Source: Deltaproteobacteria bacterium (GTDB taxonomy: Bacteria; Desulfobacterota; Desulfobaccia; Desulfobaccales; 0-14-0-80-60-11). Taken from it: a stretch of DNA of 64,000 nt. Position numbers and translations under genes: made by a program. Positions 1 through 64,000 of this stretch are shown in pieces (the first letter of the stretch is position 1; the number at the start of each line of letters is the position of its first letter). The notes under the pieces were generated by a model, which had not been told where the DNA came from, ran no database searches, and saw nothing but the letters and a program-made list of their open reading frames with translations. Location: NCBI GenBank assembly GCA_016875015.1, contig VGSJ01000005.1, positions 848 through 64,847 on the forward strand, written 5' to 3'.

Positions 1-409
1 CGCGTGGTGTGGCTAACCGGCCCCGCGGAAGGGGAAATGTTGCCGTACCTGGAGGCCTTGGCTAAGGCCCAGGGCCAGGTTCTCCTGGCGGCACCGCCCC
101 CTGGCCCGGGTGGCCCGAGTTTTGTCCCGCTGCCGGTTGTATATCGGGAACGACAGCGGCCTGACGCATCTGGCCGCGGCGGTGGGGAGGCCCGACGTTC
201 TGGCCCTGTTCGGCCCCACTGACCCTCGGGTGTGGGCGCCCCTGGGGCCGCGGGTGAGCATCCTGAGAGCGCCAGGTCCACAGACCCCGGGGGCGGAGGG
301 CCGCTCTATCACCGGTCCGGAGACTCGCGGCCTGAAAGCGCTGCTCCTGGAGACGGTCCTGGCGGCGGCGCAGGCGCTTTTGGGGCCAGGGAAACATGGG
401 GGAGGCTAG
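1..409 (+). pseudogene. Glycosyltransferase family 9 (LPS heptosyltransferase-like), 3' part entering from upstream of the window; reading frame broken at a C5 run
   Basis: Frame 1 (4 to ~99) reads VVWLTGPAEGEMLPYLEALAKAQGQVLLAAPP. Frame 2 (from ~98 to stop 407-409) reads LARVARVLSRCRLYIGNDSGLTHLAAAVGRPDVLALFGPTDPRVWAPLG. Together they form the conserved GT9 C-terminal block (IGNDSG..H.AAA.G.P....FGPT.P). The halves join only with a 1-nt shift inside ccccc at 97-101. A sequencing indel is equally possible. Confidence 0.5.
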
Positions 410-642
410 GCTGAGGATTTGGACCCCTGCCGCGGTTTTGGTTATCCCGCCCCCGGTCGGTTAAAATTTTTGGTCAGGCGGTTTTTACAGGCTCCCATTG
501 AGGATGCCGCCAGGGGCCCGGAAGATCACCCGGACTTTACCCAGGGCATCCGTACAATAATTTGAACCGATATGGTTGACGCCATTTCAGCCGATCTTCG
601 CAGAAGCTTACTATGCTTGACTCAGGGGCCATCTTGGGTACT

Positions 643-658
643 TGGCACTATTAATGCA
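643..658 (+). promoter_or_regulatory. Candidate sigma-54 (-24/-12) promoter
   Basis: TGGCAC (643-648), 5 nt, ATGCA (654-658). The GG and GC dinucleotides have exactly the spacing of the TGGCAC-N5-TTGCW consensus. Confidence 0.4.
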
Positions 659-668
659 GGGGTATAAA

Positions 669-749
669 GCAGGTTACCCCCGAAAATACCCTAAACCAAT
701 ATCTCCTTTCTCCAAATGGCCGGGTCCCCCTCCCGGCCATTATTTTTTT
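669..749 (+). ncRNA. Candidate ~80-nt small RNA running from the sigma-54 promoter to an intrinsic terminator
   Basis: The interval runs from the predicted start (~11-12 nt after GC 656-657) to the terminator T-run. It has no RBS-preceded ORF. It contains the CU-rich CTCCTTTCTCC (703-713), complementary to Shine-Dalgarno-like sequence. Both ends are predicted, not observed. Confidence 0.3.
716..749 (+). terminator. Rho-independent terminator oriented for the + strand
   Basis: Perfect 9-bp stem ATGGCCGGG/CCCGGCCAT (716-724/732-740) with a 7-nt loop, followed by TATTTTTTT (741-749). On the minus strand only TTT follows the hairpin. Confidence 0.6.
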
Positions 750-756
750 GTAGGGT

Positions 757-1797
757 TCAGCTCCGCCTTGCGAAATATTCTTGCAATACCTTTAGCTCCG
801 ATCCCTGGCGCGGCAGGTTCTCCCGCAGCGAGTTGAGGCGGGCTGCCGACTCCCGGCCCCGTTCGGCCAGGGAGGCGTCCGCCGCCAGGAGGCGGGCGGT
901 TTCCCAGGCGGCCTGCCAGTTGTTGCAGATGAGGAGCAGGTCGGCCCCCGCCGCCAGGGCTTCTTGAGCCCCCTGGGGCGCCGGCAGCTTGGTGGCAATG
1001 GCCCCCATCTCCAGGTCATCGGTGATGATCACCCCGTCAAACCCCAGGCGCCGCCGCAGCCATTCCTTTAGGGCCACTGGGGACAGGGTGGCCGGGCGCT
1101 CCTCCCACTCCGGCACGGCCAGGTGCGCGGTCATGACCATGGGCGCCCCCGCGGCCACCGCGCCCCGGAAAGGTAAGAGGTCCGCCTCCCGTTGTGGGTC
1201 CCCGGATTGGGCCAGGGGCAGGATCTCGTGGGAATCCACCACGGTGTCCCCCAGACCCGGAAAATGTTTGGCCACGGGGATGATGCCGCCGGACAGATAG
1301 CCCCGGATGGCGGCCACGGCGTAGTTGGCCGCGGTCTCTGGGTCCGAGCCGTAAGACCGGTCCCACTGGGGGCAGGCCGGCGACCGGGCCACGTCCAGGA
1401 CCGGCGCCAGGTTGACGTTGAGGCCCACCAGGGCCAGTTCCCGGGCCACCTGCCGGGCCAGACGCTCCACCTCATCCGGCGTGCTGGTGGCGCCCAGGTC
1501 CCGGGCCGCGGGGATGAGGGTGAAGGGCGCCTTCAAGCGCTGGACCCGGCCCCCCTCCTGGTCCACCGCCAGGAGCAGGGGCCGCCCGGTGGCCGCCAGG
1601 GCCTCCTGCTGCAGGTCCCGGGTCAACTCCCAGACTTGCTCCGGGCTCTCGATATTGCGGGCAAAGAGAATGACACCCCCCACTTTCAGGTCCCGCACCA
1701 GCTCCCGGGCCACCGCCTCCATCCGGGGGCCGGGAATTCCCACCATGAGGAGTTGGCCCCAAAAGGCGGGGTGATCAATCTTCGCCTGATTCTCCAT
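757..1797 (-). CDS. nagZ: Beta-N-acetylhexosaminidase, glycoside hydrolase family 3 (NagZ-like)
   Basis: ORF track 757..1887. GH3 motifs KHFPGLGDTVVDSHEILP and ITDDLEMGA are present. The start was moved to ATG 1797 (MENQAKIDHPAFWGQLLMVGIPG, GGAGG 12 nt upstream) because the 30 upstream codons are encoded by a dispersed repeat. Confidence 0.8.
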   Translation of the reverse strand: MENQAKIDHPAFWGQLLMVGIPGPRMEAVARELVRDLKVGGVILFARNIESPEQVWELTRDLQQEALAATGRPLLLAVDQEGGRVQRLKAPFTLIPAARDLGATSTPDEVERLARQVARELALVGLNVNLAPVLDVARSPACPQWDRSYGSDPETAANYAVAAIRGYLSGGIIPVAKHFPGLGDTVVDSHEILPLAQSGDPQREADLLPFRGAVAAGAPMVMTAHLAVPEWEERPATLSPVALKEWLRRRLGFDGVIITDDLEMGAIATKLPAPQGAQEALAAGADLLLICNNWQAAWETARLLAADASLAERGRESAARLNSLRENLPRQGSELKVLQEYFARRS

Positions 1798-1833
1798 GCA
1801 CAAGGTTAACCTCCGGTCGCGTTCTTTTGCCTT

Positions 1834-1944
1834 GAAAAGCTCTTTAATTTGGTGGCACAGACTTTCCAGCCTGTGCCAAGGAAGCAAGTTAGTCGTGCAC
1901 AGCCTGGAAAGGCTGTGCCACCAGCCAACACCAGACTTTTCATG
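1834..1944. repeat. Dispersed ~95-110 bp double-hairpin repeat, copy A (family R3)
   Basis: Contains GTGGCACAGACTTTCCAGCCTGTGCCA and GTGCACAGCCTGGAAAGGCTGTGCCAC hairpins. Its reverse complement matches 21415-21505 at roughly 85-90% by eye. A partial copy lies at 21612-21637. Confidence 0.7.
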
Positions 1945-2020
1945 AGTTACGGGTGAGCCAAAGGCCCAGGCATGACTGCCGGAGAGTGACGTCCATCCGG
2001 CCTCAATCCCTTGGGGGCGA

Positions 2021-2734
2021 TCACCCGCTCATGGTCAGGATCTCCGCTAAATGATAAAACGACAAATTCCGGGCCGGGGCGAAGCCTAAGCCCTGCAAGT
2101 GGAGGAGGCAGCTGTAATCCAGGGACACCAGGCCCACGGCCCCGGCGGCGGTTACCGCGGCCAGGTAGGCCTCGCCGATATCCCGGGAGAGCCCGGGGTG
2201 CTGCAGGCTGAAGGTCCCCCCAAAGCCGCAGCAGGTATAATAGGGGGAAATCGTGAGCAACTTGAGGCCCTGCACCCGGGACAAGACCTCCCGGGCACAG
2301 GCAAGGCCCCCCAGCTGCCGGGCCTTGCACGACTGGTGGAGGACCAGGGACCCCTCGAATCTGGGGGTCCAGGGGAGCGGCCCCCAGCCGGCCAGCCACT
2401 CCCCCAACTCCATGACCCGGGAGGCAAGGGCTTCGACGGCGCGCCGCTCCTTAAGGCCTTCGGCCAGTTGGGGGTAGCACTGCCGCACCAGGTAAGTGCA
2501 GGAGGCGCTGGGGCAGAGGATGGTCTCGGCTCCGTCAAAGACCCGGAGAAAATGGCGCATGAGACGCCGGGCCGTGGCCGGGTCTCCCGCCGTCCAGGCG
2601 AACTGGCCGCAGCAGGTCTGATCTTCCGGGTAGACCCAGGGAACGTTCAGGCGCGTCAGCAGCCCGGCCGCCGCACTGGCCACCTGGGGGGCGCACTGGT
2701 CGAGGAAGCAGGGGATGAAGAGCTTGAGACCCAC
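2021..2734 (-). CDS. LutA/YkgE/GlcF-like (Fe-S) oxidoreductase with two cysteine-rich CCG domains
   Basis: The N-terminus MGLKLFIPCFLDQCAPQV...YPEDQTCCGQ and the second repeat LHQSCKAR...YYTCCGFGG match the CCG-domain pattern. No lutB/lutC-like partner is adjacent. Confidence 0.7.
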   Translation of the reverse strand: MGLKLFIPCFLDQCAPQVASAAAGLLTRLNVPWVYPEDQTCCGQFAWTAGDPATARRLMRHFLRVFDGAETILCPSASCTYLVRQCYPQLAEGLKERRAVEALASRVMELGEWLAGWGPLPWTPRFEGSLVLHQSCKARQLGGLACAREVLSRVQGLKLLTISPYYTCCGFGGTFSLQHPGLSRDIGEAYLAAVTAAGAVGLVSLDYSCLLHLQGLGFAPARNLSFYHLAEILTMSG

Positions 2735-2994
2735 GCCATCTCCTCCTGCCGCTTTTTTATCACAAATACCGGGGGTGGGGGAAGGGGCAGGCGCTCGGAC
2801 CCCGGATCATAAGTTGACGGGGACATGAGACGCGGCTTTTTAGCCAGGGGGGAACCGGTTCGGTTTCAGGCAGTACCGGCCGCTCTCGGGTGGCGCCCAT
2901 AAGCAGAGGGCGGTCAAAGAATCCTGAAATCCGCGCCCGTTCAGAGGCAGTTCCTTCCCAGCCGGCGCGGGCAAAAGGAGGGTGATCGTTTCGC

Positions 2995-3022
2995 TTGACA
3001 CGCATGGGGTGGTTTTTATAGA
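2995..3022 (+). promoter_or_regulatory. Candidate sigma-70 promoter for the response-regulator gene
   Basis: TTGACA (2995-3000), 16 nt, TATAGA (3017-3022), about 60 nt upstream of ATG 3081. Confidence 0.35.
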
Positions 3023-3080
3023 ATAAAATCAAAAATTTATGAAATAATAACTAGTTGACTCGTAAAAGGAAATCCCCCCC

Positions 3081-4430
3081 ATGCCCGAGGCCCCGGCGCA
3101 CATTCTGGTGATCGATGATGACAAAGCCATGCGGGACGCCTGTTTTCAGATCCTCTCCCGGCAGGGGTACCGGGTGGAACTGGCTGCCGGCGCCAAACAG
3201 GGCCTCACTCTGCTGGAGCGCCTGTCGTTTAACGCCATTCTCCTGGACCTGGTCATGCCCGACATGGACGGTTTGGAGACCCTGAAAAAAATCCGGGTCC
3301 TGGACCCGGACGTCGAAGTCATCATTATCACCGGCTACGGCACCATCCAGTCCGCGGTGGAATCCATCAAAGCCGGGGCTTTCCATTTCCTCTCCAAGCC
3401 TTTTGTCCCGGACGACCTGAGGAACCTGGTGAACCGGGCCCTGGGAAAGCGGCGGCTGGATCTGGAGAACCTGTATCTGCGCCAGGAACTGAAGACCAAA
3501 GACGAGCGCAATCAACTGATCTATGAGAGCGAATCCATGATCCGGATCATGGACATGGTTGCCCGGGTGGCCCCCACGGACTCGACCGTGCTCATTACCG
3601 GCGAATCCGGCACCGGCAAGGGCCTGGTGGCCCGCAAGCTTCACCAGTTGAGTCAGCGGTCCCGGCGGCCTTTCATTACCGTGGATTGCGGCACCCTGGT
3701 GGAGACCCTGTTCGAGAGCGAGCTCTTCGGGCACGTTAAGGGATCGTTCACCGGGGCCGACGCCAACAAAATCGGCAAATTCGAACTGGCCCAGAACGGC
3801 ACCCTGTTTTTTGACGAAATCAGCAATATCGGCCTGGAGGTCCAGGCCAAGTTGCTCCGGGCGGTGGAAGAGCGCAAGATCTCCAAGGTGGGCAGCCACC
3901 GGGTGATCACGGTGGACGTGCGCATCATCGCCGCCACCAACGAAGATCTTACCAAAGCCATCAAGGACGGCGCGTTCCGGGAAGACCTGTTTTACCGCCT
4001 CAATGTCGTCCTGATCCGCATGCCGACGTTAAGAGAGCGGAAAAGCGACATTCCCCTGCTGGTCCAGCACTTTTTGGAGAAGTACAATGCCCGGCTGCGA
4101 AAAGATATCCGCGGCATCTCTCCGGACGCCCTGGAGCTGATGGTGCGCCATGACTGGCCCGGCAACGTGCGGGAGTTGGAAAATACTATGGAGCGCCTGG
4201 TGGTCTTGAGTCCAGGCCCGTATCTGGAGCCCGCGGACCTGATTTTTACCGGCACCATCCTGACCACGGCCACCGAATCCGTGGTTGGCACTTCTCTCAA
4301 GGACCTGGAGCGGGATCACATCATCCAGACCTTGCAGCGCTACGACGGCCACAAGAACGAAACCGCCCGGGCCTTAGGGATCGACCGCAAAACCCTCCGG
4401 GAAAAGCTGAAGCGGTACGATCTGGAATGA
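3081..4430 (+). CDS. Sigma-54-dependent response regulator (NtrC/Fis family)
   Basis: Three domains are recognisable: a receiver domain (ILVIDDD...[11 protein letters not shown]), an AAA+ sigma-54 interaction domain ([28 protein letters not shown]) and a C-terminal Fis-type HTH ([20 protein letters not shown]). No cognate kinase is adjacent. Confidence 0.9.
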
Positions 4431-4457
4431 AATGGATTTGAACCCCTAGCTGAAGCC

Positions 4458-4530
4458 CTCGTTCCCAAGTACAACTTGGGAACGAGGGGATGCGCCATGC
4501 GTGCGCGCCTAAGTGCAACTTGGGCACGAG
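4458..4530. repeat. Two adjacent REP-like hairpins (family R1, GTTCCCAAGT-nnn-ACTTGGGAAC)
   Basis: CTCGTTCCCAAGTACAACTTGGGAACGAG (4458-4486) is followed by a degenerate copy CCTAAGTGCAACTTGGGCACGAG (4508-4530). The same hairpin recurs at 14296-14324, 14370-14398 and 22243-22271. Confidence 0.7.
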
Positions 4531-4550
4531 AGTAAACTGATCTGAATTAC

Positions 4551-6794
4551 TTGCGGCTCACGCGACTCCAAGGCGTCGTCCTGATCTTCGGGGCCGGGGC
4601 TATGATCTCCCAGGTGCTGATCCTCCGGGAGCTGATGGTTCTGGCCCAGGGGCAGGAGCTGAAGCTGGCCCTGGGGTTGTGGGGCTGGCTCCTGTGGGCC
4701 GGGTTGGGCAGCCTGGCGGGAGGCCGCCGGCATCCGCCCGGGGCCCCCGGGGTGGCCCCGGGCCGGCTGGGCGGGTTGTTGGCCCTGCTGGGGCTGCTTT
4801 TGCCCGCCACCATCCTGGCGGCCCGCGCCCTTCCCAGTCTGGCGCACCTGCCCCTGGGCCAATCCCTGCCGCTCACCACCACCTTTCTGCTCTTTTTGCT
4901 CCTGCTGGCCCCTACCGGATTGGTTTCCGGCTACTTTTTCCCCGGCGCGGTCCAGGTCCTGTCCGATGCGGCTCCCCAAGGGGCCGTGGGGCGGGCCTAC
5001 TATCTGGAGACCCTGGGCGCGGCCCTGGGGGTCGTGCTGCTGCAGCTCTTCTTAGTGGGCCGCTATGCCAACCTGAGCCTGGGGCTGGCCGTCGGCTTCG
5101 GTCTGGCCCTGGCGCCCTGGCTCCTGGCCCGCCCCCGGTCCCGGACGGCTCGGGTCTTCTTGACCCTTAATCTCCTGGCGCTGACCGCGGCGGTGGTCTT
5201 GGCACCCCGGTTGGAGTTGGCCAGCCGCAGCTGGGAGTGGCCCGGGCGGCAGGTTCTCGCCACCGTGGACAGTCCTTATGCCCTGTTGTCGGCGCACCGG
5301 GAGGCAGAGCAAATCAGCTTTTTTGCCAATAACCTCTGGCAGTTCACCTATCCTGATCCCCTGACCGCCGAGCACCAGGTCCAGTTGGGCCTGCTGGAAC
5401 ACCCCGAGCCCCGGCGGGTGCTGCTGTTGGGAGGCGGCGTGGCCGGCCTGGGGGCGGAGATTCTCAAGACCCGCACCGTCAGTGAGCTCACTTACGTGGA
5501 ACTGGACCCCTATCTGGTGAGACTGGCCCAGGGTCTCATCCCAGCCGTGGCTGATCTTTCCCGGGACCCCCGGGTCCACCTCATCTACCAGGATGCCCGC
5601 CGGTTTCTCGAGACCACCGGCGACCGCTACGACGTCATTCTCATGGCCCTGCCGGAACCCAAGAACGCCCAGTTGAACCGCTTCTATACCCGGGAATTTT
5701 ACCAATTCGTGTCCCTGAAGCTCACGCCCGGGGGGGTGTTCAGCTTTGCCCTCACCGGAGCGGAGACCAGTCTCTCGCCCCTTAGGGCCGCGTATCTGGC
5801 CATGGCTTATAACACCCTGGGCCAGATTTTTCCGGAGGTGGTGGCTTTTCCGGGGGGCCAGGTGCGGTTCTTCGCCTCCACCGGTCGCGGCGTTTTGGTC
5901 TCCGACCCGGAGGTCCTGGTGCAAAGGCTGAAGATTCGTCAGCTCCCGTTGCAGTATGTTCGGGAATATTATCTCCTCCAGGACCTTTCCCCCTGGCGCC
6001 GGCAGTACCTCAACCAGGTCCTGGGCCAACTGGAGCCTTCCGTCAACACCGACCTGAACCCCAGGTGCTACTTCTTTGACCTGGCGCTGAGCACCGTCCA
6101 GGAAGGGCTGGGTGTAAAGGACGCGCTCCTGGCGGCGCAGAAACTGCCGCCGGCGGTCCCCTGGGCGGCCCTGGCTCTGGCCACCGTGCTGGCCGGGGCC
6201 GCGCTCCGCCACCGCCCCGGCCCCCGCTTTCTGTACCAGGTGGTGGTGATGGGCCTGGGCGCCATGGCCCTGGAAATCCTGGTGCTCGTCCTGTACCAGA
6301 TCAGACTGGGTTCCCTCTACCAGCAGTTGGGGATGCTCATCGCGGCCTTCATGGCCGGGATGGCGGCCGGCAGCGCGGCGGTCTCGCGTTGGACCAATCG
6401 GCTTCGGGGCGGGCCGCGCCTCCTGGCGGGGCTGCAGGGGGGCCTGGCAGTCCTGGCCGCGGCCCTGGCCCTTTGGTTGCAAGGGGGTGTGTCAGTTTCG
6501 GCGTCCGGGTCGGAGTTCTGGACCCGGGCGGGATACGTCCTGCTCTTGGTGGCCGCGGGCTTCGGCGGCGGGGGGATCTTTGCCCTCTGCGCCGCCCTCT
6601 GGCATGAACTCCAGCCGGAGGCCCGGGGCCAGGGCGCCAGGCTCTACGCCGCGGACCTTTTAGGCGCTACCCTGGGAACCCTGGGGGTCAGCCTGCTGGT
6701 GCTGCCGGTGTGGGGCATCGTCGCGGCCCTCTGGTTGGTGGCGTTTCTCCATGCCGGGGCCGGGGTGATAGCCCTCCTGGCCCCAAGGTCTTAG
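4551..6794 (+). CDS. Polytopic membrane protein with a central spermidine-synthase-like (aminopropyltransferase fold) domain
   Basis: TTG start. Many hydrophobic helices occur at both ends. The central block LLLGGGVAGLGAEILK..ELDP..YQDARRFL..YDVILMALPEP..FYTREFY..LTPGGVF matches the spermidine synthase family. Confidence 0.75.
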   Translation: MRLTRLQGVVLIFGAGAMISQVLILRELMVLAQGQELKLALGLWGWLLWAGLGSLAGGRRHPPGAPGVAPGRLGGLLALLGLLLPATILAARALPSLAHLPLGQSLPLTTTFLLFLLLLAPTGLVSGYFFPGAVQVLSDAAPQGAVGRAYYLETLGAALGVVLLQLFLVGRYANLSLGLAVGFGLALAPWLLARPRSRTARVFLTLNLLALTAAVVLAPRLELASRSWEWPGRQVLATVDSPYALLSAHREAEQISFFANNLWQFTYPDPLTAEHQVQLGLLEHPEPRRVLLLGGGVAGLGAEILKTRTVSELTYVELDPYLVRLAQGLIPAVADLSRDPRVHLIYQDARRFLETTGDRYDVILMALPEPKNAQLNRFYTREFYQFVSLKLTPGGVFSFALTGAETSLSPLRAAYLAMAYNTLGQIFPEVVAFPGGQVRFFASTGRGVLVSDPEVLVQRLKIRQLPLQYVREYYLLQDLSPWRRQYLNQVLGQLEPSVNTDLNPRCYFFDLALSTVQEGLGVKDALLAAQKLPPAVPWAALALATVLAGAALRHRPGPRFLYQVVVMGLGAMALEILVLVLYQIRLGSLYQQLGMLIAAFMAGMAAGSAAVSRWTNRLRGGPRLLAGLQGGLAVLAAALALWLQGGVSVSASGSEFWTRAGYVLLLVAAGFGGGGIFALCAALWHELQPEARGQGARLYAADLLGATLGTLGVSLLVLPVWGIVAALWLVAFLHAGAGVIALLAPRS

Positions 6795-7108
6795 AAGACC
6801 AAGGGCCGCTTGCGAAAAAAGTAACCGGTGATTTTGCCGGCATGCCCCCCCGTTCCTGCCCCGGCTTGCAAAGAGGGGCGCCATACCGTAAAATATTTTA
6901 CAGTAGATTATCTTTATAGGTACTTTTACCGATTGTGCTTACCGGAAAGAATGATATAATCTGAGCAACGTTAAACGGATCAGGTTTTGTCCGCGCAACT
7001 CGTCTGGCTTTTCCCCGGAGAAGAATCCCACCAAGGCCCGGGACGTTAACTTTTCATGCACTGACGGCCATCTGGAGGCTCCCCAGCCGGTTTTCGGAGG
7101 AGGGCAAG

Positions 7109-7264
7109 ATGGGCATGATCGCCTTTTACGCCGGATTATTCATTGGCATTCTGTTTGGTTTCTTATTGTCATCACTGTTGGCCTTTTCCCTGGGGAAGCG
7201 TAAGAACGGGGCGCTGCCCGACCAGGCCGAGGGATATTCCCCAGTAGATCTCCTAAAGCCTTGA
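7109..7264 (+). CDS. Small (51 aa) single-pass membrane protein, hypothetical
   Basis: ATG 7109 is preceded by GGAGGAGGG. It encodes MGMIAFYAGLFIGILFGFLLSSLLAFSLGKRKNG..., stop TGA 7262-7264. It falls below the ORF-track size cutoff. Confidence 0.3.
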   Translation: MGMIAFYAGLFIGILFGFLLSSLLAFSLGKRKNGALPDQAEGYSPVDLLKP

Positions 7265-7370
7265 CCCGGGGTTTCCGCCTCCCCAGGTCTTAACGCCGTT
7301 CAGGTTGGGGCCCGGGGATGGCGAAGGAATCACGCCGGAATTTCCCTAAGCCGAGCCTTCCGGGGGGCCT

Positions 7371-7628
7371 TCAGGAGACCGTCTGGGGCAAATAGGCTTG
7401 CCCCGCCTGCCTCCCGGCCAGATAGACGGCGGCAAAGATCTCATCCGGCCCGGTCTGTTGGGAATCAAAAAGGACGGTAAAAAGGTCCTCCTGGGCGTCA
7501 TAGGCTACTTCCAGGATACCCCGGAGAGCGGCGATGGCGGCGCGCACGGCGTCAGGGCAACCGCTTCACACAAACCCGCCGCGCTGCACCATGCCCGTCA
7601 CCCGGAAATTGATGCGGTTGCTGTTCAT
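7371..7628 (-). CDS. Small HMA-like (ferredoxin-fold metal-binding type) protein with an in-frame TGA; candidate selenoprotein with a U-S-G-C motif
   Basis: ATG 7628-7626 lies 7 nt after GGAGGA. It reads MNSNRINFRVTGMVQRGGFV, then TGA (7568-7566), then continues in frame as SGCPDAVRAAIAALRGILEVAYDAQEDLFTVLFDSQQTGPDEIFAAVYLAGRQAGQAYLPQTVS to TGA 7373-7371. The TGA sits where the first Cys of a GM.C.GC metal-binding motif would be. Confidence 0.45.
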
Positions 7629-8090
7629 GGGGAATCCTCCGTCTAGCCTGTCCACCCGACGTTCCGCCTTCACCCCGCCCGGCTGGCTTTTTTTAATGGG
7701 GAAATTTTTTTCATGTTACCAAATTTCATCTCAGTGCACATCACTGCCTCGCCGCTCCCCGTGATGGCCCCGCCGCCGACTCGTCTGAGGACCGGACTAT
7801 CCTTGCCAAATGGAAAAATAATGAATAACCTTTAAACCGACAACCGGGGCGGGGCCTCAGGGTGCCCCGGCGAGCAACCAGCAAGGCTTTCCCGGAAAAC
7901 ATGTTCCGGGTAGACTATGGCCCTGGGAAGGGTAGCCGATTGGTTCGGTGGCGCCCCTGAATCCAGCCTGCATTTTTTTCTTTACCTCAGGCGGGATTTT
8001 CTTTATTATTTTAGCTAAATTAGCTTATAGGCGATTGAGCTGCCAGCCCCGGTAAGGGCTCCGGCGCGCGCCACCAAGGAGTAGAGCGGG

Positions 8091-8366
8091 ATGAACAAGT
8101 CGCAACTCATCGAAGCTCTGGCCAAAGCTGAGAATATCACCTTGAAGAAGGCGGAAATGGTGGTCAACGCCGTTTTTGAGAACATGGCGGATGCCCTGGT
8201 GCAAAAGGAACGCATCGAAATTCGCGGCTTCGGCAGTTTCAAGGTGAAATTTTACAATGGCTATAAAGGCCGCAACCCCAAGACCGGCGATCTCATCAAA
8301 GTTGACGGCAAGAAATTGCCCTTTTTCAAGGTCGGCAAGGAACTGCGGGAACGCGTCGATCGCTGA
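8091..8366 (+). CDS. ihfB: Integration host factor beta subunit / HU-family DNA-bending protein
   Basis: 91 aa. RIEIRGFGSFKV...GRNPKTGDLIKVDGKKLPFFKVGKELRERV is the IHF-beta/HU signature. Confidence 0.85.
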   Translation: MNKSQLIEALAKAENITLKKAEMVVNAVFENMADALVQKERIEIRGFGSFKVKFYNGYKGRNPKTGDLIKVDGKKLPFFKVGKELRERVDR

Positions 8367-8489
8367 GCCGTTTTTACAACCTGGTCGTGCTAGATGGGGA
8401 GCTAGCGGTGCCCTGTAACCCGAAAACCGCTTATGCGGGATTGAAGTCCCTTTTTGAGGATTGCAGCGCGGTCGTTGACTGCTGACCAG

Positions 8490-8598
8490 GGCGGCGGATT
8501 GGACCCTGCGCAACAGACGCTTGTGAACCCCGTCAGGTCCGGAAGGAAGCAGCGGTAAACAAGGCGGTCTGTGTCGCGGCGGTTTCTAATCCATCAAC
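8490..8598 (+). ncRNA. ffs: Signal recognition particle RNA (small, 4.5S type)
   Basis: Conserved domain IV sequence GTCAGGTCCGGAAGGAAGCAGC (8532-8553) with a GGAA tetraloop. Flanks pair (CTTGT 8520-8524 with ACAAG 8559-8563; GGATT 8496-8500 with AATCC 8588-8592). Ends are approximate. Confidence 0.8.
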
Positions 8599-8846
8599 CC
8601 TCTGGACACTGTCCTCGGTTGCGGCGGATTCAAAGGAGGGTGCACGGCCAGGCTGTTTTTCCGCGGTATTCCCGGGCATTCTTTTCAAAAACCCCTCAAT
8701 TTTCTGATTTCTCTCAGCCGGCCCGGCGTCGCCCTCCCCAAGGGGCCGATAGCTTGGCTTGCGGCTGGAAAACCATACCCTGGCAGGCATAAGGGAGTTG
8801 CACCTTCTGGGAGATGACTCTACCTCGCCTGCCTTCCGGAGGCAAG

Positions 8847-9443
8847 ATGGCCCACCTTTCAGTAATTCTGGCTCATCCCCGGCACGGCAGCTTCAACCAC
8901 GGCATCGCCGTCACCGTAGTGCATACCTTAGAGACCCAGGGGCATGAGGTCCGGTTCCATGACCTCTACCAGGAAAACTTCGACCCCATCCTGCAGGCGC
9001 CGGAACTCAATGGGGAGGCCTACCTGCACCCGGGCCTGGCGCGGCACTGCCGGGAGATCGCCCAGGCCCAAGGCATCGTCATTGTCCATCCCAACTGGTG
9101 GGGCCAGCCGCCGGCCATCCTGAAGGGCTGGGTGGACCGGGTGCTCCGGCCGGGGGTGGCCTACCGGTTTAGGGAAGGGGACTCCGGCGACGGCGTCCCG
9201 GTGGGGCTGCTTCAGGCTAAGGCCGCAGTGGTGTTCACCACCTCCAACACCCCCCGGGAGCGGGAACTGGCAGTCTTCGGCGACCCCCTGGAAACTCTTT
9301 GGAAAAACTGTATCTTTGGGTTGTGCGGCGTCCCGCGCTTTTTCCGCAAAAATTTCGCCGTGGTTGTGACCAGCACCCCCGCCCAGCGGCAGGCCTGGCT
9401 TGAGGAAGTGCGGGAGATGGTGGGCATCTTTACCCCGGCCTGA
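8847..9443 (+). CDS. Flavodoxin-like-fold NAD(P)H dehydrogenase (quinone) family protein
   Basis: MAHLSVILAHPRHGSFNH... and HPNWWGQPPAILKGWVDRV match the Flavodoxin_2/NQO-type pattern. The start was chosen at ATG 8847 inside track ORF 8814..9443. Confidence 0.7.
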   Translation: MAHLSVILAHPRHGSFNHGIAVTVVHTLETQGHEVRFHDLYQENFDPILQAPELNGEAYLHPGLARHCREIAQAQGIVIVHPNWWGQPPAILKGWVDRVLRPGVAYRFREGDSGDGVPVGLLQAKAAVVFTTSNTPRERELAVFGDPLETLWKNCIFGLCGVPRFFRKNFAVVVTSTPAQRQAWLEEVREMVGIFTPA

Positions 9444-9541
9444 TCTTAGGGCCTGTCATCAATTAACTCTGATATGGTGGATCATCAGCACGAATCCTTG
9501 ATCTTGGCTGAAAGCTGACTGCGGATCGCTAGTTTCATGAG

Positions 9542-9576
9542 AAAAGCCCTGGGGAGGCTCACTCACCAGGGCTTTT
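9542..9576. terminator. Bidirectional hairpin terminator between convergent genes
   Basis: AAAAGCCCTGG (9542-9552) pairs with CCAGGGCTTTT (9566-9576). An A-run and a T-run flank the stem. Confidence 0.5.
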
Positions 9577-9625
9577 CCCTGCAATCGCTTAGAAGGCTAA
9601 ATCCGGTTTTCCTCTGGCCGGCTGG

Positions 9626-10006
9626 TTAGCCGGGCGGAGGCCCGTAATAGGGGGCCGGCTGATAATTACCCTGCTGAGGCGGCTGGTAATACCCCTGCGG
9701 TTGCGGCTGGTAATACCCCTGCGCCTGTGGCTGATAAGGGGTTTGGGATTGCCCGTAGACTGCTCCGGCCACGCCGCCCCCGGCACCCCCGAGCAGGGCG
9801 CCGATAGCCGCCCCCCTCCAGGGATTCGAGTGATTGATGGCGGCTCCCAGGCCGGCCCCCAGGGCTGCACCCAGACCCGCGCCCGTGTACAGGCTGGGAT
9901 TTTGACTCGGCGTGGCGCATCCTGTGAGAAAACTCAAGCCCAGCAGAGCCAAAAATATCATCTGCTTTCCCAGGCGCAGGCCCCAAAAGCGTTGTTTTCC
10001 GTTCAT
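9626..10006 (-). CDS. Glycine-zipper lipoprotein with a Q/Y/P-rich repetitive C-terminus
   Basis: Start ATG 10006 (GGGAGGGAAGATTC upstream). Signal peptide plus lipobox LTGC, a GxxxG-rich segment, then the tail QPQAQGYYQPQPQGYYQPPQQGNYQP. The longer track ORF (to 10327) is an unsupported extension. Confidence 0.7.
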   Translation of the reverse strand: MNGKQRFWGLRLGKQMIFLALLGLSFLTGCATPSQNPSLYTGAGLGAALGAGLGAAINHSNPWRGAAIGALLGGAGGGVAGAVYGQSQTPYQPQAQGYYQPQPQGYYQPPQQGNYQPAPYYGPPPG

Positions 10007-10137
10007 GAATCTTCCCTCCCAAGGGATTGGTTGGTGCATTTGAATAGTTAGAACCGCGCCAGGGGAAAACGTTAAGGCGTTACCGTTGGGGGGAGAAAAA
10101 ATCGCGGGCGATTGAAAAAAAAGTATAAAGCGGACCG

Positions 10138-10755
10138 TTAGAGTTTGAGAACCGGCAGCAGGTCCAGATGGGACTGCAGGTGGTAACGGGCTTTTAGCCC
10201 CGGGTTTTTGTAGGCCGCGAAGGGGACTCCTGCGGCCGCGGCCACCTCCTGGTCCAGGGCGGCGTCGCCGATGTACAGAGCCGCCTCCGGCTCCAGCCGG
10301 AATAGGGTGAGAATTTTTTCGAGGCACTCCGGATGCGGCTTGGGCCGGGTGACATCGTAGGCCGAGACGGTCTGATCGAAGAGGTCATCCAGCCCCAGAG
10401 TCCGGAGCACCAGGGGCAGGCTTTTGCCCCGGTTGGTGGCGATGGCGGTCAGGTAGCGGGACCGAAGCCGGATAAGCACCTCCCGGATATTCGGCTCCAG
10501 ACGGATGAGGGGCAGGAACGGGTCGTTGTTGATGGTCTTCTGATAAGCCTGCGCCGCTTCCCGGCTCGGATGGCCCTGGAAGAGATAATCGATGGCTCCC
10601 TGGGCGGTGCTGACGTGTACCACCTCCATCTGCGCCTCGGTCAGGGGATTGAGCCCGAAGCGGTCCAGGATGTGGTTGTAGAAAGCCCGGTTGGATTCAC
10701 GGGAATCGATCAGGACCCCGTCGCAGTCGTAGATGATTACCTGGCGCAAGCTCAT
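10138..10755 (-). CDS. HAD-superfamily hydrolase (phosphoglycolate-phosphatase-like)
   Basis: Motif I IIYDCDGVLIDS; later motifs ATNR and YIGDAALD. Confidence 0.8.
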   Translation of the reverse strand: MSLRQVIIYDCDGVLIDSRESNRAFYNHILDRFGLNPLTEAQMEVVHVSTAQGAIDYLFQGHPSREAAQAYQKTINNDPFLPLIRLEPNIREVLIRLRSRYLTAIATNRGKSLPLVLRTLGLDDLFDQTVSAYDVTRPKPHPECLEKILTLFRLEPEAALYIGDAALDQEVAAAAGVPFAAYKNPGLKARYHLQSHLDLLPVLKL

Positions 10756-10865
10756 TTTCTATCCGTCATTTTCTTAGCGAAGGAGGATTGTCCCTCATTT
10801 TGGGCAGTGGGTCATTTTGAAATTTTATAAGAGCGCTAATCGGGATAAAGGGGGCTGGGAGGGGA

Positions 10866-10924
10866 GGTTGAGGAGAGGGCAGGGGAATTGGCTTACGAAA
10901 AATCCCCCGGCCCTCCCCGCAACC
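10866..10924. repeat. Long GC hairpin with a conserved CTTACGAAAAA loop (family R4), just downstream of apgM
   Basis: GGTTGAGGAGAGGGCAGGGGA ... TCCCCCGGCCCTCCCCGCAACC, with the loop containing CTTACGAAAAA (10892-10902). Related copies lie at 12774-12838 and 22315-22363. Confidence 0.6.
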
Positions 10925-10932
10925 ATCTTGAC

Positions 10933-12132
10933 TCATTTTCCCTTTTCCAGCAGCCGCGCCAGCAAATCGGCGCCCTGGTCCAGGAGCAGGCCGGTATTTT
11001 TAGCCGCGGCCTCGCTGTAGGGCCGGGGACGGTCAGCCGGGGTGCGGGAATCATAGAGGATGAACGGCACCGGCTCCGGGGTGTGAGTGCGCCGCGAGAG
11101 CGGCGTGAAGTGGTCGCAGAGCACCAGGAGGCGGTAATCCCCCTGCTGATCCAATCCCGCCACCATCGGCCCCACCACCTTGGCGTCGAAGTCCTCGATG
11201 GCCTGAAGCTTGAGTTGCAGTTCGCCGCTGTGGCCAGCTTCATCCGGGGCCTCCACATGGACAAAGACCAGGTCCATTTCCTTGAGCGCGGCAAGCGCCG
11301 CGGCCACCTTGCCGGCGTAATTGGTGTCCAGGAAACCCGTGGCCCCGGGGACTATGATGGGCGTTAGCCCGGCATACTTGCCGATGCCCCGGATGAGGTC
11401 AACCGCCGAGATCACCGCGCCGGTGAGGTCGAAGCGTTCTTTAAGGGTGGGCATGTGGGGGGGCCGCCCCTGCCCCCAGAGCCAGATGGAGGTGGCCGGC
11501 TTTTTGCCGGCCGCGAGGCGCCGGCGGTTGATTTCGTAATCCTTCAAGATGGGCCAGGAGGCCCGGACCAGGTCCCACAAGGGTGCGGCGGCGCCCGTGT
11601 CCATCAGGCGCCCCACCTCCTTGCCGGTCCAGTCGTGGGGCGGGTAGGTGCGCCAGGCGGCGTCCCCTTCGTCCCACACCAGGAGGTGCCGGTAACTAAC
11701 CCCAGGGTAGAAGCGGCGTCCCGCCTGGCCCAGGGCTGAATCCAGTACCTGGATGATCTCCCGGGCTTCCTCACTGGTGATGTGCCCGGCGGCATAGTCC
11801 TCCATGATGAGCTTCGAGTCCTCGTGGCGCAGGGTCACCAGGTTGCAGCGAAAGGCCACCTCCGCCGGCCCCAGGTCCACTCCCAGGGCCGCAGCCTCAA
11901 GCGGCGCCCGGCCGGTGTGGTAGCGCTCCGGATCATACCCCATGATGGCCAGATTGGCGATGTCGCTGCTCGGCTCCTTGCCCGGGGGGATGGTGCGGGC
12001 GCAACCCAGTTCGCCCCGCCGGGCCAGTTCATCCATAGAGGGCGTTTTTGCCGCCTCCAGCGGGGTTTTGCCACCCAACTCGGGGATAGGATAGTCCCCC
12101 ATGCCGTCGCCGACGAGAATAACGTATTTCAT
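10933..12132 (-). CDS. apgM: Cofactor-independent phosphoglycerate mutase, archaeal type
   Basis: MKYVILVGDGMGDYPIPELGGKTPLEAAKTP..., VHVEAPDEAGHSG; 399 aa. Confidence 0.85.
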   Translation of the reverse strand: MKYVILVGDGMGDYPIPELGGKTPLEAAKTPSMDELARRGELGCARTIPPGKEPSSDIANLAIMGYDPERYHTGRAPLEAAALGVDLGPAEVAFRCNLVTLRHEDSKLIMEDYAAGHITSEEAREIIQVLDSALGQAGRRFYPGVSYRHLLVWDEGDAAWRTYPPHDWTGKEVGRLMDTGAAAPLWDLVRASWPILKDYEINRRRLAAGKKPATSIWLWGQGRPPHMPTLKERFDLTGAVISAVDLIRGIGKYAGLTPIIVPGATGFLDTNYAGKVAAALAALKEMDLVFVHVEAPDEAGHSGELQLKLQAIEDFDAKVVGPMVAGLDQQGDYRLLVLCDHFTPLSRRTHTPEPVPFILYDSRTPADRPRPYSEAAAKNTGLLLDQGADLLARLLEKGK

Positions 12133-12335
12133 AGGTAAACCTGACCTTTACGCGACAGAGTGAATAGAGACCCGCCTCCGGGAAACCCAGGGCTGAGGGC
12201 GTATCGTTTATAATAACTGGAAGGGCCCCGGTGAGGCAAGGTGTCAGGAGGAAACCGGGGTAATTTGTGCGGCGAGGACGCACCTAACCCTCAGGCCTCT
12301 TGGCGCCGCCGGTCATCCTGATCCGGACGAACGGC

Positions 12336-12611
12336 TCACGCCTCGGGCGGGCGTTGCCCCACAGCGTGCTTGATTTCCGTCAGGGTCTCGTTGATGCGGA
12401 AGATGACGATTAAGATTTCGCAGTAGATTCTCACGACGATCGGCCCCAAAATTATTATCATGATGCCCTTAAAAACATGGCGGGTCATCAGGTGATCACC
12501 GCTAAAAATCGAAACCAAGCCGACGATAAGGCAAGTGATGGCGCCGATCCAGAACAGAATCTGGATGATGACCGGGGTGACCATGGTGCGGAAGGCCCAG
12601 AAGTCGCTCAT
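12336..12611 (-). CDS. DUF4282-like small membrane protein
   Basis: MSDFWAFRTMVTPVIIQILFWIGAITCLIVGLVSIF... has two TM helices. The start was chosen at the internal ATG 12611 of track ORF 12336..12647. Confidence 0.55.
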   Translation of the reverse strand: MSDFWAFRTMVTPVIIQILFWIGAITCLIVGLVSIFSGDHLMTRHVFKGIMIIILGPIVVRIYCEILIVIFRINETLTEIKHAVGQRPPEA

Positions 12612-12773
12612 AAGAATCTCCTTGTGCGGCAGGAATGGGTGCCCCAATTATTATCCATAATTAGTGCCGCGTGCTCTGCTTGTCGACCGGCATCGCAATT
12701 TTCTTTAATGTTTAAGGCCGCGAGAGAGCTGCCGGCGAGACGCCGGGGCCTGTCACAGGGGGTTGGGAGGGGC

Positions 12774-12838
12774 GTTTGAGGGGAGGGCGGGGGACCCTTA
12801 CGAAAAACGAAAAACGTCCCCCGGCCTTCCCCTCAAAC
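12774..12838. repeat. Family R4 hairpin (22-bp stem, CTTACGAAAAA-containing loop) downstream of hom
   Basis: GTTTGAGGGGAGGGCGGGGGAC (12774-12795) pairs with GTCCCCCGGCCTTCCCCTCAAAC (12816-12838). The loop is CCTTACGAAAAACGAAAAAC. Confidence 0.6.
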
Positions 12839-12849
12839 TATCCGTTCCC

Positions 12850-14175
12850 CTAAATCTGGGCCGCGTGGAGGTGGGGGTCCTCAATGCGGTAAAACACCGT
12901 GGGCGGGGACACGACGGGCAACTGGTCGATCTCGGCCATGGCCTGGCGGGCGTCGGCCTCCCGGGCTTCGTAGGTGATCATGACGATGGGCACCGTACCC
13001 GCCACTTCCCGGCCCTTCTGGATCACCGCGGCGATGCTGATGTTGTGTTTGCCCAGGATGCCCGAGACCTGGGACAGGACCCCGGGCCGGTCCAGGGCCG
13101 AAAACCTGAGGTAGTAGTTGGTCACCAGGTCGTTGATGGGTTTGATGAGCCGCCGGGTGCTGAGCGCCGATTCCCACCCCAGGGCCGGCACCCGGCCGGG
13201 GACCCCGTGCCGGAGATTGCGGGCCAGGTCGATGAGGTCGCTCACCACGGCGCTGGCCGTGGGCATCATCCCGGCGCCCTGCCCGTACAGGAGGACGGGT
13301 CCCACCGCGTCCCCGGTGAGGTACACCGCGTTCATGGCGCCGCCCACGTTGGCCAGCATGTGGGTCCGGGGGACCAGGGTGGGATGGACCCGGGCCTCCA
13401 CCCGGTGGCCGTCATCCCGGGTAATGGCGAGAAGTTTCAGGCAGTAGCCGAATTCCCCGGCGAACTGCAGGTCCAGGGGGTTAAGCCGGCTGATCCCCTC
13501 CACCGCGATGGATTCCAGGTCCAGTTGGGACCCGTAGGCCAGGCTCATGAGGATGGCCAGCTTGTGGGCGGTGTCGATCCCTTCCACGTCCAGGGTGGGA
13601 TCGGCTTCGGCGAACCCCTGGGCCTGGGCCTCGGCCAGGGCCTGGGCATAGGAGGCGCCGCTTTGGGTCATCTGGGTGAGGATGTAATTGGCGGTGCCGT
13701 TCAAGATGCCGAACAGCTCCCGGACCCGGTTGGCGGTCAGCCCCTGGCGCAGGGCCAAGATGATGGGGATGCCGCCGCACACCGCGGCCTCAAACGCTAC
13801 CTCCACGCCGGCGGCCGCCGCCGCGGCGAGGAGATCGTTGCCGTGGTGGGCCAGCAGGGCCTTGTTGGCGGTGACCACGTGTTTGCCCCGGGCGATGGCC
13901 GTAAGGACATAGTCCCGGGCGGCGTCGGTGCCGCCGATGAGTTCCACCACGACATCGATTTCCGGGTCATCCAGGATATCTTCGGCCCGGGTGGTGAGGC
14001 AGTTCCCCGGCAGCGCCACGGGCCGCGGCCGGTCCAGGTCCAGGTCCGCCACCTTCTTCAGGATCAGCGGAGACCCCAGACGCCGGGCCAGCAACTCCCG
14101 CTGCTCGGTAAGCAGGCGCGCCACGCCGCACCCGACGGTGCCCAAGCCGATCAGGCCGATGTTAATGGGTTTCAT
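12850..14175 (-). CDS. hom: Homoserine dehydrogenase
   Basis: Start ATG 14175 (MKPINIGLIGLGTVGCGV, NAD-binding GxGxxG), with a C-terminal ACT-like region. The 88 upstream codons of track ORF 12850..14439 are translated repeat DNA (GGMRCAFPPYGA occurs twice). Confidence 0.9.
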   Translation of the reverse strand: MKPINIGLIGLGTVGCGVARLLTEQRELLARRLGSPLILKKVADLDLDRPRPVALPGNCLTTRAEDILDDPEIDVVVELIGGTDAARDYVLTAIARGKHVVTANKALLAHHGNDLLAAAAAAGVEVAFEAAVCGGIPIILALRQGLTANRVRELFGILNGTANYILTQMTQSGASYAQALAEAQAQGFAEADPTLDVEGIDTAHKLAILMSLAYGSQLDLESIAVEGISRLNPLDLQFAGEFGYCLKLLAITRDDGHRVEARVHPTLVPRTHMLANVGGAMNAVYLTGDAVGPVLLYGQGAGMMPTASAVVSDLIDLARNLRHGVPGRVPALGWESALSTRRLIKPINDLVTNYYLRFSALDRPGVLSQVSGILGKHNISIAAVIQKGREVAGTVPIVMITYEAREADARQAMAEIDQLPVVSPPTVFYRIEDPHLHAAQI

Positions 14176-14246
14176 ATACCTCTCAAAATACTTCCCCCGA
14201 ACCCCGGCGCCAAGGTCTTCACGTCTGTATTCCGGGCGCATTTCTT

Positions 14247-14398
14247 CAGCCCCGTAGGGCGGGAAAGCGCAGCGCATCCCGCCATGAGCATTTCCCTGGT
14301 TCCCAAGTGCAACTTGGGAACCAGCCCCGTAGGGCGGGAAAGCGCAGCGCATCCCGCCATTAGCATTCACTGGTTCCCAAGTACAACTTGGGAACCAG
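14247..14398. repeat. Tandem duplication (about 75 + 74 bp) of a composite two-hairpin REP unit
   Basis: Each unit is CAGCCCCGTAGGGCGGGAAAGCGCAGCGCATCCCGCCAT.AGCATT...GGTTCCCAAGT.CAACTTGGGAAC. The copies start at 14247 and 14322 and differ at a few positions. Confidence 0.8.
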
Positions 14399-14407
14399 AG
14401 GTGATTT

Positions 14408-15622
14408 TCATTTCTCCGGGGCGGGCAGGCCCAGTTCATCCAGGCTTTTTTTCAGGACCTGGCGGAAGCCCCGGATGGCCTGGTTGGTGCGATGCACGTT
14501 CTCCACCAGGGCGAAGCGCACGTATTCGTCGCCGAACTCCCCGAAGCCCAGCCCCGGGGCCACCGCCACCTTGGCCTCCCGGATGAGCATCATGGCGAAT
14601 TCCACCGAGCCCAGGTGCCGGAATTTTTTGGGGATGCGGGCCCAGACGAACATGGTCCCCTTGGGCGGGTCCACCCGCCAGCCGATGTTATGCAGTCCCC
14701 GGCACAGGGCGTCCCGGCGCTCCTTATAGACCGCCACGGTCTGCTCCACGCAGTCGTAGGGGCCGTTCAGGGCGATGATGGAGGCGATCTGGATGGGCTG
14801 GAACACCCCGTAGTCCAGGTAGCTCTTGATGCGGGTCAGGGCGTGGACCAGGCGCTGGTTGCCCACCACGAACCCCATGCGCCAGCCGGGCATGTTGTAG
14901 CTCTTGGAGAGCGAGAACAGCTCCACCCCCACCTCTTTGGCCCCGGGCACCTGGAGGAAGCTGGGGGCCTTGTAATCGTCGAAGACCAAGTCGGCGTAGG
15001 CGAAGTCGTGGATGATGTACACGCGGTATTTCTGGGCATACTCCACGATGCGCTTGAAAAAATCCAGGTCCACGCACCGGGTGGTGGGGTTGTGGGGGAA
15101 CGAAATGATGAGCATCGTGGGCCGGGGCCGGATAAGTTCGGTGATGTTGGCCAGGTCCGCAAAAAAGTCCCGGTCGGGGCTCAGGGGGATGCTCACCAGT
15201 TGCCCGCCGGAAAGGACCACGGAGGCGGAGTGGATCGGATAGGTGGGGTTGGGCACCAGCACCACGTCCCCGGGCTCCACCGTGGCCAGAATCAGGTGGG
15301 ACAGCCCCTCCTTGGCCCCGATGGTGGCGATGGCCTCCGTCTCCGGGTCGATGTCGACGTCGAACCGGCGTTTATACCAGTCGGAAATGGCCACCCGCAG
15401 CTTGGTAATCCCCCGGGAGGCCGAGTAGCGATGGTTGGCGGCCTTGCCCGCGGCTTCGGTGAGTTTGTCCACGATGTGCTGCGGCGTGGGCAGATCGGGG
15501 TTGCCCATCCCCAGATCGATGATATCCTCTCCCCGGCGTCGGGCCATCATCTTCAGGGCGTTGACCGTGGCAAAGACATAGGGAGGCAGACGTTTCATCC
15601 GGGGGAATTCTTCAATGACCAT
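14408..15622 (-). CDS. Class I/II PLP-dependent aminotransferase (alanine/aspartate aminotransferase-like)
   Basis: [43 protein letters not shown] (PLP lysine motif). It sits directly upstream of hom on the same strand. Confidence 0.85.
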
Positions 15623-15832
15623 GCGGATCTCCTTAGGGCTAACGGGGCGGTATCTCCAAAGAATTATTATCCCAAAGCCCCCGAGTTGTCAAATGGGGAA
15701 TTGGCCGGTGGCCGGGAAAGAATGGCCCGGACGGGGGAGAGCCCTGCCGCGCCCCCTGACGGGCGCGAGCCGTCATCCCGGCTTTGCTTCCACCCGGCCG
15801 CCCCGGAGCGCCCGGGCCGCTCCGGGGCCCTT

Positions 15833-15934
15833 ATACCGTGTTCCCTTTGAAATGAAACAAACCATCCAGATAACCTATTGATATCTCTCGTAGGGGCGGG
15901 TTTCAAACCCGCCCCTACAAAACGAACACGGTAT
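15833..15934. repeat. MITE-like unit: 11-bp perfect terminal inverted repeats enclosing a palindromic GTAGGGGCGGGTTTCAAACCCGCCCCTAC hairpin
   Basis: ATACCGTGTTC (15833-15843) and GAACACGGTAT (15924-15934) flank the hairpin at 15890-15918. Confidence 0.45.
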
Positions 15935-16165
15935 TATGTGCGTCCTCCCCAGGCTCCCCCGTCGGGGAGCAAACCCCGAACCCCTAATTCATGGATTCGG
16001 AACCCCTAAATCAGCTTTTCCCTTATTGCTCTTAACCTTATTTGGGATTATTTATCTTTATAGTTCAGAAGCCGGATGGCAACCTGATTCATTCCCCATT
16101 GAGACCCGAGCAACCCGCGATACAGCATTCGGCTCAGCAATATCCGGCGTGGACAAGGGGTATGC

Positions 16166-17197
16166 ATGGATATCCTGGAGCCAATTCTCACCCTGATCCC
16201 CAAAAACCTCCTGGACATCATCACTATCCTCTGGATCATCTGGTTCGCCGGGTTGGCGCTGGGGCTTGTCGTCTCCACCGTATACAGCTGCCGGAACCGG
16301 CGGACCTTAGCCCGGCTCAGCCAGAGATATGAGCAGGCCAAGCGGCGCCGAGACGAAGGCGCGATTCAATTTGAACTTGATCCGGAGCGAATTAAAAACA
16401 CCCTGCTCTGCCGGGAAGCCGAACTGAGCGGGGATGCCGAGAGAATGGGGCTGGACTTTGGGATACTGGGGGTGCTGGAGGATTTCCGGGGCAGAATTCA
16501 GCAAAGGCTGGCGGATCTCCCCGCCACGCACCATGAACTCTTGGACCGGCTCCAGAATATTTATGTGGCGCTGGACGTCTTTAAAGATTTGTGCGGCCCG
16601 GACCAACTCTCCCTGGCCCGGATGGCCCTGCAGCGGGGGTCAACGGGAAAGGCGGCGGCTCTGTTGAAACGCGCCCAGTCTCTGGGCAATCAGCACGCAG
16701 CCGAAGCCTCGGGTTCGCAGTTGGCCGTGGCCAGGAACAAAAGGCTGACCGCCGGGGCCGCTTTTTTCCTCGGACAGTTGGCAGAAATTGATTTCGACTA
16801 CTTCACGGCGACGCAATATTATCAACTGGCCGCTGACTTGCAGCCCTCCAACCTCACGTATTTGAAGGCCGCGGCGGAACTTTCTTACGCCTTTGAGGAA
16901 TTCCATGAAACCGGACAGTTGCTTGAGCAGGTGTTAAAAATCCAGGAAAGATTGCTGGGACCGGAACACCTGGACCTGGCTCAAACTCTGAACAACCTCG
17001 GCGTCCTGCGTCATACCCAGGGCCGGCATGCTGAGGCTGAGGCATTTTACCTGTGGGCTCTGGAGATCTGCGAAGCCCAGCGGTATCCCCAGGACCAGGA
17101 TGCCGTCAACCTGATGCAAAATTATGCCGCGTTCCTGCAGGAGGTCGGCCGCCACCACGAGGCTGACGAGGTCAAGGCCCGCACCGCGATGGCCTGA
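16166..17197 (+). CDS. Membrane-anchored tetratricopeptide-repeat protein
   Basis: N-terminal TM helix (IITILWIIWFAGLALGLVVSTVY). C-terminal kinesin-light-chain-type TPRs (LAQTLNNLGVLRHTQGRHAEAEAFYLWALEI). Confidence 0.75.
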   Translation: MDILEPILTLIPKNLLDIITILWIIWFAGLALGLVVSTVYSCRNRRTLARLSQRYEQAKRRRDEGAIQFELDPERIKNTLLCREAELSGDAERMGLDFGILGVLEDFRGRIQQRLADLPATHHELLDRLQNIYVALDVFKDLCGPDQLSLARMALQRGSTGKAAALLKRAQSLGNQHAAEASGSQLAVARNKRLTAGAAFFLGQLAEIDFDYFTATQYYQLAADLQPSNLTYLKAAAELSYAFEEFHETGQLLEQVLKIQERLLGPEHLDLAQTLNNLGVLRHTQGRHAEAEAFYLWALEICEAQRYPQDQDAVNLMQNYAAFLQEVGRHHEADEVKARTAMA

Positions 17198-17323
17198 ACC
17201 CGGGGTCAACCGGCCTCCCAATTTCCCCCCGCCGGTCAAGCTTCAAATTGATCTGGAGGCCGCCGGCCGGTGGTGCGTAAGACGCACCCTTCTATCTTAA
17301 AGGCGGCGTAGGCGAAATATGCT

Positions 17324-18850
17324 CTAGGAGGCAGCAGAGCAAATTTTTCCAATGGCAGCCTTGATCTGGCAGGCTCTCCAGCCGAAATCGGTCAGGCAGG
17401 CAACGCCTGCCTTAATAGAGGCCGCGTCATAAGGGTCGCGCAAAAGGTCCACCACCAGCTCTTTGGCGGAATCTTGGATCGAATCCAGAAGTTTTTGGTT
17501 GGAGGGATAGAGATGCGCGTCAAAGCAGAAGAGGATGGTCAGGTCTGAGTTTTTTGAAAGGTTCACCGCCTGTTGAATTTCTTCATCCGCCGGCTCGATT
17601 GAGACAATTTGAATATCGGGATTAATGCCGAATTTCTTAAACTCATTCCGGATGAACTCCTTTTCATGCAACACTTCATTTTCAACCATGATTTTAGAAT
17701 CGAAATATGAAAATTGAGGAAAAATAACGCCAATTCTTTTTTCTCCGCTCTGCATCGGGATTAATTTTCTCTCATCTGTGATAACTTGGACGGATTCACG
17801 GCAGATTATTTCAGCCAAGATGGCCCCTTCTTTTTCGGCGAAGGGTTCTCCCCCCTCAAATCTTTTTTCTCTCTTTAATTTCAATCTGTTGATCCTTGCG
17901 ACGCTCTCCTCCAGTTCTTTCAGGGGTAGTTGCTTGCTTTTATAGGCATCGAGCAGTCTATAGTAAACCTCTTTCTGGGCCTTGAGGTCATGACAAACCA
18001 GAAGAAGATCATGTCCCGCCCGCGCCGCTAAAATCCCCGCTTCTCCGATGGGGCAGATCGCGGCAATCGCGCCCATTTCAAGATCGTCGCTGGCAATGAT
18101 CCCAGTGAAGTTGAGCTCACATCTGAGGTAATCGTAAATAATCCTTCTTGAAAATGTGGCGATCTTTTGGGGATCAGAATCAAGTTTGGGATAGTAGGGA
18201 TGAGAAGACATCACCAGATCAACTCCGGTTTGAATCGCTTGCACGAAAGGCTGCAAATGCACCTCTTCCATCTCTTGCCAGGTTGATTGGATGACCGGCA
18301 GTCCAAGATGGGCATCTACGGGTGCATGACCCTTGCCGGGAAAATGCTTGGCGCAGGCTGAGAGTCCGCCCTGTTGCATCCCTGCAATCCGCGCCGCGCC
18401 CATCTTCGCAACCAATCTCCAGTCGCATCCGTAAGAACGTATCCCGATATTCGGGCTGTAAGCATCGGTCAAAACATCGAGCACCGGCGCCAGATTCACA
18501 TCTATCCCCAGTCTTCTCAGTTCCTTGGCCTCTATTTCGCCCTGCTTCCTGGCATAGTCGATTTTTCCGGCGCCTCCCACCGCCAGATTGTCCGGAAAAA
18601 CGGTAATGCCGTCCCTGAACATGATGACCCGCCCGCCTTCATGGTCTGCCGTGACCAGCAGTTTTCGGCCGAGCGCTTCTTCCAGATCGGCAATCAGTCG
18701 CTTAAGCTGCGGCGGAGAGTCAAAATTGATCCGGTAGAGAATCAGCCCGCCCGCATTCAGCTCCTTAAAATGACTGACAATCTTAGGCGTGATCTTGGTT
18801 CCGGGAATACCGATGACCAAACGTTCGCCCACCAATTCTGCTAATTTCAT
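17324..18850 (-). CDS. Glycoside hydrolase family 3 protein (second NagZ-like paralogue with an extra C-terminal domain)
   Basis: KHFPGKGHAPVDAHLGLPVI, ASDDLEMGAI; 508 aa. GC is visibly lower than in flanking genes. Confidence 0.8.
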   Translation of the reverse strand: MKLAELVGERLVIGIPGTKITPKIVSHFKELNAGGLILYRINFDSPPQLKRLIADLEEALGRKLLVTADHEGGRVIMFRDGITVFPDNLAVGGAGKIDYARKQGEIEAKELRRLGIDVNLAPVLDVLTDAYSPNIGIRSYGCDWRLVAKMGAARIAGMQQGGLSACAKHFPGKGHAPVDAHLGLPVIQSTWQEMEEVHLQPFVQAIQTGVDLVMSSHPYYPKLDSDPQKIATFSRRIIYDYLRCELNFTGIIASDDLEMGAIAAICPIGEAGILAARAGHDLLLVCHDLKAQKEVYYRLLDAYKSKQLPLKELEESVARINRLKLKREKRFEGGEPFAEKEGAILAEIICRESVQVITDERKLIPMQSGEKRIGVIFPQFSYFDSKIMVENEVLHEKEFIRNEFKKFGINPDIQIVSIEPADEEIQQAVNLSKNSDLTILFCFDAHLYPSNQKLLDSIQDSAKELVVDLLRDPYDAASIKAGVACLTDFGWRACQIKAAIGKICSAAS

Positions 18851-18902
18851 GGTATCATTTTAACCAGGTAAATGGTTTTTTGATACGATAGTTTGGTTCT
18901 GT

Positions 18903-20432
18903 ATGGAAATCCAAACCTTTTTTTCCAGCGGCAGCAGTCTAACCTGGCAGGATTACTCTGTCCTGTTATCGCTTCTCGCTCTTTTGATTTTTGTCGGCAT
19001 TTACTTCGGCAGAGAAGAAAAATCGACGGCTGACTTTTTCCTGGGGGGGAGAAAAATCCCGTGGTGGGCGGCCTGTCTTTCGTTTGTTGCCACTGAAATC
19101 AGCGCGGTGACCCTGATCGCGGTTCCCGCGGTCGCTTATCTGGAAAACTGGGAATATGCCCAGTTTTTTATCGGCTCTTTTCTGGCGCGAATCGTCATCG
19201 CCTTTCTTTTTATCCCGGCTTTTTACCGGTATAACTGCACCTCGATTTATGAATTTTTAAAATATCGGTTCGGGCAGGAAACCCAAATCGCCGGCTCGAT
19301 CCTTTTTTTTATCACGCGTCTTTTGGCTTCCGGCGTCCGGCTTATGGTAGCTTGTTTGGCGGTGAGTCTCTTAATCGGCTGGCCTATCAGTCCGACTATC
19401 CTGCTTTTTTCGGTTATCTGCATCCTCTACATCGCCTGGGGCGGGATCAAGGCGGTAGTGTGGACCAATGTGGTTCAAGCTCTGACCTTCATGATTGCGG
19501 GAGTGGTCGCGATCGCTTTCCTTCTGACTCGCATTGACGGAGGAGCTGGCGCCGTGGTCGCGCTTGCCGGCAGCGCCGGAAAACTAAAAATCTTCAACTG
19601 GGGACCGGCTCTGGCGGAATCCGGACTGGCAGAATTTCTGAAGAGCCTGTTCTCGGATCCCAATATCGTGGTTCTGGCGACTTTGAACGGGTTTTTTGGA
19701 TCTATGGCGGCATTTGGGACTGATCAGGAGACCATGCAGAGGCTTCTGACCGTGGAAACGAGAAAAGAAAGCCAGAAAACCATACTGCTGACCCCCATCG
19801 GCAGCTTTCTGGTGATGACCGTCTTCCTCTTTATCGGCGCTTGCCTTTATGCCTTTTATGCCCAGCATCCCGGGATGCCGTTGCCTGAAAAATTGGACAA
19901 TATTTTTCCGCATTTTATCGGGCAGACGATGCCCCCATTGATGAGAGGGCTTATGCTCGCCGCGATTGTGATGGCGAGCATTGACTCGCCTTTAGGCTCC
20001 CTGGCTACTTCATTTGTAACGGACATCTATCGTCCGGTGATTTTTAAGTCGGGAAATGAACGCCACTATCTTTTCATTTCAAGAGTTAGTGTGGTTATTT
20101 TTGGCATTATCTTAGCGTTCATCGCCTACTTTTTTAGCCATTTCGAAAAATTCCTCTGGCTCGCTTTTAAAATTGGCGGGGTCACCTACGGATCTTTACT
20201 GGGAGTTTTTCTCCTCGGTCTTCTGACCAAAAGGCGATGCAACCGAGTCAATGTCGTCGCCATGACTCTTGCCGCACTTGGAATGCTGGTTCTTTTGATT
20301 CTTTCCGAGAAGAAAATATTACCGTTGGGATGGACCTGGCTTTTGTTGATCGGCACATTTTTGACTTTTGCGACAGGTTGGATTTTTGGAAAAAAACCCG
20401 AGAGCGCCGCTGACCTGCCCCCCACAAACTAA
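18903..20432 (+). CDS. Sodium:solute symporter family transporter
   Basis: About 13 TM segments. GGRKIPWWAACLSFVATEISAVTLIAVP is typical of SSF proteins. It is divergent from the GH3 gene across a 52-bp gap. Confidence 0.85.
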   Translation: MEIQTFFSSGSSLTWQDYSVLLSLLALLIFVGIYFGREEKSTADFFLGGRKIPWWAACLSFVATEISAVTLIAVPAVAYLENWEYAQFFIGSFLARIVIAFLFIPAFYRYNCTSIYEFLKYRFGQETQIAGSILFFITRLLASGVRLMVACLAVSLLIGWPISPTILLFSVICILYIAWGGIKAVVWTNVVQALTFMIAGVVAIAFLLTRIDGGAGAVVALAGSAGKLKIFNWGPALAESGLAEFLKSLFSDPNIVVLATLNGFFGSMAAFGTDQETMQRLLTVETRKESQKTILLTPIGSFLVMTVFLFIGACLYAFYAQHPGMPLPEKLDNIFPHFIGQTMPPLMRGLMLAAIVMASIDSPLGSLATSFVTDIYRPVIFKSGNERHYLFISRVSVVIFGIILAFIAYFFSHFEKFLWLAFKIGGVTYGSLLGVFLLGLLTKRRCNRVNVVAMTLAALGMLVLLILSEKKILPLGWTWLLLIGTFLTFATGWIFGKKPESAADLPPTN

Positions 20433-20435
20433 AAA

Positions 20436-20462
20436 GGGGTCACGGTCAAAAACCGTAACCCC
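20436..20462. terminator. Hairpin between the symporter gene and tRNA-Val
   Basis: GGGGTcACGGT caaaa ACCGTaACCCC with a weak T tract (TTGG) after it. Confidence 0.35.
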
Positions 20463-20472
20463 TTGGATTGGC

Positions 20473-20547
20473 TGGTAGGCGGTACTGGATTTGAACCAGT
20501 GGCTTCCACCGTGTGAGGATGGCACTCTACCGCTGAGTTAACCGCCC
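20473..20547 (-). tRNA. tRNA-Val (anticodon CAC)
   Basis: 75 nt. Cloverleaf drawn by hand: acceptor GGGCGGT/ACCGCCT, D arm ACTC..GAGT, anticodon stem CCATC/GGTGG with loop CTCACAC, T arm ACTGG TTCAAAT CCAGT, encoded CCA. Confidence 0.9.
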
Positions 20548-20670
20548 GTGATTGCTCGCTGGGAATGATATAATCCAAAAAGGTTTTTTTGACAAGTCCC
20601 TGAGAGCCTCCTTTTACCAACTTTTTGCCGGCCGGGGAAAGCGCCCCCGGAAAAGCCGGCGTCCCTGTCT

Positions 20671-21354
20671 CTATTCTGCCAACCCGGGCCCCGGTTCCCC
20701 AATGGGGATGAGCCGCCAGGCCGGATGCCGCCGGATGATCTCCCCGGCCAGGTCCACCACGGTCGCGTGGGCGTCGATCAACGCGGTGTCGCTGGTGGCG
20801 ATGGCCCCGGGAAAGCCCGAGAGCAGCCGCTCCGGCACCGGCACCGCGGCGGCCTGAACCGCCAGGCCCCGGGACGCGAAGATCTCCCGGGTGCGCCCGG
20901 CCAGTTCGCCGCTCAGGCTCAGGGGGGCGTCGTAGAAGACCTCAACGGGGCCGGCCGCCTGGTCCGCCAGATAGTCGGCCATGAGCGCCAGGACCCGGTC
21001 GGTGGCCGCGGATACCCGGAAGGCCCGGGAAACCTCGCCCACGTCCCGGATAAAGCCGTCGTCCGCCGCCACCAGGGGGAGGTGGCGGGCGGCGCACGAA
21101 AGGGTGATGAGGACGTTGTGGCCGTCCAGGGCCAGGGGTTGCCCCGGCAATTCCCGAAGCCGCCGCAGTTTGGCCCGGCGGGCTGCCGCGACCTCCGGGG
21201 CGAAGACCCCCCGGTGCAGGAGCCGACGGGCGGTTTCATCCAGGCCATAGCGGTTCCCCACCAGGCCCAGGGCCGCCTTCCGGGGATAGCCCCGGGCCAG
21301 GAGAAAGCGGAAGTCCGCGGCGGCTTCCGGGAGGTTGGGCCACGATTCAGTCAT
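20671..21354 (-). CDS. Hypothetical protein, DUF434-like N-terminus with a possible NYN/PIN-like C-terminal half
   Basis: DFRFLLARGYPRKAALGLVGNRYGLDETARRLLHRG resembles DUF434. LALDGHNVLITL resembles the DG(Y/H)N motif of NYN-type domains. Recognition is from memory only. Confidence 0.4.
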   Translation of the reverse strand: MTESWPNLPEAAADFRFLLARGYPRKAALGLVGNRYGLDETARRLLHRGVFAPEVAAARRAKLRRLRELPGQPLALDGHNVLITLSCAARHLPLVAADDGFIRDVGEVSRAFRVSAATDRVLALMADYLADQAAGPVEVFYDAPLSLSGELAGRTREIFASRGLAVQAAAVPVPERLLSGFPGAIATSDTALIDAHATVVDLAGEIIRRHPAWRLIPIGEPGPGLAE

Positions 21355-21414
21355 GCGCGGCTTCGTTTTTCTGGTCCTAAGAAGTCACTCATGGGCCTTT
21401 GGCCCACCCGCAAA

Positions 21415-21505
21415 ACATGAAAAGCTGGTATTGGCTGGTGGCACAGCCTTTCCAGACTGTGCACGACTAACCTGCTTCCTTGATACAGGCTGGAAGCCTG
21501 TGCTA
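21415..21505. repeat. Family R3 double-hairpin repeat, copy B (inverted relative to copy A)
   Basis: CATGAAAAGCTGGTATTGGCTGGTGGCACAGCCTTTCCAGACTGTGCACGACTAACCTGCTTCCTTGATACAGGCTGGAAGCCTGTGCTAC aligns with the reverse complement of 1851-1944. Confidence 0.7.
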
Positions 21506-21713
21506 CTGAACTTGAGTTTCTGGTTTTTTCAACAAGATTTAGCCTGTATCATGATGATTTTACAAAGTAATTAGGTCATTTTTTCAGTTTGGTTGCGGCC
21601 ATAGGCCGCGATGTGCCACCAATTTAAAGAACTTTTCAGGAGCTTGAAAACCGGAAGAAAACGGTCTTATGAGAACCACTGATTGGCCTGGCCAACGGTC
21701 ATCCCTGAAATAC

Positions 21714-21974
21714 TTACCGGTAAACATCCTTCCGATGGCCAACCTTGACGACCTGCACGAGCAGGTCCTGATCTTCGATGGTATAAAGGATTCGGTAACG
21801 TCCCTGCCTCACCCGGTACTTATCCTGCCCTGATATTTTTTCGCTTCCCGATGGACGAGGGTCCTCAGCCAGTTTGCTGATGCGCTCGACCACCCGCTGG
21901 CGGTCCCTCTTCAACGGGATGGCTTCGATGTCTTTGACCGCCGAAGGCTTGATCAGCAGCCTATATCTTGCCAC
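21714..21974 (-). CDS. RelE/ParE-family type II toxin
   Basis: 86 aa. The C-terminus GRYRILYTIEDQDLLVQVVKVGHRKDVY fits the family. It overlaps the upstream antitoxin gene by 14 nt. Confidence 0.85.
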   Translation of the reverse strand: MARYRLLIKPSAVKDIEAIPLKRDRQRVVERISKLAEDPRPSGSEKISGQDKYRVRQGRYRILYTIEDQDLLVQVVKVGHRKDVYR

Positions 21975-22194
21975 GCTGCCTCAGGTCTTGCAGGACTTCC
22001 TCAAAAGGCAGGTTGGGTTCGTGGGTCCGCGCTTCGAACGCAGCCAGATCCTCCACATCCTCGGATAGACTGAGCTTTACCGCCCAATTGACCAGATCGG
22101 AAACCGACTGGTCCGTCTCCGCGGCCTTGAGCCGCAAAGCCCGGTGCAGGTCCGGATCGAAGTAAATCGTGGCTCTTTTCGGTGAGGTTTTCAT
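21961..22194 (-). CDS. Ribbon-helix-helix antitoxin
   Basis: MKTSPKRATIYFDPDLHRALRLKAAETDQSVSDLVNWAV is a CopG/Arc-like RHH. The start was chosen at ATG 22194 within track ORF 21961..22242. Confidence 0.75.
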   Translation of the reverse strand: MKTSPKRATIYFDPDLHRALRLKAAETDQSVSDLVNWAVKLSLSEDVEDLAAFEARTHEPNLPFEEVLQDLRQRGKI

Positions 22195-22242
22195 GTCGGC
22201 ATTGTAACCTCTCAACGCTAAGACGTCAAGACGTCTTTTCAA

Positions 22243-22271
22243 CTCGTTCCCAAGTTAAACTTGGGAACGAG
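22243..22271. repeat. Family R1 hairpin
   Basis: CTCGTTCCCAAGTTAAACTTGGGAACGAG, followed by the small hairpin GGCGCGTAGGACGCGCC. Confidence 0.7.
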
Positions 22272-22314
22272 AACAATGGCGCGTAGGACGCGCCCTACAT
22301 AATCACCTTAAGGG

Positions 22315-22363
22315 ATTGGGGGAGGGGGTAAGGGCCACTTACGAAAAAGCCCTTAGCCCCAAT
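22315..22363. repeat. Family R4 hairpin with a CTTACGAAAAA loop and a different stem sequence
   Basis: ATTGGGG..GGGTAAGGGCCA CTTACGAAAAA GCCCTTAGCCCCAAT; the loop motif lies at 22338-22348. Confidence 0.55.
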
Positions 22364-22417
22364 GCGGTTCACTTAAGGTTTGGCTATTTCGATGGGTTGC
22401 TGGGGCGAGGATGCCCC

Positions 22418-22521
22418 CCCTCACCCCAGCCCTCTCCCCCCGCCGGGGGGAGAGGGAGAATTACCGGATATCCTTCTTTATTCCCTCTCCCCCAATGGGG
22501 GAGAGGGTTAGGGTGAGGGGG
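22418..22521. repeat. Nested inverted repeat of the CCCTCACCC/CCCTCTCCCC...GGGGAGAGGG/GGGTGAGGG type
   Basis: CCCTCACCCCAGCCCTCTCCCCCCGCCGGGGGGAGAGGGAG ... CCCTCTCCCCCAATGGGGGAGAGGGTTAGGGTGAGGGGG. Confidence 0.65.
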
Positions 22522-22625
22522 AATTAATCACTTTCTCCCTGTCGTTGATAAATGCGTTCCCGGATTTTTTGAAAGCTCGGGTGCTAAGTGAACAGCATTG
22601 CCCTTAGCCCCCTTACCCAAAATCG

Positions 22626-23816
22626 TTACCCCCCCAAATGTTCCCTGGCCAGCTTTTCCCCTAACGCCCGGGCGGCGGCCAGTTCCCCGGCATCGGGAAT
22701 ATACTTCACCTTGAAGCCCTCGTGCACCACCTTGAGTTTCATGGCCTCCAGTTCTTTTGTGATCAGGCCCACGGCCTGGCCGCTCCAGCCGAAGGACCCG
22801 AACGCCGCGGCCGCCTTGTTTTTAGGCGCCAGGCCCTTCAGATAGGTCAAAAACTCCCCCATGGTGGGAAACATCTGGTTGTTGAGGGTGGGGGAGCCGA
22901 ACAGCAGCAGCCCGGCCTCCAGGACCTCGGTGACGATGTCGCTGGGGTGGGTGCGGCGCAGGTGGTGCATCTGGGCCTCCACCCCCGCGTCCGTCAGGCC
23001 CTGGGTAAACGCCTCGGCCAGCAGTTCGGTGCTGCGCCACATGGTGTCGTAAATGACCAGGCCCTTAGGCTCCACCGCGCCCGCGGCCCATTTTTGATAC
23101 ACCTCCAGCACCCAGTCAATGTTCCGACGATAGATCAGGCCGTGGTCCGGGGCGATGATCTTGAAGGTGAGCCCAAGCTGGGCAATCTTGGCGAAAAGCT
23201 GGGTGATCAGGGCGCCGAAGGGCATCAGGATGTTGGCATAGTACTTTTTCAGTTGCCGGGGATAGTTCATGGGGAACGCGGGCAGTCCGTCGTCAAAATG
23301 CTCGCTGGACGCCAGATGGGCCCCGAACGCGTCACTGGAAAAGAGGATCTGTTCCTCTTTGAGGTAGGTCATCATGGAGTCCGGCCAGTGGAGCATGGGG
23401 GTCTCCAGAAAGGCCAGGTTGTATCTCCCGGTGGACAACTCGCTGCCGGTCTTGACCTCGATGAATGGCCAATCTTCTTGGTAATGGCGGAGCAGCCCGG
23501 CTTTGCCCATGGGCGAGCAGAAGAGTTTTTCCGGCTTCACCCGCTTGATGACCTCGGGCAGGCCCCCGGAATGATCCATTTCCACGTGGTTTGAAACGAT
23601 GTAATCAATCTTGGCCGGGTCCACGATCTCGGCCACCCGGGCCAACATCTCGGGCACGAATTCCTTTTTGACCGTGTCAATGAGCGTGATGTGATCATCG
23701 ACAATCAAATAGGCGTTATAGGTGGAGCCATCTTCGGTGAGATATCCGTGAAAATCCCGGATAGTCCAATCAATGGCGCCCACCCAGTAAACCTTAGGGG
23801 CCAGTTCTAAAGGCAT
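22626..23816 (-). CDS. Flavodiiron protein (FprA/ROO-type A-type flavoprotein)
   Basis: Metallo-beta-lactamase-like N-domain with the diiron motif SNHVEMDHSGG. The C-terminal flavodoxin-like domain shows LLLFGSPTLNN. Confidence 0.9.
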   Translation of the reverse strand: MPLELAPKVYWVGAIDWTIRDFHGYLTEDGSTYNAYLIVDDHITLIDTVKKEFVPEMLARVAEIVDPAKIDYIVSNHVEMDHSGGLPEVIKRVKPEKLFCSPMGKAGLLRHYQEDWPFIEVKTGSELSTGRYNLAFLETPMLHWPDSMMTYLKEEQILFSSDAFGAHLASSEHFDDGLPAFPMNYPRQLKKYYANILMPFGALITQLFAKIAQLGLTFKIIAPDHGLIYRRNIDWVLEVYQKWAAGAVEPKGLVIYDTMWRSTELLAEAFTQGLTDAGVEAQMHHLRRTHPSDIVTEVLEAGLLLFGSPTLNNQMFPTMGEFLTYLKGLAPKNKAAAAFGSFGWSGQAVGLITKELEAMKLKVVHEGFKVKYIPDAGELAAARALGEKLAREHLGG

Positions 23817-23876
23817 ATCAACCTCCGGGGGTATGCGTTTAATCTCTTTAATTTTTGGCGAAAACCAAAAACGGCA

Positions 23877-24803
23877 TTAAAGCCCTTCTTTGGCCAGTTC
23901 TTCCAGGAGGGCTTTCTGCTTCTTGGTAAGATTGGCGGGGGTTTCCACAATGATGCGGACCAGCTGGTCTCCCCGGCTCTTGCCGTTGGCCGTGGGGAGG
24001 CCGTAGTTTTTGAGTCGCATCTTGGTGTGGCTTTGGGTGCCCGGCGGCACCTTGAGGCTCATGGTTTTGCCGTCCAGGGTGGGGACCGTCACCTTGGTGC
24101 CCAGGGTAGCTTCGCTCAGTTTGACCTTCCGGTCCACCAACAGATCATTGCCCTCCCGTTTGAAGACCGGGTGTTCCAGTTCTTTCAGCTTAACATAAAG
24201 ATCGCCGGGAGGGCCGCCCATGTGACCGGGGCTGCCCTTGCCGGTAAGGCGCAGTTTTTTCCCCGGCAGCGACCCGGGGGGGATTTTTACCGAGATCTTT
24301 TCCACCTGGCCGTGGTGGCTGAAGCTCACCAGTTTATCGGTGCCGAAGGCGATTTCGTGGAGGGTTATGGGCACCTCCACCTGGAGGTCCTGGCCCTTGG
24401 GCGGCTGGACCGGTTCGTAGTGGACCTCGGGCCCGCCATGACGGAAGGTCCGGGTCCGGCCCCGGCCGCCCCCCCCTCCGCCAAAGATTCGGCTGAAGAA
24501 ATTGTCGGAGACGCCGCCATTAAAGATATCGCTGAAATCGAAACCCCGGAAGATGTCTTCCTGGGAGAATTTTTGTCTAAAGACCTGTGAACCGAACTCA
24601 TCGTATTCCTTCTTCTTTTCGGGATTACTCAGGACGGCGTAGGCTTCGCTGATCTGCTTAAATTTCTCTTCAGCCGGTTTTTTGTCCCCCTTGGCTTTAT
24701 CGGGATGGTGCTTCATGGCCAGTTTCCGGTAAGCCTTCTTGATCTCGTCGGCAGTGGCATTCCGGCTCACTCCCAGGATTTGGTAATAATCGTTCTCCGC
24801 CAT
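23877..24803 (-). CDS. cbpA: DnaJ-class co-chaperone without a zinc finger (CbpA-like)
   Basis: J domain [32 protein letters not shown], a G-rich linker and DnaJ C-terminal domains. No CxxCxGxG repeats. Confidence 0.8.
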
Positions 24804-25050
24804 GATAGTTCTCGCTCTGCCGTTGGGGATATTTTGACTTCATTATAATTCCGGGCTAATTTTTGTCAAGGCGCTTTGCCGTATAACCTTCCTATTTCAT
24901 TGAATAAATCTTATAAACCGCCCCATCTCCCCTGAATTCCTCCTTGATTAATTTTTTCCTTTCTGGTAATAATATATCTCTATAGTTAGGTATCGTAGTG
25001 TTAACCCAGCGATGAGCTGGAAATCTTATCTGAGGCAAGGAGGTTTGGGC

Positions 25051-25335
25051 ATGACGGCATTGGTAGGCGGACTGGTCGCAGTGGCGCTGGGATTGATCGG
25101 CCTCGGCATGTGGTGGAAGCATTTCCTGGGCCTGCTGGCCGGGGGCCTTCCCTTAATACTTCTCCTGGGCGGCGCTCTGGCCGTATATTTAGGTTTTGAA
25201 GAAACCAAAGATAAATTCTTTAAAAAGCCCGAGACCCCGGCTTACGAACCTCCCAAGATGGCTGACGCCGAAGTGGAAAAATATAAGTCGGAAGTTGAGC
25301 GCCTGAAATCCGAAATCGAAGAACTGAAAAAATAG
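25051..25335 (+). CDS. Small membrane protein with a C-terminal coiled coil, hypothetical
   Basis: ATG 25051 follows AAGGAGG. Two TM helices, then EVEKYKSEVERLKSEIEELKK. Confidence 0.5.
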   Translation: MTALVGGLVAVALGLIGLGMWWKHFLGLLAGGLPLILLLGGALAVYLGFEETKDKFFKKPETPAYEPPKMADAEVEKYKSEVERLKSEIEELKK

Positions 25336-25355
25336 TCCCTACGCCCAACTAGGCT

Positions 25356-26363
25356 TCAGACCCCCGGTTCCGCACCGGAGCCGGGGGTTATCTCCCCGGA
25401 AGTCACCCGGACCATTTCCCCACTGGCGGTGCGAAGGAGCAGGGCTCCGTCTGGAGCTACGTCCAGGGCTTGGCCGGAAATTTCCCGGGGTCCCTGACGC
25501 ACCGTGACCGCCCTCCCCAACGTCACGGTGGCGCACTTCCATTCTTCCAGGATTTCCGGAAACCCCTGGTTTAAAAACCGGACGTACAACTCCTCGAATT
25601 CCTCCAGCCAGGCCCTCAGGAGATGCACCCGGGAAAACGTCCCCCCAGCCGCCAGGGCCAGAGAAGTTGCGGTTGCGGCCAGTTCGGGGGGAAATCCAGA
25701 GTTGTTGACATTCAATCCCAAACCCACCACGACGTAGCGGATGCGGTCGCTCTCCGTCTCCATCTCGGTGAGGATGCCCCCCAGCTTTTTACCGTTCAAG
25801 AGCAGGTCGTTAGGCCATTTGATCCCCGGCGCCAGCCCCGCCACCCGGCGGACCGCCCGCACCACGGCCACGGCCGTCGTCAGGGTGATCTGGGGCAGTT
25901 CCATGGGCGGCAGCATCGGGCGCAGCACCAGGGAGACGTAGAGCCCGACTCCCGGGGGTGAATTCCACTCCCGGCCCAGCCGGCCCCGGCCTCCGGTCTG
26001 GGCTTCCGCCACCACCACGGCGCCTTCCGGGGCTCCCTGGGCCGCCAGTTCCTTGGCCAGATCATTGGTGGAGTTCAGGGTCTCGAAGTGGTGCACCGGC
26101 CCCCTAAAAACGCGGGTCTTGAGCCCCTCTAAAACTTCTTCCGGCAGGAGCTTGTCCGGGACGGCCAGGAGGCGATAACCCTTCCGGGGTGAGCCCTCGA
26201 TGACATAACCCTGGGCCTTGAGGCGGTGGACCCGCTTCCACACCGCGGCCCGGCTCAGACCCAGTTCGCCCGCCAGGTACTCCCCCGAGATGGCGGCCGC
26301 GGCGCCCCGCAGGACCTGCAACACCGCGGCCAATCCCTGGTCTGGACTCTTACTGGCCGCCAC
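25356..26363 (-). CDS. birA: Bifunctional biotin-[acetyl-CoA-carboxylase] ligase / repressor BirA
   Basis: N-terminal HTH (ISGEYLAGELGLSRAAVWKRVHRLKAQGY) and the catalytic GRGRLGREW motif. The start was assigned to GTG 26363; upstream codons of track ORF 25356..26546 overlap another gene. The start is uncertain. Confidence 0.8.
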   Translation of the reverse strand: MAASKSPDQGLAAVLQVLRGAAAAISGEYLAGELGLSRAAVWKRVHRLKAQGYVIEGSPRKGYRLLAVPDKLLPEEVLEGLKTRVFRGPVHHFETLNSTNDLAKELAAQGAPEGAVVVAEAQTGGRGRLGREWNSPPGVGLYVSLVLRPMLPPMELPQITLTTAVAVVRAVRRVAGLAPGIKWPNDLLLNGKKLGGILTEMETESDRIRYVVVGLGLNVNNSGFPPELAATATSLALAAGGTFSRVHLLRAWLEEFEELYVRFLNQGFPEILEEWKCATVTLGRAVTVRQGPREISGQALDVAPDGALLLRTASGEMVRVTSGEITPGSGAEPGV

Positions 26364-26592
26364 TGGGAGGTCCGTTACCCGGGCGCGCCGAGATCTGGTG
26401 TTTGAGGGAGTTATTGTAGACTGCGGCCCCGAGCAGCACCCCCGCGATGAACCCCACCACTGCGGCCAGCGGCGTCGGGGACATGAGCAAGGCAATGCAC
26501 AGGCCGGTGAGTCCGTAGCCCAGGGGGATGTAAATCTGGGCCGCACTGCCCTGGCAGCCCGGCGCCAGCGCCAGGATGAGGCACCAGGCCAT
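26350..26592 (-). CDS. Small lipoprotein/membrane protein, hypothetical
   Basis: MAWCLILALAPGC (lipobox) followed by two hydrophobic glycine-rich segments. It overlaps the birA start by 14 nt. Confidence 0.4.
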   Translation of the reverse strand: MAWCLILALAPGCQGSAAQIYIPLGYGLTGLCIALLMSPTPLAAVVGFIAGVLLGAAVYNNSLKHQISARPGNGPPSGGQ

Positions 26593-26846
26593 TACTTGCG
26601 CTCGCCACCCGAAGCCCTTTGCCCCTTGCCGCCCATGCATGACTAAGGTTCCTTGCGCGCCGCCGATTCAGAAAACCCGGTGCGGGCCGGCTGAAATCCT
26701 GGCTGGCCGCTTTTTGTCGCTAACTCCCCGGACCGCGTTGGCGGGCAGTTGGCCTCCCCCGGTAATACCGGGTTTCCCTTCACATGCTCCAAAGCAAATA
26801 TTGAACTTGTACTATCATATTTTTTAACCGAAAACCGAAAACGGGA

Positions 26847-27722
26847 TTACAGCCTCTGCCACAGCATTAACACAAACACCAGGCCCATACCCAGGTGCAG
26901 CGTTAACGTCAGCCTGGCCAGCAGCATCAGGCGCCTCTCATCCCGGTAGGCTTTCCGTTTAACCAGTTCCTGGTTGATCACCGCCAGGAGCAAGAGGGGC
27001 CAGAGCCCGAACCGCCAGGGCAGGCTCGCGGCCGGGAAGATCAAAATCAGCGCCAGCCCGATGATGGTAAAAATATTACAGAGGGTAAAAATCAGGGCCC
27101 CGGTCGCCGGTTCCACCCGGGCCGCCAGGGTGCGGGAACCTGGCGCGGCGCCGGGGCCGGGAAAGCCGTAGATCAGGAACAGGTTAAAGCCCGCAAAGGT
27201 CAGGGGCAGGCCGTAGAGCAGGACCTCGGTCAGCAGCTGGCCGCATTGCAGGTACAGCCCGGTAGCCACCGGCAGCAGCCCGAAGCAGAAGCCTCCCACC
27301 GCCTCTCCCAGACCCCGGCGATGCCACGCCAGAGGCGGGGCAAAGGAGAAATACCCTCCCAGGATACCCAGGCCGCCCAGGGGGATGGTGAAATCGCCGG
27401 TGCGCCAGCCGAACTGCAGGGCAAACCCCAGAACCGCCGCCACCGCCAGGGCTGCATAGGCGGGGATTTCCGGCCGCCGGGCGAACATCAACTTCCAGGC
27501 CGGGCACCGGCCCGCTCCGGGGCAAAAGACTTCCCGGCCGGCAAAGGCCGCCAGGATCAGGGCCGCCACCGCCAGGGTGCCTGCCATAAGGACCCCCGGT
27601 CGCACCGGCAATCCCGACACCCCCGCCAACAGCGCCCCCACCCACAGCGGCAGACAGCCGGCCAGCAGAAACGGGAGCGGCGGGATCAGGCTGGTCACAA
27701 ACGTCGCGGCTGTGGCGCCCAT
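26847..27722 (-). CDS. Polytopic integral membrane protein, function unknown
   Basis: 291 aa with about 8-9 hydrophobic helices. I saw no NDxxD prenyltransferase motif. Confidence 0.6.
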   Translation of the reverse strand: MGATAATFVTSLIPPLPFLLAGCLPLWVGALLAGVSGLPVRPGVLMAGTLAVAALILAAFAGREVFCPGAGRCPAWKLMFARRPEIPAYAALAVAAVLGFALQFGWRTGDFTIPLGGLGILGGYFSFAPPLAWHRRGLGEAVGGFCFGLLPVATGLYLQCGQLLTEVLLYGLPLTFAGFNLFLIYGFPGPGAAPGSRTLAARVEPATGALIFTLCNIFTIIGLALILIFPAASLPWRFGLWPLLLLAVINQELVKRKAYRDERRLMLLARLTLTLHLGMGLVFVLMLWQRL

Positions 27723-27753
27723 GCGTATCGTTATCCAGGAAACGTTTCCTTAT

Positions 27754-28030
27754 TTATGTCATAACCCGGCAACACGTCAAGGAATTTCCCGGACTCACCG
27801 CTTTCCGGCGGCCGGCGCAAATCAGGGTCTCAAAGATGTTGAACCTGGTGGCCGCCAGTTGTCCGCTCCAGAGGGCGCCGGAGCCATAGAAGAGGTTGCG
27901 GCCGACGACCGGGTTGCGCACCAGTCGTTCTGACTCATTGTTGCCCATGGGGACTTCGGGATGGTCAAGGAAGACGGTCAGCCCGGGCCAGTGGTTCGGG
28001 GAGGCCGTTAAAACTGGCGGGCCGGGGAGT
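27754..28030 (-). pseudogene. IS66-family-like transposase C-terminal fragment
   Basis: The minus strand reads ..PNHWPGLTVFLDHPEVPMGNNESERLVRNPVVGRNLFYGSGALWSGQLAATRFNIFETL.., matching the L..FLdd..vp.dNN..ER..R....GRKNwlF.GS pattern. No N-terminal part or terminal repeats are present. The upstream limit is approximate. Confidence 0.5.
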
Positions 28031-28418
28031 GGAGTTGGGTTCTCGGGTCCGGCTCCACCCCCCTGAACCGCGAGGCCGCGCTGAGGGGATCTGCCGGACT
28101 TGAGACGGCTACCTGGTTGTCCTCAAAGGCATTCCCCGGGTAGCATATTTTTCAGCCAGTGCTCAGGGTAAAGCGGGGTTTTTCATTCCTGACCTTATGG
28201 ATCAAGACTCAAAACCATTGCCCCTGAGACTTTAAAATGATAACGGGTTAACCGAATCTTTACTTAACTTATCAACATTGACTAATTATTTCAATATGCT
28301 AAGCTAATTATAGTTATTTCAAACGCTTATTGCTAACCTTGACACAACATAGCTCTATTTGTAGTGTTTTCTGCCAAGATTACACTACCTTAAACAGAGT
28401 TTTTTATCAACCTAATTT

Positions 28419-28629
28419 ATGAGAGAATTCAAACTTAGAATGTGGAACAAAGATCATAAGAAGATGTTCTATTCCATCAATGAGCATCACGAAGATAGGC
28501 AAGGACAATGGGTAGCGTTATGAAATAGAAACTTGGTATAATCATAAATGGAATGAATTGGAGATAATCGGTAATATCTACGAAACCCCAGAACTCCTTA
28601 GCAGAGACCATGCCATAGAATCCTCTTGA
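28419..28629 (+). pseudogene. YopX-family phage protein remnant (frameshifted and shortened)
   Basis: MREFKLRMWNKDHKKMFYSINEH... stops at 28521. The +1 frame then continues ..WNELEIIGNIYETPELL.. to TGA 28627. Both are hallmark YopX N- and C-terminal motifs. The segment is AT-rich. Confidence 0.6.
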
Positions 28630-28743
28630 ACGACAATTGGTTTTTAGATATATACACTCAGGAGAACCAGATCGTAGCCAAATCACAGCCGTCAGAGAAA
28701 ATATTCCAACATATATCGGAAACACATTGAAATACCTACAAAA

Positions 28744-28831
28744 GCCTGGGTGGCGGAACGGGTAGACGCAAGGGACTTAAAATCCCTCGGGGTGTGACCC
28801 CGTGCCGGTTCGAGTCCGGCCCCAGGCACCA
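28744..28831 (+). tRNA. tRNA-Leu (anticodon TAA), integration target of the island
   Basis: 88 nt. Acceptor GCCTGGG/CCCAGGC, long variable arm, anticodon loop CTTAAAA (TAA at 28778-28780), T arm CCGGTTCGAGTCCGG, encoded CCA. Confidence 0.9.
28773..28831 (+). repeat. attL: 3' part of tRNA-Leu, direct repeat partner of 63371-63428
   Basis: GGACTTAAAATCCCTCGGGG(tgtga)CCCCGTGCCGGTTCGAGTCCGGCCCCAGGCACCA is identical to the right copy except for the variable-arm loop (tgtga versus ttcg). Confidence 0.85.
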
Positions 28832-28865
28832 ATAATATCAAGTAGTTATAATTATGGGATGATGA

Positions 28866-30074
28866 TTATTCCGGGGTTTGGTCAACGTTTTGGTCAACAC
28901 TTTGCAGATTTAGCTGGTTATCAAGCCACTCGGTATAGCGGGCCATGGCGCGATGGAGATCGTCTTCTGAAGGCGCCATGTAATGGACATCCATCCCGTG
29001 CAGGCTATGGCCTAAGATGATGTCCCGGTGAACCTGGTCAACACCGGCGTTGACCATGTTGGTCTTCACGGTACGGCGCAGGTCATGAAAGATCAGCCCA
29101 CCGGGCACATCCCGTCCATGGTCGATCCCAGCCCGCTGACAGGCCTTCTTGAAGGAATCCTTAACTCCTCCCACATTGATGATGGGCTTGCCCCGATAGG
29201 TCAGCACAAAATCATGGTGCAGAGCTTGGGGAAGTTCAGCCAACACCCGCCGCACATGGTGGTTAATGGGAATCACCTTGGGTCTGTTCTCCTTGGTGAA
29301 ATCGGCCGATAAACGGATGCACCATTTTTCCCGGTCAATATGACTCCACTTGAGGGAGCGCAACTCTCCCAGTCTCATGCCAGTATTGACGGCCAAGGTC
29401 AGGAAAGCCCGAAGGTGCGGCGGGGATATGTTTAAGAGACTCACATACTCTGCTATGCTCAACGTCCGCCGCCTGGCATTGGCTGCCCTCCTCAGTTTCC
29501 TCTTTAACGTTCTGAAAGCCTTGACTGTCCGACCATCCACCAGATCATTGTCGAAGGCCTTGGTAACCATGGTCTTGGCGAGGCTGATTTCCATGTCGAT
29601 GGAAGCCGGAGCCAGCCCTTCCTCTTCTCGCTTGTCTTGGTAAGTTTCCAGGTCCAGGGGTTTAAGGCTGCTGACAATACGATTGCCGAAGAACTTGTTG
29701 AAGCTCCCCAAAGCACATTTTACCCGTTTGAAGGAGGCTAATTTCTGTACCGATTTCAGGTTGAGATACCAGTCGATGAGTTCTGAGAAGGTCATGCGTT
29801 CCGCTGGTATTTTTTCCAAGATTCCAGGATTCTCATACTTTTGGGCTTTGCGCTTGCCTTCCGCGGCCTTGGCCTCTTCAATCCCGAGCGGCTGGCCATC
29901 CGGGTCATTCCCCACGTACTCCCGGCGCTGCTTTCCCCCAGGCAGGCGATAGGTCACCCAATACCTGACCTTCTTGGCCCTCTTGGCTGCCGTCAGATCA
30001 CTGCCGCAGGCGCATCTCCGGTTTTTAGTCGATTGCTTTTTATGACACCAGGGGCATTCTGCTAAAATCGCCAT
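28866..30074 (-). CDS. int: Tyrosine-type site-specific integrase
   Basis: 402 aa. Catalytic region RLGELRSLKWSHID ... LIFHDLRRTVKTNMVNAGV ... ILGHSLHGMDVHYMAP (R..HxxR..H..Y). It ends 35 nt from the tRNA. Confidence 0.9.
   Translation of the reverse strand: MAILAECPWCHKKQSTKNRRCACGSDLTAAKRAKKVRYWVTYRLPGGKQRREYVGNDPDGQPLGIEEAKAAEGKRKAQKYENPGILEKIPAERMTFSELIDWYLNLKSVQKLASFKRVKCALGSFNKFFGNRIVSSLKPLDLETYQDKREEEGLAPASIDMEISLAKTMVTKAFDNDLVDGRTVKAFRTLKRKLRRAANARRRTLSIAEYVSLLNISPPHLRAFLTLAVNTGMRLGELRSLKWSHIDREKWCIRLSADFTKENRPKVIPINHHVRRVLAELPQALHHDFVLTYRGKPIINVGGVKDSFKKACQRAGIDHGRDVPGGLIFHDLRRTVKTNMVNAGVDQVHRDIILGHSLHGMDVHYMAPSEDDLHRAMARYTEWLDNQLNLQSVDQNVDQTPE
28878..28898 (+). promoter_or_regulatory. 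Two TTGGTCAAC direct repeats (candidate integrase arm-type sites, left arm)
   Basis: Copies lie at 28878-28886 and 28890-28898, inside the integrase 3' end (encoding VDQNVDQ). The same 9-mer occurs three times at 63212-63240, and TTGGTCAACACT(T/A)TGCAGA is shared by both ends. Confidence 0.5.
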
Positions 30075-30222
30075 GCCGTACCTCCCATTAACATTTTACC
30101 CAAAAGGGGGCGAAAAGAGCCAAAAAAGTTAGGTCGCCACAAGAGGTTTAAATTCCTTTTTAACCTGCAGAAGTTGCTGCCCTTTCACCGCAAACCAGGT
30201 ATCGCTATCCATATAGTAAGCC

Positions 30223-30254
30223 TGTCGCAAGTTGTGTCGCAAGATTGTCGTAAG
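30223..30254 (+). promoter_or_regulatory. Three helically phased direct repeats TGTCG(C/T)AAG (candidate operator)
   Basis: Copies at 30223-30231, 30235-30243 and 30246-30254 (spacing 12 and 11 bp), in the int / 3-gene-cassette intergenic region. Confidence 0.4.
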
Positions 30255-30435
30255 TTGGCTAATCCCTGGAGCCGGTAAATCAACTGATTGGTGGCGCCTT
30301 CAATGATCAGCATCCCTGAGGGCGCAGGGGCTGGAGCGGCTAATGGCCCGGAGCGCGACCTCCTAATCTTTACCAACCGTTAACCGCCACCCCCTTTTAA
30401 CTGAATTCTTGACAGGCTCTCTTTTTCACTAATTT

Positions 30436-30464
30436 TTGACAACATATACTCAAATGAATATAAT
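30436..30464 (+). promoter_or_regulatory. Perfect consensus sigma-70 promoter for the 3-gene cassette
   Basis: TTGACA (30436-30441), 17 nt, TATAAT (30459-30464), about 50 nt upstream of the first start codon. Confidence 0.6.
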
Positions 30465-30516
30465 AAACACTCTCTGTAAGCAGGCTTACTGAATCAGTCT
30501 ACCTTTGGGCAAGTAC

Positions 30517-31200
30517 ATGGCGAAAGAGATAATAACTGAGGAATTATCGATAGTTGTGGTAGCTCGCAATCACAACCCCACCATTCTAAACCCTGATTTC
30601 CTCAAATATAATAAAATTGTTCCCACAGATTGGGAACTGGCTGGTAAGCCTATCTGTGCTGACCCGGTGGCCCAAGTAACCTTCAGCAACGGGGTCAACA
30701 TAGTCTCCCAATTTGATAAAGTTATTTTCTCTGAGGTTTTACGAGATAAGAAACCTGGAGACGTTGCCATTCCGGGGATCGCCCAAAAATATGTCGAGAC
30801 GCTCCCTCATGTAGATTACCGTGCCGTCGGTATAAATCCCAAAGGACATGTGGTTTTTACAGATGAGGCCGAGGTACAAAGATATATTGTTGATAATCTG
30901 CTAGCTCCCGGCCCTTGGCGGCAATTTGATGAGATATCCGTAAAGGCGGCCATTAAGTTTATTTATGCGCTCAAAGATTGCCAGCTTTCTCTCACCATCG
31001 AGGAAGGAAAACTCCAGGTTCAAGACAGTCTTTTACCGGTGGCGTTATTTGCCGCGAATTTTCACCATGACTTGGCTGGGGAATCCAAGGAAGAGAAATT
31101 AAAAAATCTGTCCAAGATACTCGATGAGTGGGAAAAAGACCTTAACTTATTCAGAGAAATGGTGAACGAGAGATTTCTTGGAATTTCGGGAAAACCATGA
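30517..31200 (+). CDS. Hypothetical protein A of the 3-gene cassette (beta-rich, apparent internal two-fold repeat)
   Basis: Track ORF 30505..31200 (TTG); ATG 30517 is the alternative used here. No motif recognised. The stop overlaps the next start (ATGA at 31197-31200). Confidence 0.6.
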   Translation: MAKEIITEELSIVVVARNHNPTILNPDFLKYNKIVPTDWELAGKPICADPVAQVTFSNGVNIVSQFDKVIFSEVLRDKKPGDVAIPGIAQKYVETLPHVDYRAVGINPKGHVVFTDEAEVQRYIVDNLLAPGPWRQFDEISVKAAIKFIYALKDCQLSLTIEEGKLQVQDSLLPVALFAANFHHDLAGESKEEKLKNLSKILDEWEKDLNLFREMVNERFLGISGKP

Positions 31201-31652
31201 ACAGCTCTAATCTTGCGGTAGACACCGGAACCCACGGCAACTATCTCGAACCCCTTGCCAGGGCCAAGGGCCAGGACGTCAGGAAGAACCCGGCCTACAG
31301 GAGTTCAAGGTATATCAGGTCCTCCTCTGCAAGTGGAGAGAGGCAGTGGCACATTTCCATCACCCATACTGACTCTTTATATGATGAAGCTTGCGGTCAA
31401 CCATACGTTCCGGAGACCCCGGAAAATATGTCGGCAAATGGGGAGACCACTGCGGAACTCACTACCGAAGATGCCTTCGCTCTCAGTTTGCAGCAATTCA
31501 TGCAGGGAAGTCACCTGGATGTGGAAGAAGATATTTGGGATATCGAGGTAAGGTTAATCCCGCCGCCTATGCCACAACGGCGTATCAAGGTCAAGTTCCG
31601 GTTCATCGGCAAGGAAACCCCGCGTATTTCATTCAACCCTGAACGAGACTGA
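31197..31652 (+). CDS. Hypothetical protein B of the 3-gene cassette
   Basis: 151 aa. S/R-rich N-terminal third, acidic middle, basic beta-like C-terminus (RRIKVKFRFIGKETPRISF). Translationally coupled to gene A. Confidence 0.55.
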   Translation: MNSSNLAVDTGTHGNYLEPLARAKGQDVRKNPAYRSSRYIRSSSASGERQWHISITHTDSLYDEACGQPYVPETPENMSANGETTAELTTEDAFALSLQQFMQGSHLDVEEDIWDIEVRLIPPPMPQRRIKVKFRFIGKETPRISFNPERD

Positions 31653-31659
31653 TGCTTTC

Positions 31660-32310
31660 ATGAGCCCGGGTGAATCTCCATTAATCTTGTCCGAATGGTA
31701 TGAACTGGTGTCTAGCGACCAGTTAATGCAGGGGGATATCTTTGAAGGCTGTCCGGTCTTCAGACCGCCGTCTGATCTGAAATGGCCCATTCAGGAGGAA
31801 AGTGAAGAGTTTGAATTTGCCTTGGGCACTCAAGATGTCATGGTCATGACCCAATCTTGCGATCTCCTGCCTGACCAGAAATCCGGTATGTGGCTGGTGA
31901 TCCTCTGTCCTATCTGGAAATTATCCGAAGCCTCCCGGGAAAACCAGATCTTAGCTTCAAGCTATGGCAAGGAAGAATGTCGCCGGGGGCATATGACCGG
32001 CTACCATATGATTGCCGGCTGCGAGCATGGTGATTGGAACCGAGAAATTTCCATCGTCAGTTTCCGTGAGGTTTGGAGCTTACCTTTGGATTTTGTCCGC
32101 CGTATGGCGGCCGCGTATGGACCGCGGCCCCGCCTGCGGCCCCCATATCGGGAGCATCTGGCTCAGGCCTTTGCGCGTTATTTCATGAGAGTCGGCCTAC
32201 CGGTGGATATCCCTGCCTTCAAGAGCAACAAAGCGGAGAGTGAGCTGCTAAAGAAACTCAACGCTCTGGATGCCGAGGCACGTCAGCGTCTTCTGTCGCA
32301 TTTCGCCTAA
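31660..32310 (+). CDS. Hypothetical protein C of the 3-gene cassette
   Basis: 216 aa, starting 7 nt after gene B. Notable motifs are LMQGDIFEGCPVF and DVMVMTQSCDLLPD. No family recognised. Confidence 0.6.
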   Translation: MSPGESPLILSEWYELVSSDQLMQGDIFEGCPVFRPPSDLKWPIQEESEEFEFALGTQDVMVMTQSCDLLPDQKSGMWLVILCPIWKLSEASRENQILASSYGKEECRRGHMTGYHMIAGCEHGDWNREISIVSFREVWSLPLDFVRRMAAAYGPRPRLRPPYREHLAQAFARYFMRVGLPVDIPAFKSNKAESELLKKLNALDAEARQRLLSHFA

Positions 32311-32599
32311 CTTTTTGCACTCTTTCCTTTCCCGGATATTTCCCTCATCCTCTGAGCCAATGGCCGATGACGGGGGCCAGCCTTGGCTGGTGGGAGTTCT
32401 GCGCTTCTATCCAGGGCGAGCGCCAGCCCCAGGTATAAAGTTGGTGCCAGGGGGCGGCGCTCGCTGGCGCCGGCCGTCGGCTACCTGGTCGGCAGCTGTC
32501 GCCCTCGGTCTTCAAGCACCGAGGGGACCAGGGGTGAATTTTTTTTAATCAGGTGGGTCCTTTTTACTTGGCCACAAGTGGTTCCTATTGCGTGGCCAT

Positions 32600-33160
32600 T
32601 CACACATCTTCATCGACCTCCACCTCATCAAGCAAGAGATTGTCTTCATCTACCACCTCCAAAGAAAAACCGGGCTTGCTAAGGTCCAGGCTGGCAATTT
32701 CTTCCGGAAACGGTTGAGCGTCGTCCACCATCCACAATTTGTCGAGGTAGTCCAAACAGGTGGCTTGCTTCCCAGGCCAGGCGCTCCAAATAAGGCTTGT
32801 GAATGAGTCCCCGCCCGTGGACTTCCGATAGAAATGACCCTTGCCCCCGATTTGGATGAATTGCTTGTCGATCTCGACGGTCCACCAGTGCCAGATCTCA
32901 TGCTCACCGAACCAACGCCTCGGGCCGTTGAGGCTGATATGAACCGTGACCTCCGCCTGAGTCACCTGCGGGATCTTGCTCAAGACATAAAGGGCTTTGG
33001 CCACAGAGACTAATTGGGCCGGGCGGGTGAATGGCGCATGCGTAATCTTACCCAGTAGTTGAATGGCCGCATCCACTATGTCCCGGTCGCTAGCAGAGAG
33101 GTAATAAGTATTCGAGAATTCGGAATCATTCCCTGACTCAGCGCCATTTTTGTCATTCAT
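32600..33160 (-). CDS. Hypothetical protein with a strongly acidic C-terminal tail
   Basis: Start ATG 33160 follows AGGAGG (MNDKNGAESGND...). The C-terminus is LEVVDEDNLLLDEVEVDEDV. It is the last gene downstream of the DISARM-like operon on the same strand. Confidence 0.6.
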   Translation of the reverse strand: MNDKNGAESGNDSEFSNTYYLSASDRDIVDAAIQLLGKITHAPFTRPAQLVSVAKALYVLSKIPQVTQAEVTVHISLNGPRRWFGEHEIWHWWTVEIDKQFIQIGGKGHFYRKSTGGDSFTSLIWSAWPGKQATCLDYLDKLWMVDDAQPFPEEIASLDLSKPGFSLEVVDEDNLLLDEVEVDEDV

Positions 33161-33318
33161 GAGACCTCCTGACCGGATGACAGCAGCGCGGGTCGGCCGG
33201 GGAAATAGAGGTGGGGATAAGCGATGCCCTGAAAACAAGTATAACGACCACCGGACCAGCCGCATTTCTGAGCGAAGGTTCCGGGTCCCACTCTATGCAA
33301 TTCGAATCTCTCCCCGCT

Positions 33319-34305
33319 TTAAATTTTCTGGTTCTTCGATGGCACATCGAACTCAGCAAACGGTAATAACCACGTGGGACCTGCGGCTATTCTGATTCCA
33401 TCCGATTGGTAGCCAGCTTTATGGAAAGCGTCCGCCTCTTTGAGGCACAACTTCCTGGCATCGCCCCACTGTTCATGAGTTAGGGGCTCGAGAATGAGAG
33501 GATGAATGCCAACTTCAAGGTCAAGCTCCTTGATCGGCAGCAGAACCGCTTCATGGACCATCTTCTCAAAATATGGTGATTGGGAACGGAGGAGCTCGAG
33601 CACCGGCTGATAGTAGTGGCGCCACATGCCTTCATCGAGAGTCACTTCGATGGGGTGTTTTGGTTTATCTTTCGGCGGGTCTGGGTCTCTCCAGAAAAAT
33701 TGCAGGACGTCATTGCGAAAATAGGTGATGCAGCCAATATAAAAGCGGGGCGCCACTCCATTGACACTGACAACCCGTTGTGCCTGCTGCTTCGCTTTGG
33801 CTTTTGGGTCGTTACCCGGGATGCTTATGCGTCCTTTGGCTTCAAGCGCCACCCATTCCTGAGAGCTGGTTTCTGCAATTAGATCAGGACGAGAACGGCC
33901 TGTGAGGACCGGGTTAAGCTGAGGGCGAAATACGTCCAGGTGCATTGCCCACGGGGCATCGAGACATTTCCAGGAAAACAGTTTGCAGAGTACCATGCCG
34001 AGGAAGTAGTTTACGGCACCTTTCTCAGATGGATCGAGGGTTTTTGCCGCATCGGTCCGGCGCAGCCGGCGAGCAGTTTGACCACGTTGCTCCAGGGCCA
34101 TCCGCACCAGGGACCAGCGGAATAATGCTTCGTACATTGAAGCCGTACCATGCCTGAAAACATACTGGCGGTTAGGGCGTCCAACAGTCACGGCGGCCCA
34201 GAGCAACTCGTCCCAGCTTGTTGAGAGCACAGCATTGCCATTGGATACTGGACTGGCCGGAGGCGGATCGAACCCTTCAGACCGGTAATCAATTTCAATC
34301 GGCAT
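33319..34305 (-). CDS. Predicted PD-(D/E)xK nuclease-fold protein
   Basis: SRPDLIAETSSQEWVALEAKGR supplies a D...E-x-K arrangement, preceded by an acidic helix (DPSEKG). It overlaps the methylase gene end by 11 nt. Confidence 0.5.
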   Translation of the reverse strand: MPIEIDYRSEGFDPPPASPVSNGNAVLSTSWDELLWAAVTVGRPNRQYVFRHGTASMYEALFRWSLVRMALEQRGQTARRLRRTDAAKTLDPSEKGAVNYFLGMVLCKLFSWKCLDAPWAMHLDVFRPQLNPVLTGRSRPDLIAETSSQEWVALEAKGRISIPGNDPKAKAKQQAQRVVSVNGVAPRFYIGCITYFRNDVLQFFWRDPDPPKDKPKHPIEVTLDEGMWRHYYQPVLELLRSQSPYFEKMVHEAVLLPIKELDLEVGIHPLILEPLTHEQWGDARKLCLKEADAFHKAGYQSDGIRIAAGPTWLLPFAEFDVPSKNQKI

Positions 34306-37300
34306 CGCTTACCCCCTTTGGTGGGTGGATGTGGGGCGGCCAATCCGGCGGTTGGGGCTGACCGGGTTGCCATTCGGGAAGACCGCCTTCCGGTGGGCCG
34401 GGGGGCGGGTCGAGGCGGGTTTGGTAAGGCTGGCCGGTGCGGATGGCTGCGGCCATGGCGTCGTAGATTTCGAGGATGATGCGCTTGGTGCGGTAGTCGC
34501 CGTCGTACTTCTCCTCGTCCTTGCGGCGGACGATGGGGAAGGTGTCCATGATATAGGCCACTGCGTCCCGGGGGGTGGGGAAGTGGCCGGTGAGTTCGGC
34601 CATTTCCTCCGGGGTTTCGTCCCGCACCGCGCCTTCGGCCACTCGGGCGAGTTTCCATTGGCCGTCGGCGGTGGCCGGCAGGTAGAGGTGGAAAAAGGCG
34701 GCATCCAGCTCGCAGCGCAGCAGAAAGCGGCGTTCCTCTTCCCAGCGGAACGGCGGGCCCGACCAGCCGCAGTCCTGCGCGAAGGGCTCCAGGTCCCACG
34801 CAGTGTAAGTCAGTTCAATTGTTCTAAGCGTGAGCCATTCTATCAGTGAGATTCCGGATCCATTCCAGGGAATCTTGCTTTTGAGTAACGGAAACGCAGG
34901 AACCGGGATCTGTTTGATGATATAGAAATTGAGATTAATGCCTGACATCTTACTACGGAGCACATAGTCAAATGCGAATGAGTTTAGTACACCGCACAAG
35001 CCAAGGGATCTTTCTGCGAGGGGTAAAGAAATCATAAAGAGGCTATCACCAATTCCCACTTGTGGAACAATAGATGCCATCATGGTTCGGATATTGGCAA
35101 CCGTACCTCCGACTCGGCGATATGCCAAAACACCTCTGCATGCTGTCACAAGTTGTGGAATATTCGTACGGAGTACGCTATATCGACTCTCAGGCACGTA
35201 ACCTGCATCGGCATGTTGGGAAGCCGTGGTTTCCTCGGAGCCTCCTCTTAGCTTTTGTCCACCTCTTGCCTCAGTAGAAGACGCAAATCTATGATCGAAG
35301 TGATAGATCATTTTGCCCTCATAGAGCGGAACAAGGGCTGTTAAATAATGTTGGCCAGTTTCGAGTTCGCTGGCCCGCAATGCAGCGTTGTCGATGAACA
35401 GGTCAGAATCATTGGCCATATGAAACATGGTCATAAATGTCGGATTCCATCCCGATGAAATGTCGTCTACGTCTGACAGAAGAATGGGCAGACGCCGGTA
35501 TATGCCGATCACGAGTTCTGCATCTTTGAAGCTCCTAAAAAGTGGACATGTTCTTGTGTTTGGGTTCAAGAGTAATATGTCTTTTGTGCGAAGTTCAAAT
35601 GTGCGTCCCACAACTGAAACTTCGGCAACGTCCTGCAATCCACACGCAACCGTCGTACTCGAGGATTCGGATCCGCACGGTCGACCAATCGTCAGAAGAC
35701 AAAACTTCGTATTTCGGTCTACTGTTGGGAATAATCCCTTTGTGTTCTCAAAATCGAGAACTCGGCGAATCATCGTTTCTCTAACTAAGGACTGGAAAAA
35801 CGCTTTCGTCGTATCATCAGTTGCTATCCCGCTGGGCATTAAGCAACCAAGCCGCCCTGACAAAGAAATGCGCTTCCGCATCTGCTCAGCAAAAACCGCA
35901 AAAAGATTGATATCACCACGAGCACATAAAGGGAAGTCACCGCTATTTCTCAGGAAATGACTCTCCCCCTCGGCCTGTCTTTGGGCTAAGACAAATTCAC
36001 GGATGAGATGTGTATCTCGGCTTTTTAGTTCGCGAATCATCCGTTTCCGTTCGGCCGCGGTCTTGGCCGTAGCGATCTCCGGTTCTCGCTCGGCAAACCA
36101 CTCCTTCTCCTGGAGTTTTACGCGCTCCCACGGTGGATTACCCATCACACAGTCAAAGCCGCCTTTGGCGAACACCTCAGGAAAGGCCAGATGCCAATGG
36201 AAGAACTGATACTGGTGAATGAGGCGCTCGACTTCGGAAGTGAGTTCGGCTGGCAGCGGCCGTCCGGCAGCCAAGTCGTTCAGATAGCCCTGAGTGATAC
36301 CGCTGGTGCTGCTCTCCCGGCCCGGCTCACTGAAATGCTTTTTAATGACAAAGGCGGCGCACCAGGTGTCGTAGAGTTGCTTCTTGTGGCGGTACTCCTC
36401 AGTCTGTTCATGGCGCCGAAAGGCCAGCTCCCTGGCGCGGATGTTCTCGGGCCGATCATCGGGCATTTCCTCCAGGGCGGCTGCAGCATTTATTAAACGG
36501 TCTTGGGTTTCGGCGTCCTGCCGGGCAAAGAGCGGTCCCCACCCCTTGCGTTCGGCCTTATTGCGCTTCTTCAGCACCGCACAGGCCTTCTTGTCGTCGC
36601 CCTCGATGGGCTTGAAGGCATCATCGGGGAGGCCGGCGGCGATGATGTCGGGAGTGGCGCCCAGCAGGCTATTGCCGACGCGGATGTGATGGTCCAGAAA
36701 GGAAAGGGGCTTGCCGGGTTCCAAGGCTTCGAGCCATAAGTTCACCCGGCAGAGCTCGGCGGACATGGGGTTCAGATCCACGCCATAGAGGCATCGGCCG
36801 ATGACGTCCCGCAGGGCCTGCTGGTAGAGGAGCGGCGAGGGCTCGCTCTCGCCCTGGGCCAGGGCACGCACCCTGGCCAGATGCCGGGCTAACCGGTGCG
36901 CCGAGCCCACGAGGAAGTGGCCGGAGCCGACGGCGGGGTCGCAGACCTTGAGGGAACGGATAGCCTTCTCGGCTTCAGGTCCGGTCTTGCCCTTGATGGC
37001 TTCCTCCACCACGGGGTCCAGGGCAGAGTCCAGCAGACACTGCACCAGGGAGTCGGGGGTGTAATAGGAGCCGGAGGTTTTGCGCTCGCTGCCAGCGAAC
37101 TCTGCGAAGGTGAACCGGGCCCCGTCGGCACTGATTTGGGGGGTGAGGGCCAGCAGACTCTCATAGACACCCCCCAACTCCTCAGCGCCAAGGTTCTTGT
37201 AGTCCACCGGGCGCAGCACTTTTCCTTGTCGGGTGAAGGCCAGGTGGCGGAGAGCTTCCAGAAAATCGAAGTTGGTGAGCTCGGCATCGTTGAGAACGGC

Positions 37301-38479
37301 AGTAGAGTTCGGGTCCCAGAGAAAGCTGCCCAGAATCGGCAAGGCCAGATGCTCTCTGACAGCAGCGAAGTTGGCATCGCCAGACAGCGCCCCCACCAGG
37401 AGCTGGAACTGCCGCCAGAGGTCGCTGTGGCGGCTCCCCTTGATGTGGGAGGCCAGGTCACGGAGGCGCCCGGTGCTGTAATGGGCGGCATAGCGTTCCC
37501 GAGCGAGTCGGGCAGCCTCCGACCCATCCCGCGGGTGAAGCAAAGCCAGCCCCTCGATGGTGCGATCCTCGGCCACAAATAGGAAGATCAAGCGGTAGAC
37601 GACACGCAAGAGCTGGCCATGAAAATCCGTGAGCGAGGTTTCCCCGCTTCGCAACCTCTCGCGCAAGGCCAGGTTTTTCGAGTGGCTGGTGAAGCCTTCC
37701 CCCAAAATGCGCAAAGCCTGTTCCACCCCTTGGCGCAGATCGCCCAGGGCGCGAGTACCTTGTTCCTCGGCGAGCTTGGTCCACTGCTCCAGCCAGCAGG
37801 TCTCCGGGCGGTCGCCCTCCCGTGGAGCAAAGCGCGTGGCGTGGGCCATGAGCCAGAACAAAACGAAATCGGAATAGACCTCCCCACTGAACATGGCGGC
37901 CAGGTCGAACTCCAGGAAGGACTGACGGGAAAGAGCCTGATTATCGCGCAGGATGCGAAAGGTCAGGCCATTGGAGACGATGGCCCAGAGATGTCTGGGG
38001 CTGCGGTTCAAAAACTCCTGAACCAGACCGTGGGGATTGACCGCGGCGGCCCCGCGCACTCCTGCGGCCTTGCGGTCGAGGCTCAGACCACAGCCGAGTA
38101 GGTGCACCGGTACGGGACCAAAGAAGCGGCTGATGGCATAGGTGCGACCGCCGATTTCGGGGCCGGCAGTGGTGGGGAGCATACCGAAGGCCAACTCGCG
38201 CAGCAGGGGGAGATTCCACTTGTCATTGGTGAGGCCGGTCCCCACTTCACCCTCGGAAAGGCTGGCAGATGTGGCCTGGAACTCTGCCCAGTGTTTACGA
38301 AGACGATTCCATGACTGGGTGATGACCTCGTTCAGGCGCTCACCTGGCGGCAAGCCGTAATCTTCGGGCCCCGTGCCGGGTAGCTTTTCTTTGGGGTCAA
38401 GCACATGCCGGAGCAGATCGGGCGGCAGGAGTCCCCCTTCGGAGCGGATGGTCTGGAACTCATTGCTTCGACGGGCCAT
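34295..38479 (-). CDS. drmMI: Very large N6-adenine DNA methyltransferase (Eco57I/PglX/DrmMI-like)
   Basis: 1394 aa. SAM-binding motif [14 protein letters not shown] and catalytic motif [11 protein letters not shown] (NPPW). It starts 2 nt after the SNF2 gene stop. Confidence 0.75.
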
Positions 38480-38481
38480 GG

Positions 38482-41310
38482 TTACGTCAACCTCGGCAAC
38501 AGAACGTAAGCCCCCAAGATGTCTACGGGGAGCACGGGCTGGATGGTGACACGGCCCTTGAGGCGAGCTGACTCGCGGACGCGCTCATGGGCTGCGAGCT
38601 GAACGGTGGAACGTTCGGTGGCGACGACTTCGAGAGCCTGTTGCATTTTCGGCAGGGCTGGGAGCAAGAGGCTGAGTTGCTGGTCGACGGCGGTTCGAAC
38701 GAGGTTGCGCTCGGGCCTGGCCTGAAGAAGACGCTCACCTTCTTCCGGCGTGAGCCATTGTGGTGCGTCAGCAGGACCGGAGCAGGCGAGGGGAATGATC
38801 TCCTCGCAAAGGATGGGTTCGCCGGCGGTCTGCAGATGGTAGCGTAAGCGTACCACCAACAGCATGGTACGGGTGCTCACGGCGGAGGTGGAAATGACCC
38901 CACAGCGAGCAGCCACAGCCAGAGTGTCCCGGGCCACCGGATCAAGGGCTTGGTCGAGGGTCCAACTGGCAAGGCCCTCGACCACTGGGCCGGTGCGGCC
39001 AAGATAGATCTCACCCTTTCCCAGCGGCAAATCAAAACGGCCCGTGAAGGAGTCATCGAGGCCAATGGCCTGTCGTAAGGAGCGGGGCACTTCGTTACTG
39101 AGGTGAACGGCGATGGCTTTCCCCTTGGCTTGCACCGGGATGTTGGCCGCTTGAATTACGGTGTGGAAGAACCTGGCCACGTCTTCATTGCGGCCGATGG
39201 CGGCGCGAACGCTTTGGAGTTCTGCGGCTACGGCTTCGGGACTCAAGGTGTGCTGGGCGAACCGGGAGCGACTGGCTTTTTCACGGTCGCGGGCATTATC
39301 CCACTCGGCGTGAAGGGTCTGTTTCTTGGTCTCGAAGAGGTCGTCGAGGAAGGAAAGCTGTTGGAAGCGCTTGCCGGTCTTTTCCCGAAAGAGTGCCCCC
39401 TCGAACAACGCCTCGGCGATCTGCTCGCTGGACCCCGGTACCGCCACGGTTACACCAAGGTCGCTCTTGATAGTTTTGTGCTTGCGGATAAGGACATCGA
39501 GGATCACACCGTCGATGGGATTATCTATGCCATAGTATGTGATGACGCGGACCTCGGGCTTTTCCTGCCCAAAGCGATCAATCCGGCCTTCCCGCTGCTC
39601 GTGGCGTGTGGGGTTCCAGGCCAAATCATAATGCAGCACGGCATTGAAGTGCGTCTGGAGGTTTACCCCCTCCGCCAGACAGTCGGTACAGACGAGCACA
39701 TATTGACCCGGATCGGCAACCAGGGCCTCGATTCTTGCTTCGCGCTCAGCATGAGGCAGCAACCCAGTCACCGATTCGACTCTGACTTTGGCAGGCAAGG
39801 CCTCGCGGAAGTGCCGGGCTACATAATCGGCGGTATCCACGAACCGGCAAAAAACGATGGGTGAAAAGCCATCCTTCAGCAGCCCCTTGATCTCATGAAT
39901 GGCTCCCTGCAGCTTGTGATCCGCTTCGGGAGAGAGGGCTTCGGCTCTCCGGGCAAACTCCAACATTTTCCGACGCGTGCCATCAGCTCCGGCTTCTGAG
40001 TCCGAGCCAGGGCTGAAATCAAGGGCAACCACATCATCGGTGTCGTCCTGGTCAAGCACCGTGCGCCTACCCACTTCGTCCACTTCATTGTCAGGGGCCT
40101 CATCCACGGCAGCCCGGCTCCGAAGTGTTGCAGCGGCCGCTGCCGGGCTGGAGGAAACACAGCGCATCAATGCCAACGCCGACCAGTAACGCACCCGGCG
40201 CCGACGTTGGCTGGTATCGCTTTCCGAAACGAACTCCCGAGCGAAGGCGAGAATGTCATCGAAGAGGGAGCGATATTCGTTGCTAAAGCTGTAAGTTGGC
40301 TCAGGGATCTTGTCGTACCGCTTGGGGAAAGACGTATCCGTCTGAAGGTAGTGTTTAATGTCACCACGACGACGCTGCACTAAATGTTTTGCCAGCTTGC
40401 GGCGAATTTCTTCCCTTCCGGCCCGGTCAAGGTCCATGGGCAGGCTTGCAAACTCTTCATCAAGTAAGCTGAGAAGAGAACGAAATGCCTCTTCGTTGCC
40501 GCTGTGGGGCGTGGCGGTGACCAGGACCAGATGCCGTGATTTGTTCTTGGCGACACGCCGCAGCAAATCAAAACGCTGCTGGCGTCCTCGTCCAACACCA
40601 CCGGCCAAGGTACAGCCATGGGCCTCATCCACAATAACAAACTCGGGACATTTCAGGATGAAGTCCTCAGCCCGGCGTGGGGTCTTGATAAAGTCGGTGG
40701 AGACGATGGTAAAGCGGTGGCGGTCAAAGACCGAAACGCCGATCGGCAGGTCGCGCTCCAGTCGTTGGATGGTACTGCTCAGAACCAACTCGGCCTCGAC
40801 ATGGAACTTCTCGGTCAGCTCACGTTGCCATTGCTCGGCCAAATGAGGTGGGCAAAGTACTGTCATCCGCTTGATTTCGCCACGGTCAAGGAGCTCGCGG
40901 GCCAACATTGCGGCCTCAATGGTTTTGCCTATGCCTACATCGTCGGCGATCAAAAGGCGCACGGGGTCGAGTTTAAGCCCCATCATGAGCGGCACGAGCT
41001 GATAGGGCCGGGGCTCAGCAGCTATGCGGCCGAAGCTCCGGAAAGGACCAGCGGCTGCACGAGTAGATAAACGCGCTGCCTCGCGCAAGAGCTGGCCTGA
41101 GGTAAAGTCCCCGAGGTCAGCCTGAGTGGGCATTTTGAAAGTCGCTGACGCGACAGGCTCAACAGCAGGTAGGATGCCAGTGGTCTCTTCGTCGAGTCCC
41201 CCTAAGGGTCGCACAATGAGGAGGTCATCCGAAGAGTCGGGTAGCACTAACCATTCGCGGCCACGCGCATGTATGAGGGTGCCGGGTTTAGAAAGGGGGG
41301 CAGTGCTCAT
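38482..41310 (-). CDS. drmD: SNF2-family helicase (DrmD-like)
   Basis: 942 aa. DDVGIGKTIEAAML (motif I), VIVDEAHGC (DEAH), AWNPTRHEQREGRIDRFGQ (motif VI). Its start overlaps the upstream helicase gene by 4 nt. Confidence 0.8.
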   Translation of the reverse strand: MSTAPLSKPGTLIHARGREWLVLPDSSDDLLIVRPLGGLDEETTGILPAVEPVASATFKMPTQADLGDFTSGQLLREAARLSTRAAAGPFRSFGRIAAEPRPYQLVPLMMGLKLDPVRLLIADDVGIGKTIEAAMLARELLDRGEIKRMTVLCPPHLAEQWQRELTEKFHVEAELVLSSTIQRLERDLPIGVSVFDRHRFTIVSTDFIKTPRRAEDFILKCPEFVIVDEAHGCTLAGGVGRGRQQRFDLLRRVAKNKSRHLVLVTATPHSGNEEAFRSLLSLLDEEFASLPMDLDRAGREEIRRKLAKHLVQRRRGDIKHYLQTDTSFPKRYDKIPEPTYSFSNEYRSLFDDILAFAREFVSESDTSQRRRRVRYWSALALMRCVSSSPAAAAATLRSRAAVDEAPDNEVDEVGRRTVLDQDDTDDVVALDFSPGSDSEAGADGTRRKMLEFARRAEALSPEADHKLQGAIHEIKGLLKDGFSPIVFCRFVDTADYVARHFREALPAKVRVESVTGLLPHAEREARIEALVADPGQYVLVCTDCLAEGVNLQTHFNAVLHYDLAWNPTRHEQREGRIDRFGQEKPEVRVITYYGIDNPIDGVILDVLIRKHKTIKSDLGVTVAVPGSSEQIAEALFEGALFREKTGKRFQQLSFLDDLFETKKQTLHAEWDNARDREKASRSRFAQHTLSPEAVAAELQSVRAAIGRNEDVARFFHTVIQAANIPVQAKGKAIAVHLSNEVPRSLRQAIGLDDSFTGRFDLPLGKGEIYLGRTGPVVEGLASWTLDQALDPVARDTLAVAARCGVISTSAVSTRTMLLVVRLRYHLQTAGEPILCEEIIPLACSGPADAPQWLTPEEGERLLQARPERNLVRTAVDQQLSLLLPALPKMQQALEVVATERSTVQLAAHERVRESARLKGRVTIQPVLPVDILGAYVLLPRLT

Positions 41311-44300
41311 TTAACTGGCCTCCCGAAGATGTCAGGATGGCGGAGGAAGATCTCGATCCAGTTTGCCATGTGGTGGAAGCGGATAACGATGTACCCCATC
41401 TCCATCAACCTCTGTGTAATGGTCTCGTCCTCGCGGAGTTGGGCCGGCTCATCATGCGGCGGTCCGTCGATATAGATGGCGGCAGCATGTTCACGATAGA
41501 AGAAGTCGGGACGGGTGGCGCAGGATTCGATCAGATACTGAGCCTCACTCGGAGGTCGGAGCACGAGGTCGTCCAAGAGGTCAAGCCAGCGCTTCTCTAA
41601 CTGACTGTCGCACCGCTTGCGTAGCGCGGCCATTCTTTCGGTACGGGAGCCAGCACCGCCCGCAGGGCGGCATACAGAGGAAGCCAGGTCGACTAACAAG
41701 TTGCGAATGAGATGGCGGTCGAGGTCTTTATGATCCGGCTGGTTGCCGTAATCGAGAAGGCACTCATAACACCCCTTGCCGCAGGTCTGTATGGCTTTGT
41801 CTTCCAGCGTATGGGGGTCAAAGTGACAGATATCCAAAGCAGCCCGGGCCAGCAGCGGCAACACGGTGGGGTCTTCAGCAATTTGGCGCAGTACGCCGGC
41901 GCCGCCTTCGGATGCCTCATAAAAGAGAATTTCCCGACGGTCTTGGGGTGAAGGCATCGGTTCGCACGAGAGTTCCCGAGGCTCAAGCTGGAAATGCTTT
42001 TGGATGGCCTCCTTGAACGCGGCCTGCAGGCTCGCCATCTCCGGACCCGAACGGGGTGGTTCGAATTGCATCACCAGAGCGTTCTTGGTGTCCCTTACAT
42101 AAGGCACCACGCGCTGGATCCGCCCTTGGGCGGTGGCATCGTCAGAGTCCTCTTCGTCTGCCTGGTTGCGCGACCAATAGCCCCTTTCCAGATCAAGATT
42201 GAACCCGGGAGGCTGATTGCCCCTCTGATTGGCCCAACCAAGGTTGATGCGGTAGAGGTCAGTGGCGTCGCCGTAGCTGAGGCGCAAAGCAAGGTCATCG
42301 CCGCAGTACACTTCCGCGTCTTTGCGGTCCAGCATACCACCGATTTCCGGGAATCGATAGGAAGTGACGAGTTTGTAGCCGAACCGCTGCCTTTCCTCTT
42401 CATCGCAGGTAATACGCTGGGCAAGTTTGAGGCTGACATTCTGCAAATGAACCAGATTATCGATTGTAGCAGATCCGTCCAGGGCATCGCCGCAGCGGTC
42501 GCAAATCTCGGTGAGGTTGGTTCCCTGCTCTAAATGGGCATAACCACATTTTAGGCAACGCTTCATCGTGGCGGTCACCAAATCGTGGGTCGCTTCGATG
42601 TCGTCAGTCCCGAAGTCGAGATTGACTTTGTAAACCCGGTAACGGGCTCCTTCGTGGTAGATCAAGGCGCGGGGGCCAAACTCGGAGATCGCCAGGAAAC
42701 GGGGGCGGGAGACGAACTCATCGCGGCTCTTACGTTGGCGGCGACCAGGTACATAAGCTGAAAGGGGCAGGCGCGGAAAATTATAACCTGGCAGAAACCC
42801 CTCAGCCGCGAAATAGCGGTAGGAATAGAAGTCGCCTTCATACATACCCTCGGCTTCGGTAAGCAAGCGGATCTGGCTCTCCGCCTGGGCGCGCAAGCGC
42901 CTGGACTGATTGCGCTCGCCCTCTGGTCGTGCATGGTCGCCGATGATCCTGTGATGCAACTCTCGCTGGCGGAGGGCAGCACGATAGAGGCTACGCCAGC
43001 GTTCGCAAGAATCATCAAAAGAACGCTCAATCTGGTCGAGGATTTCTTGGGTCCAGTTTTCGTGAAACCAAGCTGCTGATGACAGTTCGTTGAGGATACT
43101 GCTGACAAGTTGGTTGGCTTTGGAAAGCGCCCCAGCGCGGTGAGTCGGATTCCTTAGTTCCCGGGCAATTGTGTCTTTGACGGGGAGCGGAAGCCTTCCA
43201 TTGGAATGGGTGAGGTCAAGCACCGTGGCAAGTGTTTTACCCAGGTCCGGCTTGGCTACTTCCATCCAGACGGCGTGGACATGGGAGCGCACCAGATCCC
43301 GGTTGCGGATATCGATACGCGGCGGGGCCACCGAACCCGCAACCATATGGTTCGGCTGGCGAAAATAATACTGATCGTGAGGGCTGCGGCCAGCGCAATA
43401 GGTGTAGACCAGGGCCGGCTGGCCACCACGTCCGGCCCGCCCGCTCCTCTGGGCATAATTGGCCGGCGTCGGGGGGACGTTGCGCAGATTGACGAGGTTT
43501 AATTGGGCGATATCCACTCCCAATTCCATCGTCGGTGAGCAGAAAAGGAGGGGCAAATCGCCATTGCGAAAGCGTTCTTCGCGCTCTTCCCGGTCTTCAG
43601 ATGCCACCTGGGCAGTATGTTCACGGGCTTCGAGGACGCATTTCAAATCAACGAAACTGCGGTAACATTCCACGAAATAGTGGTTGACCTCTTGTGGAAT
43701 CTCTCCCGCATCCAGGAGCCGGGTCCGGTCTAACGGGCGGGCAGCACCCTCTCCAGGCAACCAGCGCAGGGCGTCAGGATTGATCTGGTAACCGGGCACT
43801 TCACCACTGCGTACCTGTTCGACAACCCCATAGCGTTTAAGAGCGAGAAATAGAAAACGGATGGCTCGATCAACATCATCGCGGCCCAAGCTCTGCCCCA
43901 GGGGTACGTGGGGGGCCAGTGATCGTTTTAGATAGCGCCCATATCCGCCGTAGGATGAAATAAAGAGCCCGATACGATCTTCTTGTCTCCGGGGCCTGGG
44001 ATAAGCGACAACGGACTTTACAAGCTCACGCGCATCCTCAAGATACCACACGGTATCTTCAAGGAGTCGCGGTTTAGTTTGCTCGACCAAGTCGAGCTGC
44101 CGCTGAGGGTCAAGGACATCGACCTTAACAGCCAGAGATCGGCGTAGAACATCTAGAAGGGTCCGGAGTAGTTCCTCACGTACTTCCGTAGGACAGGATC
44201 GCAACGTTGCGGGTACCTCAACGAACTCTTCGGTTTCTCGGTTGAATCGAACTGAGAATCCGGCTTCCCAAAGCTCGGTCTCGGCAAGTAGCCCATCCTC

Positions 44301-46562
44301 TCCTCTCAAACCATCATAGTCGAAGACAAGCAGACCGCAATCTTCAAGATTCGGCGCGGTCACGCGCCAACCACGCTGCAAGTCGCGATAGAGGTAGTAA
44401 TCGATGACGCGGCGAAGGGCATCATTAGTGGCGTGCTTCGCCGGGCCGCGCACCTCGGGATCGGCAGCGTATTCGTCGAACCGAAGCTCCATGGCTTCGA
44501 AGACACTGCGCGATAGATCGCCATGGACCAATCCCCGCGGACCTTTATTCCGGGCTGCTTTATAAAGTGCCGAACGCAAAAGGGACACTTGAGCAAAATC
44601 GTTGAAGTGGCCGGCCTGCAATGAAGCGTCCTGCCGGTTGTCAGTAAAACTTAGGAGCTTGCGAGCCTCAGGGGTGAGGTCACGGTCGCCTTGCAGCTCG
44701 ATGAGCGACCGGACTGCCATGATCGTAGTGGCGGTGCTGCGGTTGTCGACACCAAGGGTTGCCAATTTCGGGCGCTCGGAGCGCTGGGTCTTGGTGTAAG
44801 CGACCCCGCATGAGGGATGGAGACAAAACAGAAAGTTCCGGCGGATCAGCGCTGCTGGGATGCCATGCTCTTGGGACATTAAATGGCCCCGGGTGTCGAT
44901 AAAAACAGGCTCGGGGAGATCACGGCGGGCATCAGGTCGTATACGTTCCTCGCCTTGCGGTGTGGTCTCCTTCATAAACGCAGGCAAGCGCTCCAGCACT
45001 TCTGGACCATCAAGCAGTGGCCATGGTGCGGATTCGGACACATAGAGGTATGCATCGCCGCTGCCGTCATCACCTTCCTCACGGCGGTCCTCTCTGGGTA
45101 ACAGGGCTGTGCCGTGCTCATCGGTGACCGCCCTCACGCGGTAGTAGGCAGTACCGCATTGCCGGCAAAAAACTAGGGGGAATAGGGGCTTGTGGGGCTC
45201 ACCGGGTTTGGCGACCTTCTTAGACATCTCGAGGTGACGTTCAGCCTCGGGCTCAATGGTTGCCCACACCGTGTCGCCGCGGGTAAAGAATTGATGGAGG
45301 CGAAACGCAAAGATGGGGAAACGGCTGGACTCGCTTCGACGCAGTTCACACCCCTTGAGCAGAAAACGGCGCAGCACCGCGGCGCAACGTGCTTGGTCAG
45401 TTGAAGTAATCTGCTCAAGTTCCTCCGCGGCACTACCCTCACCCTGTAAGCGCCGGGGTTCCTGACGGACCAGTCCTCCGGTATCCGCTTCAGCCCGTAC
45501 GCCGAAGGTGGATTCAATCCAGGAAGCCAACGGATGGGTACGGAAAACATCATAGCTATCCGGTGGAGGTGCACCTGTGTCGACGGTGTCGAAAAGTTTT
45601 TGGATAACCAGTTTGTCACCAAAATCCATTTCTGGTGTAGCACGCTCGAGAGTTTCTTCGACAACTTGAGAGGTATCGAATGGGATGCCAAATAGTGTCT
45701 GGGCGACCTTCGCCACCTCGGCTTTTTGTTCTTCGGAGGATCCTCCGCTGACCATCGTGGCTGATGTGCCGATGCAAATGATGTTGTGGCCGCCGAAGGC
45801 TAGACGACAGCGCCGGATCAGAAGAGCGACATCCGCTCCCTGGCGTCCCCGGTAGGTGTGGAGTTCATCAAAAACAAGGAAACGCAATCCCTGGGCAGAC
45901 CGGACCAACTCCCGATCCTCTCTGCGGGTGAGCAGCAACTCTAGCATCATATAGTTGGTGAGTAGGATGTCAGGTGGATTACTGCGGATCGCCTCCCGCT
46001 CGGCACCCTTTTCTTGCCCGGTATAACGGGCAAAGCTGACGGGGGGCTTTCCTTCCGGGTACCCCTTCTCAAGAAACTTTTTGAGTTCTTCATCCTGGCT
46101 GTTGGCCAGGGCGTTCATCGGATAAACAACGATAGCCTGGATGCCCTGACCCGACCCATTCCGTAGAACGTGGTCAACGATAGGAACGATATAGGTCAGG
46201 CTCTTCCCCGACCCCGTGCCGCTGGTAAGCACATAGGACTTGCCTACTTTTGCCTTGAGGATCGCCTCCCGCTGATGGGTGTGGAGCAGGAGCTGCTTTC
46301 CGGTGTGGTCGGTATCGGATTTGTCGATCCTAAAAATCCTGGCGCACTCGGTATGAAGCGTACCTTCGGCCACCATTTCATCGATCGTGCCTCCAGGCAG
46401 GAAGGTAGGATTGAGTTGAAGGAGAGGCTCTGGCCAAAACGCTCCTGCATCCAGATTTAGGTTCACCATGTCCGAAATACGGGGGTCGGCGATTTTGATG
46501 AAGCTACGCGTGTAATTTGCGTAGTCGCCAACAAGACGATCCCGGAGATCGAAAACGTTCAT
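41307..46562 (-). CDS. 1751-aa DExH helicase with DUF1998/MrfA-type Cys clusters and a C-terminal DUF559/Vsr-like endonuclease-fold domain (fused DrmA+DrmB-like)
   Basis: LTSGTGSGKSL (Walker A), LVFDELHTYRG (DExH), YAQRSGRAGRGGQ (motif VI). Cys clusters CLKCGYAH..CDRCGD and CGKGCYECLLDYGNQ. C-terminus RPDFFYREHAAAIYIDGPPHDEPAQLREDETITQRLMEMGYIVIRFHH. Confidence 0.75.
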   Translation of the reverse strand: MNVFDLRDRLVGDYANYTRSFIKIADPRISDMVNLNLDAGAFWPEPLLQLNPTFLPGGTIDEMVAEGTLHTECARIFRIDKSDTDHTGKQLLLHTHQREAILKAKVGKSYVLTSGTGSGKSLTYIVPIVDHVLRNGSGQGIQAIVVYPMNALANSQDEELKKFLEKGYPEGKPPVSFARYTGQEKGAEREAIRSNPPDILLTNYMMLELLLTRREDRELVRSAQGLRFLVFDELHTYRGRQGADVALLIRRCRLAFGGHNIICIGTSATMVSGGSSEEQKAEVAKVAQTLFGIPFDTSQVVEETLERATPEMDFGDKLVIQKLFDTVDTGAPPPDSYDVFRTHPLASWIESTFGVRAEADTGGLVRQEPRRLQGEGSAAEELEQITSTDQARCAAVLRRFLLKGCELRRSESSRFPIFAFRLHQFFTRGDTVWATIEPEAERHLEMSKKVAKPGEPHKPLFPLVFCRQCGTAYYRVRAVTDEHGTALLPREDRREEGDDGSGDAYLYVSESAPWPLLDGPEVLERLPAFMKETTPQGEERIRPDARRDLPEPVFIDTRGHLMSQEHGIPAALIRRNFLFCLHPSCGVAYTKTQRSERPKLATLGVDNRSTATTIMAVRSLIELQGDRDLTPEARKLLSFTDNRQDASLQAGHFNDFAQVSLLRSALYKAARNKGPRGLVHGDLSRSVFEAMELRFDEYAADPEVRGPAKHATNDALRRVIDYYLYRDLQRGWRVTAPNLEDCGLLVFDYDGLRGEDGLLAETELWEAGFSVRFNRETEEFVEVPATLRSCPTEVREELLRTLLDVLRRSLAVKVDVLDPQRQLDLVEQTKPRLLEDTVWYLEDARELVKSVVAYPRPRRQEDRIGLFISSYGGYGRYLKRSLAPHVPLGQSLGRDDVDRAIRFLFLALKRYGVVEQVRSGEVPGYQINPDALRWLPGEGAARPLDRTRLLDAGEIPQEVNHYFVECYRSFVDLKCVLEAREHTAQVASEDREEREERFRNGDLPLLFCSPTMELGVDIAQLNLVNLRNVPPTPANYAQRSGRAGRGGQPALVYTYCAGRSPHDQYYFRQPNHMVAGSVAPPRIDIRNRDLVRSHVHAVWMEVAKPDLGKTLATVLDLTHSNGRLPLPVKDTIARELRNPTHRAGALSKANQLVSSILNELSSAAWFHENWTQEILDQIERSFDDSCERWRSLYRAALRQRELHHRIIGDHARPEGERNQSRRLRAQAESQIRLLTEAEGMYEGDFYSYRYFAAEGFLPGYNFPRLPLSAYVPGRRQRKSRDEFVSRPRFLAISEFGPRALIYHEGARYRVYKVNLDFGTDDIEATHDLVTATMKRCLKCGYAHLEQGTNLTEICDRCGDALDGSATIDNLVHLQNVSLKLAQRITCDEEERQRFGYKLVTSYRFPEIGGMLDRKDAEVYCGDDLALRLSYGDATDLYRINLGWANQRGNQPPGFNLDLERGYWSRNQADEEDSDDATAQGRIQRVVPYVRDTKNALVMQFEPPRSGPEMASLQAAFKEAIQKHFQLEPRELSCEPMPSPQDRREILFYEASEGGAGVLRQIAEDPTVLPLLARAALDICHFDPHTLEDKAIQTCGKGCYECLLDYGNQPDHKDLDRHLIRNLLVDLASSVCRPAGGAGSRTERMAALRKRCDSQLEKRWLDLLDDLVLRPPSEAQYLIESCATRPDFFYREHAAAIYIDGPPHDEPAQLREDETITQRLMEMGYIVIRFHHMANWIEIFLRHPDIFGRPVK

Positions 46563-46873
46563 AATTTTTCTCCAACGACCAATGCCAGGCTGACGCCCTT
46601 GGAGTCGGACTCTGCGAGGAACCGAAGTACCAGGATTTTCAATGAAAACTAACTTCTCACTTTAATTACAGCGCAGAATGTAAACCCGGCACTTATGCGG
46701 GGCAAGCACGCCGATCGCCTGCTATCACTAATGTGTCAGAACCAGGTCATCCTTCATGTCCTAATATTTCTCCATTTGGCATTATGCCATGGTTATGGAC
46801 ACATTGTCTAATCTGATTTGCCGTCAAACCAAAAGGACAAATAATCTCGTAAGTTTTTTGAGGGAAGCAAGGC

Positions 46874-46897
46874 AAAAAAGGGGGCCCGCAGGCCCCC
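46874..46897 (-). terminator. Rho-independent terminator after the zinc-ribbon genes, upstream of the DISARM-like operon
   Basis: On the minus strand GGGGGCC TGCG GGCCCCC is followed by TTTTTT (stems 46880-46886/46891-46897; A-run 46874-46879 on +). Confidence 0.65.
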
Positions 46898-46920
46898 TTC
46901 CGTCTGAGGTTTACCCTTGT

Positions 46921-47100
46921 CTAACAAGAGGTCTTGTTGATCAGGACCAAGCGGTAGTTGCCGCCCCTGTGGGGGTAGCAGTCCCTGCAATATGGGGTCT
47001 GCCCCGATGCGAAGGCCAGGCCCGTGTAGCTCTCCTTCGGCCAAGAGAGGCGCCGCCGGCATTGCGGGCACCGAAAACGATAAACCGGGATGCTTTTCAT
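46921..47100 (-). CDS. Small zinc-ribbon protein (59 aa), hypothetical
   Basis: MKSIPVYRFRCPQCRRRLSWPKESYTGLAFASGQTPYCRDCYPHRGG... (CPQC...CRDC). The ATG lies immediately after the stop of the upstream gene. Below the ORF-track cutoff. Confidence 0.5.
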   Translation of the reverse strand: MKSIPVYRFRCPQCRRRLSWPKESYTGLAFASGQTPYCRDCYPHRGGNYRLVLINKTSC

Positions 47101-47298
47101 TCACGCCTCCGGCCGCATCATGCCCCCGCACACCGGGCAGGTGATGGTCTCGCCCAGCCACTTGCCGGGGAAGTAGATATGATAATTCTCGCAGCGGTAC
47201 ATGATGGTGCAAACCATCAGTTTCTCCCGGGCTCTGGTGATGACGTCCGGGTTTTCCCTGGCAAACCTTTCGATGAGGTCTATATCATGCTGATACAC
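47101..47298 (-). CDS. Small zinc-ribbon protein (65 aa), hypothetical
   Basis: GTG start. The C-terminal half reads YRCENYHIYFPGKWLGETITCPVCGG. Confidence 0.5.
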   Translation of the reverse strand: MYQHDIDLIERFARENPDVITRAREKLMVCTIMYRCENYHIYFPGKWLGETITCPVCGGMMRPEA

Positions 47299-47370
47299 GG
47301 TCAGTATCTCCCTCTGGAGGTCTTAGTCTGGGTCACCCATGGTTTTCGGTTCCAGGTGGCCCTGCCCGAT

Positions 47371-48063
47371 TCATGCCGCCGCTAGGGCGCCCTGCCAATC
47401 ATTGCCTGCATTGTGCCGCCAGGTGTCCTCATAGCCGGGGCCTTCGCCGTTAACATGGGAAACGGTGAAACCGCGCAGACTGCTCTGGCTCTGGATGTAG
47501 GTAGCCATGAAACCGTAGGCTTTGAAGAACATGAACTTACGCTCCTGGTACTGGGGATGGCCGGAAAGCTCCAACAGCCGCATAACGCCCTGCTGGATCA
47601 GGTCCTCGGCCTCAATGTACCAGGGCATCCGATCCTTGAATTTGCGGTGATAGATGAAGCGCACCATCCGGTACGCCGCCTCGGCATCAAATTCGCTCAA
47701 TGAGGGACAGACCATCCGTTTATTGAAATCCACGATGAAATAGCCCCGGGCCAAGCTCGATTTGGCTACTTTCTGATTGCAGTTAAAGTGGACCATCACG
47801 CCTTCGATGGTGTTGATGTACTCGGGAATAGGGATGGTCTCCCGCTCCCTGCCCAGGTCCACTGGGCCGTCAACAAATCCCCGCTTCGGAGGGAGGCCCT
47901 TTTTCAGGTAATCAATGATGTAGTAGCCGCGCTTTTCGGCGGTAACGGCGGTCATGTAAGGGCAATTGGTGAGCCGCATAATGTCCTTGCGAGTCATCCC
48001 GGCCACCGGAATTACTTCGCATTCACGTTTGGGCCAGCCTACCATCCGGATTTCCGTTTTCAT
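47371..48063 (-). CDS. Hypothetical protein with a C-terminal sigma-70 region-2-like segment
   Basis: Start ATG 48063 follows GGAGGG. Internal repeat EKRGYYIIDY / LARGYFIVDF. AEDLIQQGVMRLLELSG...FFKAYGFMATYI resembles sigma-70 region 2 (weak, by eye). Confidence 0.4.
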   Translation of the reverse strand: MKTEIRMVGWPKRECEVIPVAGMTRKDIMRLTNCPYMTAVTAEKRGYYIIDYLKKGLPPKRGFVDGPVDLGRERETIPIPEYINTIEGVMVHFNCNQKVAKSSLARGYFIVDFNKRMVCPSLSEFDAEAAYRMVRFIYHRKFKDRMPWYIEAEDLIQQGVMRLLELSGHPQYQERKFMFFKAYGFMATYIQSQSSLRGFTVSHVNGEGPGYEDTWRHNAGNDWQGALAAA

Positions 48064-48105
48064 TGTTGCACCCTCCATAGTAAGGAATGTTTTTTACTAT
48101 GAAAG

Positions 48106-48337
48106 TTGCACGCAATATGCCTATCTACTCGATATTACATATAATTTAACACAAGCAAAACATAATACGGTTAATGAGTTACACACGTTTCATTATATTT
48201 ATACTGACCTTACACAACGCAACGTGCTGGTAATGCAGTATTTTATACTTGCCATATCGTTGTTGCTTTTTAATAACCTTTTGCGTAATACGTAGTTGAA
48301 GTTACGCAGTACAATTTGCTTGACCATTACAACGCAA
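48106..48337. promoter_or_regulatory. AT-rich divergent control region with at least 5 TTAC(n)CGCAA-type repeats (iteron/operator-like)
   Basis: TTGCACGCAA 48106-48115; TTACACAACGCAA 48210-48222; TTGCGTAA 48281-48288 (inverted); TTACGCAG 48302-48309; TTACAACGCAA 48327-48337. Confidence 0.35.
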
Positions 48338-48622
48338 AATACAAGTAATTGCACCAAGTTATAGAATATAATTAACCAATAATGTCTTAGGACTTGAACA
48401 ACGAGAATGGCACCACATCAAACTATTTGCATATAAGCCCCTGTTGGGTTGAGCTCATTCATAGCCTGTTGATCTTCGTAGGTTCCTGGAAATTATGCGC
48501 CTGATAGAGATGGCGTCTTCGAAGGGGCAGGCGGTAAAAGATTGAATCTGCCAATACCCGCATGGTAGGATGCGTTAGTCAAAGCTTATCAGGGTGTCGT
48601 CAATGATTTTGGGGGGATAAAG

Positions 48623-50233
48623 ATGAACATCAATTATGACAAGCTCAAGAAGGTTATCGAAGTCTACGCCGAGCCCTGGTGGGCAGGAGAAGTTGAGTCA
48701 AAATGGCCTTGGCGTAAAGGTGGGGGGGAAATTCACGTTCAGGAAAGAGTGCTAAAGAAGGCCGCTCCCTATCTTACAGAGGATTCCTTGCGGAAAGACC
48801 CCAAAGATAGCGTAATGAGTGCCTTGAAAACCCACTTTAACTTACTCTCCCAGTTTGAATTCATGTTTGCCAAGACCTTTATCGACCAGGTTTACGGCGA
48901 TGAATTACGGGACCGGGTCCTGGACCTTCTGTACGGTCCCGAAGACCTGGGAGCCAGATTAAGGAAGTTTCTTAAATGGGCCAAGCTTGAACCGGTACCT
49001 GATAAGAAGATAAAGAAGGGCATGAGCGCCACCGTAGCAAGTTACCTTTTAGCAATGTCGAACCCCCGGCAATATCCCTTTTGCAAGCCAGTCGCTTACG
49101 ACAGGGCAGTGACGGAACTCCTTGGCAAAGACGCAGTCCGGCGAGATTCTGTAGAGAGAATCCTTCACTGCCAAGAGGTCTATTCGGCAGTTCTCGATTT
49201 TCTTGAAAGAGAACACGGTCTTGTTGATGGCAACCTTCTGGATGTTCATTCAATGTTATTTTGTTGCCAAGAAAAGGATAAGGACGGAATTTCCGGTTGG
49301 GACAAAGTTGGCAAACCACCGGTTGGTCCAGAACCACCTATTCCTCCACAAACTTATAATCCCTTTTTCGACCTGCTCTTTGAAAGGCATAATCTGGTGT
49401 TTTACGGTCCCCCCGGCACCGGCAAGACCCGGGATGCCCTCCTTTTAGGTAGATGGTGGAAAAATACGTACGGGCCTGAAACTGTCAGTCAGATAACCTT
49501 TCATCCCTCTTACTCCTACGAAGATTTTATCGAAGGATTCCGCCCCACCGAAGATGGCTCCGGGTTTGAATTGAGAAGCGGCATTTTTAAAAAGCTTTGC
49601 CAGAAGGCCGCCGCTGCTCCGGACAAGAAATTTCTGATCATTATTGATGAGATAAACCGAGGTGATGTGGCCCGCATCTTGGGGGAACTCATAACTCTCC
49701 TGGAAGGGGACAAACGCGGCGAGCTTCACCAGGCAATGCTCCAACAGTCGGGAGAGGCTTTCTTCGTTCCTGAAAATTTATATGTTCTGGGAACCATGAA
49801 TACAGCCGACAAGAGCATCAGCCTCATGGACCTGGCCATCAGGAGACGCTTTCTCTTTCATTATTTTCCCCCCGACCCTGACGTGCTGGACGAAGGGAGA
49901 GACTTCTTGGATGAAGTTGAGAATATCAGGCTGTCCCGCCTGCTCATCGGTTTGAATCAAAGGCTGATGGATGTGGGAGTGGACCGCGATCGGGTTTTGG
50001 GGCATTCCTTCTTCATGATTTCCCGAAAAACCGCGGACCCGCTCCTTACCTTAAAGAATCGCTTCCGATACGAAATTGTGCCACTGGTAGAAGAGTACTG
50101 TTATGCCGATCGCTCCCTTATGGCCAGGGTTTTGGGCGATCTGGTGGAAGTCAATGGTGCGGTAAATGCGGACGTCCTCGAAGACAACGAAAGATTTCTA
50201 TCGGTCCTCCAGGTCTTGAGTGATATTGAATGA
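48623..50233 (+). CDS. mcrB: McrB-like AAA+ (GTPase-type) restriction subunit with an unrecognised ~250-aa N-terminal domain
   Basis: VFYGPPGTGKT, IIIDEINRGDVARILGELITLLE, LGTMNTADKSISLMDLAIRRRF. Confidence 0.85.
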   Translation: MNINYDKLKKVIEVYAEPWWAGEVESKWPWRKGGGEIHVQERVLKKAAPYLTEDSLRKDPKDSVMSALKTHFNLLSQFEFMFAKTFIDQVYGDELRDRVLDLLYGPEDLGARLRKFLKWAKLEPVPDKKIKKGMSATVASYLLAMSNPRQYPFCKPVAYDRAVTELLGKDAVRRDSVERILHCQEVYSAVLDFLEREHGLVDGNLLDVHSMLFCCQEKDKDGISGWDKVGKPPVGPEPPIPPQTYNPFFDLLFERHNLVFYGPPGTGKTRDALLLGRWWKNTYGPETVSQITFHPSYSYEDFIEGFRPTEDGSGFELRSGIFKKLCQKAAAAPDKKFLIIIDEINRGDVARILGELITLLEGDKRGELHQAMLQQSGEAFFVPENLYVLGTMNTADKSISLMDLAIRRRFLFHYFPPDPDVLDEGRDFLDEVENIRLSRLLIGLNQRLMDVGVDRDRVLGHSFFMISRKTADPLLTLKNRFRYEIVPLVEEYCYADRSLMARVLGDLVEVNGAVNADVLEDNERFLSVLQVLSDIE

Positions 50234-51606
50234 TCAACCCAAAGAACCAGGTTCGAAAAACGATTGACCTCGCCGAGTATGGTGAAATTACCATCCCTGC
50301 GGCTGATCTATCCTTTCTTTCGGAACAAAAATTTCAGACGGTTTGTGAAACTCTTAGTTCCCTGGTGAACATATCCTTTGGCTGGGGAGGGGGCCATCTC
50401 TCTATAAAAGCCGGATCGAATGTGGGGGTGATCCAAACACACGGCCTGCGGGTTCAAGTCCGTCCAGCCCTTTCGGTCAAAGAGATGGTGGTTCTCATTC
50501 GTTACGCCCTGTCCGGCAAGGTTCCACTTCAACATCTTAGGTCTTTTGCGGACGTTGATTGGGGAACCGGATTTGAAGATGTGCTCTGCATGATGCTGTG
50601 TGAAGAGTCCAGGGAGATCCTCAGGATAGGGCTTTCCTGCCGCTATGAGGAAAGACGTGAGCCTCTAACTTTTCTGAGGGGAAGGCCACTCTGGGAGAAG
50701 AACTTTCCCTGGCGCGGAGGCAAGACCAGGGAGTTGACTTGCCGCTATCACCGGCTCACCTATGACAATATAGATAACCGCTTGCTTCTCGTTGGCCTGA
50801 GGTCTGCCGGTCATCTCGCCACTTCTGAGGCCGTCAAAAGGAAAGTATTCCAGTTTGTAAAGACTATTGGCGATCTTGCTTCAGAGACCACTCCGGAGCC
50901 CGGGCAATTCGATCAGGCCGAACAAAGATACAACCGCTTAACCGAGCATTATCGCGCCGCCCATGGTCTGTGCAGAATGCTGATCTACAGCCTTCGTCCG
51001 GAATCACTTTATGAAAGTGGAAAACACCAAATATTTGGGATCGTTTTGGACATGGCCTGGCTTTTCGAGAAATTCATCGAACAGCTTATGGCAGAGACCT
51101 TGAAACCGGCCGGATTTAACATCGAATCCCAGGCGCCAGACCGGAAGGCCTTGCTCGATGCCGAAGGTTACCCCTATGTTTCGGTCCGCCCAGACCTGAT
51201 AATTTCTCAATCCCGGACAGTATGCGGAGTCATCGACGCCAAATATAAGCGATACTGGCCGACGGCCACAAACAGCTTTGCCCCTATGCGAAAAATAGCA
51301 AACGAAGACATCTACCAGCTCTTCTTCTATCAACAACGCCTACAAAGAAAGTTCAATTTACCAACCCCGCCCGTCGCTGTCATCGCCGCCCCCCTGCCCG
51401 AAGAAGATGAGCGGGGCGATCAGGCGGTTATTGCCGAAAGATTCAAACGAGTTGTTTGGCAGGCTGGAGCAGAGAAAGCTGGTGATGTGAGGCTCATATT
51501 AATCCCAATGACAAAATTCCTCAGGTTGATTATTCAAAGAGAAAAGCCAGGTGACATTGTGGAGAAAATCGGCCTTAATCGTATAAGGGATTTATTTCGT
51601 GATTAA
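50230..51606 (+). CDS. mcrC: McrC-like nuclease subunit
   Basis: ATGA overlap with mcrB. PD-(D/E)xK motif VRPDLIISQSRTVCGVIDAKYKRY near the C-terminus. Confidence 0.8.
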   Translation: MINPKNQVRKTIDLAEYGEITIPAADLSFLSEQKFQTVCETLSSLVNISFGWGGGHLSIKAGSNVGVIQTHGLRVQVRPALSVKEMVVLIRYALSGKVPLQHLRSFADVDWGTGFEDVLCMMLCEESREILRIGLSCRYEERREPLTFLRGRPLWEKNFPWRGGKTRELTCRYHRLTYDNIDNRLLLVGLRSAGHLATSEAVKRKVFQFVKTIGDLASETTPEPGQFDQAEQRYNRLTEHYRAAHGLCRMLIYSLRPESLYESGKHQIFGIVLDMAWLFEKFIEQLMAETLKPAGFNIESQAPDRKALLDAEGYPYVSVRPDLIISQSRTVCGVIDAKYKRYWPTATNSFAPMRKIANEDIYQLFFYQQRLQRKFNLPTPPVAVIAAPLPEEDERGDQAVIAERFKRVVWQAGAEKAGDVRLILIPMTKFLRLIIQREKPGDIVEKIGLNRIRDLFRD

Positions 51607-54043
51607 TCAGAGCAATAAGGATCAAATGACTCTTTTGCTAAAGGCCAGGCATGTGGCCTCATGGCAACTGCCAAAGCTTGCTGATAATAATACGTTGCCA
51701 TGTACCGCTACTTTGCCTGCTCTTCAAAGGGGAGCGGTATGGAAGCCTGCCCAAGTCGAGGCACTGTGGGATTCACTATTACGAGGTTTCCCAATAGGTG
51801 CCTTCCTGCTCGCCCCATACTATGAAGAACGCGGGAAACAAAGGTTTCGCTACCAGGAATCTATGGATTCACCACTCATTAATAATATCTCTGACTTTCA
51901 TCTCCTTGACGGCCAACAACGATGCAATGGAATCACGCTTGGATTCCTTAATTCATGGATAGCACTGGAGTACAATGTGCCAGCAGCCCTTTGGGTAGAT
52001 TTGATACCTCCTGACCCCCAGGATGAGCGTGGCTTTATTTTCCGTGTCGTGACAAGGTCTCATCCCTGGGGTTACCGACGCAACGACCCTACCCAGCGCT
52101 TGGAAGCGAAACATCGTCGAGCTGCTTTGTCTGCCTACCGGGATGCAAACAACAGTGCGAATTTGGGAAGCCAAGACTATCTCTGCATCGGTCAGGTGAA
52201 TCTTTCGCTGGTCTGGCCATGGGACGCCAAGGCTCCTGTGCCGTTCCCTTTGCTCATCGAAGCAGTCATTTCTGGGAACGACAAAGTTTGGGAACTATTG
52301 CAATCCAAGCTTGGAAACTTGTTGCCTTATTGGTCTGGTGCAGAAGACCTCCCATGCCTCAATGGAAATTGGAAGACTCGGGTTGAAAACCTTCTAAAGA
52401 ACCCAAGTCATCATATGGATCGTATTGTTGAAGGGATAAGGAGAATTGAGGGAACTGGCGAGGAGATCCCTTCAGTTCTTATTCCTGCACTAATCCTTCC
52501 TGAAGAAGTAGTCATAGAACCAATCGCTGTTCCAAGGGAAACAGACCAAGAGGCCATAGAAGATAACCCAGACGTCTCCCTGCAACATGATCCCATCGAG
52601 ACCTTATTTATTCGGGTAAACTCAGCTGGCACACCACTGGTCGGTGAAGAGCTGATCTACTCTATCTTAAAGTCCATATGGCCTGACGCCCAAGGTTTTG
52701 TGGAGTCATTAAGTACCCGTTTCATGACGCCCTCCCGGCTGGTTATGCTCCTCTCGAGACTTATCCTCGCCCGAACGGATACTGGACGTGAGAGGGTTCC
52801 TGCTCCTCCGGATGTGGGCCGGTTCCGGCGGCTGATCCACGGGCGTGATTCCCAATGTCCTGATTTTCGCCAGCGCCTAAAAGAATCCTTAGCAAGGGGG
52901 GAAGCGGAGACGCTATTCAACGTCGCACGGAACTTGCTGGTTGGGACCAAGGCGGATATCCAATATCTGCTTCCACCTGTATTGGCAGCAGATATGGCCC
53001 ACAGGACACCCCCGGAAGCTTTCTTTTTTCTTCTGTCATGGCTTGATCGAATGCAACAGGCAAGCCTCGATCCTCTGAGAATTAGTATAAGCGCACATAA
53101 AAGGATGATAGGAGCCTTAACCGCCCTTAGCTGGTTTGCGAATAAGGCGACCGATTGCCTCAACACATTATGGAGACGCTTAAATAGATTGGAACCGCAT
53201 AATCTTCCTAAATTTTTTTCTAAGGGCGTGCTTAAGTCCTGCATAAGATTGACTGATCGCCGAGAAATACAGCTCTTGCCTTTGGCTCCCCCGGATATTC
53301 TCCAAAGTGCTGTGGAGGAATCGATAACAGAAGCCAGAGGCTATCGGACTCCCAACAGCAATTTCTGGCGAGAATGGAGGTGGTGGGAGCGCTTCTCTGG
53401 GACTTTTAAGTATAAAGAGAGTATGAAAAGCTGGTACTTAGAAAATCTGGCATCCTGGAAGCGCGAAGAAGAAGGTCAAGAAATCATTCTCGATGCCTGG
53501 ACGAAATTGGCTGATGTTCTATGGGGAAAGCGAGAACTGGTCCTTTATGCCCAGCGCAAATATCTGGTGGACTGGTTTCCAAAGCATGATCCAGCAAGTC
53601 CAGATCAATTAGAAGACACAGATCGGCCATGGGACATGGACCACATACATCCCCAAAAATATATATATGGCAGATGGAATATACCGCTTATCATCAAGGA
53701 CTGGCATGGTTCGATTGGAAACTTACGCGCCTGGCCCCTGGAGGCAAATCGTGCTGATGGCGAAGAGCCCCCTTGTAAAAAGCTATCGCAACCAGCAGAG
53801 ATAAAAGAGCATTACGGCCTTACAACAAGCGAACAGGTTCATAAAGCAAGTTTCATTGGTAGTGAATGGCCTCAATGGAAAGAATCTACACCCGCCCAAG
53901 ACTGGTTCCATGCAAACTACCTCGCTAAAACCGAGGAGTATCCTTCATGTCGAGGGGCTTTGATTCAGGCTATCACAGCTAGATGGGTCGCACTCTACAG
54001 AGAGTGGTATGAAACGCTCTTGGTCGGAGATTTATTCGGCTAA
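51599..54043 (+). CDS. DUF262 + DUF1524 (GmrSD-like) type IV restriction-type nuclease
   Basis: GTG start overlapping mcrC by 8 nt. The N-terminus shows LPALQRGAVWKPAQVEALWDSLLRGFPIG and HLLDGQQR (DUF262/ParB-like). The C-terminus shows WDMDHIHPQKY..GNLRAWPLEANRADG (His-Me/DUF1524). Confidence 0.8.
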   Translation: MINQSNKDQMTLLLKARHVASWQLPKLADNNTLPCTATLPALQRGAVWKPAQVEALWDSLLRGFPIGAFLLAPYYEERGKQRFRYQESMDSPLINNISDFHLLDGQQRCNGITLGFLNSWIALEYNVPAALWVDLIPPDPQDERGFIFRVVTRSHPWGYRRNDPTQRLEAKHRRAALSAYRDANNSANLGSQDYLCIGQVNLSLVWPWDAKAPVPFPLLIEAVISGNDKVWELLQSKLGNLLPYWSGAEDLPCLNGNWKTRVENLLKNPSHHMDRIVEGIRRIEGTGEEIPSVLIPALILPEEVVIEPIAVPRETDQEAIEDNPDVSLQHDPIETLFIRVNSAGTPLVGEELIYSILKSIWPDAQGFVESLSTRFMTPSRLVMLLSRLILARTDTGRERVPAPPDVGRFRRLIHGRDSQCPDFRQRLKESLARGEAETLFNVARNLLVGTKADIQYLLPPVLAADMAHRTPPEAFFFLLSWLDRMQQASLDPLRISISAHKRMIGALTALSWFANKATDCLNTLWRRLNRLEPHNLPKFFSKGVLKSCIRLTDRREIQLLPLAPPDILQSAVEESITEARGYRTPNSNFWREWRWWERFSGTFKYKESMKSWYLENLASWKREEEGQEIILDAWTKLADVLWGKRELVLYAQRKYLVDWFPKHDPASPDQLEDTDRPWDMDHIHPQKYIYGRWNIPLIIKDWHGSIGNLRAWPLEANRADGEEPPCKKLSQPAEIKEHYGLTTSEQVHKASFIGSEWPQWKESTPAQDWFHANYLAKTEEYPSCRGALIQAITARWVALYREWYETLLVGDLFG

Positions 54044-54118
54044 GGATCGCGATCATTTTTCGGCAAAATCCAATATCCCGGTAATATGAATTAGAAGCCG
54101 ACTGGGAACCAACCAGGC

Positions 54119-55231
54119 ATGACAAATAATCGTGAGAGCTTCACGCACCTGATGGCTACCAGGCAGATTCGCCTCGAGCATGGCCACATCTTTGCCGTCG
54201 CCCCAGAGCCTCTGGGAACGGACTTTGACTTCGGCCGCATCGAGGGGATGATGTTGGGGCTGGCTATAGGGGATGCCTTGGGGAACACCACTGAATCATG
54301 GTTCCCCAGAGAACGCCGGGCCCGCTTCGGTGAAATCCGTGACTACCTCCCCAATCGTGAGACGGGCGAGAAAAAGGGCCTGCCCTCCGATGACACCCAA
54401 TTAGCCTTTTGGACGTTGGAGCAGATGCAGGAGGACCGCGGCTTTGTGCCGGAGCGGGTGGCGTCCAGGTTCTGCCGGGGCCGAATTTTTGGTATCGGCG
54501 GAACGGTCAGGGAGTTTATCCGCAATTACAAAAACGGTCTTCGCTGGTACCAATGCGGGCCTCAATCCGCAGGGAACGGCGCCTTGATGCGGATCGCTCC
54601 CATGTTAATCCCACACCTCAGGCCGACCACACCTGACCTTTGGATTGACACGGCTCTTTCTGCCATGATCACCCATAACGATTCCGGGTCGATTGCCGCC
54701 TGCCTGTCGTTCATCAACATCCTGTGGCATGTGCTCCGCATGGAGCAGCCACCAGATCCTGAATGGTGGCCCAGAACTTATATGGAGGTGGCCCGGGATT
54801 TGGAGCAGAGCACTTATAGGCCCAGAGGTGGAGCATACCCCAACTTCTGCGGCCATATTTGGCAATTTGTGGAAGAGACTGTAGAGGCCGGCTATGACCG
54901 CGGCCTCTCGGTCCTGGAAGCCGGTGAAATCTGGTACTCCGGCGCCTTCTTGTTGGAAACGGTGCCCTCGGTCCTGTTTATCCTTATGCGTCATGCCCAT
55001 GACCCCGAGGAGGCCATCATTCGGGCAGTGAATGACACCAAGGACAATGATACCATCGCCGCCATCGTGGGGGCTGCGGTGGGTGCCTTGCATGGCCGGC
55101 AGAAAATTCCTGAGCCCTGGCTTAAGAATCTGGCGGGGCGGACTGCGGAACAAGATGACGGCAGGATTTATGAACTGCTGAAGGCGGCCCAAAGCTTCTG
55201 GGGGCAGAGAGAGCACCTTTCGGGAATATAG
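54119..55231 (+). CDS. ADP-ribosylglycohydrolase family protein 1
   Basis: [54 protein letters not shown]. Confidence 0.8.
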
Positions 55232-56163
55232 TGATGGAAACAGTTGCCCGTTATCGGGGGAGCCTCCTGGGGTTGGCCGTAGGTGATGCCCTGGGTACCG
55301 CGTTGGAATTTCGAGTGCCCGGCACGTTCGCACCCATCGAAGACATGATCGGCGGGGGCCCGTTTCGGCTAAAGCCTGGTGAATGGACCGATGACACCTC
55401 CATGGCCCTCTGCCTGGCAGAGAGTTTAATCGATCGGCGGGGCTTTGACCCTGCCGACCAGATGGCCCGGTACCTTCAGTGGTATCGCCAGGGTTATCTG
55501 AGCAGCACTGGCGAATGTTTCGACATTGGCAATACAGTGAGATCCGCCCTGCTTTCCTATGAACGGACGGGTCAACCCTATGCCGGGTCCACCAACCCCA
55601 GGTCCGCGGGCAACGGCAGCACCATGCGTCTCGCGCCTGTGCCTCTGTTTTTCGCCCGACATCCCGAGCAAGCCATCCACCTATCCGGGGAAAGTTCCCG
55701 CACCACGCATGGCCTGCCGGTTTGCGTTGATGCTTGCAGGTATTTGGGAGCGTTGCTGGTGGGTGCGGTCAACGGGGCCGACAAAGAAGAACTCTTGAAG
55801 GAGCGCTTCAGCCCCGTCTCCGGCTACTGGGAGAGATATCCGCTGTCTCCCCCCATTGACGAGATTGCCCTGGGGTCCTTCAAGCGCCGCCAGCCGCCGG
55901 AAATCCATGGAAGCGGTTATGTGGTCCGTTCTCTGGAGGCGGCGCTTTGGGCTTTATACCACGGGACATCCTTTCGAGAGGGCTGCCTCATGGCGGTCAA
56001 TCTAGGTGATGACGCCGACACCACCGGAGCAGTCTATGGTCAGTTGGCGGGGGCTTTACTCGGGGAGGAAGGTATCCCGGTAAGATGGAGAATAAAACTC
56101 GCCAACCATGATCTTATTTGTTCCCTGGCTGAGGAAGTTTATGCTTTGAGCTTGAGTACTTGA
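55231..56163 (+). CDS. ADP-ribosylglycohydrolase family protein 2 (DraG-like)
   Basis: [59 protein letters not shown]. The start (GTG 55231 or ATG 55234) abuts the ARH1 stop. Confidence 0.85.
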
Positions 56164-56236
56164 CTGACACCGGTTTGCAGACCGCTCTCTTCTCTGCAAG
56201 AAGGTTCAACAGCGCTCCATAATCCCCGGACCAAAC

Positions 56237-57145
56237 CTAAATAACGTGGATCGATAAATCGAATTCCTTGTAGATCAGCCCCTCCTGGCTGGGCATGCGG
56301 CAGAGCATCTCCGACTCCCAGGTTTCCCGGGAGACCTTGCGTTTGGCGCTGGTGGCGTCCTCGACGGGATAAAAGCCGTCGGCTTCCTTGGCTCTTCCTT
56401 CACAGTCCTCCCACAGCTCGCAGGTCTTGCAGTCCCGGTCTTTGCATTTTTCCATGACGCAAAAAACGCACCATTTATAGACCCGGTAGCCGCTCTCCGC
56501 CGCTTCGGTGATCACCCGGTTCATCAGGCCGTAAGCCTTGTGCATGGTGGAGTAAATTTGCACTGAGGCCCTGATCCCCCTGGCCGACTTGGGTATCAGG
56601 AGGGCGGCCTCATATAGCTCGGGGGCCATTTCATCCACTTCGTCCAGCTTGAGCTTCTGGGGGTGCGGTCCCCGCACGCTTTTGCTGGAGGCGGTAAGAA
56701 TCTGGATATTGGAGCCGTTCACCAGGTGAGTGCGGGTGCGCAGGGCCTCCCCTTCCACCAGGTGCTGGAAGGGCGGAGTGAGGAAGCCTTTGATGTGCTC
56801 ATACATGCGGAGGCTCTGCTCGCCGGAGCCCCCCAGGATTTTGGTCTCGCAGCCCGCCTTGAACACCGAGTCCAACCAGGTCAGCAGGGCGCCGTTTAAG
56901 GTCTTCCCCCCGGAGCGGTTGGCCCAGCAGACGCAGTCCTGGACTTCTTCCAGGAAGGCGGCGGCCAGGTACTCGGCGGGTGGGGTATGGTGGGGGCAGA
57001 CCTTGGCCCGGGGAATCCTGAGCCCCCAGAAGGCCTCAATGAAGTCCAGGAGTTCCTCCGGGTCCTTAAAACCATGGGACCGGTAATGCTCCACCAACCT
57101 CAGGTTTTCCCGGCCATCCATCCTGCCGTGAGAAGAAGGCGACAT
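56237..57145 (-). CDS. Phage terminase large subunit, ATPase domain only (apparently truncated before the nuclease domain)
   Basis: Walker A-like WANRSGGKT and Walker B KLKLDEVDE. It ends ..SEMLCRMPSQEGLIYKEFDLSIHVI, where full-length TerL proteins continue into a nuclease domain. Confidence 0.6.
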   Translation of the reverse strand: MSPSSHGRMDGRENLRLVEHYRSHGFKDPEELLDFIEAFWGLRIPRAKVCPHHTPPAEYLAAAFLEEVQDCVCWANRSGGKTLNGALLTWLDSVFKAGCETKILGGSGEQSLRMYEHIKGFLTPPFQHLVEGEALRTRTHLVNGSNIQILTASSKSVRGPHPQKLKLDEVDEMAPELYEAALLIPKSARGIRASVQIYSTMHKAYGLMNRVITEAAESGYRVYKWCVFCVMEKCKDRDCKTCELWEDCEGRAKEADGFYPVEDATSAKRKVSRETWESEMLCRMPSQEGLIYKEFDLSIHVI

Positions 57146-57158
57146 CGCCGTTTTAAAA

Positions 57159-57626
57159 TCACAGTCCCAGATTTTTTTCTCCCTTGGCCCGGGCCTTCTT
57201 GAGCAGGGCCAGGTATTCTTTCCGGATTTCCGGGTCCTCGAAGGGCAGCCCTTCCTCCACCGCCAGGCGCTCCGGCACTTTGACCAGCACCCCCACCTCC
57301 TGGTAAAGCTGAACGAGCTTTTCGGTGGCCTTGAGCGCGGTATTCAGATACCCCACCTTGACGGCGGTGTTTTCTTCGCACAGGTGAAAATGCCGCATGG
57401 CCTTGGTGCGGATGCGTTCCAAGATTTTCACGGTTTCGCCGAGAATTTCATCGTGGTTCAGGTTCCGGGCGGTGCGGCTGAAGAGCTCCCGGGCCCGCCG
57501 CAGGTAATTCCAGATGCTGCGCTCGGTGACGCCATACATCTGGGCGATCTGGGGCACCTTCATGCCCAACACCTGGAGCTCCTTGACCTCCAGACAGCGC
57601 TCTTCCATCTCATCCCGCTTGGACAT
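57159..57626 (-). CDS. Terminase small-subunit-like HTH protein
   Basis: 155 aa. N-terminal HTH MKVPQIAQMYGVTERSIWNYLRRA. It lies immediately upstream of the terL-like gene. Confidence 0.5.
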   Translation of the reverse strand: MSKRDEMEERCLEVKELQVLGMKVPQIAQMYGVTERSIWNYLRRARELFSRTARNLNHDEILGETVKILERIRTKAMRHFHLCEENTAVKVGYLNTALKATEKLVQLYQEVGVLVKVPERLAVEEGLPFEDPEIRKEYLALLKKARAKGEKNLGL

Positions 57627-57692
57627 GCCTCCCCCCTTTTCCTGAAAAAATTCTTTCAGTGGTTGCCAAGTGTAACCGGAGCACCGAGGACC

Positions 57693-58076
57693 TCATCGTC
57701 TGAGGTCCCCGGGCTTGATGTTCATCTCGGCCATGAACTTGCCGGCGGCCTGCTTTTGCAGCAAAGTCTCGGCCACGTGGTTCAAGCTGCCATCGGGCAA
57801 AATGACCTGGGTCCCTTTCAAGACCTTGAACCCTTCCATCACCGCCACGGGGTGAAGCTGGGTCAGCTCAGCCCAGCCCGGAAAATCAATTTTCGTAGCC
57901 TTCCAGAGCTTTTCGAGGTCCACCTCTTCCCCAGGTCGAGGGGGATGGGGCAGGGTCCGCTTGACCATGGGCCAGGCCGCCGCCAGCCGCATGAGGTTCT
58001 GACTCTGGGCCAAGAGGGCGGCTCCATGAAAATTGTTCGCCGCCCGGGACGGTAAAAGAGCTTCCGACCAATTCAT
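57693..58076 (-). CDS. Hypothetical protein
   Basis: Track ORF 57693..58118. The start was chosen at ATG 58076 (MNWSEALLPS...). Confidence 0.45.
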   Translation of the reverse strand: MNWSEALLPSRAANNFHGAALLAQSQNLMRLAAAWPMVKRTLPHPPRPGEEVDLEKLWKATKIDFPGWAELTQLHPVAVMEGFKVLKGTQVILPDGSLNHVAETLLQKQAAGKFMAEMNIKPGDLRR

Positions 58077-58114
58077 GTTTTTCTCCTTGCTGTTTATCTG
58101 CCGAGAACTGCTGT

Positions 58115-58423
58115 TCACTGATCACCCCTCGGCCTCTCTTTCAAACCGGGATAAAGCTCGGTTAGCAGGTGCCAGTCGCAACTCGCGCACAAATCCCTCC
58201 CCTCTGGGTCAGGGATGAACATCGCCCCTCCGCATTTTTGGCAATAACACCGCAGGAAGAACAACACCTCGTCCCTGCACTCTTTCACCAATTGCAGGAG
58301 AGGCCGCACTTGGCCGGGATCGGGTTGGCCCTGGCCTTCAAAACGCCAGCGCAGCCGCTCCCCCGCAGCTTCAAAGCGATAGCCCAGAGCCGTCAGTTTC
58401 ATCGCCGCTTCCCCGGGTTTCAT
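58115..58423 (-). CDS. Hypothetical protein with a C-terminal zinc ribbon
   Basis: CYCQKCGG...CASCDWH. 4-nt overlaps with both neighbouring genes. Confidence 0.5.
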   Translation of the reverse strand: MKPGEAAMKLTALGYRFEAAGERLRWRFEGQGQPDPGQVRPLLQLVKECRDEVLFFLRCYCQKCGGAMFIPDPEGRDLCASCDWHLLTELYPGLKERPRGDQ

Positions 58424-60960
58424 ATCTCGCCCTCCAGGAGGTCGTCCTCCGCCGATATAGAATATGTAGGGAATTTAGCGTCCGAAGCGTCCTTAGCGTC
58501 CATCTCCCCGATTTTCCTATCTTTATCCCTGGGCGCTTCTTTTTGCGAAGCGTCCGGGTGGGTGGCGGAAGCGTCCAAGTTGGGGGAAGCGTCCACGGAA
58601 GCGTCCGGCGGATTTACAGATTCCTCCTGCCCTTGGGCGCTGTGGGCGCTCCGGACGCTTTTTTCACTGCCCTTTCTAATTGTTATCTTCCGGTCGCCTG
58701 ATTTGGAAAATTCTACCTCCAGCCCCACCTTCCGGAGAAAGGTGGAAGCCCGCTTCAACCGGTTGGAGAGGATGTGGGCCGCTTTGGGCCAAACCTTGCT
58801 TCGCTTAGTGGATTCCGGGATGAGTGCCTCCAGAGCCTCCAGCAATACTGAGGCATTTCCTACCCAGGAATCCCTTTCAGCCATGAGTAGCCGAACAGCC
58901 ACCGCCACCTGGTCAGCTTCCAGGCTCTGCTCCACCACTGCACTGCGGTTGCCGGTATAGGCCTCCAGAAAACTTCCTGACGGCCACCCCAGAACAGGCT
59001 CGGCGGCTGTGACCCAGATGGCAAAGTCGGCCATGCGTGGCAGGGCGTCAAGGCGCACCTGATCATGCTTCGCTAGGCATCCAACTACCGCGTCAAAAAG
59101 GGCTCCCAAAATGCGGGGTCTGGCTTTCTCAAATTCTCGCCAGAAGGTCTTCTCTGGGAGCCTGTCTTCATCCTCTATTTGAGGGAGGTCGATAATTACG
59201 GCCCGGTCGGCCAAGTCTTGCTTGGTAACCAGCGAAGTGATGCCGTTAAGAACTATAGGGCGCATGGACTCGAAGAGACATTCCTCGACGTCGGTGTAGA
59301 GCTCTCTCGTTCCGAATCCCCCGCCGGTGGATAACCGGCAGAAGGCATCCGTCACCCAGTCCGGCAGGGTGCTCAAGTTATCAAAAGTGAGGCACCATGA
59401 GTTATTGGCGGCGATCATTAAATCCCGAACCTCTTTGGGGACGCTCCGCAGAGGCGCCGTGCTGGGATCAAGAAGTAATTTCAACAACCTGGCGGCCGTA
59501 GTCTTCGCTGCTCCCTGCTCACCCTGAAGCGCCAGTATGGGAAAGGGGCCCGGGGAGAAAGCGGCGATCAGGATGGCCACGAACAGGCGCCAACACCTCT
59601 CCGACTTGACATTTAAAAACCGCCGCAGTTCTTTTAGGCTGCCACCCCGCTGGGGGAGAGGCAACGCTGCCATCCCCTTGGAGCGGCGGAATTTCACCGG
59701 TGGGTTGGCAACTACGTGCCATCCTTGCGCGGTGATTTTTACCGCTTCCCAGGTGGGGGTGCCCAGGTCAACAAAGACAGCCTCCGGGGTGTGAGCCACT
59801 CGGACGTGAACCGACAATTCGGGGCCATCGAACAGGGCACGGGATTCCAGGACTCCCAGGGCATCCTGCAGGGCCTGGGCGTTGGGAGCCTTGTTTTTAA
59901 AGGTCTTGTAGAATCGCCCCCTCAACCAAAGGCGAAATCCCTTCGACCGCACCGGCCAAGTCTCCCGGTGATCATCGACCGGCACCGTTACATAAGCGGT
60001 CTTGTCGGGGGTGTGAAAAAACTCTGCGTCTGCGGCCAAGCCGATAAGGAGCTCGGACTGGGTGGGCTTGGCATCTCCGGTGACAGGCTGCTCCTGGTCT
60101 GCCGGTGAATTACACTCAGATGTCGACTCTATGAGAGCCAGTAGCTGCTCTTTGGTTCCACCGCGCTTGAGCCATTCGGAGATATCGCCTTTCTCGGGGA
60201 GGTCCGGGAGTTCCACCACCTTCACGGTCGCCGCGATGCCGTGAAGGTGCCGGGCCACGTCCTGGGCGTGTTTACGACCCGGCTCGTCGTTGTCGGGGAT
60301 GATGACGACCTGTTTATCCTTGAAGTGTTTATTGTAATCGGCCCGCCACTTTCCGGCGCCCTGAGGGTTGCAGGTGCTCGTTAGGCCAAACTCAACCAAG
60401 GTGTCGCAATCTTTCTCTCCCTCAGGGATAAGGACCATCTCGGCCTTGAGCACCTCCAACAACCGGTAGGGTACCAGGACCACACCGTCCAGGTTGTTGA
60501 CCCATCCACCCTTAGCGTCTGGCCGGCGTTGGAAGAAGCCCTTGGGATGAGTCCGGCAAACCTGAAATACCAGGACGCCATCTTCATCGCAGTAATCGTA
60601 GGTCTTAACAATTTGGGGTGCCGCCTTACCTTCCTTCTTTCCCCGCCGCCGACCGTTCCCCCTGGCATTCTCTATGCCCGCCTCCTGGGCCAGGATGTCG
60701 AGTGCCCCTTTAAAATCTGTGTCGTATTTTTTCCTGATGAAGGTGAAGACATCCCCCTTGGCGCTGCAAGCCTTGCAATTCCACAGGCCGGTCTTCAGGT
60801 TGAGTGATAGCGAGGCCTTGGTGTCTTTATGGAAGGGACACAGCCCCAGGGCCTGGTCGCCCCTTCCATTCTTCAACTCACCCAGCTCCTTGTGGTAGAG
60901 GGCTCGGATGTCGAGGTGGGCGAGGATTTCAGCCTTTAAATCCATAGTAATCTCGGCCAA
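58420..60960 (-). CDS. Primase-helicase (CHC2 zinc finger + Toprim + P-loop NTPase), P4-alpha-like architecture
   Basis: CPFHKDTKASLSLNLKTGLWNCKACSAKGDVFTF (CHC2), VLIPEGEKDCDTL and VVIIPDNDEPGRKHA (Toprim), LQGEQGAAKTTAARLL (Walker A-like). Confidence 0.8.
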   Translation of the reverse strand: MAEITMDLKAEILAHLDIRALYHKELGELKNGRGDQALGLCPFHKDTKASLSLNLKTGLWNCKACSAKGDVFTFIRKKYDTDFKGALDILAQEAGIENARGNGRRRGKKEGKAAPQIVKTYDYCDEDGVLVFQVCRTHPKGFFQRRPDAKGGWVNNLDGVVLVPYRLLEVLKAEMVLIPEGEKDCDTLVEFGLTSTCNPQGAGKWRADYNKHFKDKQVVIIPDNDEPGRKHAQDVARHLHGIAATVKVVELPDLPEKGDISEWLKRGGTKEQLLALIESTSECNSPADQEQPVTGDAKPTQSELLIGLAADAEFFHTPDKTAYVTVPVDDHRETWPVRSKGFRLWLRGRFYKTFKNKAPNAQALQDALGVLESRALFDGPELSVHVRVAHTPEAVFVDLGTPTWEAVKITAQGWHVVANPPVKFRRSKGMAALPLPQRGGSLKELRRFLNVKSERCWRLFVAILIAAFSPGPFPILALQGEQGAAKTTAARLLKLLLDPSTAPLRSVPKEVRDLMIAANNSWCLTFDNLSTLPDWVTDAFCRLSTGGGFGTRELYTDVEECLFESMRPIVLNGITSLVTKQDLADRAVIIDLPQIEDEDRLPEKTFWREFEKARPRILGALFDAVVGCLAKHDQVRLDALPRMADFAIWVTAAEPVLGWPSGSFLEAYTGNRSAVVEQSLEADQVAVAVRLLMAERDSWVGNASVLLEALEALIPESTKRSKVWPKAAHILSNRLKRASTFLRKVGLEVEFSKSGDRKITIRKGSEKSVRSAHSAQGQEESVNPPDASVDASPNLDASATHPDASQKEAPRDKDRKIGEMDAKDASDAKFPTYSISAEDDLLEGEI

Positions 60961-60965
60961 ATCTC

Positions 60966-61229
60966 TTAGTTGTTGGTACCAAGGCTATCCACCAGGTTCT
61001 CCAGGTCACGCCTTTTAAATAACGGCCTGCCGGACAGCCGCACCGGACGGAGGGGGAAGCTACCGTCCGACAACCGATTGCGCAGGGTCTTCTCGGCCAT
61101 GCCCAGGAAAGCCGCGGCCTGTCGTATAGTAAGGAGGGCGCGGTCCCGGGCCTTCAGATCCTCCCGAAGCTGGCGAACCTCCTCTAAGATGGAAGAAAGA
61201 GTCGGTTCATGGTGCTGCCTATTCCGCAT
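60966..61229 (-). CDS. Excisionase/AlpA-family HTH DNA-binding protein
   Basis: Start ATG 61229. LLTIRQAAAFLGMAEKTLRNRLSDGSFPLRPVRLSGRPLFKRRDLENLV is the excisionase-family HTH pattern. Confidence 0.7.
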   Translation of the reverse strand: MRNRQHHEPTLSSILEEVRQLREDLKARDRALLTIRQAAAFLGMAEKTLRNRLSDGSFPLRPVRLSGRPLFKRRDLENLVDSLGTNN

Positions 61230-61413
61230 CGTGGAAGAGCTCCCCTTCTGAAACCCGAAGCTTTTGTGCCAAGGCCCGACGCAATTCCGGGGAAGGTTCG
61301 TGGCGCCCGCGGACGATCTTCGAGAGCAGTGACTCCGAGACCTTGAGGTCCCGGGCAAGATCGCACTGCGTCGGATACTGTTTGAGAATCTCGACCTTCA
61401 ACCTAAGGTTCAT
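61219..61413 (-). CDS. XRE/Cro-type HTH regulator
   Basis: MNLRLKVEILKQYPTQCDLARDLKVSESLLSKIVRGRHEP. The start is uncertain (61413, 61449 or 61497). Confidence 0.65.
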   Translation of the reverse strand: MNLRLKVEILKQYPTQCDLARDLKVSESLLSKIVRGRHEPSPELRRALAQKLRVSEGELFHDAE

Positions 61414-61496
61414 CGTATTCTCCCCAAGGACGATGTTGTTTTGAGCCATGTCGATATTTTTATAATCGACTAAGTGAAAAAAAAATTCCTCTCCCA

Positions 61497-62042
61497 CTAC
61501 AGAAGAGTCTTGAGGCCTTGGCGAAATCGCAAGATATAATACTTCAACTGCAGAATATAGACCTCGCCGGTAAGTTGTGGCGGATTTAATGGAAACTGCC
61601 GATAATCATATTCCTCTGTTCGGCGACCTGTTTCTACCTCACCCGGTGCCCTGGGGACGGTAATCCATTCGGGCTCAGCTTCTGTCCGCTCAATATATTT
61701 TCGGAGTTCGTACAAGCCTGGGTTGAAAATCCAGAGGTCGATATCAGGAACTTCGGCTGCATCCTTCTCCCAAATCTGGCTGGGAAGTATCCCTGCCTCT
61801 TCAAGTTCACGCCAAGTCTTGATGATATGCTGTTTGGCCACGTCTAATTTCATCCTGAAGTCTTTGACCATGACAGCCATCAAATAAACCATGAATGCCT
61901 CATTCCGACGATAATACCTCTGGACCCCACCCGCCTGGTCAGCCTCAGGGTTTCTCCCCAGAAGCAGCAAGGCATATCTCTTAATGGAGGGCAGAGGAAT
62001 CTCAAACGCTCTCTCCAGTACTCGATTGGTAATTGGCCGCAT
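61497..62042 (-). CDS. Hypothetical protein
   Basis: 181-aa ORF preceded by GGAGGGTAACGACT and a TTGACA-containing promoter-like sequence at 62071-62097. Confidence 0.55.
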   Translation of the reverse strand: MRPITNRVLERAFEIPLPSIKRYALLLLGRNPEADQAGGVQRYYRRNEAFMVYLMAVMVKDFRMKLDVAKQHIIKTWRELEEAGILPSQIWEKDAAEVPDIDLWIFNPGLYELRKYIERTEAEPEWITVPRAPGEVETGRRTEEYDYRQFPLNPPQLTGEVYILQLKYYILRFRQGLKTLL

Positions 62043-62190
62043 AGTCGTTACCCTCCATTTCTAAGTCGAGAATATAATGGGCGACTTATGATGTCAAGAT
62101 TTTTTTTCTGAAGACCATGAAGTGGGGTTCGAAGAAGGGATTATGAGCGCACTGTCCGGTGGGAACCAGGTCACAGCGCCCAAGGTCAGA

Positions 62191-62700
62191 CTACCGGCAC
62201 TCCGAGCTACAGGACAGGTGTCCCATCCGGTCGGCCATGACGTGGATGGGGATTGTGGGCTGCCCCGGCTTGATCTCGGGAAAGATGTTTTTAATCAATT
62301 CCTCCGCCTCCCGGTGCAGCTCCATGCGGATGGCATAGAACAGGCGGATAAACCGGTCGGCGGGGTCGGAGGGGGCCTCCTTCTCATTTTCCCACCGGGA
62401 TACCGTGGCGTTGTCCACGCCGGCGAGTTTGGCGAAGTCCTTCCCCTTCATGGCCATGCGCTTGCGCAGGAAGCGGATTTCCTTGCCGGTCAGGCGCCGC
62501 TTCTGCTGAAGCAGACACTTGGCGATGGTCTGGTGCAGCTCCAGGATGTTGGGAATGAGGGCGGAGCTCTCCCCACAGGGGCAATGGAAAATCTCTATGC
62601 CACAAATCCAGACGTTATCCAGGCCGGACTCCCGGTATTGATAGTCGCCCTGGACGGTTTCCCGCTCCTGACCGCAGGAGGGGCAGGCGATTTCACTCAT
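62191..62700 (-). CDS. MqsA/YgiT-type antitoxin (zinc finger + XRE HTH)
   Basis: N-terminal CPSCG...CPCG zinc finger. HTH LTGKEIRFLRKRMAMKGKDFAKLAGVDNATVSRWENEK. Confidence 0.75.
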   Translation of the reverse strand: MSEIACPSCGQERETVQGDYQYRESGLDNVWICGIEIFHCPCGESSALIPNILELHQTIAKCLLQQKRRLTGKEIRFLRKRMAMKGKDFAKLAGVDNATVSRWENEKEAPSDPADRFIRLFYAIRMELHREAEELIKNIFPEIKPGQPTIPIHVMADRMGHLSCSSECR

Positions 62701-62707
62701 AATTACC

Positions 62708-62995
62708 TCAAAAAACCGAAATGCAGTTTAGCCGGTTTTCTTCCAGAATGACTTCTATTACAGCAACCAGGGGTTCCCCCTCGATGTCGGCGCCGCTGAC
62801 CCGGAAGACATTGCGTTCGGCGTCTCCGGATTCTTGGCCAAGCTCTACGGTCCCCCAAAACAAGAGATGGAGGATGTCGTCCATCTGGACGTTGCGCTGT
62901 TCCATGCGCTCCTTGCAGTGCCGGGTGGGAAAGCGGGGGCTTTGCAGGATATCCCGGATGGCACTCTTGGCAGTGTCTAAATCCAATATCGGCAT
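62708..62995 (-). CDS. DUF4258-like toxin partner
   Basis: 95 aa, upstream of the MqsA-like gene with a 7-nt gap. FPTRHCKERMEQRNVQMDDILHLL resembles the DUF4258 H..R..eR.i motif (recognised from memory). Confidence 0.55.
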   Translation of the reverse strand: MPILDLDTAKSAIRDILQSPRFPTRHCKERMEQRNVQMDDILHLLFWGTVELGQESGDAERNVFRVSGADIEGEPLVAVIEVILEENRLNCISVF

Positions 62996-63211
62996 TTTTG
63001 AGGATTTGTCATTAAATTATTTGAGGTTTCCTCAATTTTTCATGAGCCACTTCCCCATTCCTGGGTCCAATGGGAGAACTGCAAAATAAGGGGACTGATC
63101 GGTCCTTTTATGCCACAAAGGCGCGTGTGCAGCAATTCGTAAAAGGGGAAAATCGGTCAACGGCTGTAAATTGCGGAGAGGCAAAAAAAGCAGGCCCAGC
63201 GGCTTTTTTCG

Positions 63212-63240
63212 TTGGTCAACTTGGTCAACATTTGGTCAAC
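63212..63240 (+). promoter_or_regulatory. Three TTGGTCAAC direct repeats (candidate integrase arm-type sites, right arm)
   Basis: Copies at 63212-63220, 63221-63229 and 63232-63240, about 130-160 bp inside attR, in the same orientation as the left-arm copies. Confidence 0.5.
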
Positions 63241-63370
63241 ACTATGCAGAAAATAACCCCCATTTTCCTGCATTTTCCCGCCTTGGCCCAAAATAGCGAT
63301 TGACAGGTTAACTGGTTGTATTTACAATATCTCTTGGCGTCCCGAATTGCCCCAAAAAATCCCGATTTAA

Positions 63371-63428
63371 GGACTTAAAATCCCTCGGGGTTCGCCCCGT
63401 GCCGGTTCGAGTCCGGCCCCAGGCACCA
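63371..63428 (+). repeat. attR: displaced 3' fragment of tRNA-Leu
   Basis: A 58-nt copy of the tRNA from the anticodon stem to CCA with no 5' half. The flanking AATATCAA is also shared with the left copy. Confidence 0.85.
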
Positions 63429-63773
63429 AATATCAAAAAGGTCTTCTTGCGCAGAAGAGAGGGCCTTTTCTCTTTGGTAGGCCAGGTTGGTAACTGCAAG
63501 TAAATCAAAGGGTTTTCGGTAAACAGGAGAGAGCCTGCCGTCCTTCCAGGAGGAGTTTGAGAACACAAAATTGAGCAAACGGCGCTTTTCGAGCATATCC
63601 TGTTTTTCATAAAGAATAACAGCATGTTGTGCCAGTTCGAGAATGCGCCCGCCCTCTTCCAGGTAAATATGGTTGGCATTTTCGTGTTTCTCAATTTTGA
63701 TGGTTCCGTAAAAAGTAAGAATTTTCAAAAAACCGGGTTGTAACTCATTGATTTTATTGAAAGCGAATTCCAT
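63375..63773 (-). pseudogene. C-terminal fragment of a recombinase-family (large serine recombinase-like) gene running into the tRNA fragment
   Basis: ILELAQHAVILYEKQDMLEKRRLLNFVFSNSSWKDGRLSPVYRKPFDLLA resembles the conserved C-terminal region of large serine recombinases (from memory). The last ~18 codons are translated tRNA DNA. A TGA lies in frame 36 nt upstream of ATG 63773, and the upstream open reading frame is a different one. Confidence 0.4.
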
Positions 63774-64000
63774 AAATAGAGCCTTTTCTGACTTTTTACG
63801 AATCCATCAATTTTTTGCAAAATGTCAGCTTGATCTCTCCGCCACTCTTCCCTGGGTTTCGGGTCTGTAGGCACGCGGTGAGGTAAAATGGTTATAATCA
63901 AGGATAGTTAGAGATTGTGAACAAGTGTGGCGTGTGCCTACGGCTTGGCAGGGGTCGGAGACACTTCTAAAACAAGTTTGGGCGAAGGAATCTCCAGGGT

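Follow-up and report, generated by a model that had tools for sequence, protein, structure and literature searches.

McrBC-type systems commonly have GmrSD as a neighbour (PMC11090510). Phages that escape the GmrSD-like TgvAB system through loss of glucosylation become sensitised to McrBC (PMC11014532). BrxU, a GmrSD-family Type IV enzyme of BREX islands, works independently of the adjoining BREX system (PMC12707154, PMC8565348). On the McrBC side, fusions of an iEndoIII sensor to McrB have already been mentioned in a 2025 preprint (PMC12191111).

The window analysed here is a 64,000-nt stretch of contig VGSJ01000005.1 (assembly GCA_016875015.1) from a Deltaproteobacteria bacterium. It carries mcrB, mcrC and, directly downstream, a gene for a protein that begins with a DUF262 domain and probably ends in a His-Me nuclease, which the original prediction had treated as one composite Type IV restriction operon. 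The three open reading frames lie where that prediction had placed them, and domain matches and motifs agree with the gene identities it had proposed. The features are as follows.

48079-48622, no strand assigned, AT-rich region 5' of mcrB (544 nt, 38% GC)
48623-50233, + strand, mcrB, reading frame intact
48623-49357, + strand, McrB N-terminal domain (aa 1-245), predicted all-alpha fold, putative modified-base sensor
49358-50233, + strand, McrB AAA+ GTPase motor (AAA_5, NCBIfam McrB and PDB profile matches)
49406-49429, + strand, Walker A motif GPPGTGKT of the motor
49646-49666, + strand, Walker B motif DEINRGD of the motor
49796-49816, + strand, MNTADKS (NxxD signature) of the motor
50230-51606, + strand, mcrC, reading frame intact, encoding the McrC endonuclease subunit (PF10117, 1.3e-40; NCBIfam McrC, 1.1e-17)
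51187-51195, + strand, RPD, part of the McrC PD-(D/E)xK motif
51232-51249, + strand, IDAKYK, part of the McrC PD-(D/E)xK motif
51599 (GTG) or 51626 (ATG) to 54043, + strand, DUF262 and His-Me nuclease gene, reading frame intact
51908-51922, + strand, DUF262 motif DGQQR (aa 104-108 in the 814-aa numbering)
53633-53653, + strand, His-Me motif DMDHIHP in the putative C-terminal nuclease of the third protein
53717-53761, + strand, GNLRAWP...EANR in the same nuclease

The McrB motor contains an AAA_5 domain at aa 257-410 (Pfam, 1.8e-14). The NCBIfam McrB model matches aa 241-497 at 7e-46, with a score far below the equivalog cut-off, and the McrB profile matches the PDB McrB chains 6hz4/6ut3/7vsr at E~1e-70. 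All three marks of McrB-type AAA+ proteins, Walker A, Walker B and the Nx(xx)D signature, are present. The adjacent McrC combines the DUF2357/McrBC domain with PD-(D/E)xK, as members of the McrBC family do, and its NCBIfam score is also far below the equivalog cut-off. The mcrB stop and mcrC start share ATGA at 50230-50233, as had been predicted, and homologous loci retain this 4-nt overlap.

The N-terminal ~245 residues of McrB had been described as unrecognised, and a Pfam search indeed gives no match even at E<=1. The AlphaFold2 model of this domain (pLDDT 92.8) is all-alpha, with 12 helices. Foldseek retrieved weak matches from the PDB (best E 0.03, TM 0.25-0.37), nearly all of them to HhH glycosylases of the MutY/EndoIII/archaeal Ogg/MagIII group, and this weak likeness agrees with the known iEndoIII sensor-McrB fusions. 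An hhalign comparison of the domain profile with E. coli Nth (EndoIII) was not significant, a profile search of the PDB returned nothing relevant, a BFVD search returned nothing and scans of viral contigs gave no relatives of the domain. Residues C154-K155-P156 are invariant and the expected catalytic position lacks an invariant Asp. The structural model suggests that the domain is possibly an inactivated HhH-glycosylase-like (iEndoIII-type) fold. McrB-type AAA_5 domains were found in 8 of the 9 cluster representatives that were scanned with Pfam, and several of the scanned representatives combine the N-domain with EVE or MrcB_N readers.

In the third protein, Pfam detects GmrSD_N (DUF262) at aa 38-129 (2.3e-16), and this N-terminal ParB/Srx-like domain carries the DGQQR NTP-binding motif typical of GmrSD/BrxU proteins. 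The DUF262/DUF1524 assignment of the original prediction stands directly for its first half. DUF1524/GmrSD_C was not detected in this protein by Pfam at E<=0.01, whereas the His-Me motif, faint or precomputed PF07510 matches in relatives and Foldseek all argue for such a nuclease. Across the DUF262 family, DHIHP and the N residues that lie downstream of it do not vary. The protein profile matches BrxU (7p9k, 1.5e-18), and the best Foldseek match of the AlphaFold2 model (pLDDT 82.6) is full-length BrxU (E 3e-7, prob 1.0), and the C-terminal domain of SspE (7dri, prob 0.87) comes next; PADLOC HEC-05 matches span the N-terminal domain only. The best reading, from motifs and modelled fold, is a single-chain Type IV enzyme of the GmrSD/BrxU family that has DUF262 at its N-terminus and a His-Me domain at its C-terminus. 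Its length of 814 aa, which had been called unusual, is indeed great next to BrxU (587 aa) but is normal for its subfamily, in which more than 400 relatives were detected, typically of ~770-850 aa. The 805-aa form is identical to P0001, and contigs of at least four samples carry identical copies. Scans of viral contigs gave just two distant relatives of the DUF262 protein.

The cassette shares a mobile 34.6-kb tRNA-Leu island with a DISARM-like system. The m6A methylase that had been placed in the same island is DrmMI-like and lies at 34295-38479. McrBC is flanked by a DruE-like helicase system and the GmrSD-like gene. Rfam and repeat searches across the cassette found nothing. The GC contents of mcrB, mcrC and the DUF262 gene are alike (0.49-0.50) and those of the flanks are higher (~0.57). 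Such likeness would also fit acquisition of the three genes as one unit, which was counted against two separate modules; GC and GC3 cannot tell joint from separate acquisition. The region 48079-48622 (GC 0.381 versus ~0.57 in the flanks) has no Rfam match and contains a single weak sigma-70-like site 5' of mcrB, at 48178-48205; the promoter of the cassette is probably located in this region.

The second overlap that had been predicted, 8 nt with mcrC at 51599-51606, exists only if translation begins at GTG 51599, which yields 814 aa. The ATG at 51626 that gene callers use yields 805 aa and leaves a 19-nt gap. The N-terminal homology of P0002 and P0003 includes the stretch between GTG and ATG, with ACG at the position equivalent to the ATG, which makes the GTG a plausible start. 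Homology to mcrC relatives stops at the mcrC stop codon and homology to DUF262 relatives runs from the GTG to the stop codon. The junction is tighter than usual between neighbouring defence systems. A terminator or independent promoter uncoupling the third gene had been named as evidence against a single unit; neither a terminator nor a promoter-like site was found between mcrC and the DUF262 start, where the gap is at most 19 nt under either start. Folding of the 75-nt spacer 3' of the DUF262 gene shows no significant terminator hairpin (z = -0.41). The mcrBC genes and the DUF262 gene are probably co-transcribed. Of the proposed single co-translated unit, the tight packing and the probable co-transcription are supported; the triad as one functional unit is not.

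The latter conclusion comes from comparison of homologous loci. In surveys that covered mostly distant relatives, and in which many metagenome contigs were too short for a downstream gene to show, McrB or McrC was found within 8 kb at none of the 80 genome loci of DUF262 homologues (0/59 for McrBC where at least 3 kb upstream was available), and the DUF262 gene at none of 73 metagenomic McrBC loci (0/26 with at least 2.5 kb 3' of mcrC). The nearest relatives of either partner are likewise separate. McrBC is absent from the nearest DUF262 relatives (78%, 75%, 64% and 53% identity), the two closest of which are located after a WYL regulator, with others standing alone, and three close McrB relatives (86%, 81% and 59%) belong to two-gene mcrBC operons. 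Within the single sample SRR19962010, two different contigs carry McrBC (86%) and the DUF262 gene (75%), each in its own context. The lack of McrBC at DUF262 loci and of DUF262 genes at McrBC loci speaks for independence of the modules. In other genomes the DUF262 family occurs after WYL regulators (15 loci), adjoining a DEDD exonuclease (15 loci) or, like BrxU, between PglX and PglZ of BREX (4-5 loci), without any constant partner; these settings indicate a family that habitually embeds in other defence operons.

One other lineage, L173 (88% McrB identity), has the same mcrC-DUF262 junction. Its mcrB and mcrC are intact, and what is left of its DUF262 gene is truncated and interrupted by three in-frame stops. 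Non-conservation of the triad had been set beforehand as the outcome that would speak against a composite system, and the surveys together with this remnant show that outcome. McrBC and the abutting BrxU/GmrSD-type gene are a local join in a mobile defence island and no new conserved three-part system. Locus L174, which has the 75% identical DUF262 gene, was considered as the window layout minus mcrBC and rejected, as its 222-aa upstream ORF is unrelated to the 235-aa ORF of the window. Linkage of DUF262 relatives to window-like DruE-like helicase, SNF2 or methylase genes was similarly rejected (0/80 loci). A neighbour in L174 is DruE-like, with 39% identity, a single case.

The locus is thus very probably composed of two self-sufficient Type IV modules, McrBC and a BrxU/GmrSD-type enzyme, joined head to tail. 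In the first module, the McrB N-terminal sensor would bind modified DNA, McrB would form a GTP-driven AAA+ hexamer that translocates along the DNA and the PD-(D/E)xK nuclease McrC would then cleave it. In the second module, the DUF262 NTPase/sensor domain would control the C-terminal His-Me nuclease, and modified DNA would be cleaved without a partner. In this lineage, the start codon of the DUF262 gene appears to have been placed precisely against the end of mcrC. The gene would thereby have lost the WYL regulator found ahead of its nearest relatives, so that read-through transcription starting at the mcrBC promoter is its most likely means of expression. Any benefit may be additive. If the two modules cover different DNA modifications, a phage that escapes one of them by changing its modification would be exposed to the other. 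Such complementarity of the presumed substrate classes would require no physical partnership.

The tight junction also bears on a true three-component system, in which the DUF262/His-Me protein would be a third subunit, translationally coupled to McrC and working with the McrB motor either as another effector nuclease or as a further sensor. The possible 8-nt overlap from GTG 51599, the lost WYL regulator and the failure to find a separate promoter or terminator all agree with it, and three-gene variants of McrBC, among them LlaI and BsuMI, are on record (bioRxiv 10.64898/2026.08.31.748284). Moreover, a junction common to two lineages with 12% McrB divergence must have persisted for some time, which was counted against two independent modules. 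A three-component system is nevertheless unlikely: the triad is absent in all surveyed relatives of either partner, L173 has let its DUF262 gene decay beside intact mcrBC, and in LlaI-type systems the third gene lies upstream and encodes a DNA-binding subunit, no nuclease. By analogy with McrBC and BrxU/GmrSD, the complete sets of catalytic motifs would also let each module act alone. It is slightly more doubtful still that the DUF262/His-Me nuclease has become the third, translationally coupled member of an McrBC complex with an inactivated glycosylase-like sensor on its McrB; if true, one motor would serve two different nucleases and a broader range of hypermodified DNA targets.

The Foldseek match to 7dri and the DUF262-DUF1524 architecture that SspE shares (PMC8713573, PMC12707154) raise a different reading of the third protein, namely that it is SspE- or DndB-like, senses phosphorothioate or another host mark and restricts DNA without that mark, in which case it would not be a modification-dependent Type IV enzyme. 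BrxU matches better in both sequence and fold, and neither the scanned island ORFs nor the recurrent neighbours of the family include ssp or dnd modification genes, so that the sspABCD association of the SspE class was not seen there; the reading is improbable. The adjacency might instead be functionally neutral, the result of recent recombination or deletion in the defence island, with the DUF262 gene being lost. The lineage-specific occurrence, the decay in L173 and the mobile setting would all suit this explanation, but the complete 805/814-aa reading frame of the window retains every family-invariant residue and is found in identical copies across samples, and neutrality is unlikely.

As a system, the join of two independent modules carries little weight, being one more case of defence-gene stacking in islands and of GmrSD/BrxU-type genes embedding in defence operons. 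Its codon-exact junction and the decayed sister copy offer a snapshot of the capture of a stand-alone Type IV gene under a neighbour's promoter and of its later loss. The McrB N-domain belongs to a rare family that lacks Pfam annotation, with only 109 cluster representatives in a profile search of 1.84 billion proteins. The domain may derive from a glycosylase and read hypermodified bases, and its target, once biochemically defined, would give McrBC enzymes an added specificity class.

The first two genes resemble McrBC of E. coli and Thermococcus gammatolerans in the AAA+ GTPase with Walker A/B and NxxD, in the PF10117 and PD-(D/E)xK McrC and in the ATGA overlap of the two genes. In contrast, the sensor is unrelated to E. 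coli MrcB_N and to the YTH-like domain that T. gammatolerans McrB is reported to have. It resembles the iEndoIII-sensor fusions ('END nucleases') in that its model retrieves almost only HhH glycosylases, but this likeness is weak (E>=0.03, TM<=0.37) and unsupported by sequence profiles. LlaI, LlaJI and BsuMI likewise consist of three consecutive genes including McrB-like and McrC-like subunits, but their extra gene is upstream and encodes a separate DNA-binding subunit with site specificity, whereas the extra gene of the window is downstream and encodes a complete GmrSD-family nuclease; as the window McrB also has its own 245-aa N-domain, an assignment to the LlaI/BsuMI type was rejected. In work on Type III-A CoCoNuT McrBC neighbourhoods, GmrSD and Druantia-type helicase systems are reported to lie commonly beside McrBC-type systems (PMC11090510), as their counterparts do here; the window McrBC lacks the coiled-coil and tandem-nuclease features of CoCoNuTs. 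BrxU (7P9K) shares the DGQQR DUF262 motif and probably the C-terminal His-Me nuclease with the third protein, but it is ~220 residues shorter, only ~13% identical over the structural alignment and embedded in BREX rather than placed behind McrBC. The glucosyl-hmC-dependent GmrSD/Eco94GmrSD and TgvAB have the DUF262 and DUF1524 architecture that is probable for the third protein. TgvAB needs two DUF262 proteins and the window has one; TgvAB, too, lies within a restriction operon of a different kind (Type I), and it complements McrBC functionally (PMC11014532, PMC4437046).

Three consecutive plus-strand ORFs are present in the window in the predicted order, confirming the observation of a three-gene locus:

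48623-50233, plus strand, mcrB
50230-51606, plus strand, mcrC, with the stop codon TAA at 51604-51606
51599-54043, plus strand, DUF262 gene, read from a GTG start

The predicted ATGA overlap between mcrB and mcrC was found in the window sequence, and this 4-nt overlap is identical in every homologous mcrBC pair examined. The 8-nt overlap proposed for mcrC and the DUF262 gene depends on the start codon: it exists if translation begins at GTG 51599 (814 aa) but gives way to a 19-nt gap if it begins at ATG 51626 (805 aa), the start in public gene calls (P0001). A Shine-Dalgarno-like AAGG(G/A) motif lies 5' of both candidates. The 27 nt from GTG to ATG exhibit DNA and protein homology to the N-terminus of the closest DUF262 relatives (MISQSHQHQTTLLL in P0002/P0003 versus VINQSNKDQMTLLL in the window), and the codon of these relatives equivalent to ATG 51626 is ACG, which makes GTG 51599 a plausible start on sequence grounds.

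The first two proteins are McrB and McrC, as predicted. McrB possesses an AAA_5 domain, an NCBIfam McrB match over residues 241-497 and intact Walker A, Walker B and MNTADKS motifs; a profile of McrB and its relatives matched the McrB chains solved for E. coli and T. gammatolerans with E~1e-70. McrC matches PF10117 at 1.3e-40 and carries the PD-(D/E)xK motif as RPD...IDAKYK. For the third protein, described as DUF262/DUF1524, the DUF262/GmrSD_N assignment with its DGQQR motif stands, but the Pfam scan returned no DUF1524; PF07510 is present in several relatives. A family-invariant block, D-x-D-H-I-H-P ... G-N-L-R-x-W-P ... N-R, appears to be the expected His-Me signature. The family profile matched BrxU (7P9K) at 1.5e-18, and a Foldseek search with the AF2 model (pLDDT 82.6) ranked BrxU top (E 3e-7, prob 1.0) and the C-terminal nuclease domain of SspE next. 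The length of 814 aa, which had been called unusual, is ordinary for its large subfamily of about 770-850-aa proteins, represented by 439 matches in the scored candidates and by 169 genomic stretches that were confirmed.

The original prediction treated the three genes as one composite system. Co-occurrence surveys from both partners, together with the nearest relatives, came out against such a triad, and this interpretation is not supported. From the DUF262 side, iterated HMM searches with the window McrB and McrC found neither protein at any of 80 reference-genome loci with 8-kb flanks (at least 3 kb upstream in 59 of the 80), and relaxed phmmer (E≤10) added just two marginal AAA matches. 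The recurrent neighbours are a WYL/WCX regulator directly 5' or a DEDD exonuclease (15 loci each) and, at 4-5 loci, BREX PglX upstream with PglZ downstream, the same PglX/PglZ-flanked slot as that of BrxU in its native island. Of 80 metagenomic loci surveyed from the McrB side, 73 contained McrC and 26 had at least 2.5 kb 3' of mcrC; a DUF262 relative was found in none of the 73.

Five Verrucomicrobiota/Prosthecobacter loci (L031, L035, L045, L047 and L061) encode DUF262 relatives at about 28-29% identity that overlap the PglZ gene start by 16-19 nt and are preceded by a PglX-like methylase. This placement indicates that, in some phyla, the long DUF262 subfamily is embedded in BREX and 'BrxU-like' in its own right.

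The nearest relatives supply the clearest evidence on the triad question. A WYL regulator lies 10-31 nt upstream of the DUF262 genes with 78% and 75% protein identity, and those at 64% and 53% identity occur without McrBC. McrB proteins at 86%, 81% and 59% identity belong to operons of mcrB and mcrC alone, with unrelated genes downstream. Sample SRR19962010 contains mcrBC at 86% identity and a DUF262 gene at 75%, on separate contigs and in differing contexts. At another locus, L174:2045-9796 (ERZ27245902 k141_105663), a 75%-identical DUF262 homologue is encoded as two overlapping ORFs of 501 and 309 aa; a frameshift or a division of the GmrS/GmrD kind may account for this. The homologue is convergent with a 1722-aa DruE-like helicase, 39% identical to that of the window; the two genes co-occur here for a second time, differently arranged.

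The exception is L173, which encodes the closest McrB (88% identity) on a contig (SRR20820566_280771) gene-called as mcrB-mcrC only. DNA 3' of its mcrC stop is 85% identical to the 5' end of the window DUF262 gene over about 230 nt; this remnant (3700-3935, equivalent to window 51599-51830) contains three in-frame stops, after which homology is lost. Since the window and L173 share the same junction, the junction is older than the split of the two lineages. The L173 lineage left the DUF262 gene to decay and kept mcrB (536 aa) and mcrC (458 aa) intact, a pattern predicted for independent modules, which argues against an obligate triad.

Homology among mcrC genes ends at the stop codon, and among DUF262 genes it runs from the GTG/ATG-equivalent codon to the stop codon. 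The window DUF262 gene has thus lost its native 5' flank and, with it, the WYL regulator of its closest relatives. Because the window mcrC stop (51604-51606) sits inside the conserved DUF262 5' end, McrC terminates in ...RDLFRD, versus ...KELFY in the homologous locus L170. No terminator-like or promoter-like site was found between mcrC and either DUF262 start. The DUF262 gene is probably transcribed from the 544-nt, 38%-GC region 5' of mcrB, and we infer co-transcription with mcrBC. The tightness of the junction is the sole unusual feature of the locus; it is lineage-restricted and decays in the sister lineage.

The Type IV cassette belongs to an integrative island of 34.6 kb, from about 28.8 to 63.4 kb, in which GC is lower and more variable than in the window's first 16 kb:

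28744-28831, tRNA-Leu(taa)
28866-30074, tyrosine integrase
34295-46562, minus strand, DISARM-like trio, upstream of the Type IV genes
54119-56163, two tandem ADP-ribosylglycohydrolase genes, directly 3' of the Type IV genes
63370-63428, tRNA 3'-half repeat of about 58 nt, with a 25-nt exact match

The exact match was reproduced in 0/100 shuffles. The trio comprises a 1394-aa DrmMI-like N6-adenine methylase, a 942-aa SNF2 helicase (PADLOC DpdE 3e-238, DrmD 3e-79) and a DEAD helicase of 1751 aa. The DEAD helicase contains an MrfA Zn-binding (DUF1998) domain, has Druantia DruE as its best PADLOC matches and resembles a fused counterpart of DrmA and DrmB; the type of the system, DISARM, Druantia or Dpd-like, is ambiguous. 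The methylase is the m6A enzyme predicted for the island, and it is a reasonable supposition that the Type IV modules would have to tolerate its mark. GC3 of the ADP-ribosylglycohydrolase genes is host-like (0.64-0.69), versus 0.47-0.55 for the Type IV genes. Against the Tri1 ADP-ribosylarginine hydrolase model, the second of the two ADP-ribosylglycohydrolase genes reaches 320 bits, under the 490 cut-off. No clear terminator was found 5' of these genes, and no association with either Type IV module was seen elsewhere (1/80 loci). Towards its right end the island encodes an 846-aa protein (58420-60960, minus strand) that combines a CHC2 zinc finger of the DnaG type with a weak Toprim domain and is probably the product of an island replication or primase gene; PADLOC DRT-associated 'RTasDnaG-like' models cover its primase part and nothing else. 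The chromosomal part of the window contains a bacterial large SRP RNA gene (8385-8647; Rfam RF01854, 144 bits).

The McrB N-terminal domain was correctly predicted to be unrecognised: Pfam, even relaxed to E≤1, matches nothing in residues 1-245. They form a 12-helix domain in a high-confidence model (pLDDT 92.8), and a profile search retrieved just 109 proteins among 1.84 billion representatives. Eight of nine that were Pfam-scanned carry a McrB-type AAA_5, and in several of the nine the domain is coupled in tandem to EVE and MrcB_N, known readers of modified bases, as a sensor module would be expected to be. Foldseek against the PDB gave no significant match (best E 0.03; TM 0.25-0.37); within that non-significant list, HhH-GPD DNA glycosylases (MutY, EndoIII, archaeal and Thermotoga Ogg, MagIII, Mig) account for about 40 of the top 50. 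No Asp is invariant across the family, and an invariant C154-K155-P156, about 21 residues after invariant Gly133, would roughly correspond to the position of the HhH-GPD catalytic Asp. For the END nucleases, a 2025 preprint reports an inactivated EndoIII/Ogg ('iEndoIII') as a hypermodified-base sensor, one that it also describes as fused to an 'McrB-like GTPase' (PMC12191111). That the McrB domain is an iEndoIII-type sensor is close to an even call, leaning slightly in favour. This unannotated, possibly glycosylase-derived sensor domain is the one lead worth biochemical work.

The best-supported model is that two autonomous Type IV enzymes would provide additive, complementary defence. It draws on reports that phage escaping the GmrSD-like TgvAB through loss of glucosylation become McrBC-sensitive (PMC11014532), and that BrxU functions independently of its surrounding BREX system (PMC8565348, PMC12707154). 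McrBC and the DUF262 enzyme are members of kinds already known, and the iEndoIII-type reading, if correct, would likewise place the McrB sensor in a kind already described.

Follow-up and report, generated by a model that had tools for sequence, protein, structure and literature searches.

Tandem ADP-ribosylglycohydrolases in a self-contained cassette behind a type IV restriction operon

The ADP-ribosylglycohydrolase (ARH) pair described here occupies positions 54119-56163 of the window, the whole stretch of 64,000 nt that was analysed, and lies within an island of ~34.6 kb that is integrated at a tRNA-Leu gene and closed by attR. The genes and sites that define the locus are listed by position and strand.

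28744..28831 (+): tRNA-Leu(taa), attL, the integration site of the island
28866-30074 (-): integrase gene beside tRNA-Leu(taa)
48623..50233 (+): McrB-like AAA+ GTPase (Pfam AAA_5; McrB_lid in precomputed annotation)
50230..51606 (+): McrC (PF10117, E 1e-40)
51599 (or 51626)..54043 (+): GmrSD/BrxU-like type IV restriction protein, N-terminal GmrSD_N/DUF262 (E 2e-16)
54044..54118 (+): junction of 75 bp between the GmrSD-like gene and ARH1, common to relatives only in the 18 bp before the ARH1 start
54100..56144 (+): mobile two-gene cassette, delimited by where nucleotide homology with differently placed relatives begins and ends
54119..55231 (+): ARH1, an ADP-ribosylglycohydrolase of 370 aa from an uncharacterised cellular subfamily, the ARG core of 'ARG-centric' systems
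55231..56163 (+): ARH2, a DraG/Tri1-type ADP-ribosyl hydrolase of 309-310 aa, likely start at ATG 55234
56171..56184 (+): weak terminator-like hairpin 3' of ARH2
56237..57145 (-): orf302, convergent neighbour, similar to a terminase large subunit but only to its ATPase half
63395..63428 (+): attR, a 34-bp direct repeat of the tRNA-Leu 3' end

Whichever ARH2 start is used, ARH1 and ARH2 are tightly coupled. A GTG start at 55231 gives an ARH2 of 310 aa that overlaps the ARH1 stop, in keeping with the shared stop and start nucleotide reported in the preliminary description, while the public annotation of the same protein (P0121, 309 aa) departs from that report and begins at ATG 55234, 2 nt past the ARH1 stop. 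The hairpin downstream of ARH2 and the convergent orientation of the next gene make it likely that the transcription unit ends here. That next gene, orf302, was considered as a hidden ADP-ribosyltransferase (ART) and ruled out as terminase large-subunit ATPase-like, on the strength of PHROGs TerL matches and of 42-46% identical homologues that are ~500-aa proteins with PF17289.

Directly upstream stands the McrB-McrC-GmrSD-like operon. Its last gene had been described as a DUF262/DUF1524 gene, of which the first half holds; the protein also matches BrxU (7p9k, E 1e-8), and its C-terminus carries a divergent His-Me-like motif (DHIHPQ...GNL...N), though Pfam finds no DUF1524 in it. The pair follows on the same strand with no terminator between, as had been claimed, and terminator scan and folding agree on the point: the + strand of 54044-54118 contains no terminator-like site and folds no more stably than shuffled sequence (z = -0.15). 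The same 75 bp hold no convincing promoter and no regulatory RNA (Rfam, folding, terminator scan). Judged from this arrangement, transcripts of the restriction operon probably extend through the ARH pair, in which case the genes would be co-transcribed and DNA restriction and ADP-ribose erasing expressed together.

The pair is nonetheless an independent, self-contained cassette with sharp boundaries near the ORF edges. In blastn comparisons with the related loci L095, L086, L001, L096 and L087-90, at 80-88% identity, homology starts at 54100-54114 and ends at 56132-56144. The close ARH1+ARH2 pair is found in at least seven other contexts with differing flanks, and pairs total 15 loci when more distant ARH2-type pairs are included. 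A search for flanking repeats or attC-like sites that might explain the mobility of the cassette returned none, just a two-copy repeat of 15 nt that is compatible with chance. Within the close clade, the pair lies on mobile DNA in every case (IS21/Mu transposases, integrases, primases, a plasmid), consistently in mobile elements or defence islands. Within the island, the McrBC-GmrSD block stands out by its GC content, and its composition differs from that of the ARH pair (GC 0.49 vs 0.58; GC3 0.47-0.55 vs 0.64-0.69), a mismatch that points to a mosaic. The sharp cassette edges, the differing composition and the existence of close relatives (78-89% identical) that lack McrBC/GmrSD all speak against the pair being dedicated to the type IV operon. 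When McrB, McrC and the GmrSD-like protein were compared by tblastn with 174 related loci, only same-island copies and one GmrSD_N gene (in L049) were recovered, and among plasmid genes the closest match to the GmrSD-like protein, from a Variovorax plasmid, stands on its own. Together these two results rule out an obligate ARH/type IV restriction system. As L049 is the only other locus with GmrSD_N beside the pair, which alone is not significant, the specific tie between the ARH pair and type IV restriction is weak.

Both proteins match PF03747 (Pfam) over the full length of the family model, ARH1 at E 7e-57 (193.7 bits) and ARH2 at E 5e-83 (279.4 bits), far above the gathering cut-off of 26.2 bits. 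The ARH signature that had been read in both ORFs is present. In ARH1 it comprises GLAIGDALG...E59, S90-D91-D92-T93 and D309-N-D311-T312, and the metal-site positions (E59, S90-D91-D92-T93, D309-x-D311-T312) are invariant across 24 aligned homologues; in ARH2, a Glu, TDDT and DADT line up with the binuclear-metal residues of Tri1 and 2cwc. The AF2 model of ARH1 (pLDDT 90.1, pTM 0.92) has the all-helical ARH fold, which Foldseek matches with a probability of 1.00 to MJ1187, DraG, Tri1 and ARH3; its best structural matches, MJ1187, DraG, Lmo0067 and Tri1, are 21-25% identical. Alignments of ARH2 with 2cwc from Thermus (E 1e-76) and with Tri1 from Serratia (6dre, E 2e-74) run from end to end, and DraG is a more distant match (PDB 2woc, E 5e-33). 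By fold and motifs, ARH1 and ARH2 are predicted to be catalytically intact ARH-fold hydrolases. Both fall below the DraG equivalog TIGR02662 (97 and 159 bits for the two ARHs; cut-off 337), and ARH2 falls below the Tri1 equivalog NF041672 (319.8 bits; NCBIfam cut-off 490), with a match that begins at model position 67, so that the Tri1 N-terminal extension is absent. Being of the DraG/Tri1 type, ARH2 most likely removes arginine-linked ADP-ribose. ARH1 has an invariant G125 at the site of the DraG catalytic D97, and without an equivalent of this Asp it probably acts on a different linkage. The ARH1 family is large (4073 homologues at E<1e-10) and is conserved at 50-68% identity across phyla, which is unusually high for a conflict protein. 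No ARH1 was found in 50,697 phage records; this rules out a phage origin and fits a host-side enzyme. PADLOC has no match for either ARH1 or ARH2.

An ART, sirtuin, DarT or RES domain was sought with Pfam, NCBIfam, PADLOC and PHROGs in all island ORFs of at least 100 aa and in the large ORFs of the host flank, and none was detected at the sensitivity of sequence profiles, which bears out the earlier remark that the pair has no partner ADP-ribosyltransferase in sight. The window likewise contains no DraT or nif genes and no T6SS or toxin genes, and the adjacent ART toxin gene of a DarTG- or DraTG-like writer-eraser toxin-antitoxin pair was not found. One reading of such a locus is orphan immunity or counter-defence, in which the cassette would shield the host or the island from ADP-ribosylating toxins, whether T6SS Tre1-like or Listeria ART-ARH-type effectors or ART defences such as DarTG and CmdTAC. 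ARH2 is about as close to Tri1 as to any solved structure, the immunity proteins Tri1 and Lmo0067 are among the structural neighbours of ARH1, the close-clade pair is always on mobile DNA, and phage orphan antitoxins offer a precedent (PMC11825919). Against these points stand the loss of the Tri1 N-terminal extension, the score below the Tri1 cut-off, the lack of T6SS or toxin genes in the window, the absence of ARH1 from phages, and neighbours of the ARH1 family that are host-defence-like, not toxin-like; we consider this reading quite unlikely.

What surrounds the ARH1 family elsewhere was surveyed in 154 distinct loci, with fractions taken from the 107 that have at least 5 kb of flank. A second ARH lies beside ARH1 in 31-32 loci at a median gap of 21 bp, and apart from it the family has no single conserved neighbour. 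Conflict-system-type genes recur: at least one such non-ARH neighbour is present in 40 of the 107 loci (37%), and a helicase and/or nuclease gene in 27. The individual counts are 12 for SNF2 helicases, 10 for AddA/RecB-like helicase-nucleases, 7 for ARPP-1 ('ARG and Rhodanese-Phosphatase-associated protein'; these include the close relatives L087-90), 4 each for WYL transcription factors, VIT-vWA and 2H phosphoesterases, and 3 for R-P phosphatases. R-P phosphatases occur in L024, L056, L064 and L170, an IMPase fusion in L025 and ARH2-phosphatase fusions in P0232/P0234, and ARH1-ARH and ARH1-phosphatase-ARH fusions are found as well (L068, L025), from which an interaction of ARH1 with ARH2 would be predicted. 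WYL regulators are present in L007, L022, L074, L151 and L175, the last a homologous pair with its regulator on plasmid pRHOM17201 (NC_015970.1) of the cultured Rhodothermus marinus. In these neighbourhoods, a DraG/Tri1-type ARH and helicase-nucleases are frequent companions of the ARH1 subfamily. The type IV restriction link recurs only once (L049). The neighbourhoods of the ARH1 family are of the conflict-system type, and this widespread uncharacterised subfamily supplies the central ARG of the predicted ARG-centric systems.

In several loci, helicase and nuclease genes are operonic with or overlap the ARH genes, with overlaps in L022, L096, L101 and L170. Four loci illustrate the arrangements.

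L049: AddB, AddA, the pair, GmrSD_N gene (E 2e-20)
L096 (a close relative): HmaA-like SNF2+Helicase_C+NOV_C gene beside the pair
L101: ERCC4, the pair, RecC, RecB
L170: ARPP-1/R-P fusion, the pair, PDDEXK-SF1 helicase, PLD protein

That the recurrent large neighbours act on DNA (AddA/AddB, RecC/RecB, ERCC4, Mrr_N, PLD, SNF2+NOV_C, GmrSD_N, McrBC), in some cases from genes that overlap the ARH genes, raises the alternative of a DNA-directed eraser. Here, the pair would remove ADP-ribose or a ribosyl adduct from DNA bases or ends, either unmasking DNA for helicase-nucleases (McrBC, GmrSD, AddAB/RecBCD, SNF2-nucleases) or permitting repair of ADP-ribosylated host DNA. The lack in ARH1 of the DraG Asp for Arg-ADPr hydrolysis suggests a non-arginine linkage, and ARH3 is able to remove phosphate-linked ADP-ribose from nucleic-acid ends. 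On the other side, Pfam detects no DNA-binding domain in ARH1 or ARH2, ARH2 is nearest to protein-Arg hydrolases, and we know of no phage DNA ADP-ribosylation that masks DNA from type IV enzymes. A within-locus control of distance is also not significant (median gap of 1.7 kb for helicase/nuclease genes vs 3.1 kb for other large ORFs, Mann-Whitney p = 0.16), so that any claim of helicase/nuclease enrichment depends on an assumed genomic background frequency. The vWA chaperones and phosphatases that are accessory in related loci better suit protein or small-molecule substrates (PMC9503650), and action on DNA appears rather unlikely.

The same distance control is compatible with the pair being a housekeeping passenger that clears endogenous ADPr conjugates or metabolites (O-acetyl-ADPr, ADPr-1''-phosphate, stray protein ADPr), carried on the island as chance cargo in a position without functional meaning. 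ARH1 is solo in 69 of 100 loci whose flanks are long enough to tell, often amid housekeeping genes and in unrelated contexts; the family is highly conserved and broadly distributed; oxidoreductase, radical-SAM and RNA-binding genes adjoin close relatives; and the differing GC content of McrBC-GmrSD is a sign of mosaic structure. Such a passenger accounts poorly for the ARPP-1, WYL, R-P phosphatase, 2H and helicase-nuclease neighbours in over a third of the loci with sufficient flank, for the consistent placement of the close-clade cassette in mobile elements or defence islands, and for the tight, terminator-free junction. We view it as an unlikely explanation.

The overall model that we favour, tentatively and with slightly less than even confidence, is an eraser pair that counters outside ADP-ribosylation from behind a restriction operon. 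In this model, ARH1 and ARH2 would form a translationally coupled two-gene 'eraser' cassette without a partner writer, which may have arrived without its own upstream region 75 bp behind the McrB-McrC-GmrSD-like operon on the tRNA-Leu island. The pair would strip ADP-ribose put on host macromolecules by an outside ADP-ribosyltransferase. Candidates for that transferase are Alt/Mod-like enzymes of phages, anti-defence enzymes of the AcrIF11 kind, and toxins; an anti-phage role of this kind could act in synergy with the neighbouring nucleases. Among the three ideas put forward in the preliminary description, reversal of phage-inflicted ADP-ribosylation is the best supported, while adduct removal from DNA and orphan immunity are possible and less supported. 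Weighing against the model are the high conservation and mostly solo occurrence of ARH1, together with the typical regulators and phosphatases missing from the window. The composition mismatch of the McrBC-GmrSD block, the single other GmrSD_N locus and the outcome of the distance control count against it as well.

Phage and plasmid ADP-ribosyltransferases (T4 Alt/ModA/ModB, AcrIF11) hijack hosts or disarm their defences. The locus bears on whether bacteria deploy dedicated erasers against these enzymes, and the candidate it offers is a compact, 2-kb two-enzyme cassette beside type IV restriction genes. A 2025 study of AcrIF11 could identify no endogenous eraser (PMC12421852). A stronger proposal, and one that we hold to be doubtful in either of its modes, is that the ARG pair is dedicated to assisting DNA-degrading defence (McrBC/GmrSD here; AddAB/RecBCD, HmaA-like, ERCC4, Mrr and PLD elsewhere). 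It might erase the ADP-ribose that phage transferases put on nucleases, as a host 'anti-anti-defence', or, by clearing ADP-ribose off DNA or its ends, it might allow nucleases to engage. If true, this would be the first natural bacterial eraser shown to restore immunity disabled by an ADP-ribosyltransferase of a virus, or the first indication that ADP-ribose can mask DNA.

The closest known counterparts are the ART-less 'ARG-centric' systems, which were proposed as host countermeasures to ADP-ribosylation by viruses and draw on a varying set of accessory REases and helicases (Iyer, Burroughs, Anantharaman and Aravind, 2022, Viruses 14:1977, PMC9503650, section 3.8). The neighbour repertoire of the ARH1 loci is the ARG-centric set, and reversal of phage ADP-ribosylation is therefore a prediction that has already been published. 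Like these systems, the window has an ARG without a coupled ART or sirtuin, relatives of ARH1 carry ARPP-1, WYL, R-P phosphatases, vWA, and REases with helicases, and REase-type genes (McrB, McrC, GmrSD-like) lie directly upstream of the pair on the same strand. The published systems have a coupled phosphatase in ~55% and a Nudix- or WYL-HTH regulator in ~42% of cases (PMC9503650), whereas the version in the window is minimal, with two paralogous ARGs and no phosphatase, Nudix/WYL regulator, chaperone or ARPP; McrBC, GmrSD-type and AddA/RecB proteins are not named in that text. The ARG-centric systems are themselves a computational prediction only (PMC9503650), and a literature search found no experimental work on ARH-based host defence, on ARG-centric systems or on PF03747 in defence screens.

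Among characterised enzymes, ARH2 has the same fold as Tri1 (6dre) and DraG (2woc), as well as their binuclear-metal motifs and their catalytic Asp (FDIGNT). It differs from Tri1 in having neither the Tre1-binding N-terminal extension nor a Tre1/T6SS context, and from DraG in its sub-threshold equivalog score and the lack of a DraT/nif context, while ARH1 is set apart from both by its low identity and by the Gly at the DraG D97 position. With DarTG/DraTG pairs and phage orphan antitoxins, which neutralise DarTG1 (PMC11825919), the cassette would share the reversal of ADP-ribosylation in a conflict setting; it differs in having no writer, in an eraser of the ARH fold, not macro or NADAR, present as two in tandem, and in that ARH1 is not found in phages. 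Finally, no ADP-ribosyl hydrolase is known as a requirement or a component of the McrBC, GmrSD/BrxU and HmaA-type defences. Genes of these defences are the immediate neighbours of the pair, McrBC and the GmrSD-like gene in the window and, in L096, the SNF2+NOV_C (HmaA) architecture that is a validated anti-T4 defence (PMC11232893).

The two tandem ADP-ribosylglycohydrolase genes, ARH1 and ARH2, each match PF03747 (ADP_ribosyl_GH) over the whole model:

54119-55231, + strand: ARH1, 370 aa (E 7e-57)
55231-56163, + strand: ARH2, GTG start, 310 aa (E 5e-83)

These are the positions at which the preliminary description had placed the two ORFs, and the ARH motifs that it named are present. In ARH1 they are GLAIGDALG...E59, S90-D91-D92-T93 and D309-N-D311-T312, all of them unchanged across 24 aligned homologues (60-86% identity), and the same motifs occur in ARH2, which aligns end to end with Thermus 2cwc (E 1e-76) and Serratia Tri1 6dre (E 2e-74). 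The stop and start codons share nucleotide 55231, as first described, when ARH2 begins at its GTG, but not when it begins at the publicly annotated ATG at 55234, 2 nt past the ARH1 stop; in relatives, the genes overlap by 1-4 nt or lie 26 nt apart. Judged by their sequence matches, both proteins are members of very large families (4073 matches at E<1e-10 for ARH1, at least 8000 for ARH2).

ARH2 keeps the Asp of its FDIGNT motif, the equivalent of DraG D97 and retained in Tri1 as well, and is assigned by sequence as a DraG/Tri1-type enzyme, with general arginine-ADP-ribose hydrolase as its most likely predicted activity. It is not an orthologue of either; the NCBIfam equivalog cut-offs for both are missed, and the N-terminal extension of Tri1 is absent. 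ARH1 shares only 21-25% identity with any solved structure, although its predicted model is confident. In an alignment with the DraG D97N structure, the catalytic Asp97 is matched by ARH1 G125 (window 54491), and all 23 aligned homologues likewise have Gly there, which hints at a linkage or substrate other than that of DraG. Two erasers of unlike specificity would form a broader-spectrum module. No match to ARH1 was found among 50,697 phage records, and it therefore looks like a host-side enzyme; ARH2-type genes are present in jumbo phages at 42-47% identity.

Upstream of the pair lies a type IV restriction block, assigned with Pfam:

48623-50233, + strand: McrB-like gene
50230-51606, + strand: McrC gene
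51599-54043, + strand: GmrSD_N/DUF262 gene (GmrSD-like protein)

The last of these had been described as a DUF262/DUF1524 gene. Its DUF262 domain stands, while DUF1524 is not detected by Pfam, the C-terminus being too divergent for that model but carrying a visible DHIHPQ...GNL...N nuclease motif. BrxU is the sole solved relative of the GmrSD-like protein, and the nearest plasmid homologue is a stand-alone gene. In the 75-bp junction with ARH1, a terminator scan finds no + strand terminator-like site and folding is no better than that of shuffled sequence, in agreement with the earlier view that no convincing terminator intervenes; a search for a good promoter and one for Rfam matches found neither. 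The junction also holds a perfect 10-bp palindrome, GATCGCGATC (54045-54054), just past the GmrSD stop codon, and one copy of a 15-nt direct repeat (14/15 identical; 54074-54088, and 56073-56087 near the ARH2 3′ end), both compatible with chance.

Among the nearest relatives (78-89% identical), ARH1 and ARH2 are always adjacent and their surroundings differ. The pair is found with IS21/Mu-type transposases (locus L001), with radical-SAM and RNA-binding protein genes (L002), with an SNF2/ResIII helicase, a DUF3644-EC042_2821 REase and a 1885-aa SF1-helicase-MTES_1575 REase (L086), with a divergent MerR gene, ARPP-1, HigBA, an integrase and a D5-type primase (L087-90), and with an HmaA-like SNF2+NOV_C gene overlapping the ARH2 stop (L096). 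The window and these relatives share nucleotide homology from 54100-54114, 5-19 bp before the ARH1 start, to 56132-56144; the transferred unit therefore comprises the two ORFs and a ribosome-binding region, but no promoter. Given a promoterless unit behind a junction that lacks a terminator, read-through from the restriction operon would be the simplest route to expression of the pair here.

The pair resides within an integrative island of ~34.6 kb (28744-63428), delimited by a tRNA gene and a 34-bp direct repeat:

28744-28831: tRNA-Leu(taa), left end of the island
28798-28831 and 63395-63428: direct repeat, identical to the last 34 nt of tRNA-Leu
28866-30074, - strand: integrase gene, after tRNA-Leu
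33319-34305 and 32600-33265: two unannotated ORFs after the DISARM-like methyltransferase gene
34295-46562, - strand: DISARM-like three-gene operon
56237-57145, - strand: orf302, TerL ATPase half only, convergent on ARH2 (satellite-like module)
57159-57626: small TerS-like HTH protein (satellite-like module)
58420-60960: CHC2-Toprim primase (satellite-like module)

The DISARM-like operon encodes a DruE/DrmA-like helicase of 1751 aa that contains an MZB (DUF1998) domain, a 942-aa DpdE/DrmD-like SNF2 protein whose match to the PADLOC DpdE model runs end to end (E 3e-238), and a 1394-aa DrmMI/Eco57I-like methyltransferase. The island core looks like a phage satellite. The McrB-McrC-GmrSD block is a compositional outlier (GC 0.49-0.50, GC3 0.47-0.55), which suggests that it was inserted separately, while the ARH pair (GC 0.58-0.59, GC3 0.64-0.69) is like the remainder of the island (GC 0.57-0.60); the island is therefore a mosaic. 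Profile searches of island ORFs of at least 100 aa and of large host-flank ORFs returned no ADP-ribosyltransferase (ART), sirtuin, DarT or RES family member, in keeping with the initial report of no ART or DarT-like partner in the island. As a hidden transferase, orf302 is ruled out, since its resemblance is limited to the ATPase half of terminase large subunits. That the pair serves the mobile element as orphan immunity or counter-defence is unlikely.

We sampled ARH1 loci from species-representative genomes (80) and metagenomes (80), leaving 154 distinct loci with 1.55 Mb of flanking sequence after duplicate removal; neighbour proteins were clustered and cluster representatives scanned with Pfam. 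The flanks of 100 loci were long enough to assess partners: an ARH2-type partner lies within 1.5 kb in 15, another ARH-family partner is present in 16, and ARH1 is alone in 69. This solo occurrence in most loci, together with a conservation unusually high for a conflict protein, favours a housekeeping passenger, a reading we consider unlikely. Fusions of ARH1 with a second ARH (708 aa; L068 9986-12112), with inositol monophosphatase and ARH (~1000 aa; L025 10001-13000, L026 199-3234) and with DUF6508 (~510 aa; P0049) also occur, and their composition suggests that the two ARHs and a phosphatase act on one pathway. Putative macro-domain proteins, one fused to a Ser/Thr kinase, were recognised by eye in the sequences beside solo ARH1 (L010 8537-9859, L083 3612-4250).

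Neighbours found repeatedly are SNF2 helicases (12 loci), AddA/RecB-like UvrD+PD-(D/E)XK proteins (10), ARPP-1 (7), WYL-WCX transcription factors, VIT-vWA proteins and 2H phosphoesterases (4 each), and ResIII/SWI2 helicases and DSP/R-P phosphatases (3 each). Of the 107 loci flanked by 5 kb or more, 40 carry one or more of these non-ARH neighbours; a helicase and/or nuclease is present in 27. AddAB- or RecBCD-type helicase-nucleases adjoin ARH1 homologues, with or without ARH2, in ~10 distinct loci from several phyla (L101, L049, L136/L138, L022, L107, L151 and L168 included), and some gene pairs overlap. Operonic orders include:

L101 (1606-11154): ERCC4, ARH1, ARH2, RecC, RecB
L170: ARPP-1/R-P fusion, ARH2, ARH1, PDDEXK-RNaseH-SF1 helicase, PLD protein
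L136/138: ARH2, MORN-repeat protein, ARH1, AddB, AddA
L049 (993-10374): AddB, AddA, ARH1, ARH2, GmrSD_N gene (E 2e-20)

A cultured example is Rhodothermus marinus plasmid pRHOM17201 (L175, NC_015970.1; 8076-11150), where an ARH2-type gene (62% identity), an ARH1-type gene (56%) and a convergent WYL regulator adjoin a DNA methyltransferase, a nucleotidyltransferase and a DEAD-box helicase. AddA-like neighbours and SNF2 neighbours each turn up in ~9-11% of loci, against a rough expectation of 1-2% assumed for genes with one or a few copies in each genome. Helicases and nucleases have a median gap to ARH1 of 1.7 kb versus 3.1 kb for other ORFs of at least 600 aa, a within-locus difference that is not significant (Mann-Whitney p = 0.16, Fisher p = 0.37). 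That the pair is a DNA-directed eraser assisting such nucleases is rather unlikely. Conflict-type neighbours recur around the family; the type IV link is confined to this island and L049, within chance expectation.

Iyer, Burroughs, Anantharaman and Aravind (2022) sought ADP-ribose-removing enzymes (ARGs) without a coupled ART or sirtuin, and described a widespread ARG-centred system with Nudix/WYL regulators, R-P and other phosphatases, chaperones including vWA, Macro/NADAR domains, REases with helicases, and ARPP, proposed to remove ADP-ribose set on host macromolecules by viral ARTs (PMC9503650, section 3.8). The neighbour repertoire of ARH1 is that of this system. The interpretation that came with the preliminary description is supported in part; its first idea, reversal of phage ADP-ribosylation, restates a published prediction rather than a new one. 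The text of PMC9503650 makes no mention of McrB, McrC, GmrSD, DUF262, AddA or RecB. Our literature search found no experimental tests of such host erasers; a 2025 study of AcrIF11 shows mark removal only for human MacroD2, in lysate, and reports no endogenous eraser identified (PMC12421852). PF03747 was not found in the defence-discovery literature searched, and neither ARH1 nor ARH2 has a PADLOC match. The L096 neighbour shares the SNF2+Helicase_C+NOV_C architecture of HmaA, a validated anti-T4 defence (PMC11232893). The pair offers a compact means of asking experimentally whether viral ADP-ribosylation is erased by bacteria. Our favoured reading, held tentatively and at somewhat under even chances, is that it represents a minimal form, with two ARGs, of the ARG-centric anti-ADP-ribosylation systems that had been predicted, spliced promoterless behind an McrBC-GmrSD operon on a tRNA-Leu island.
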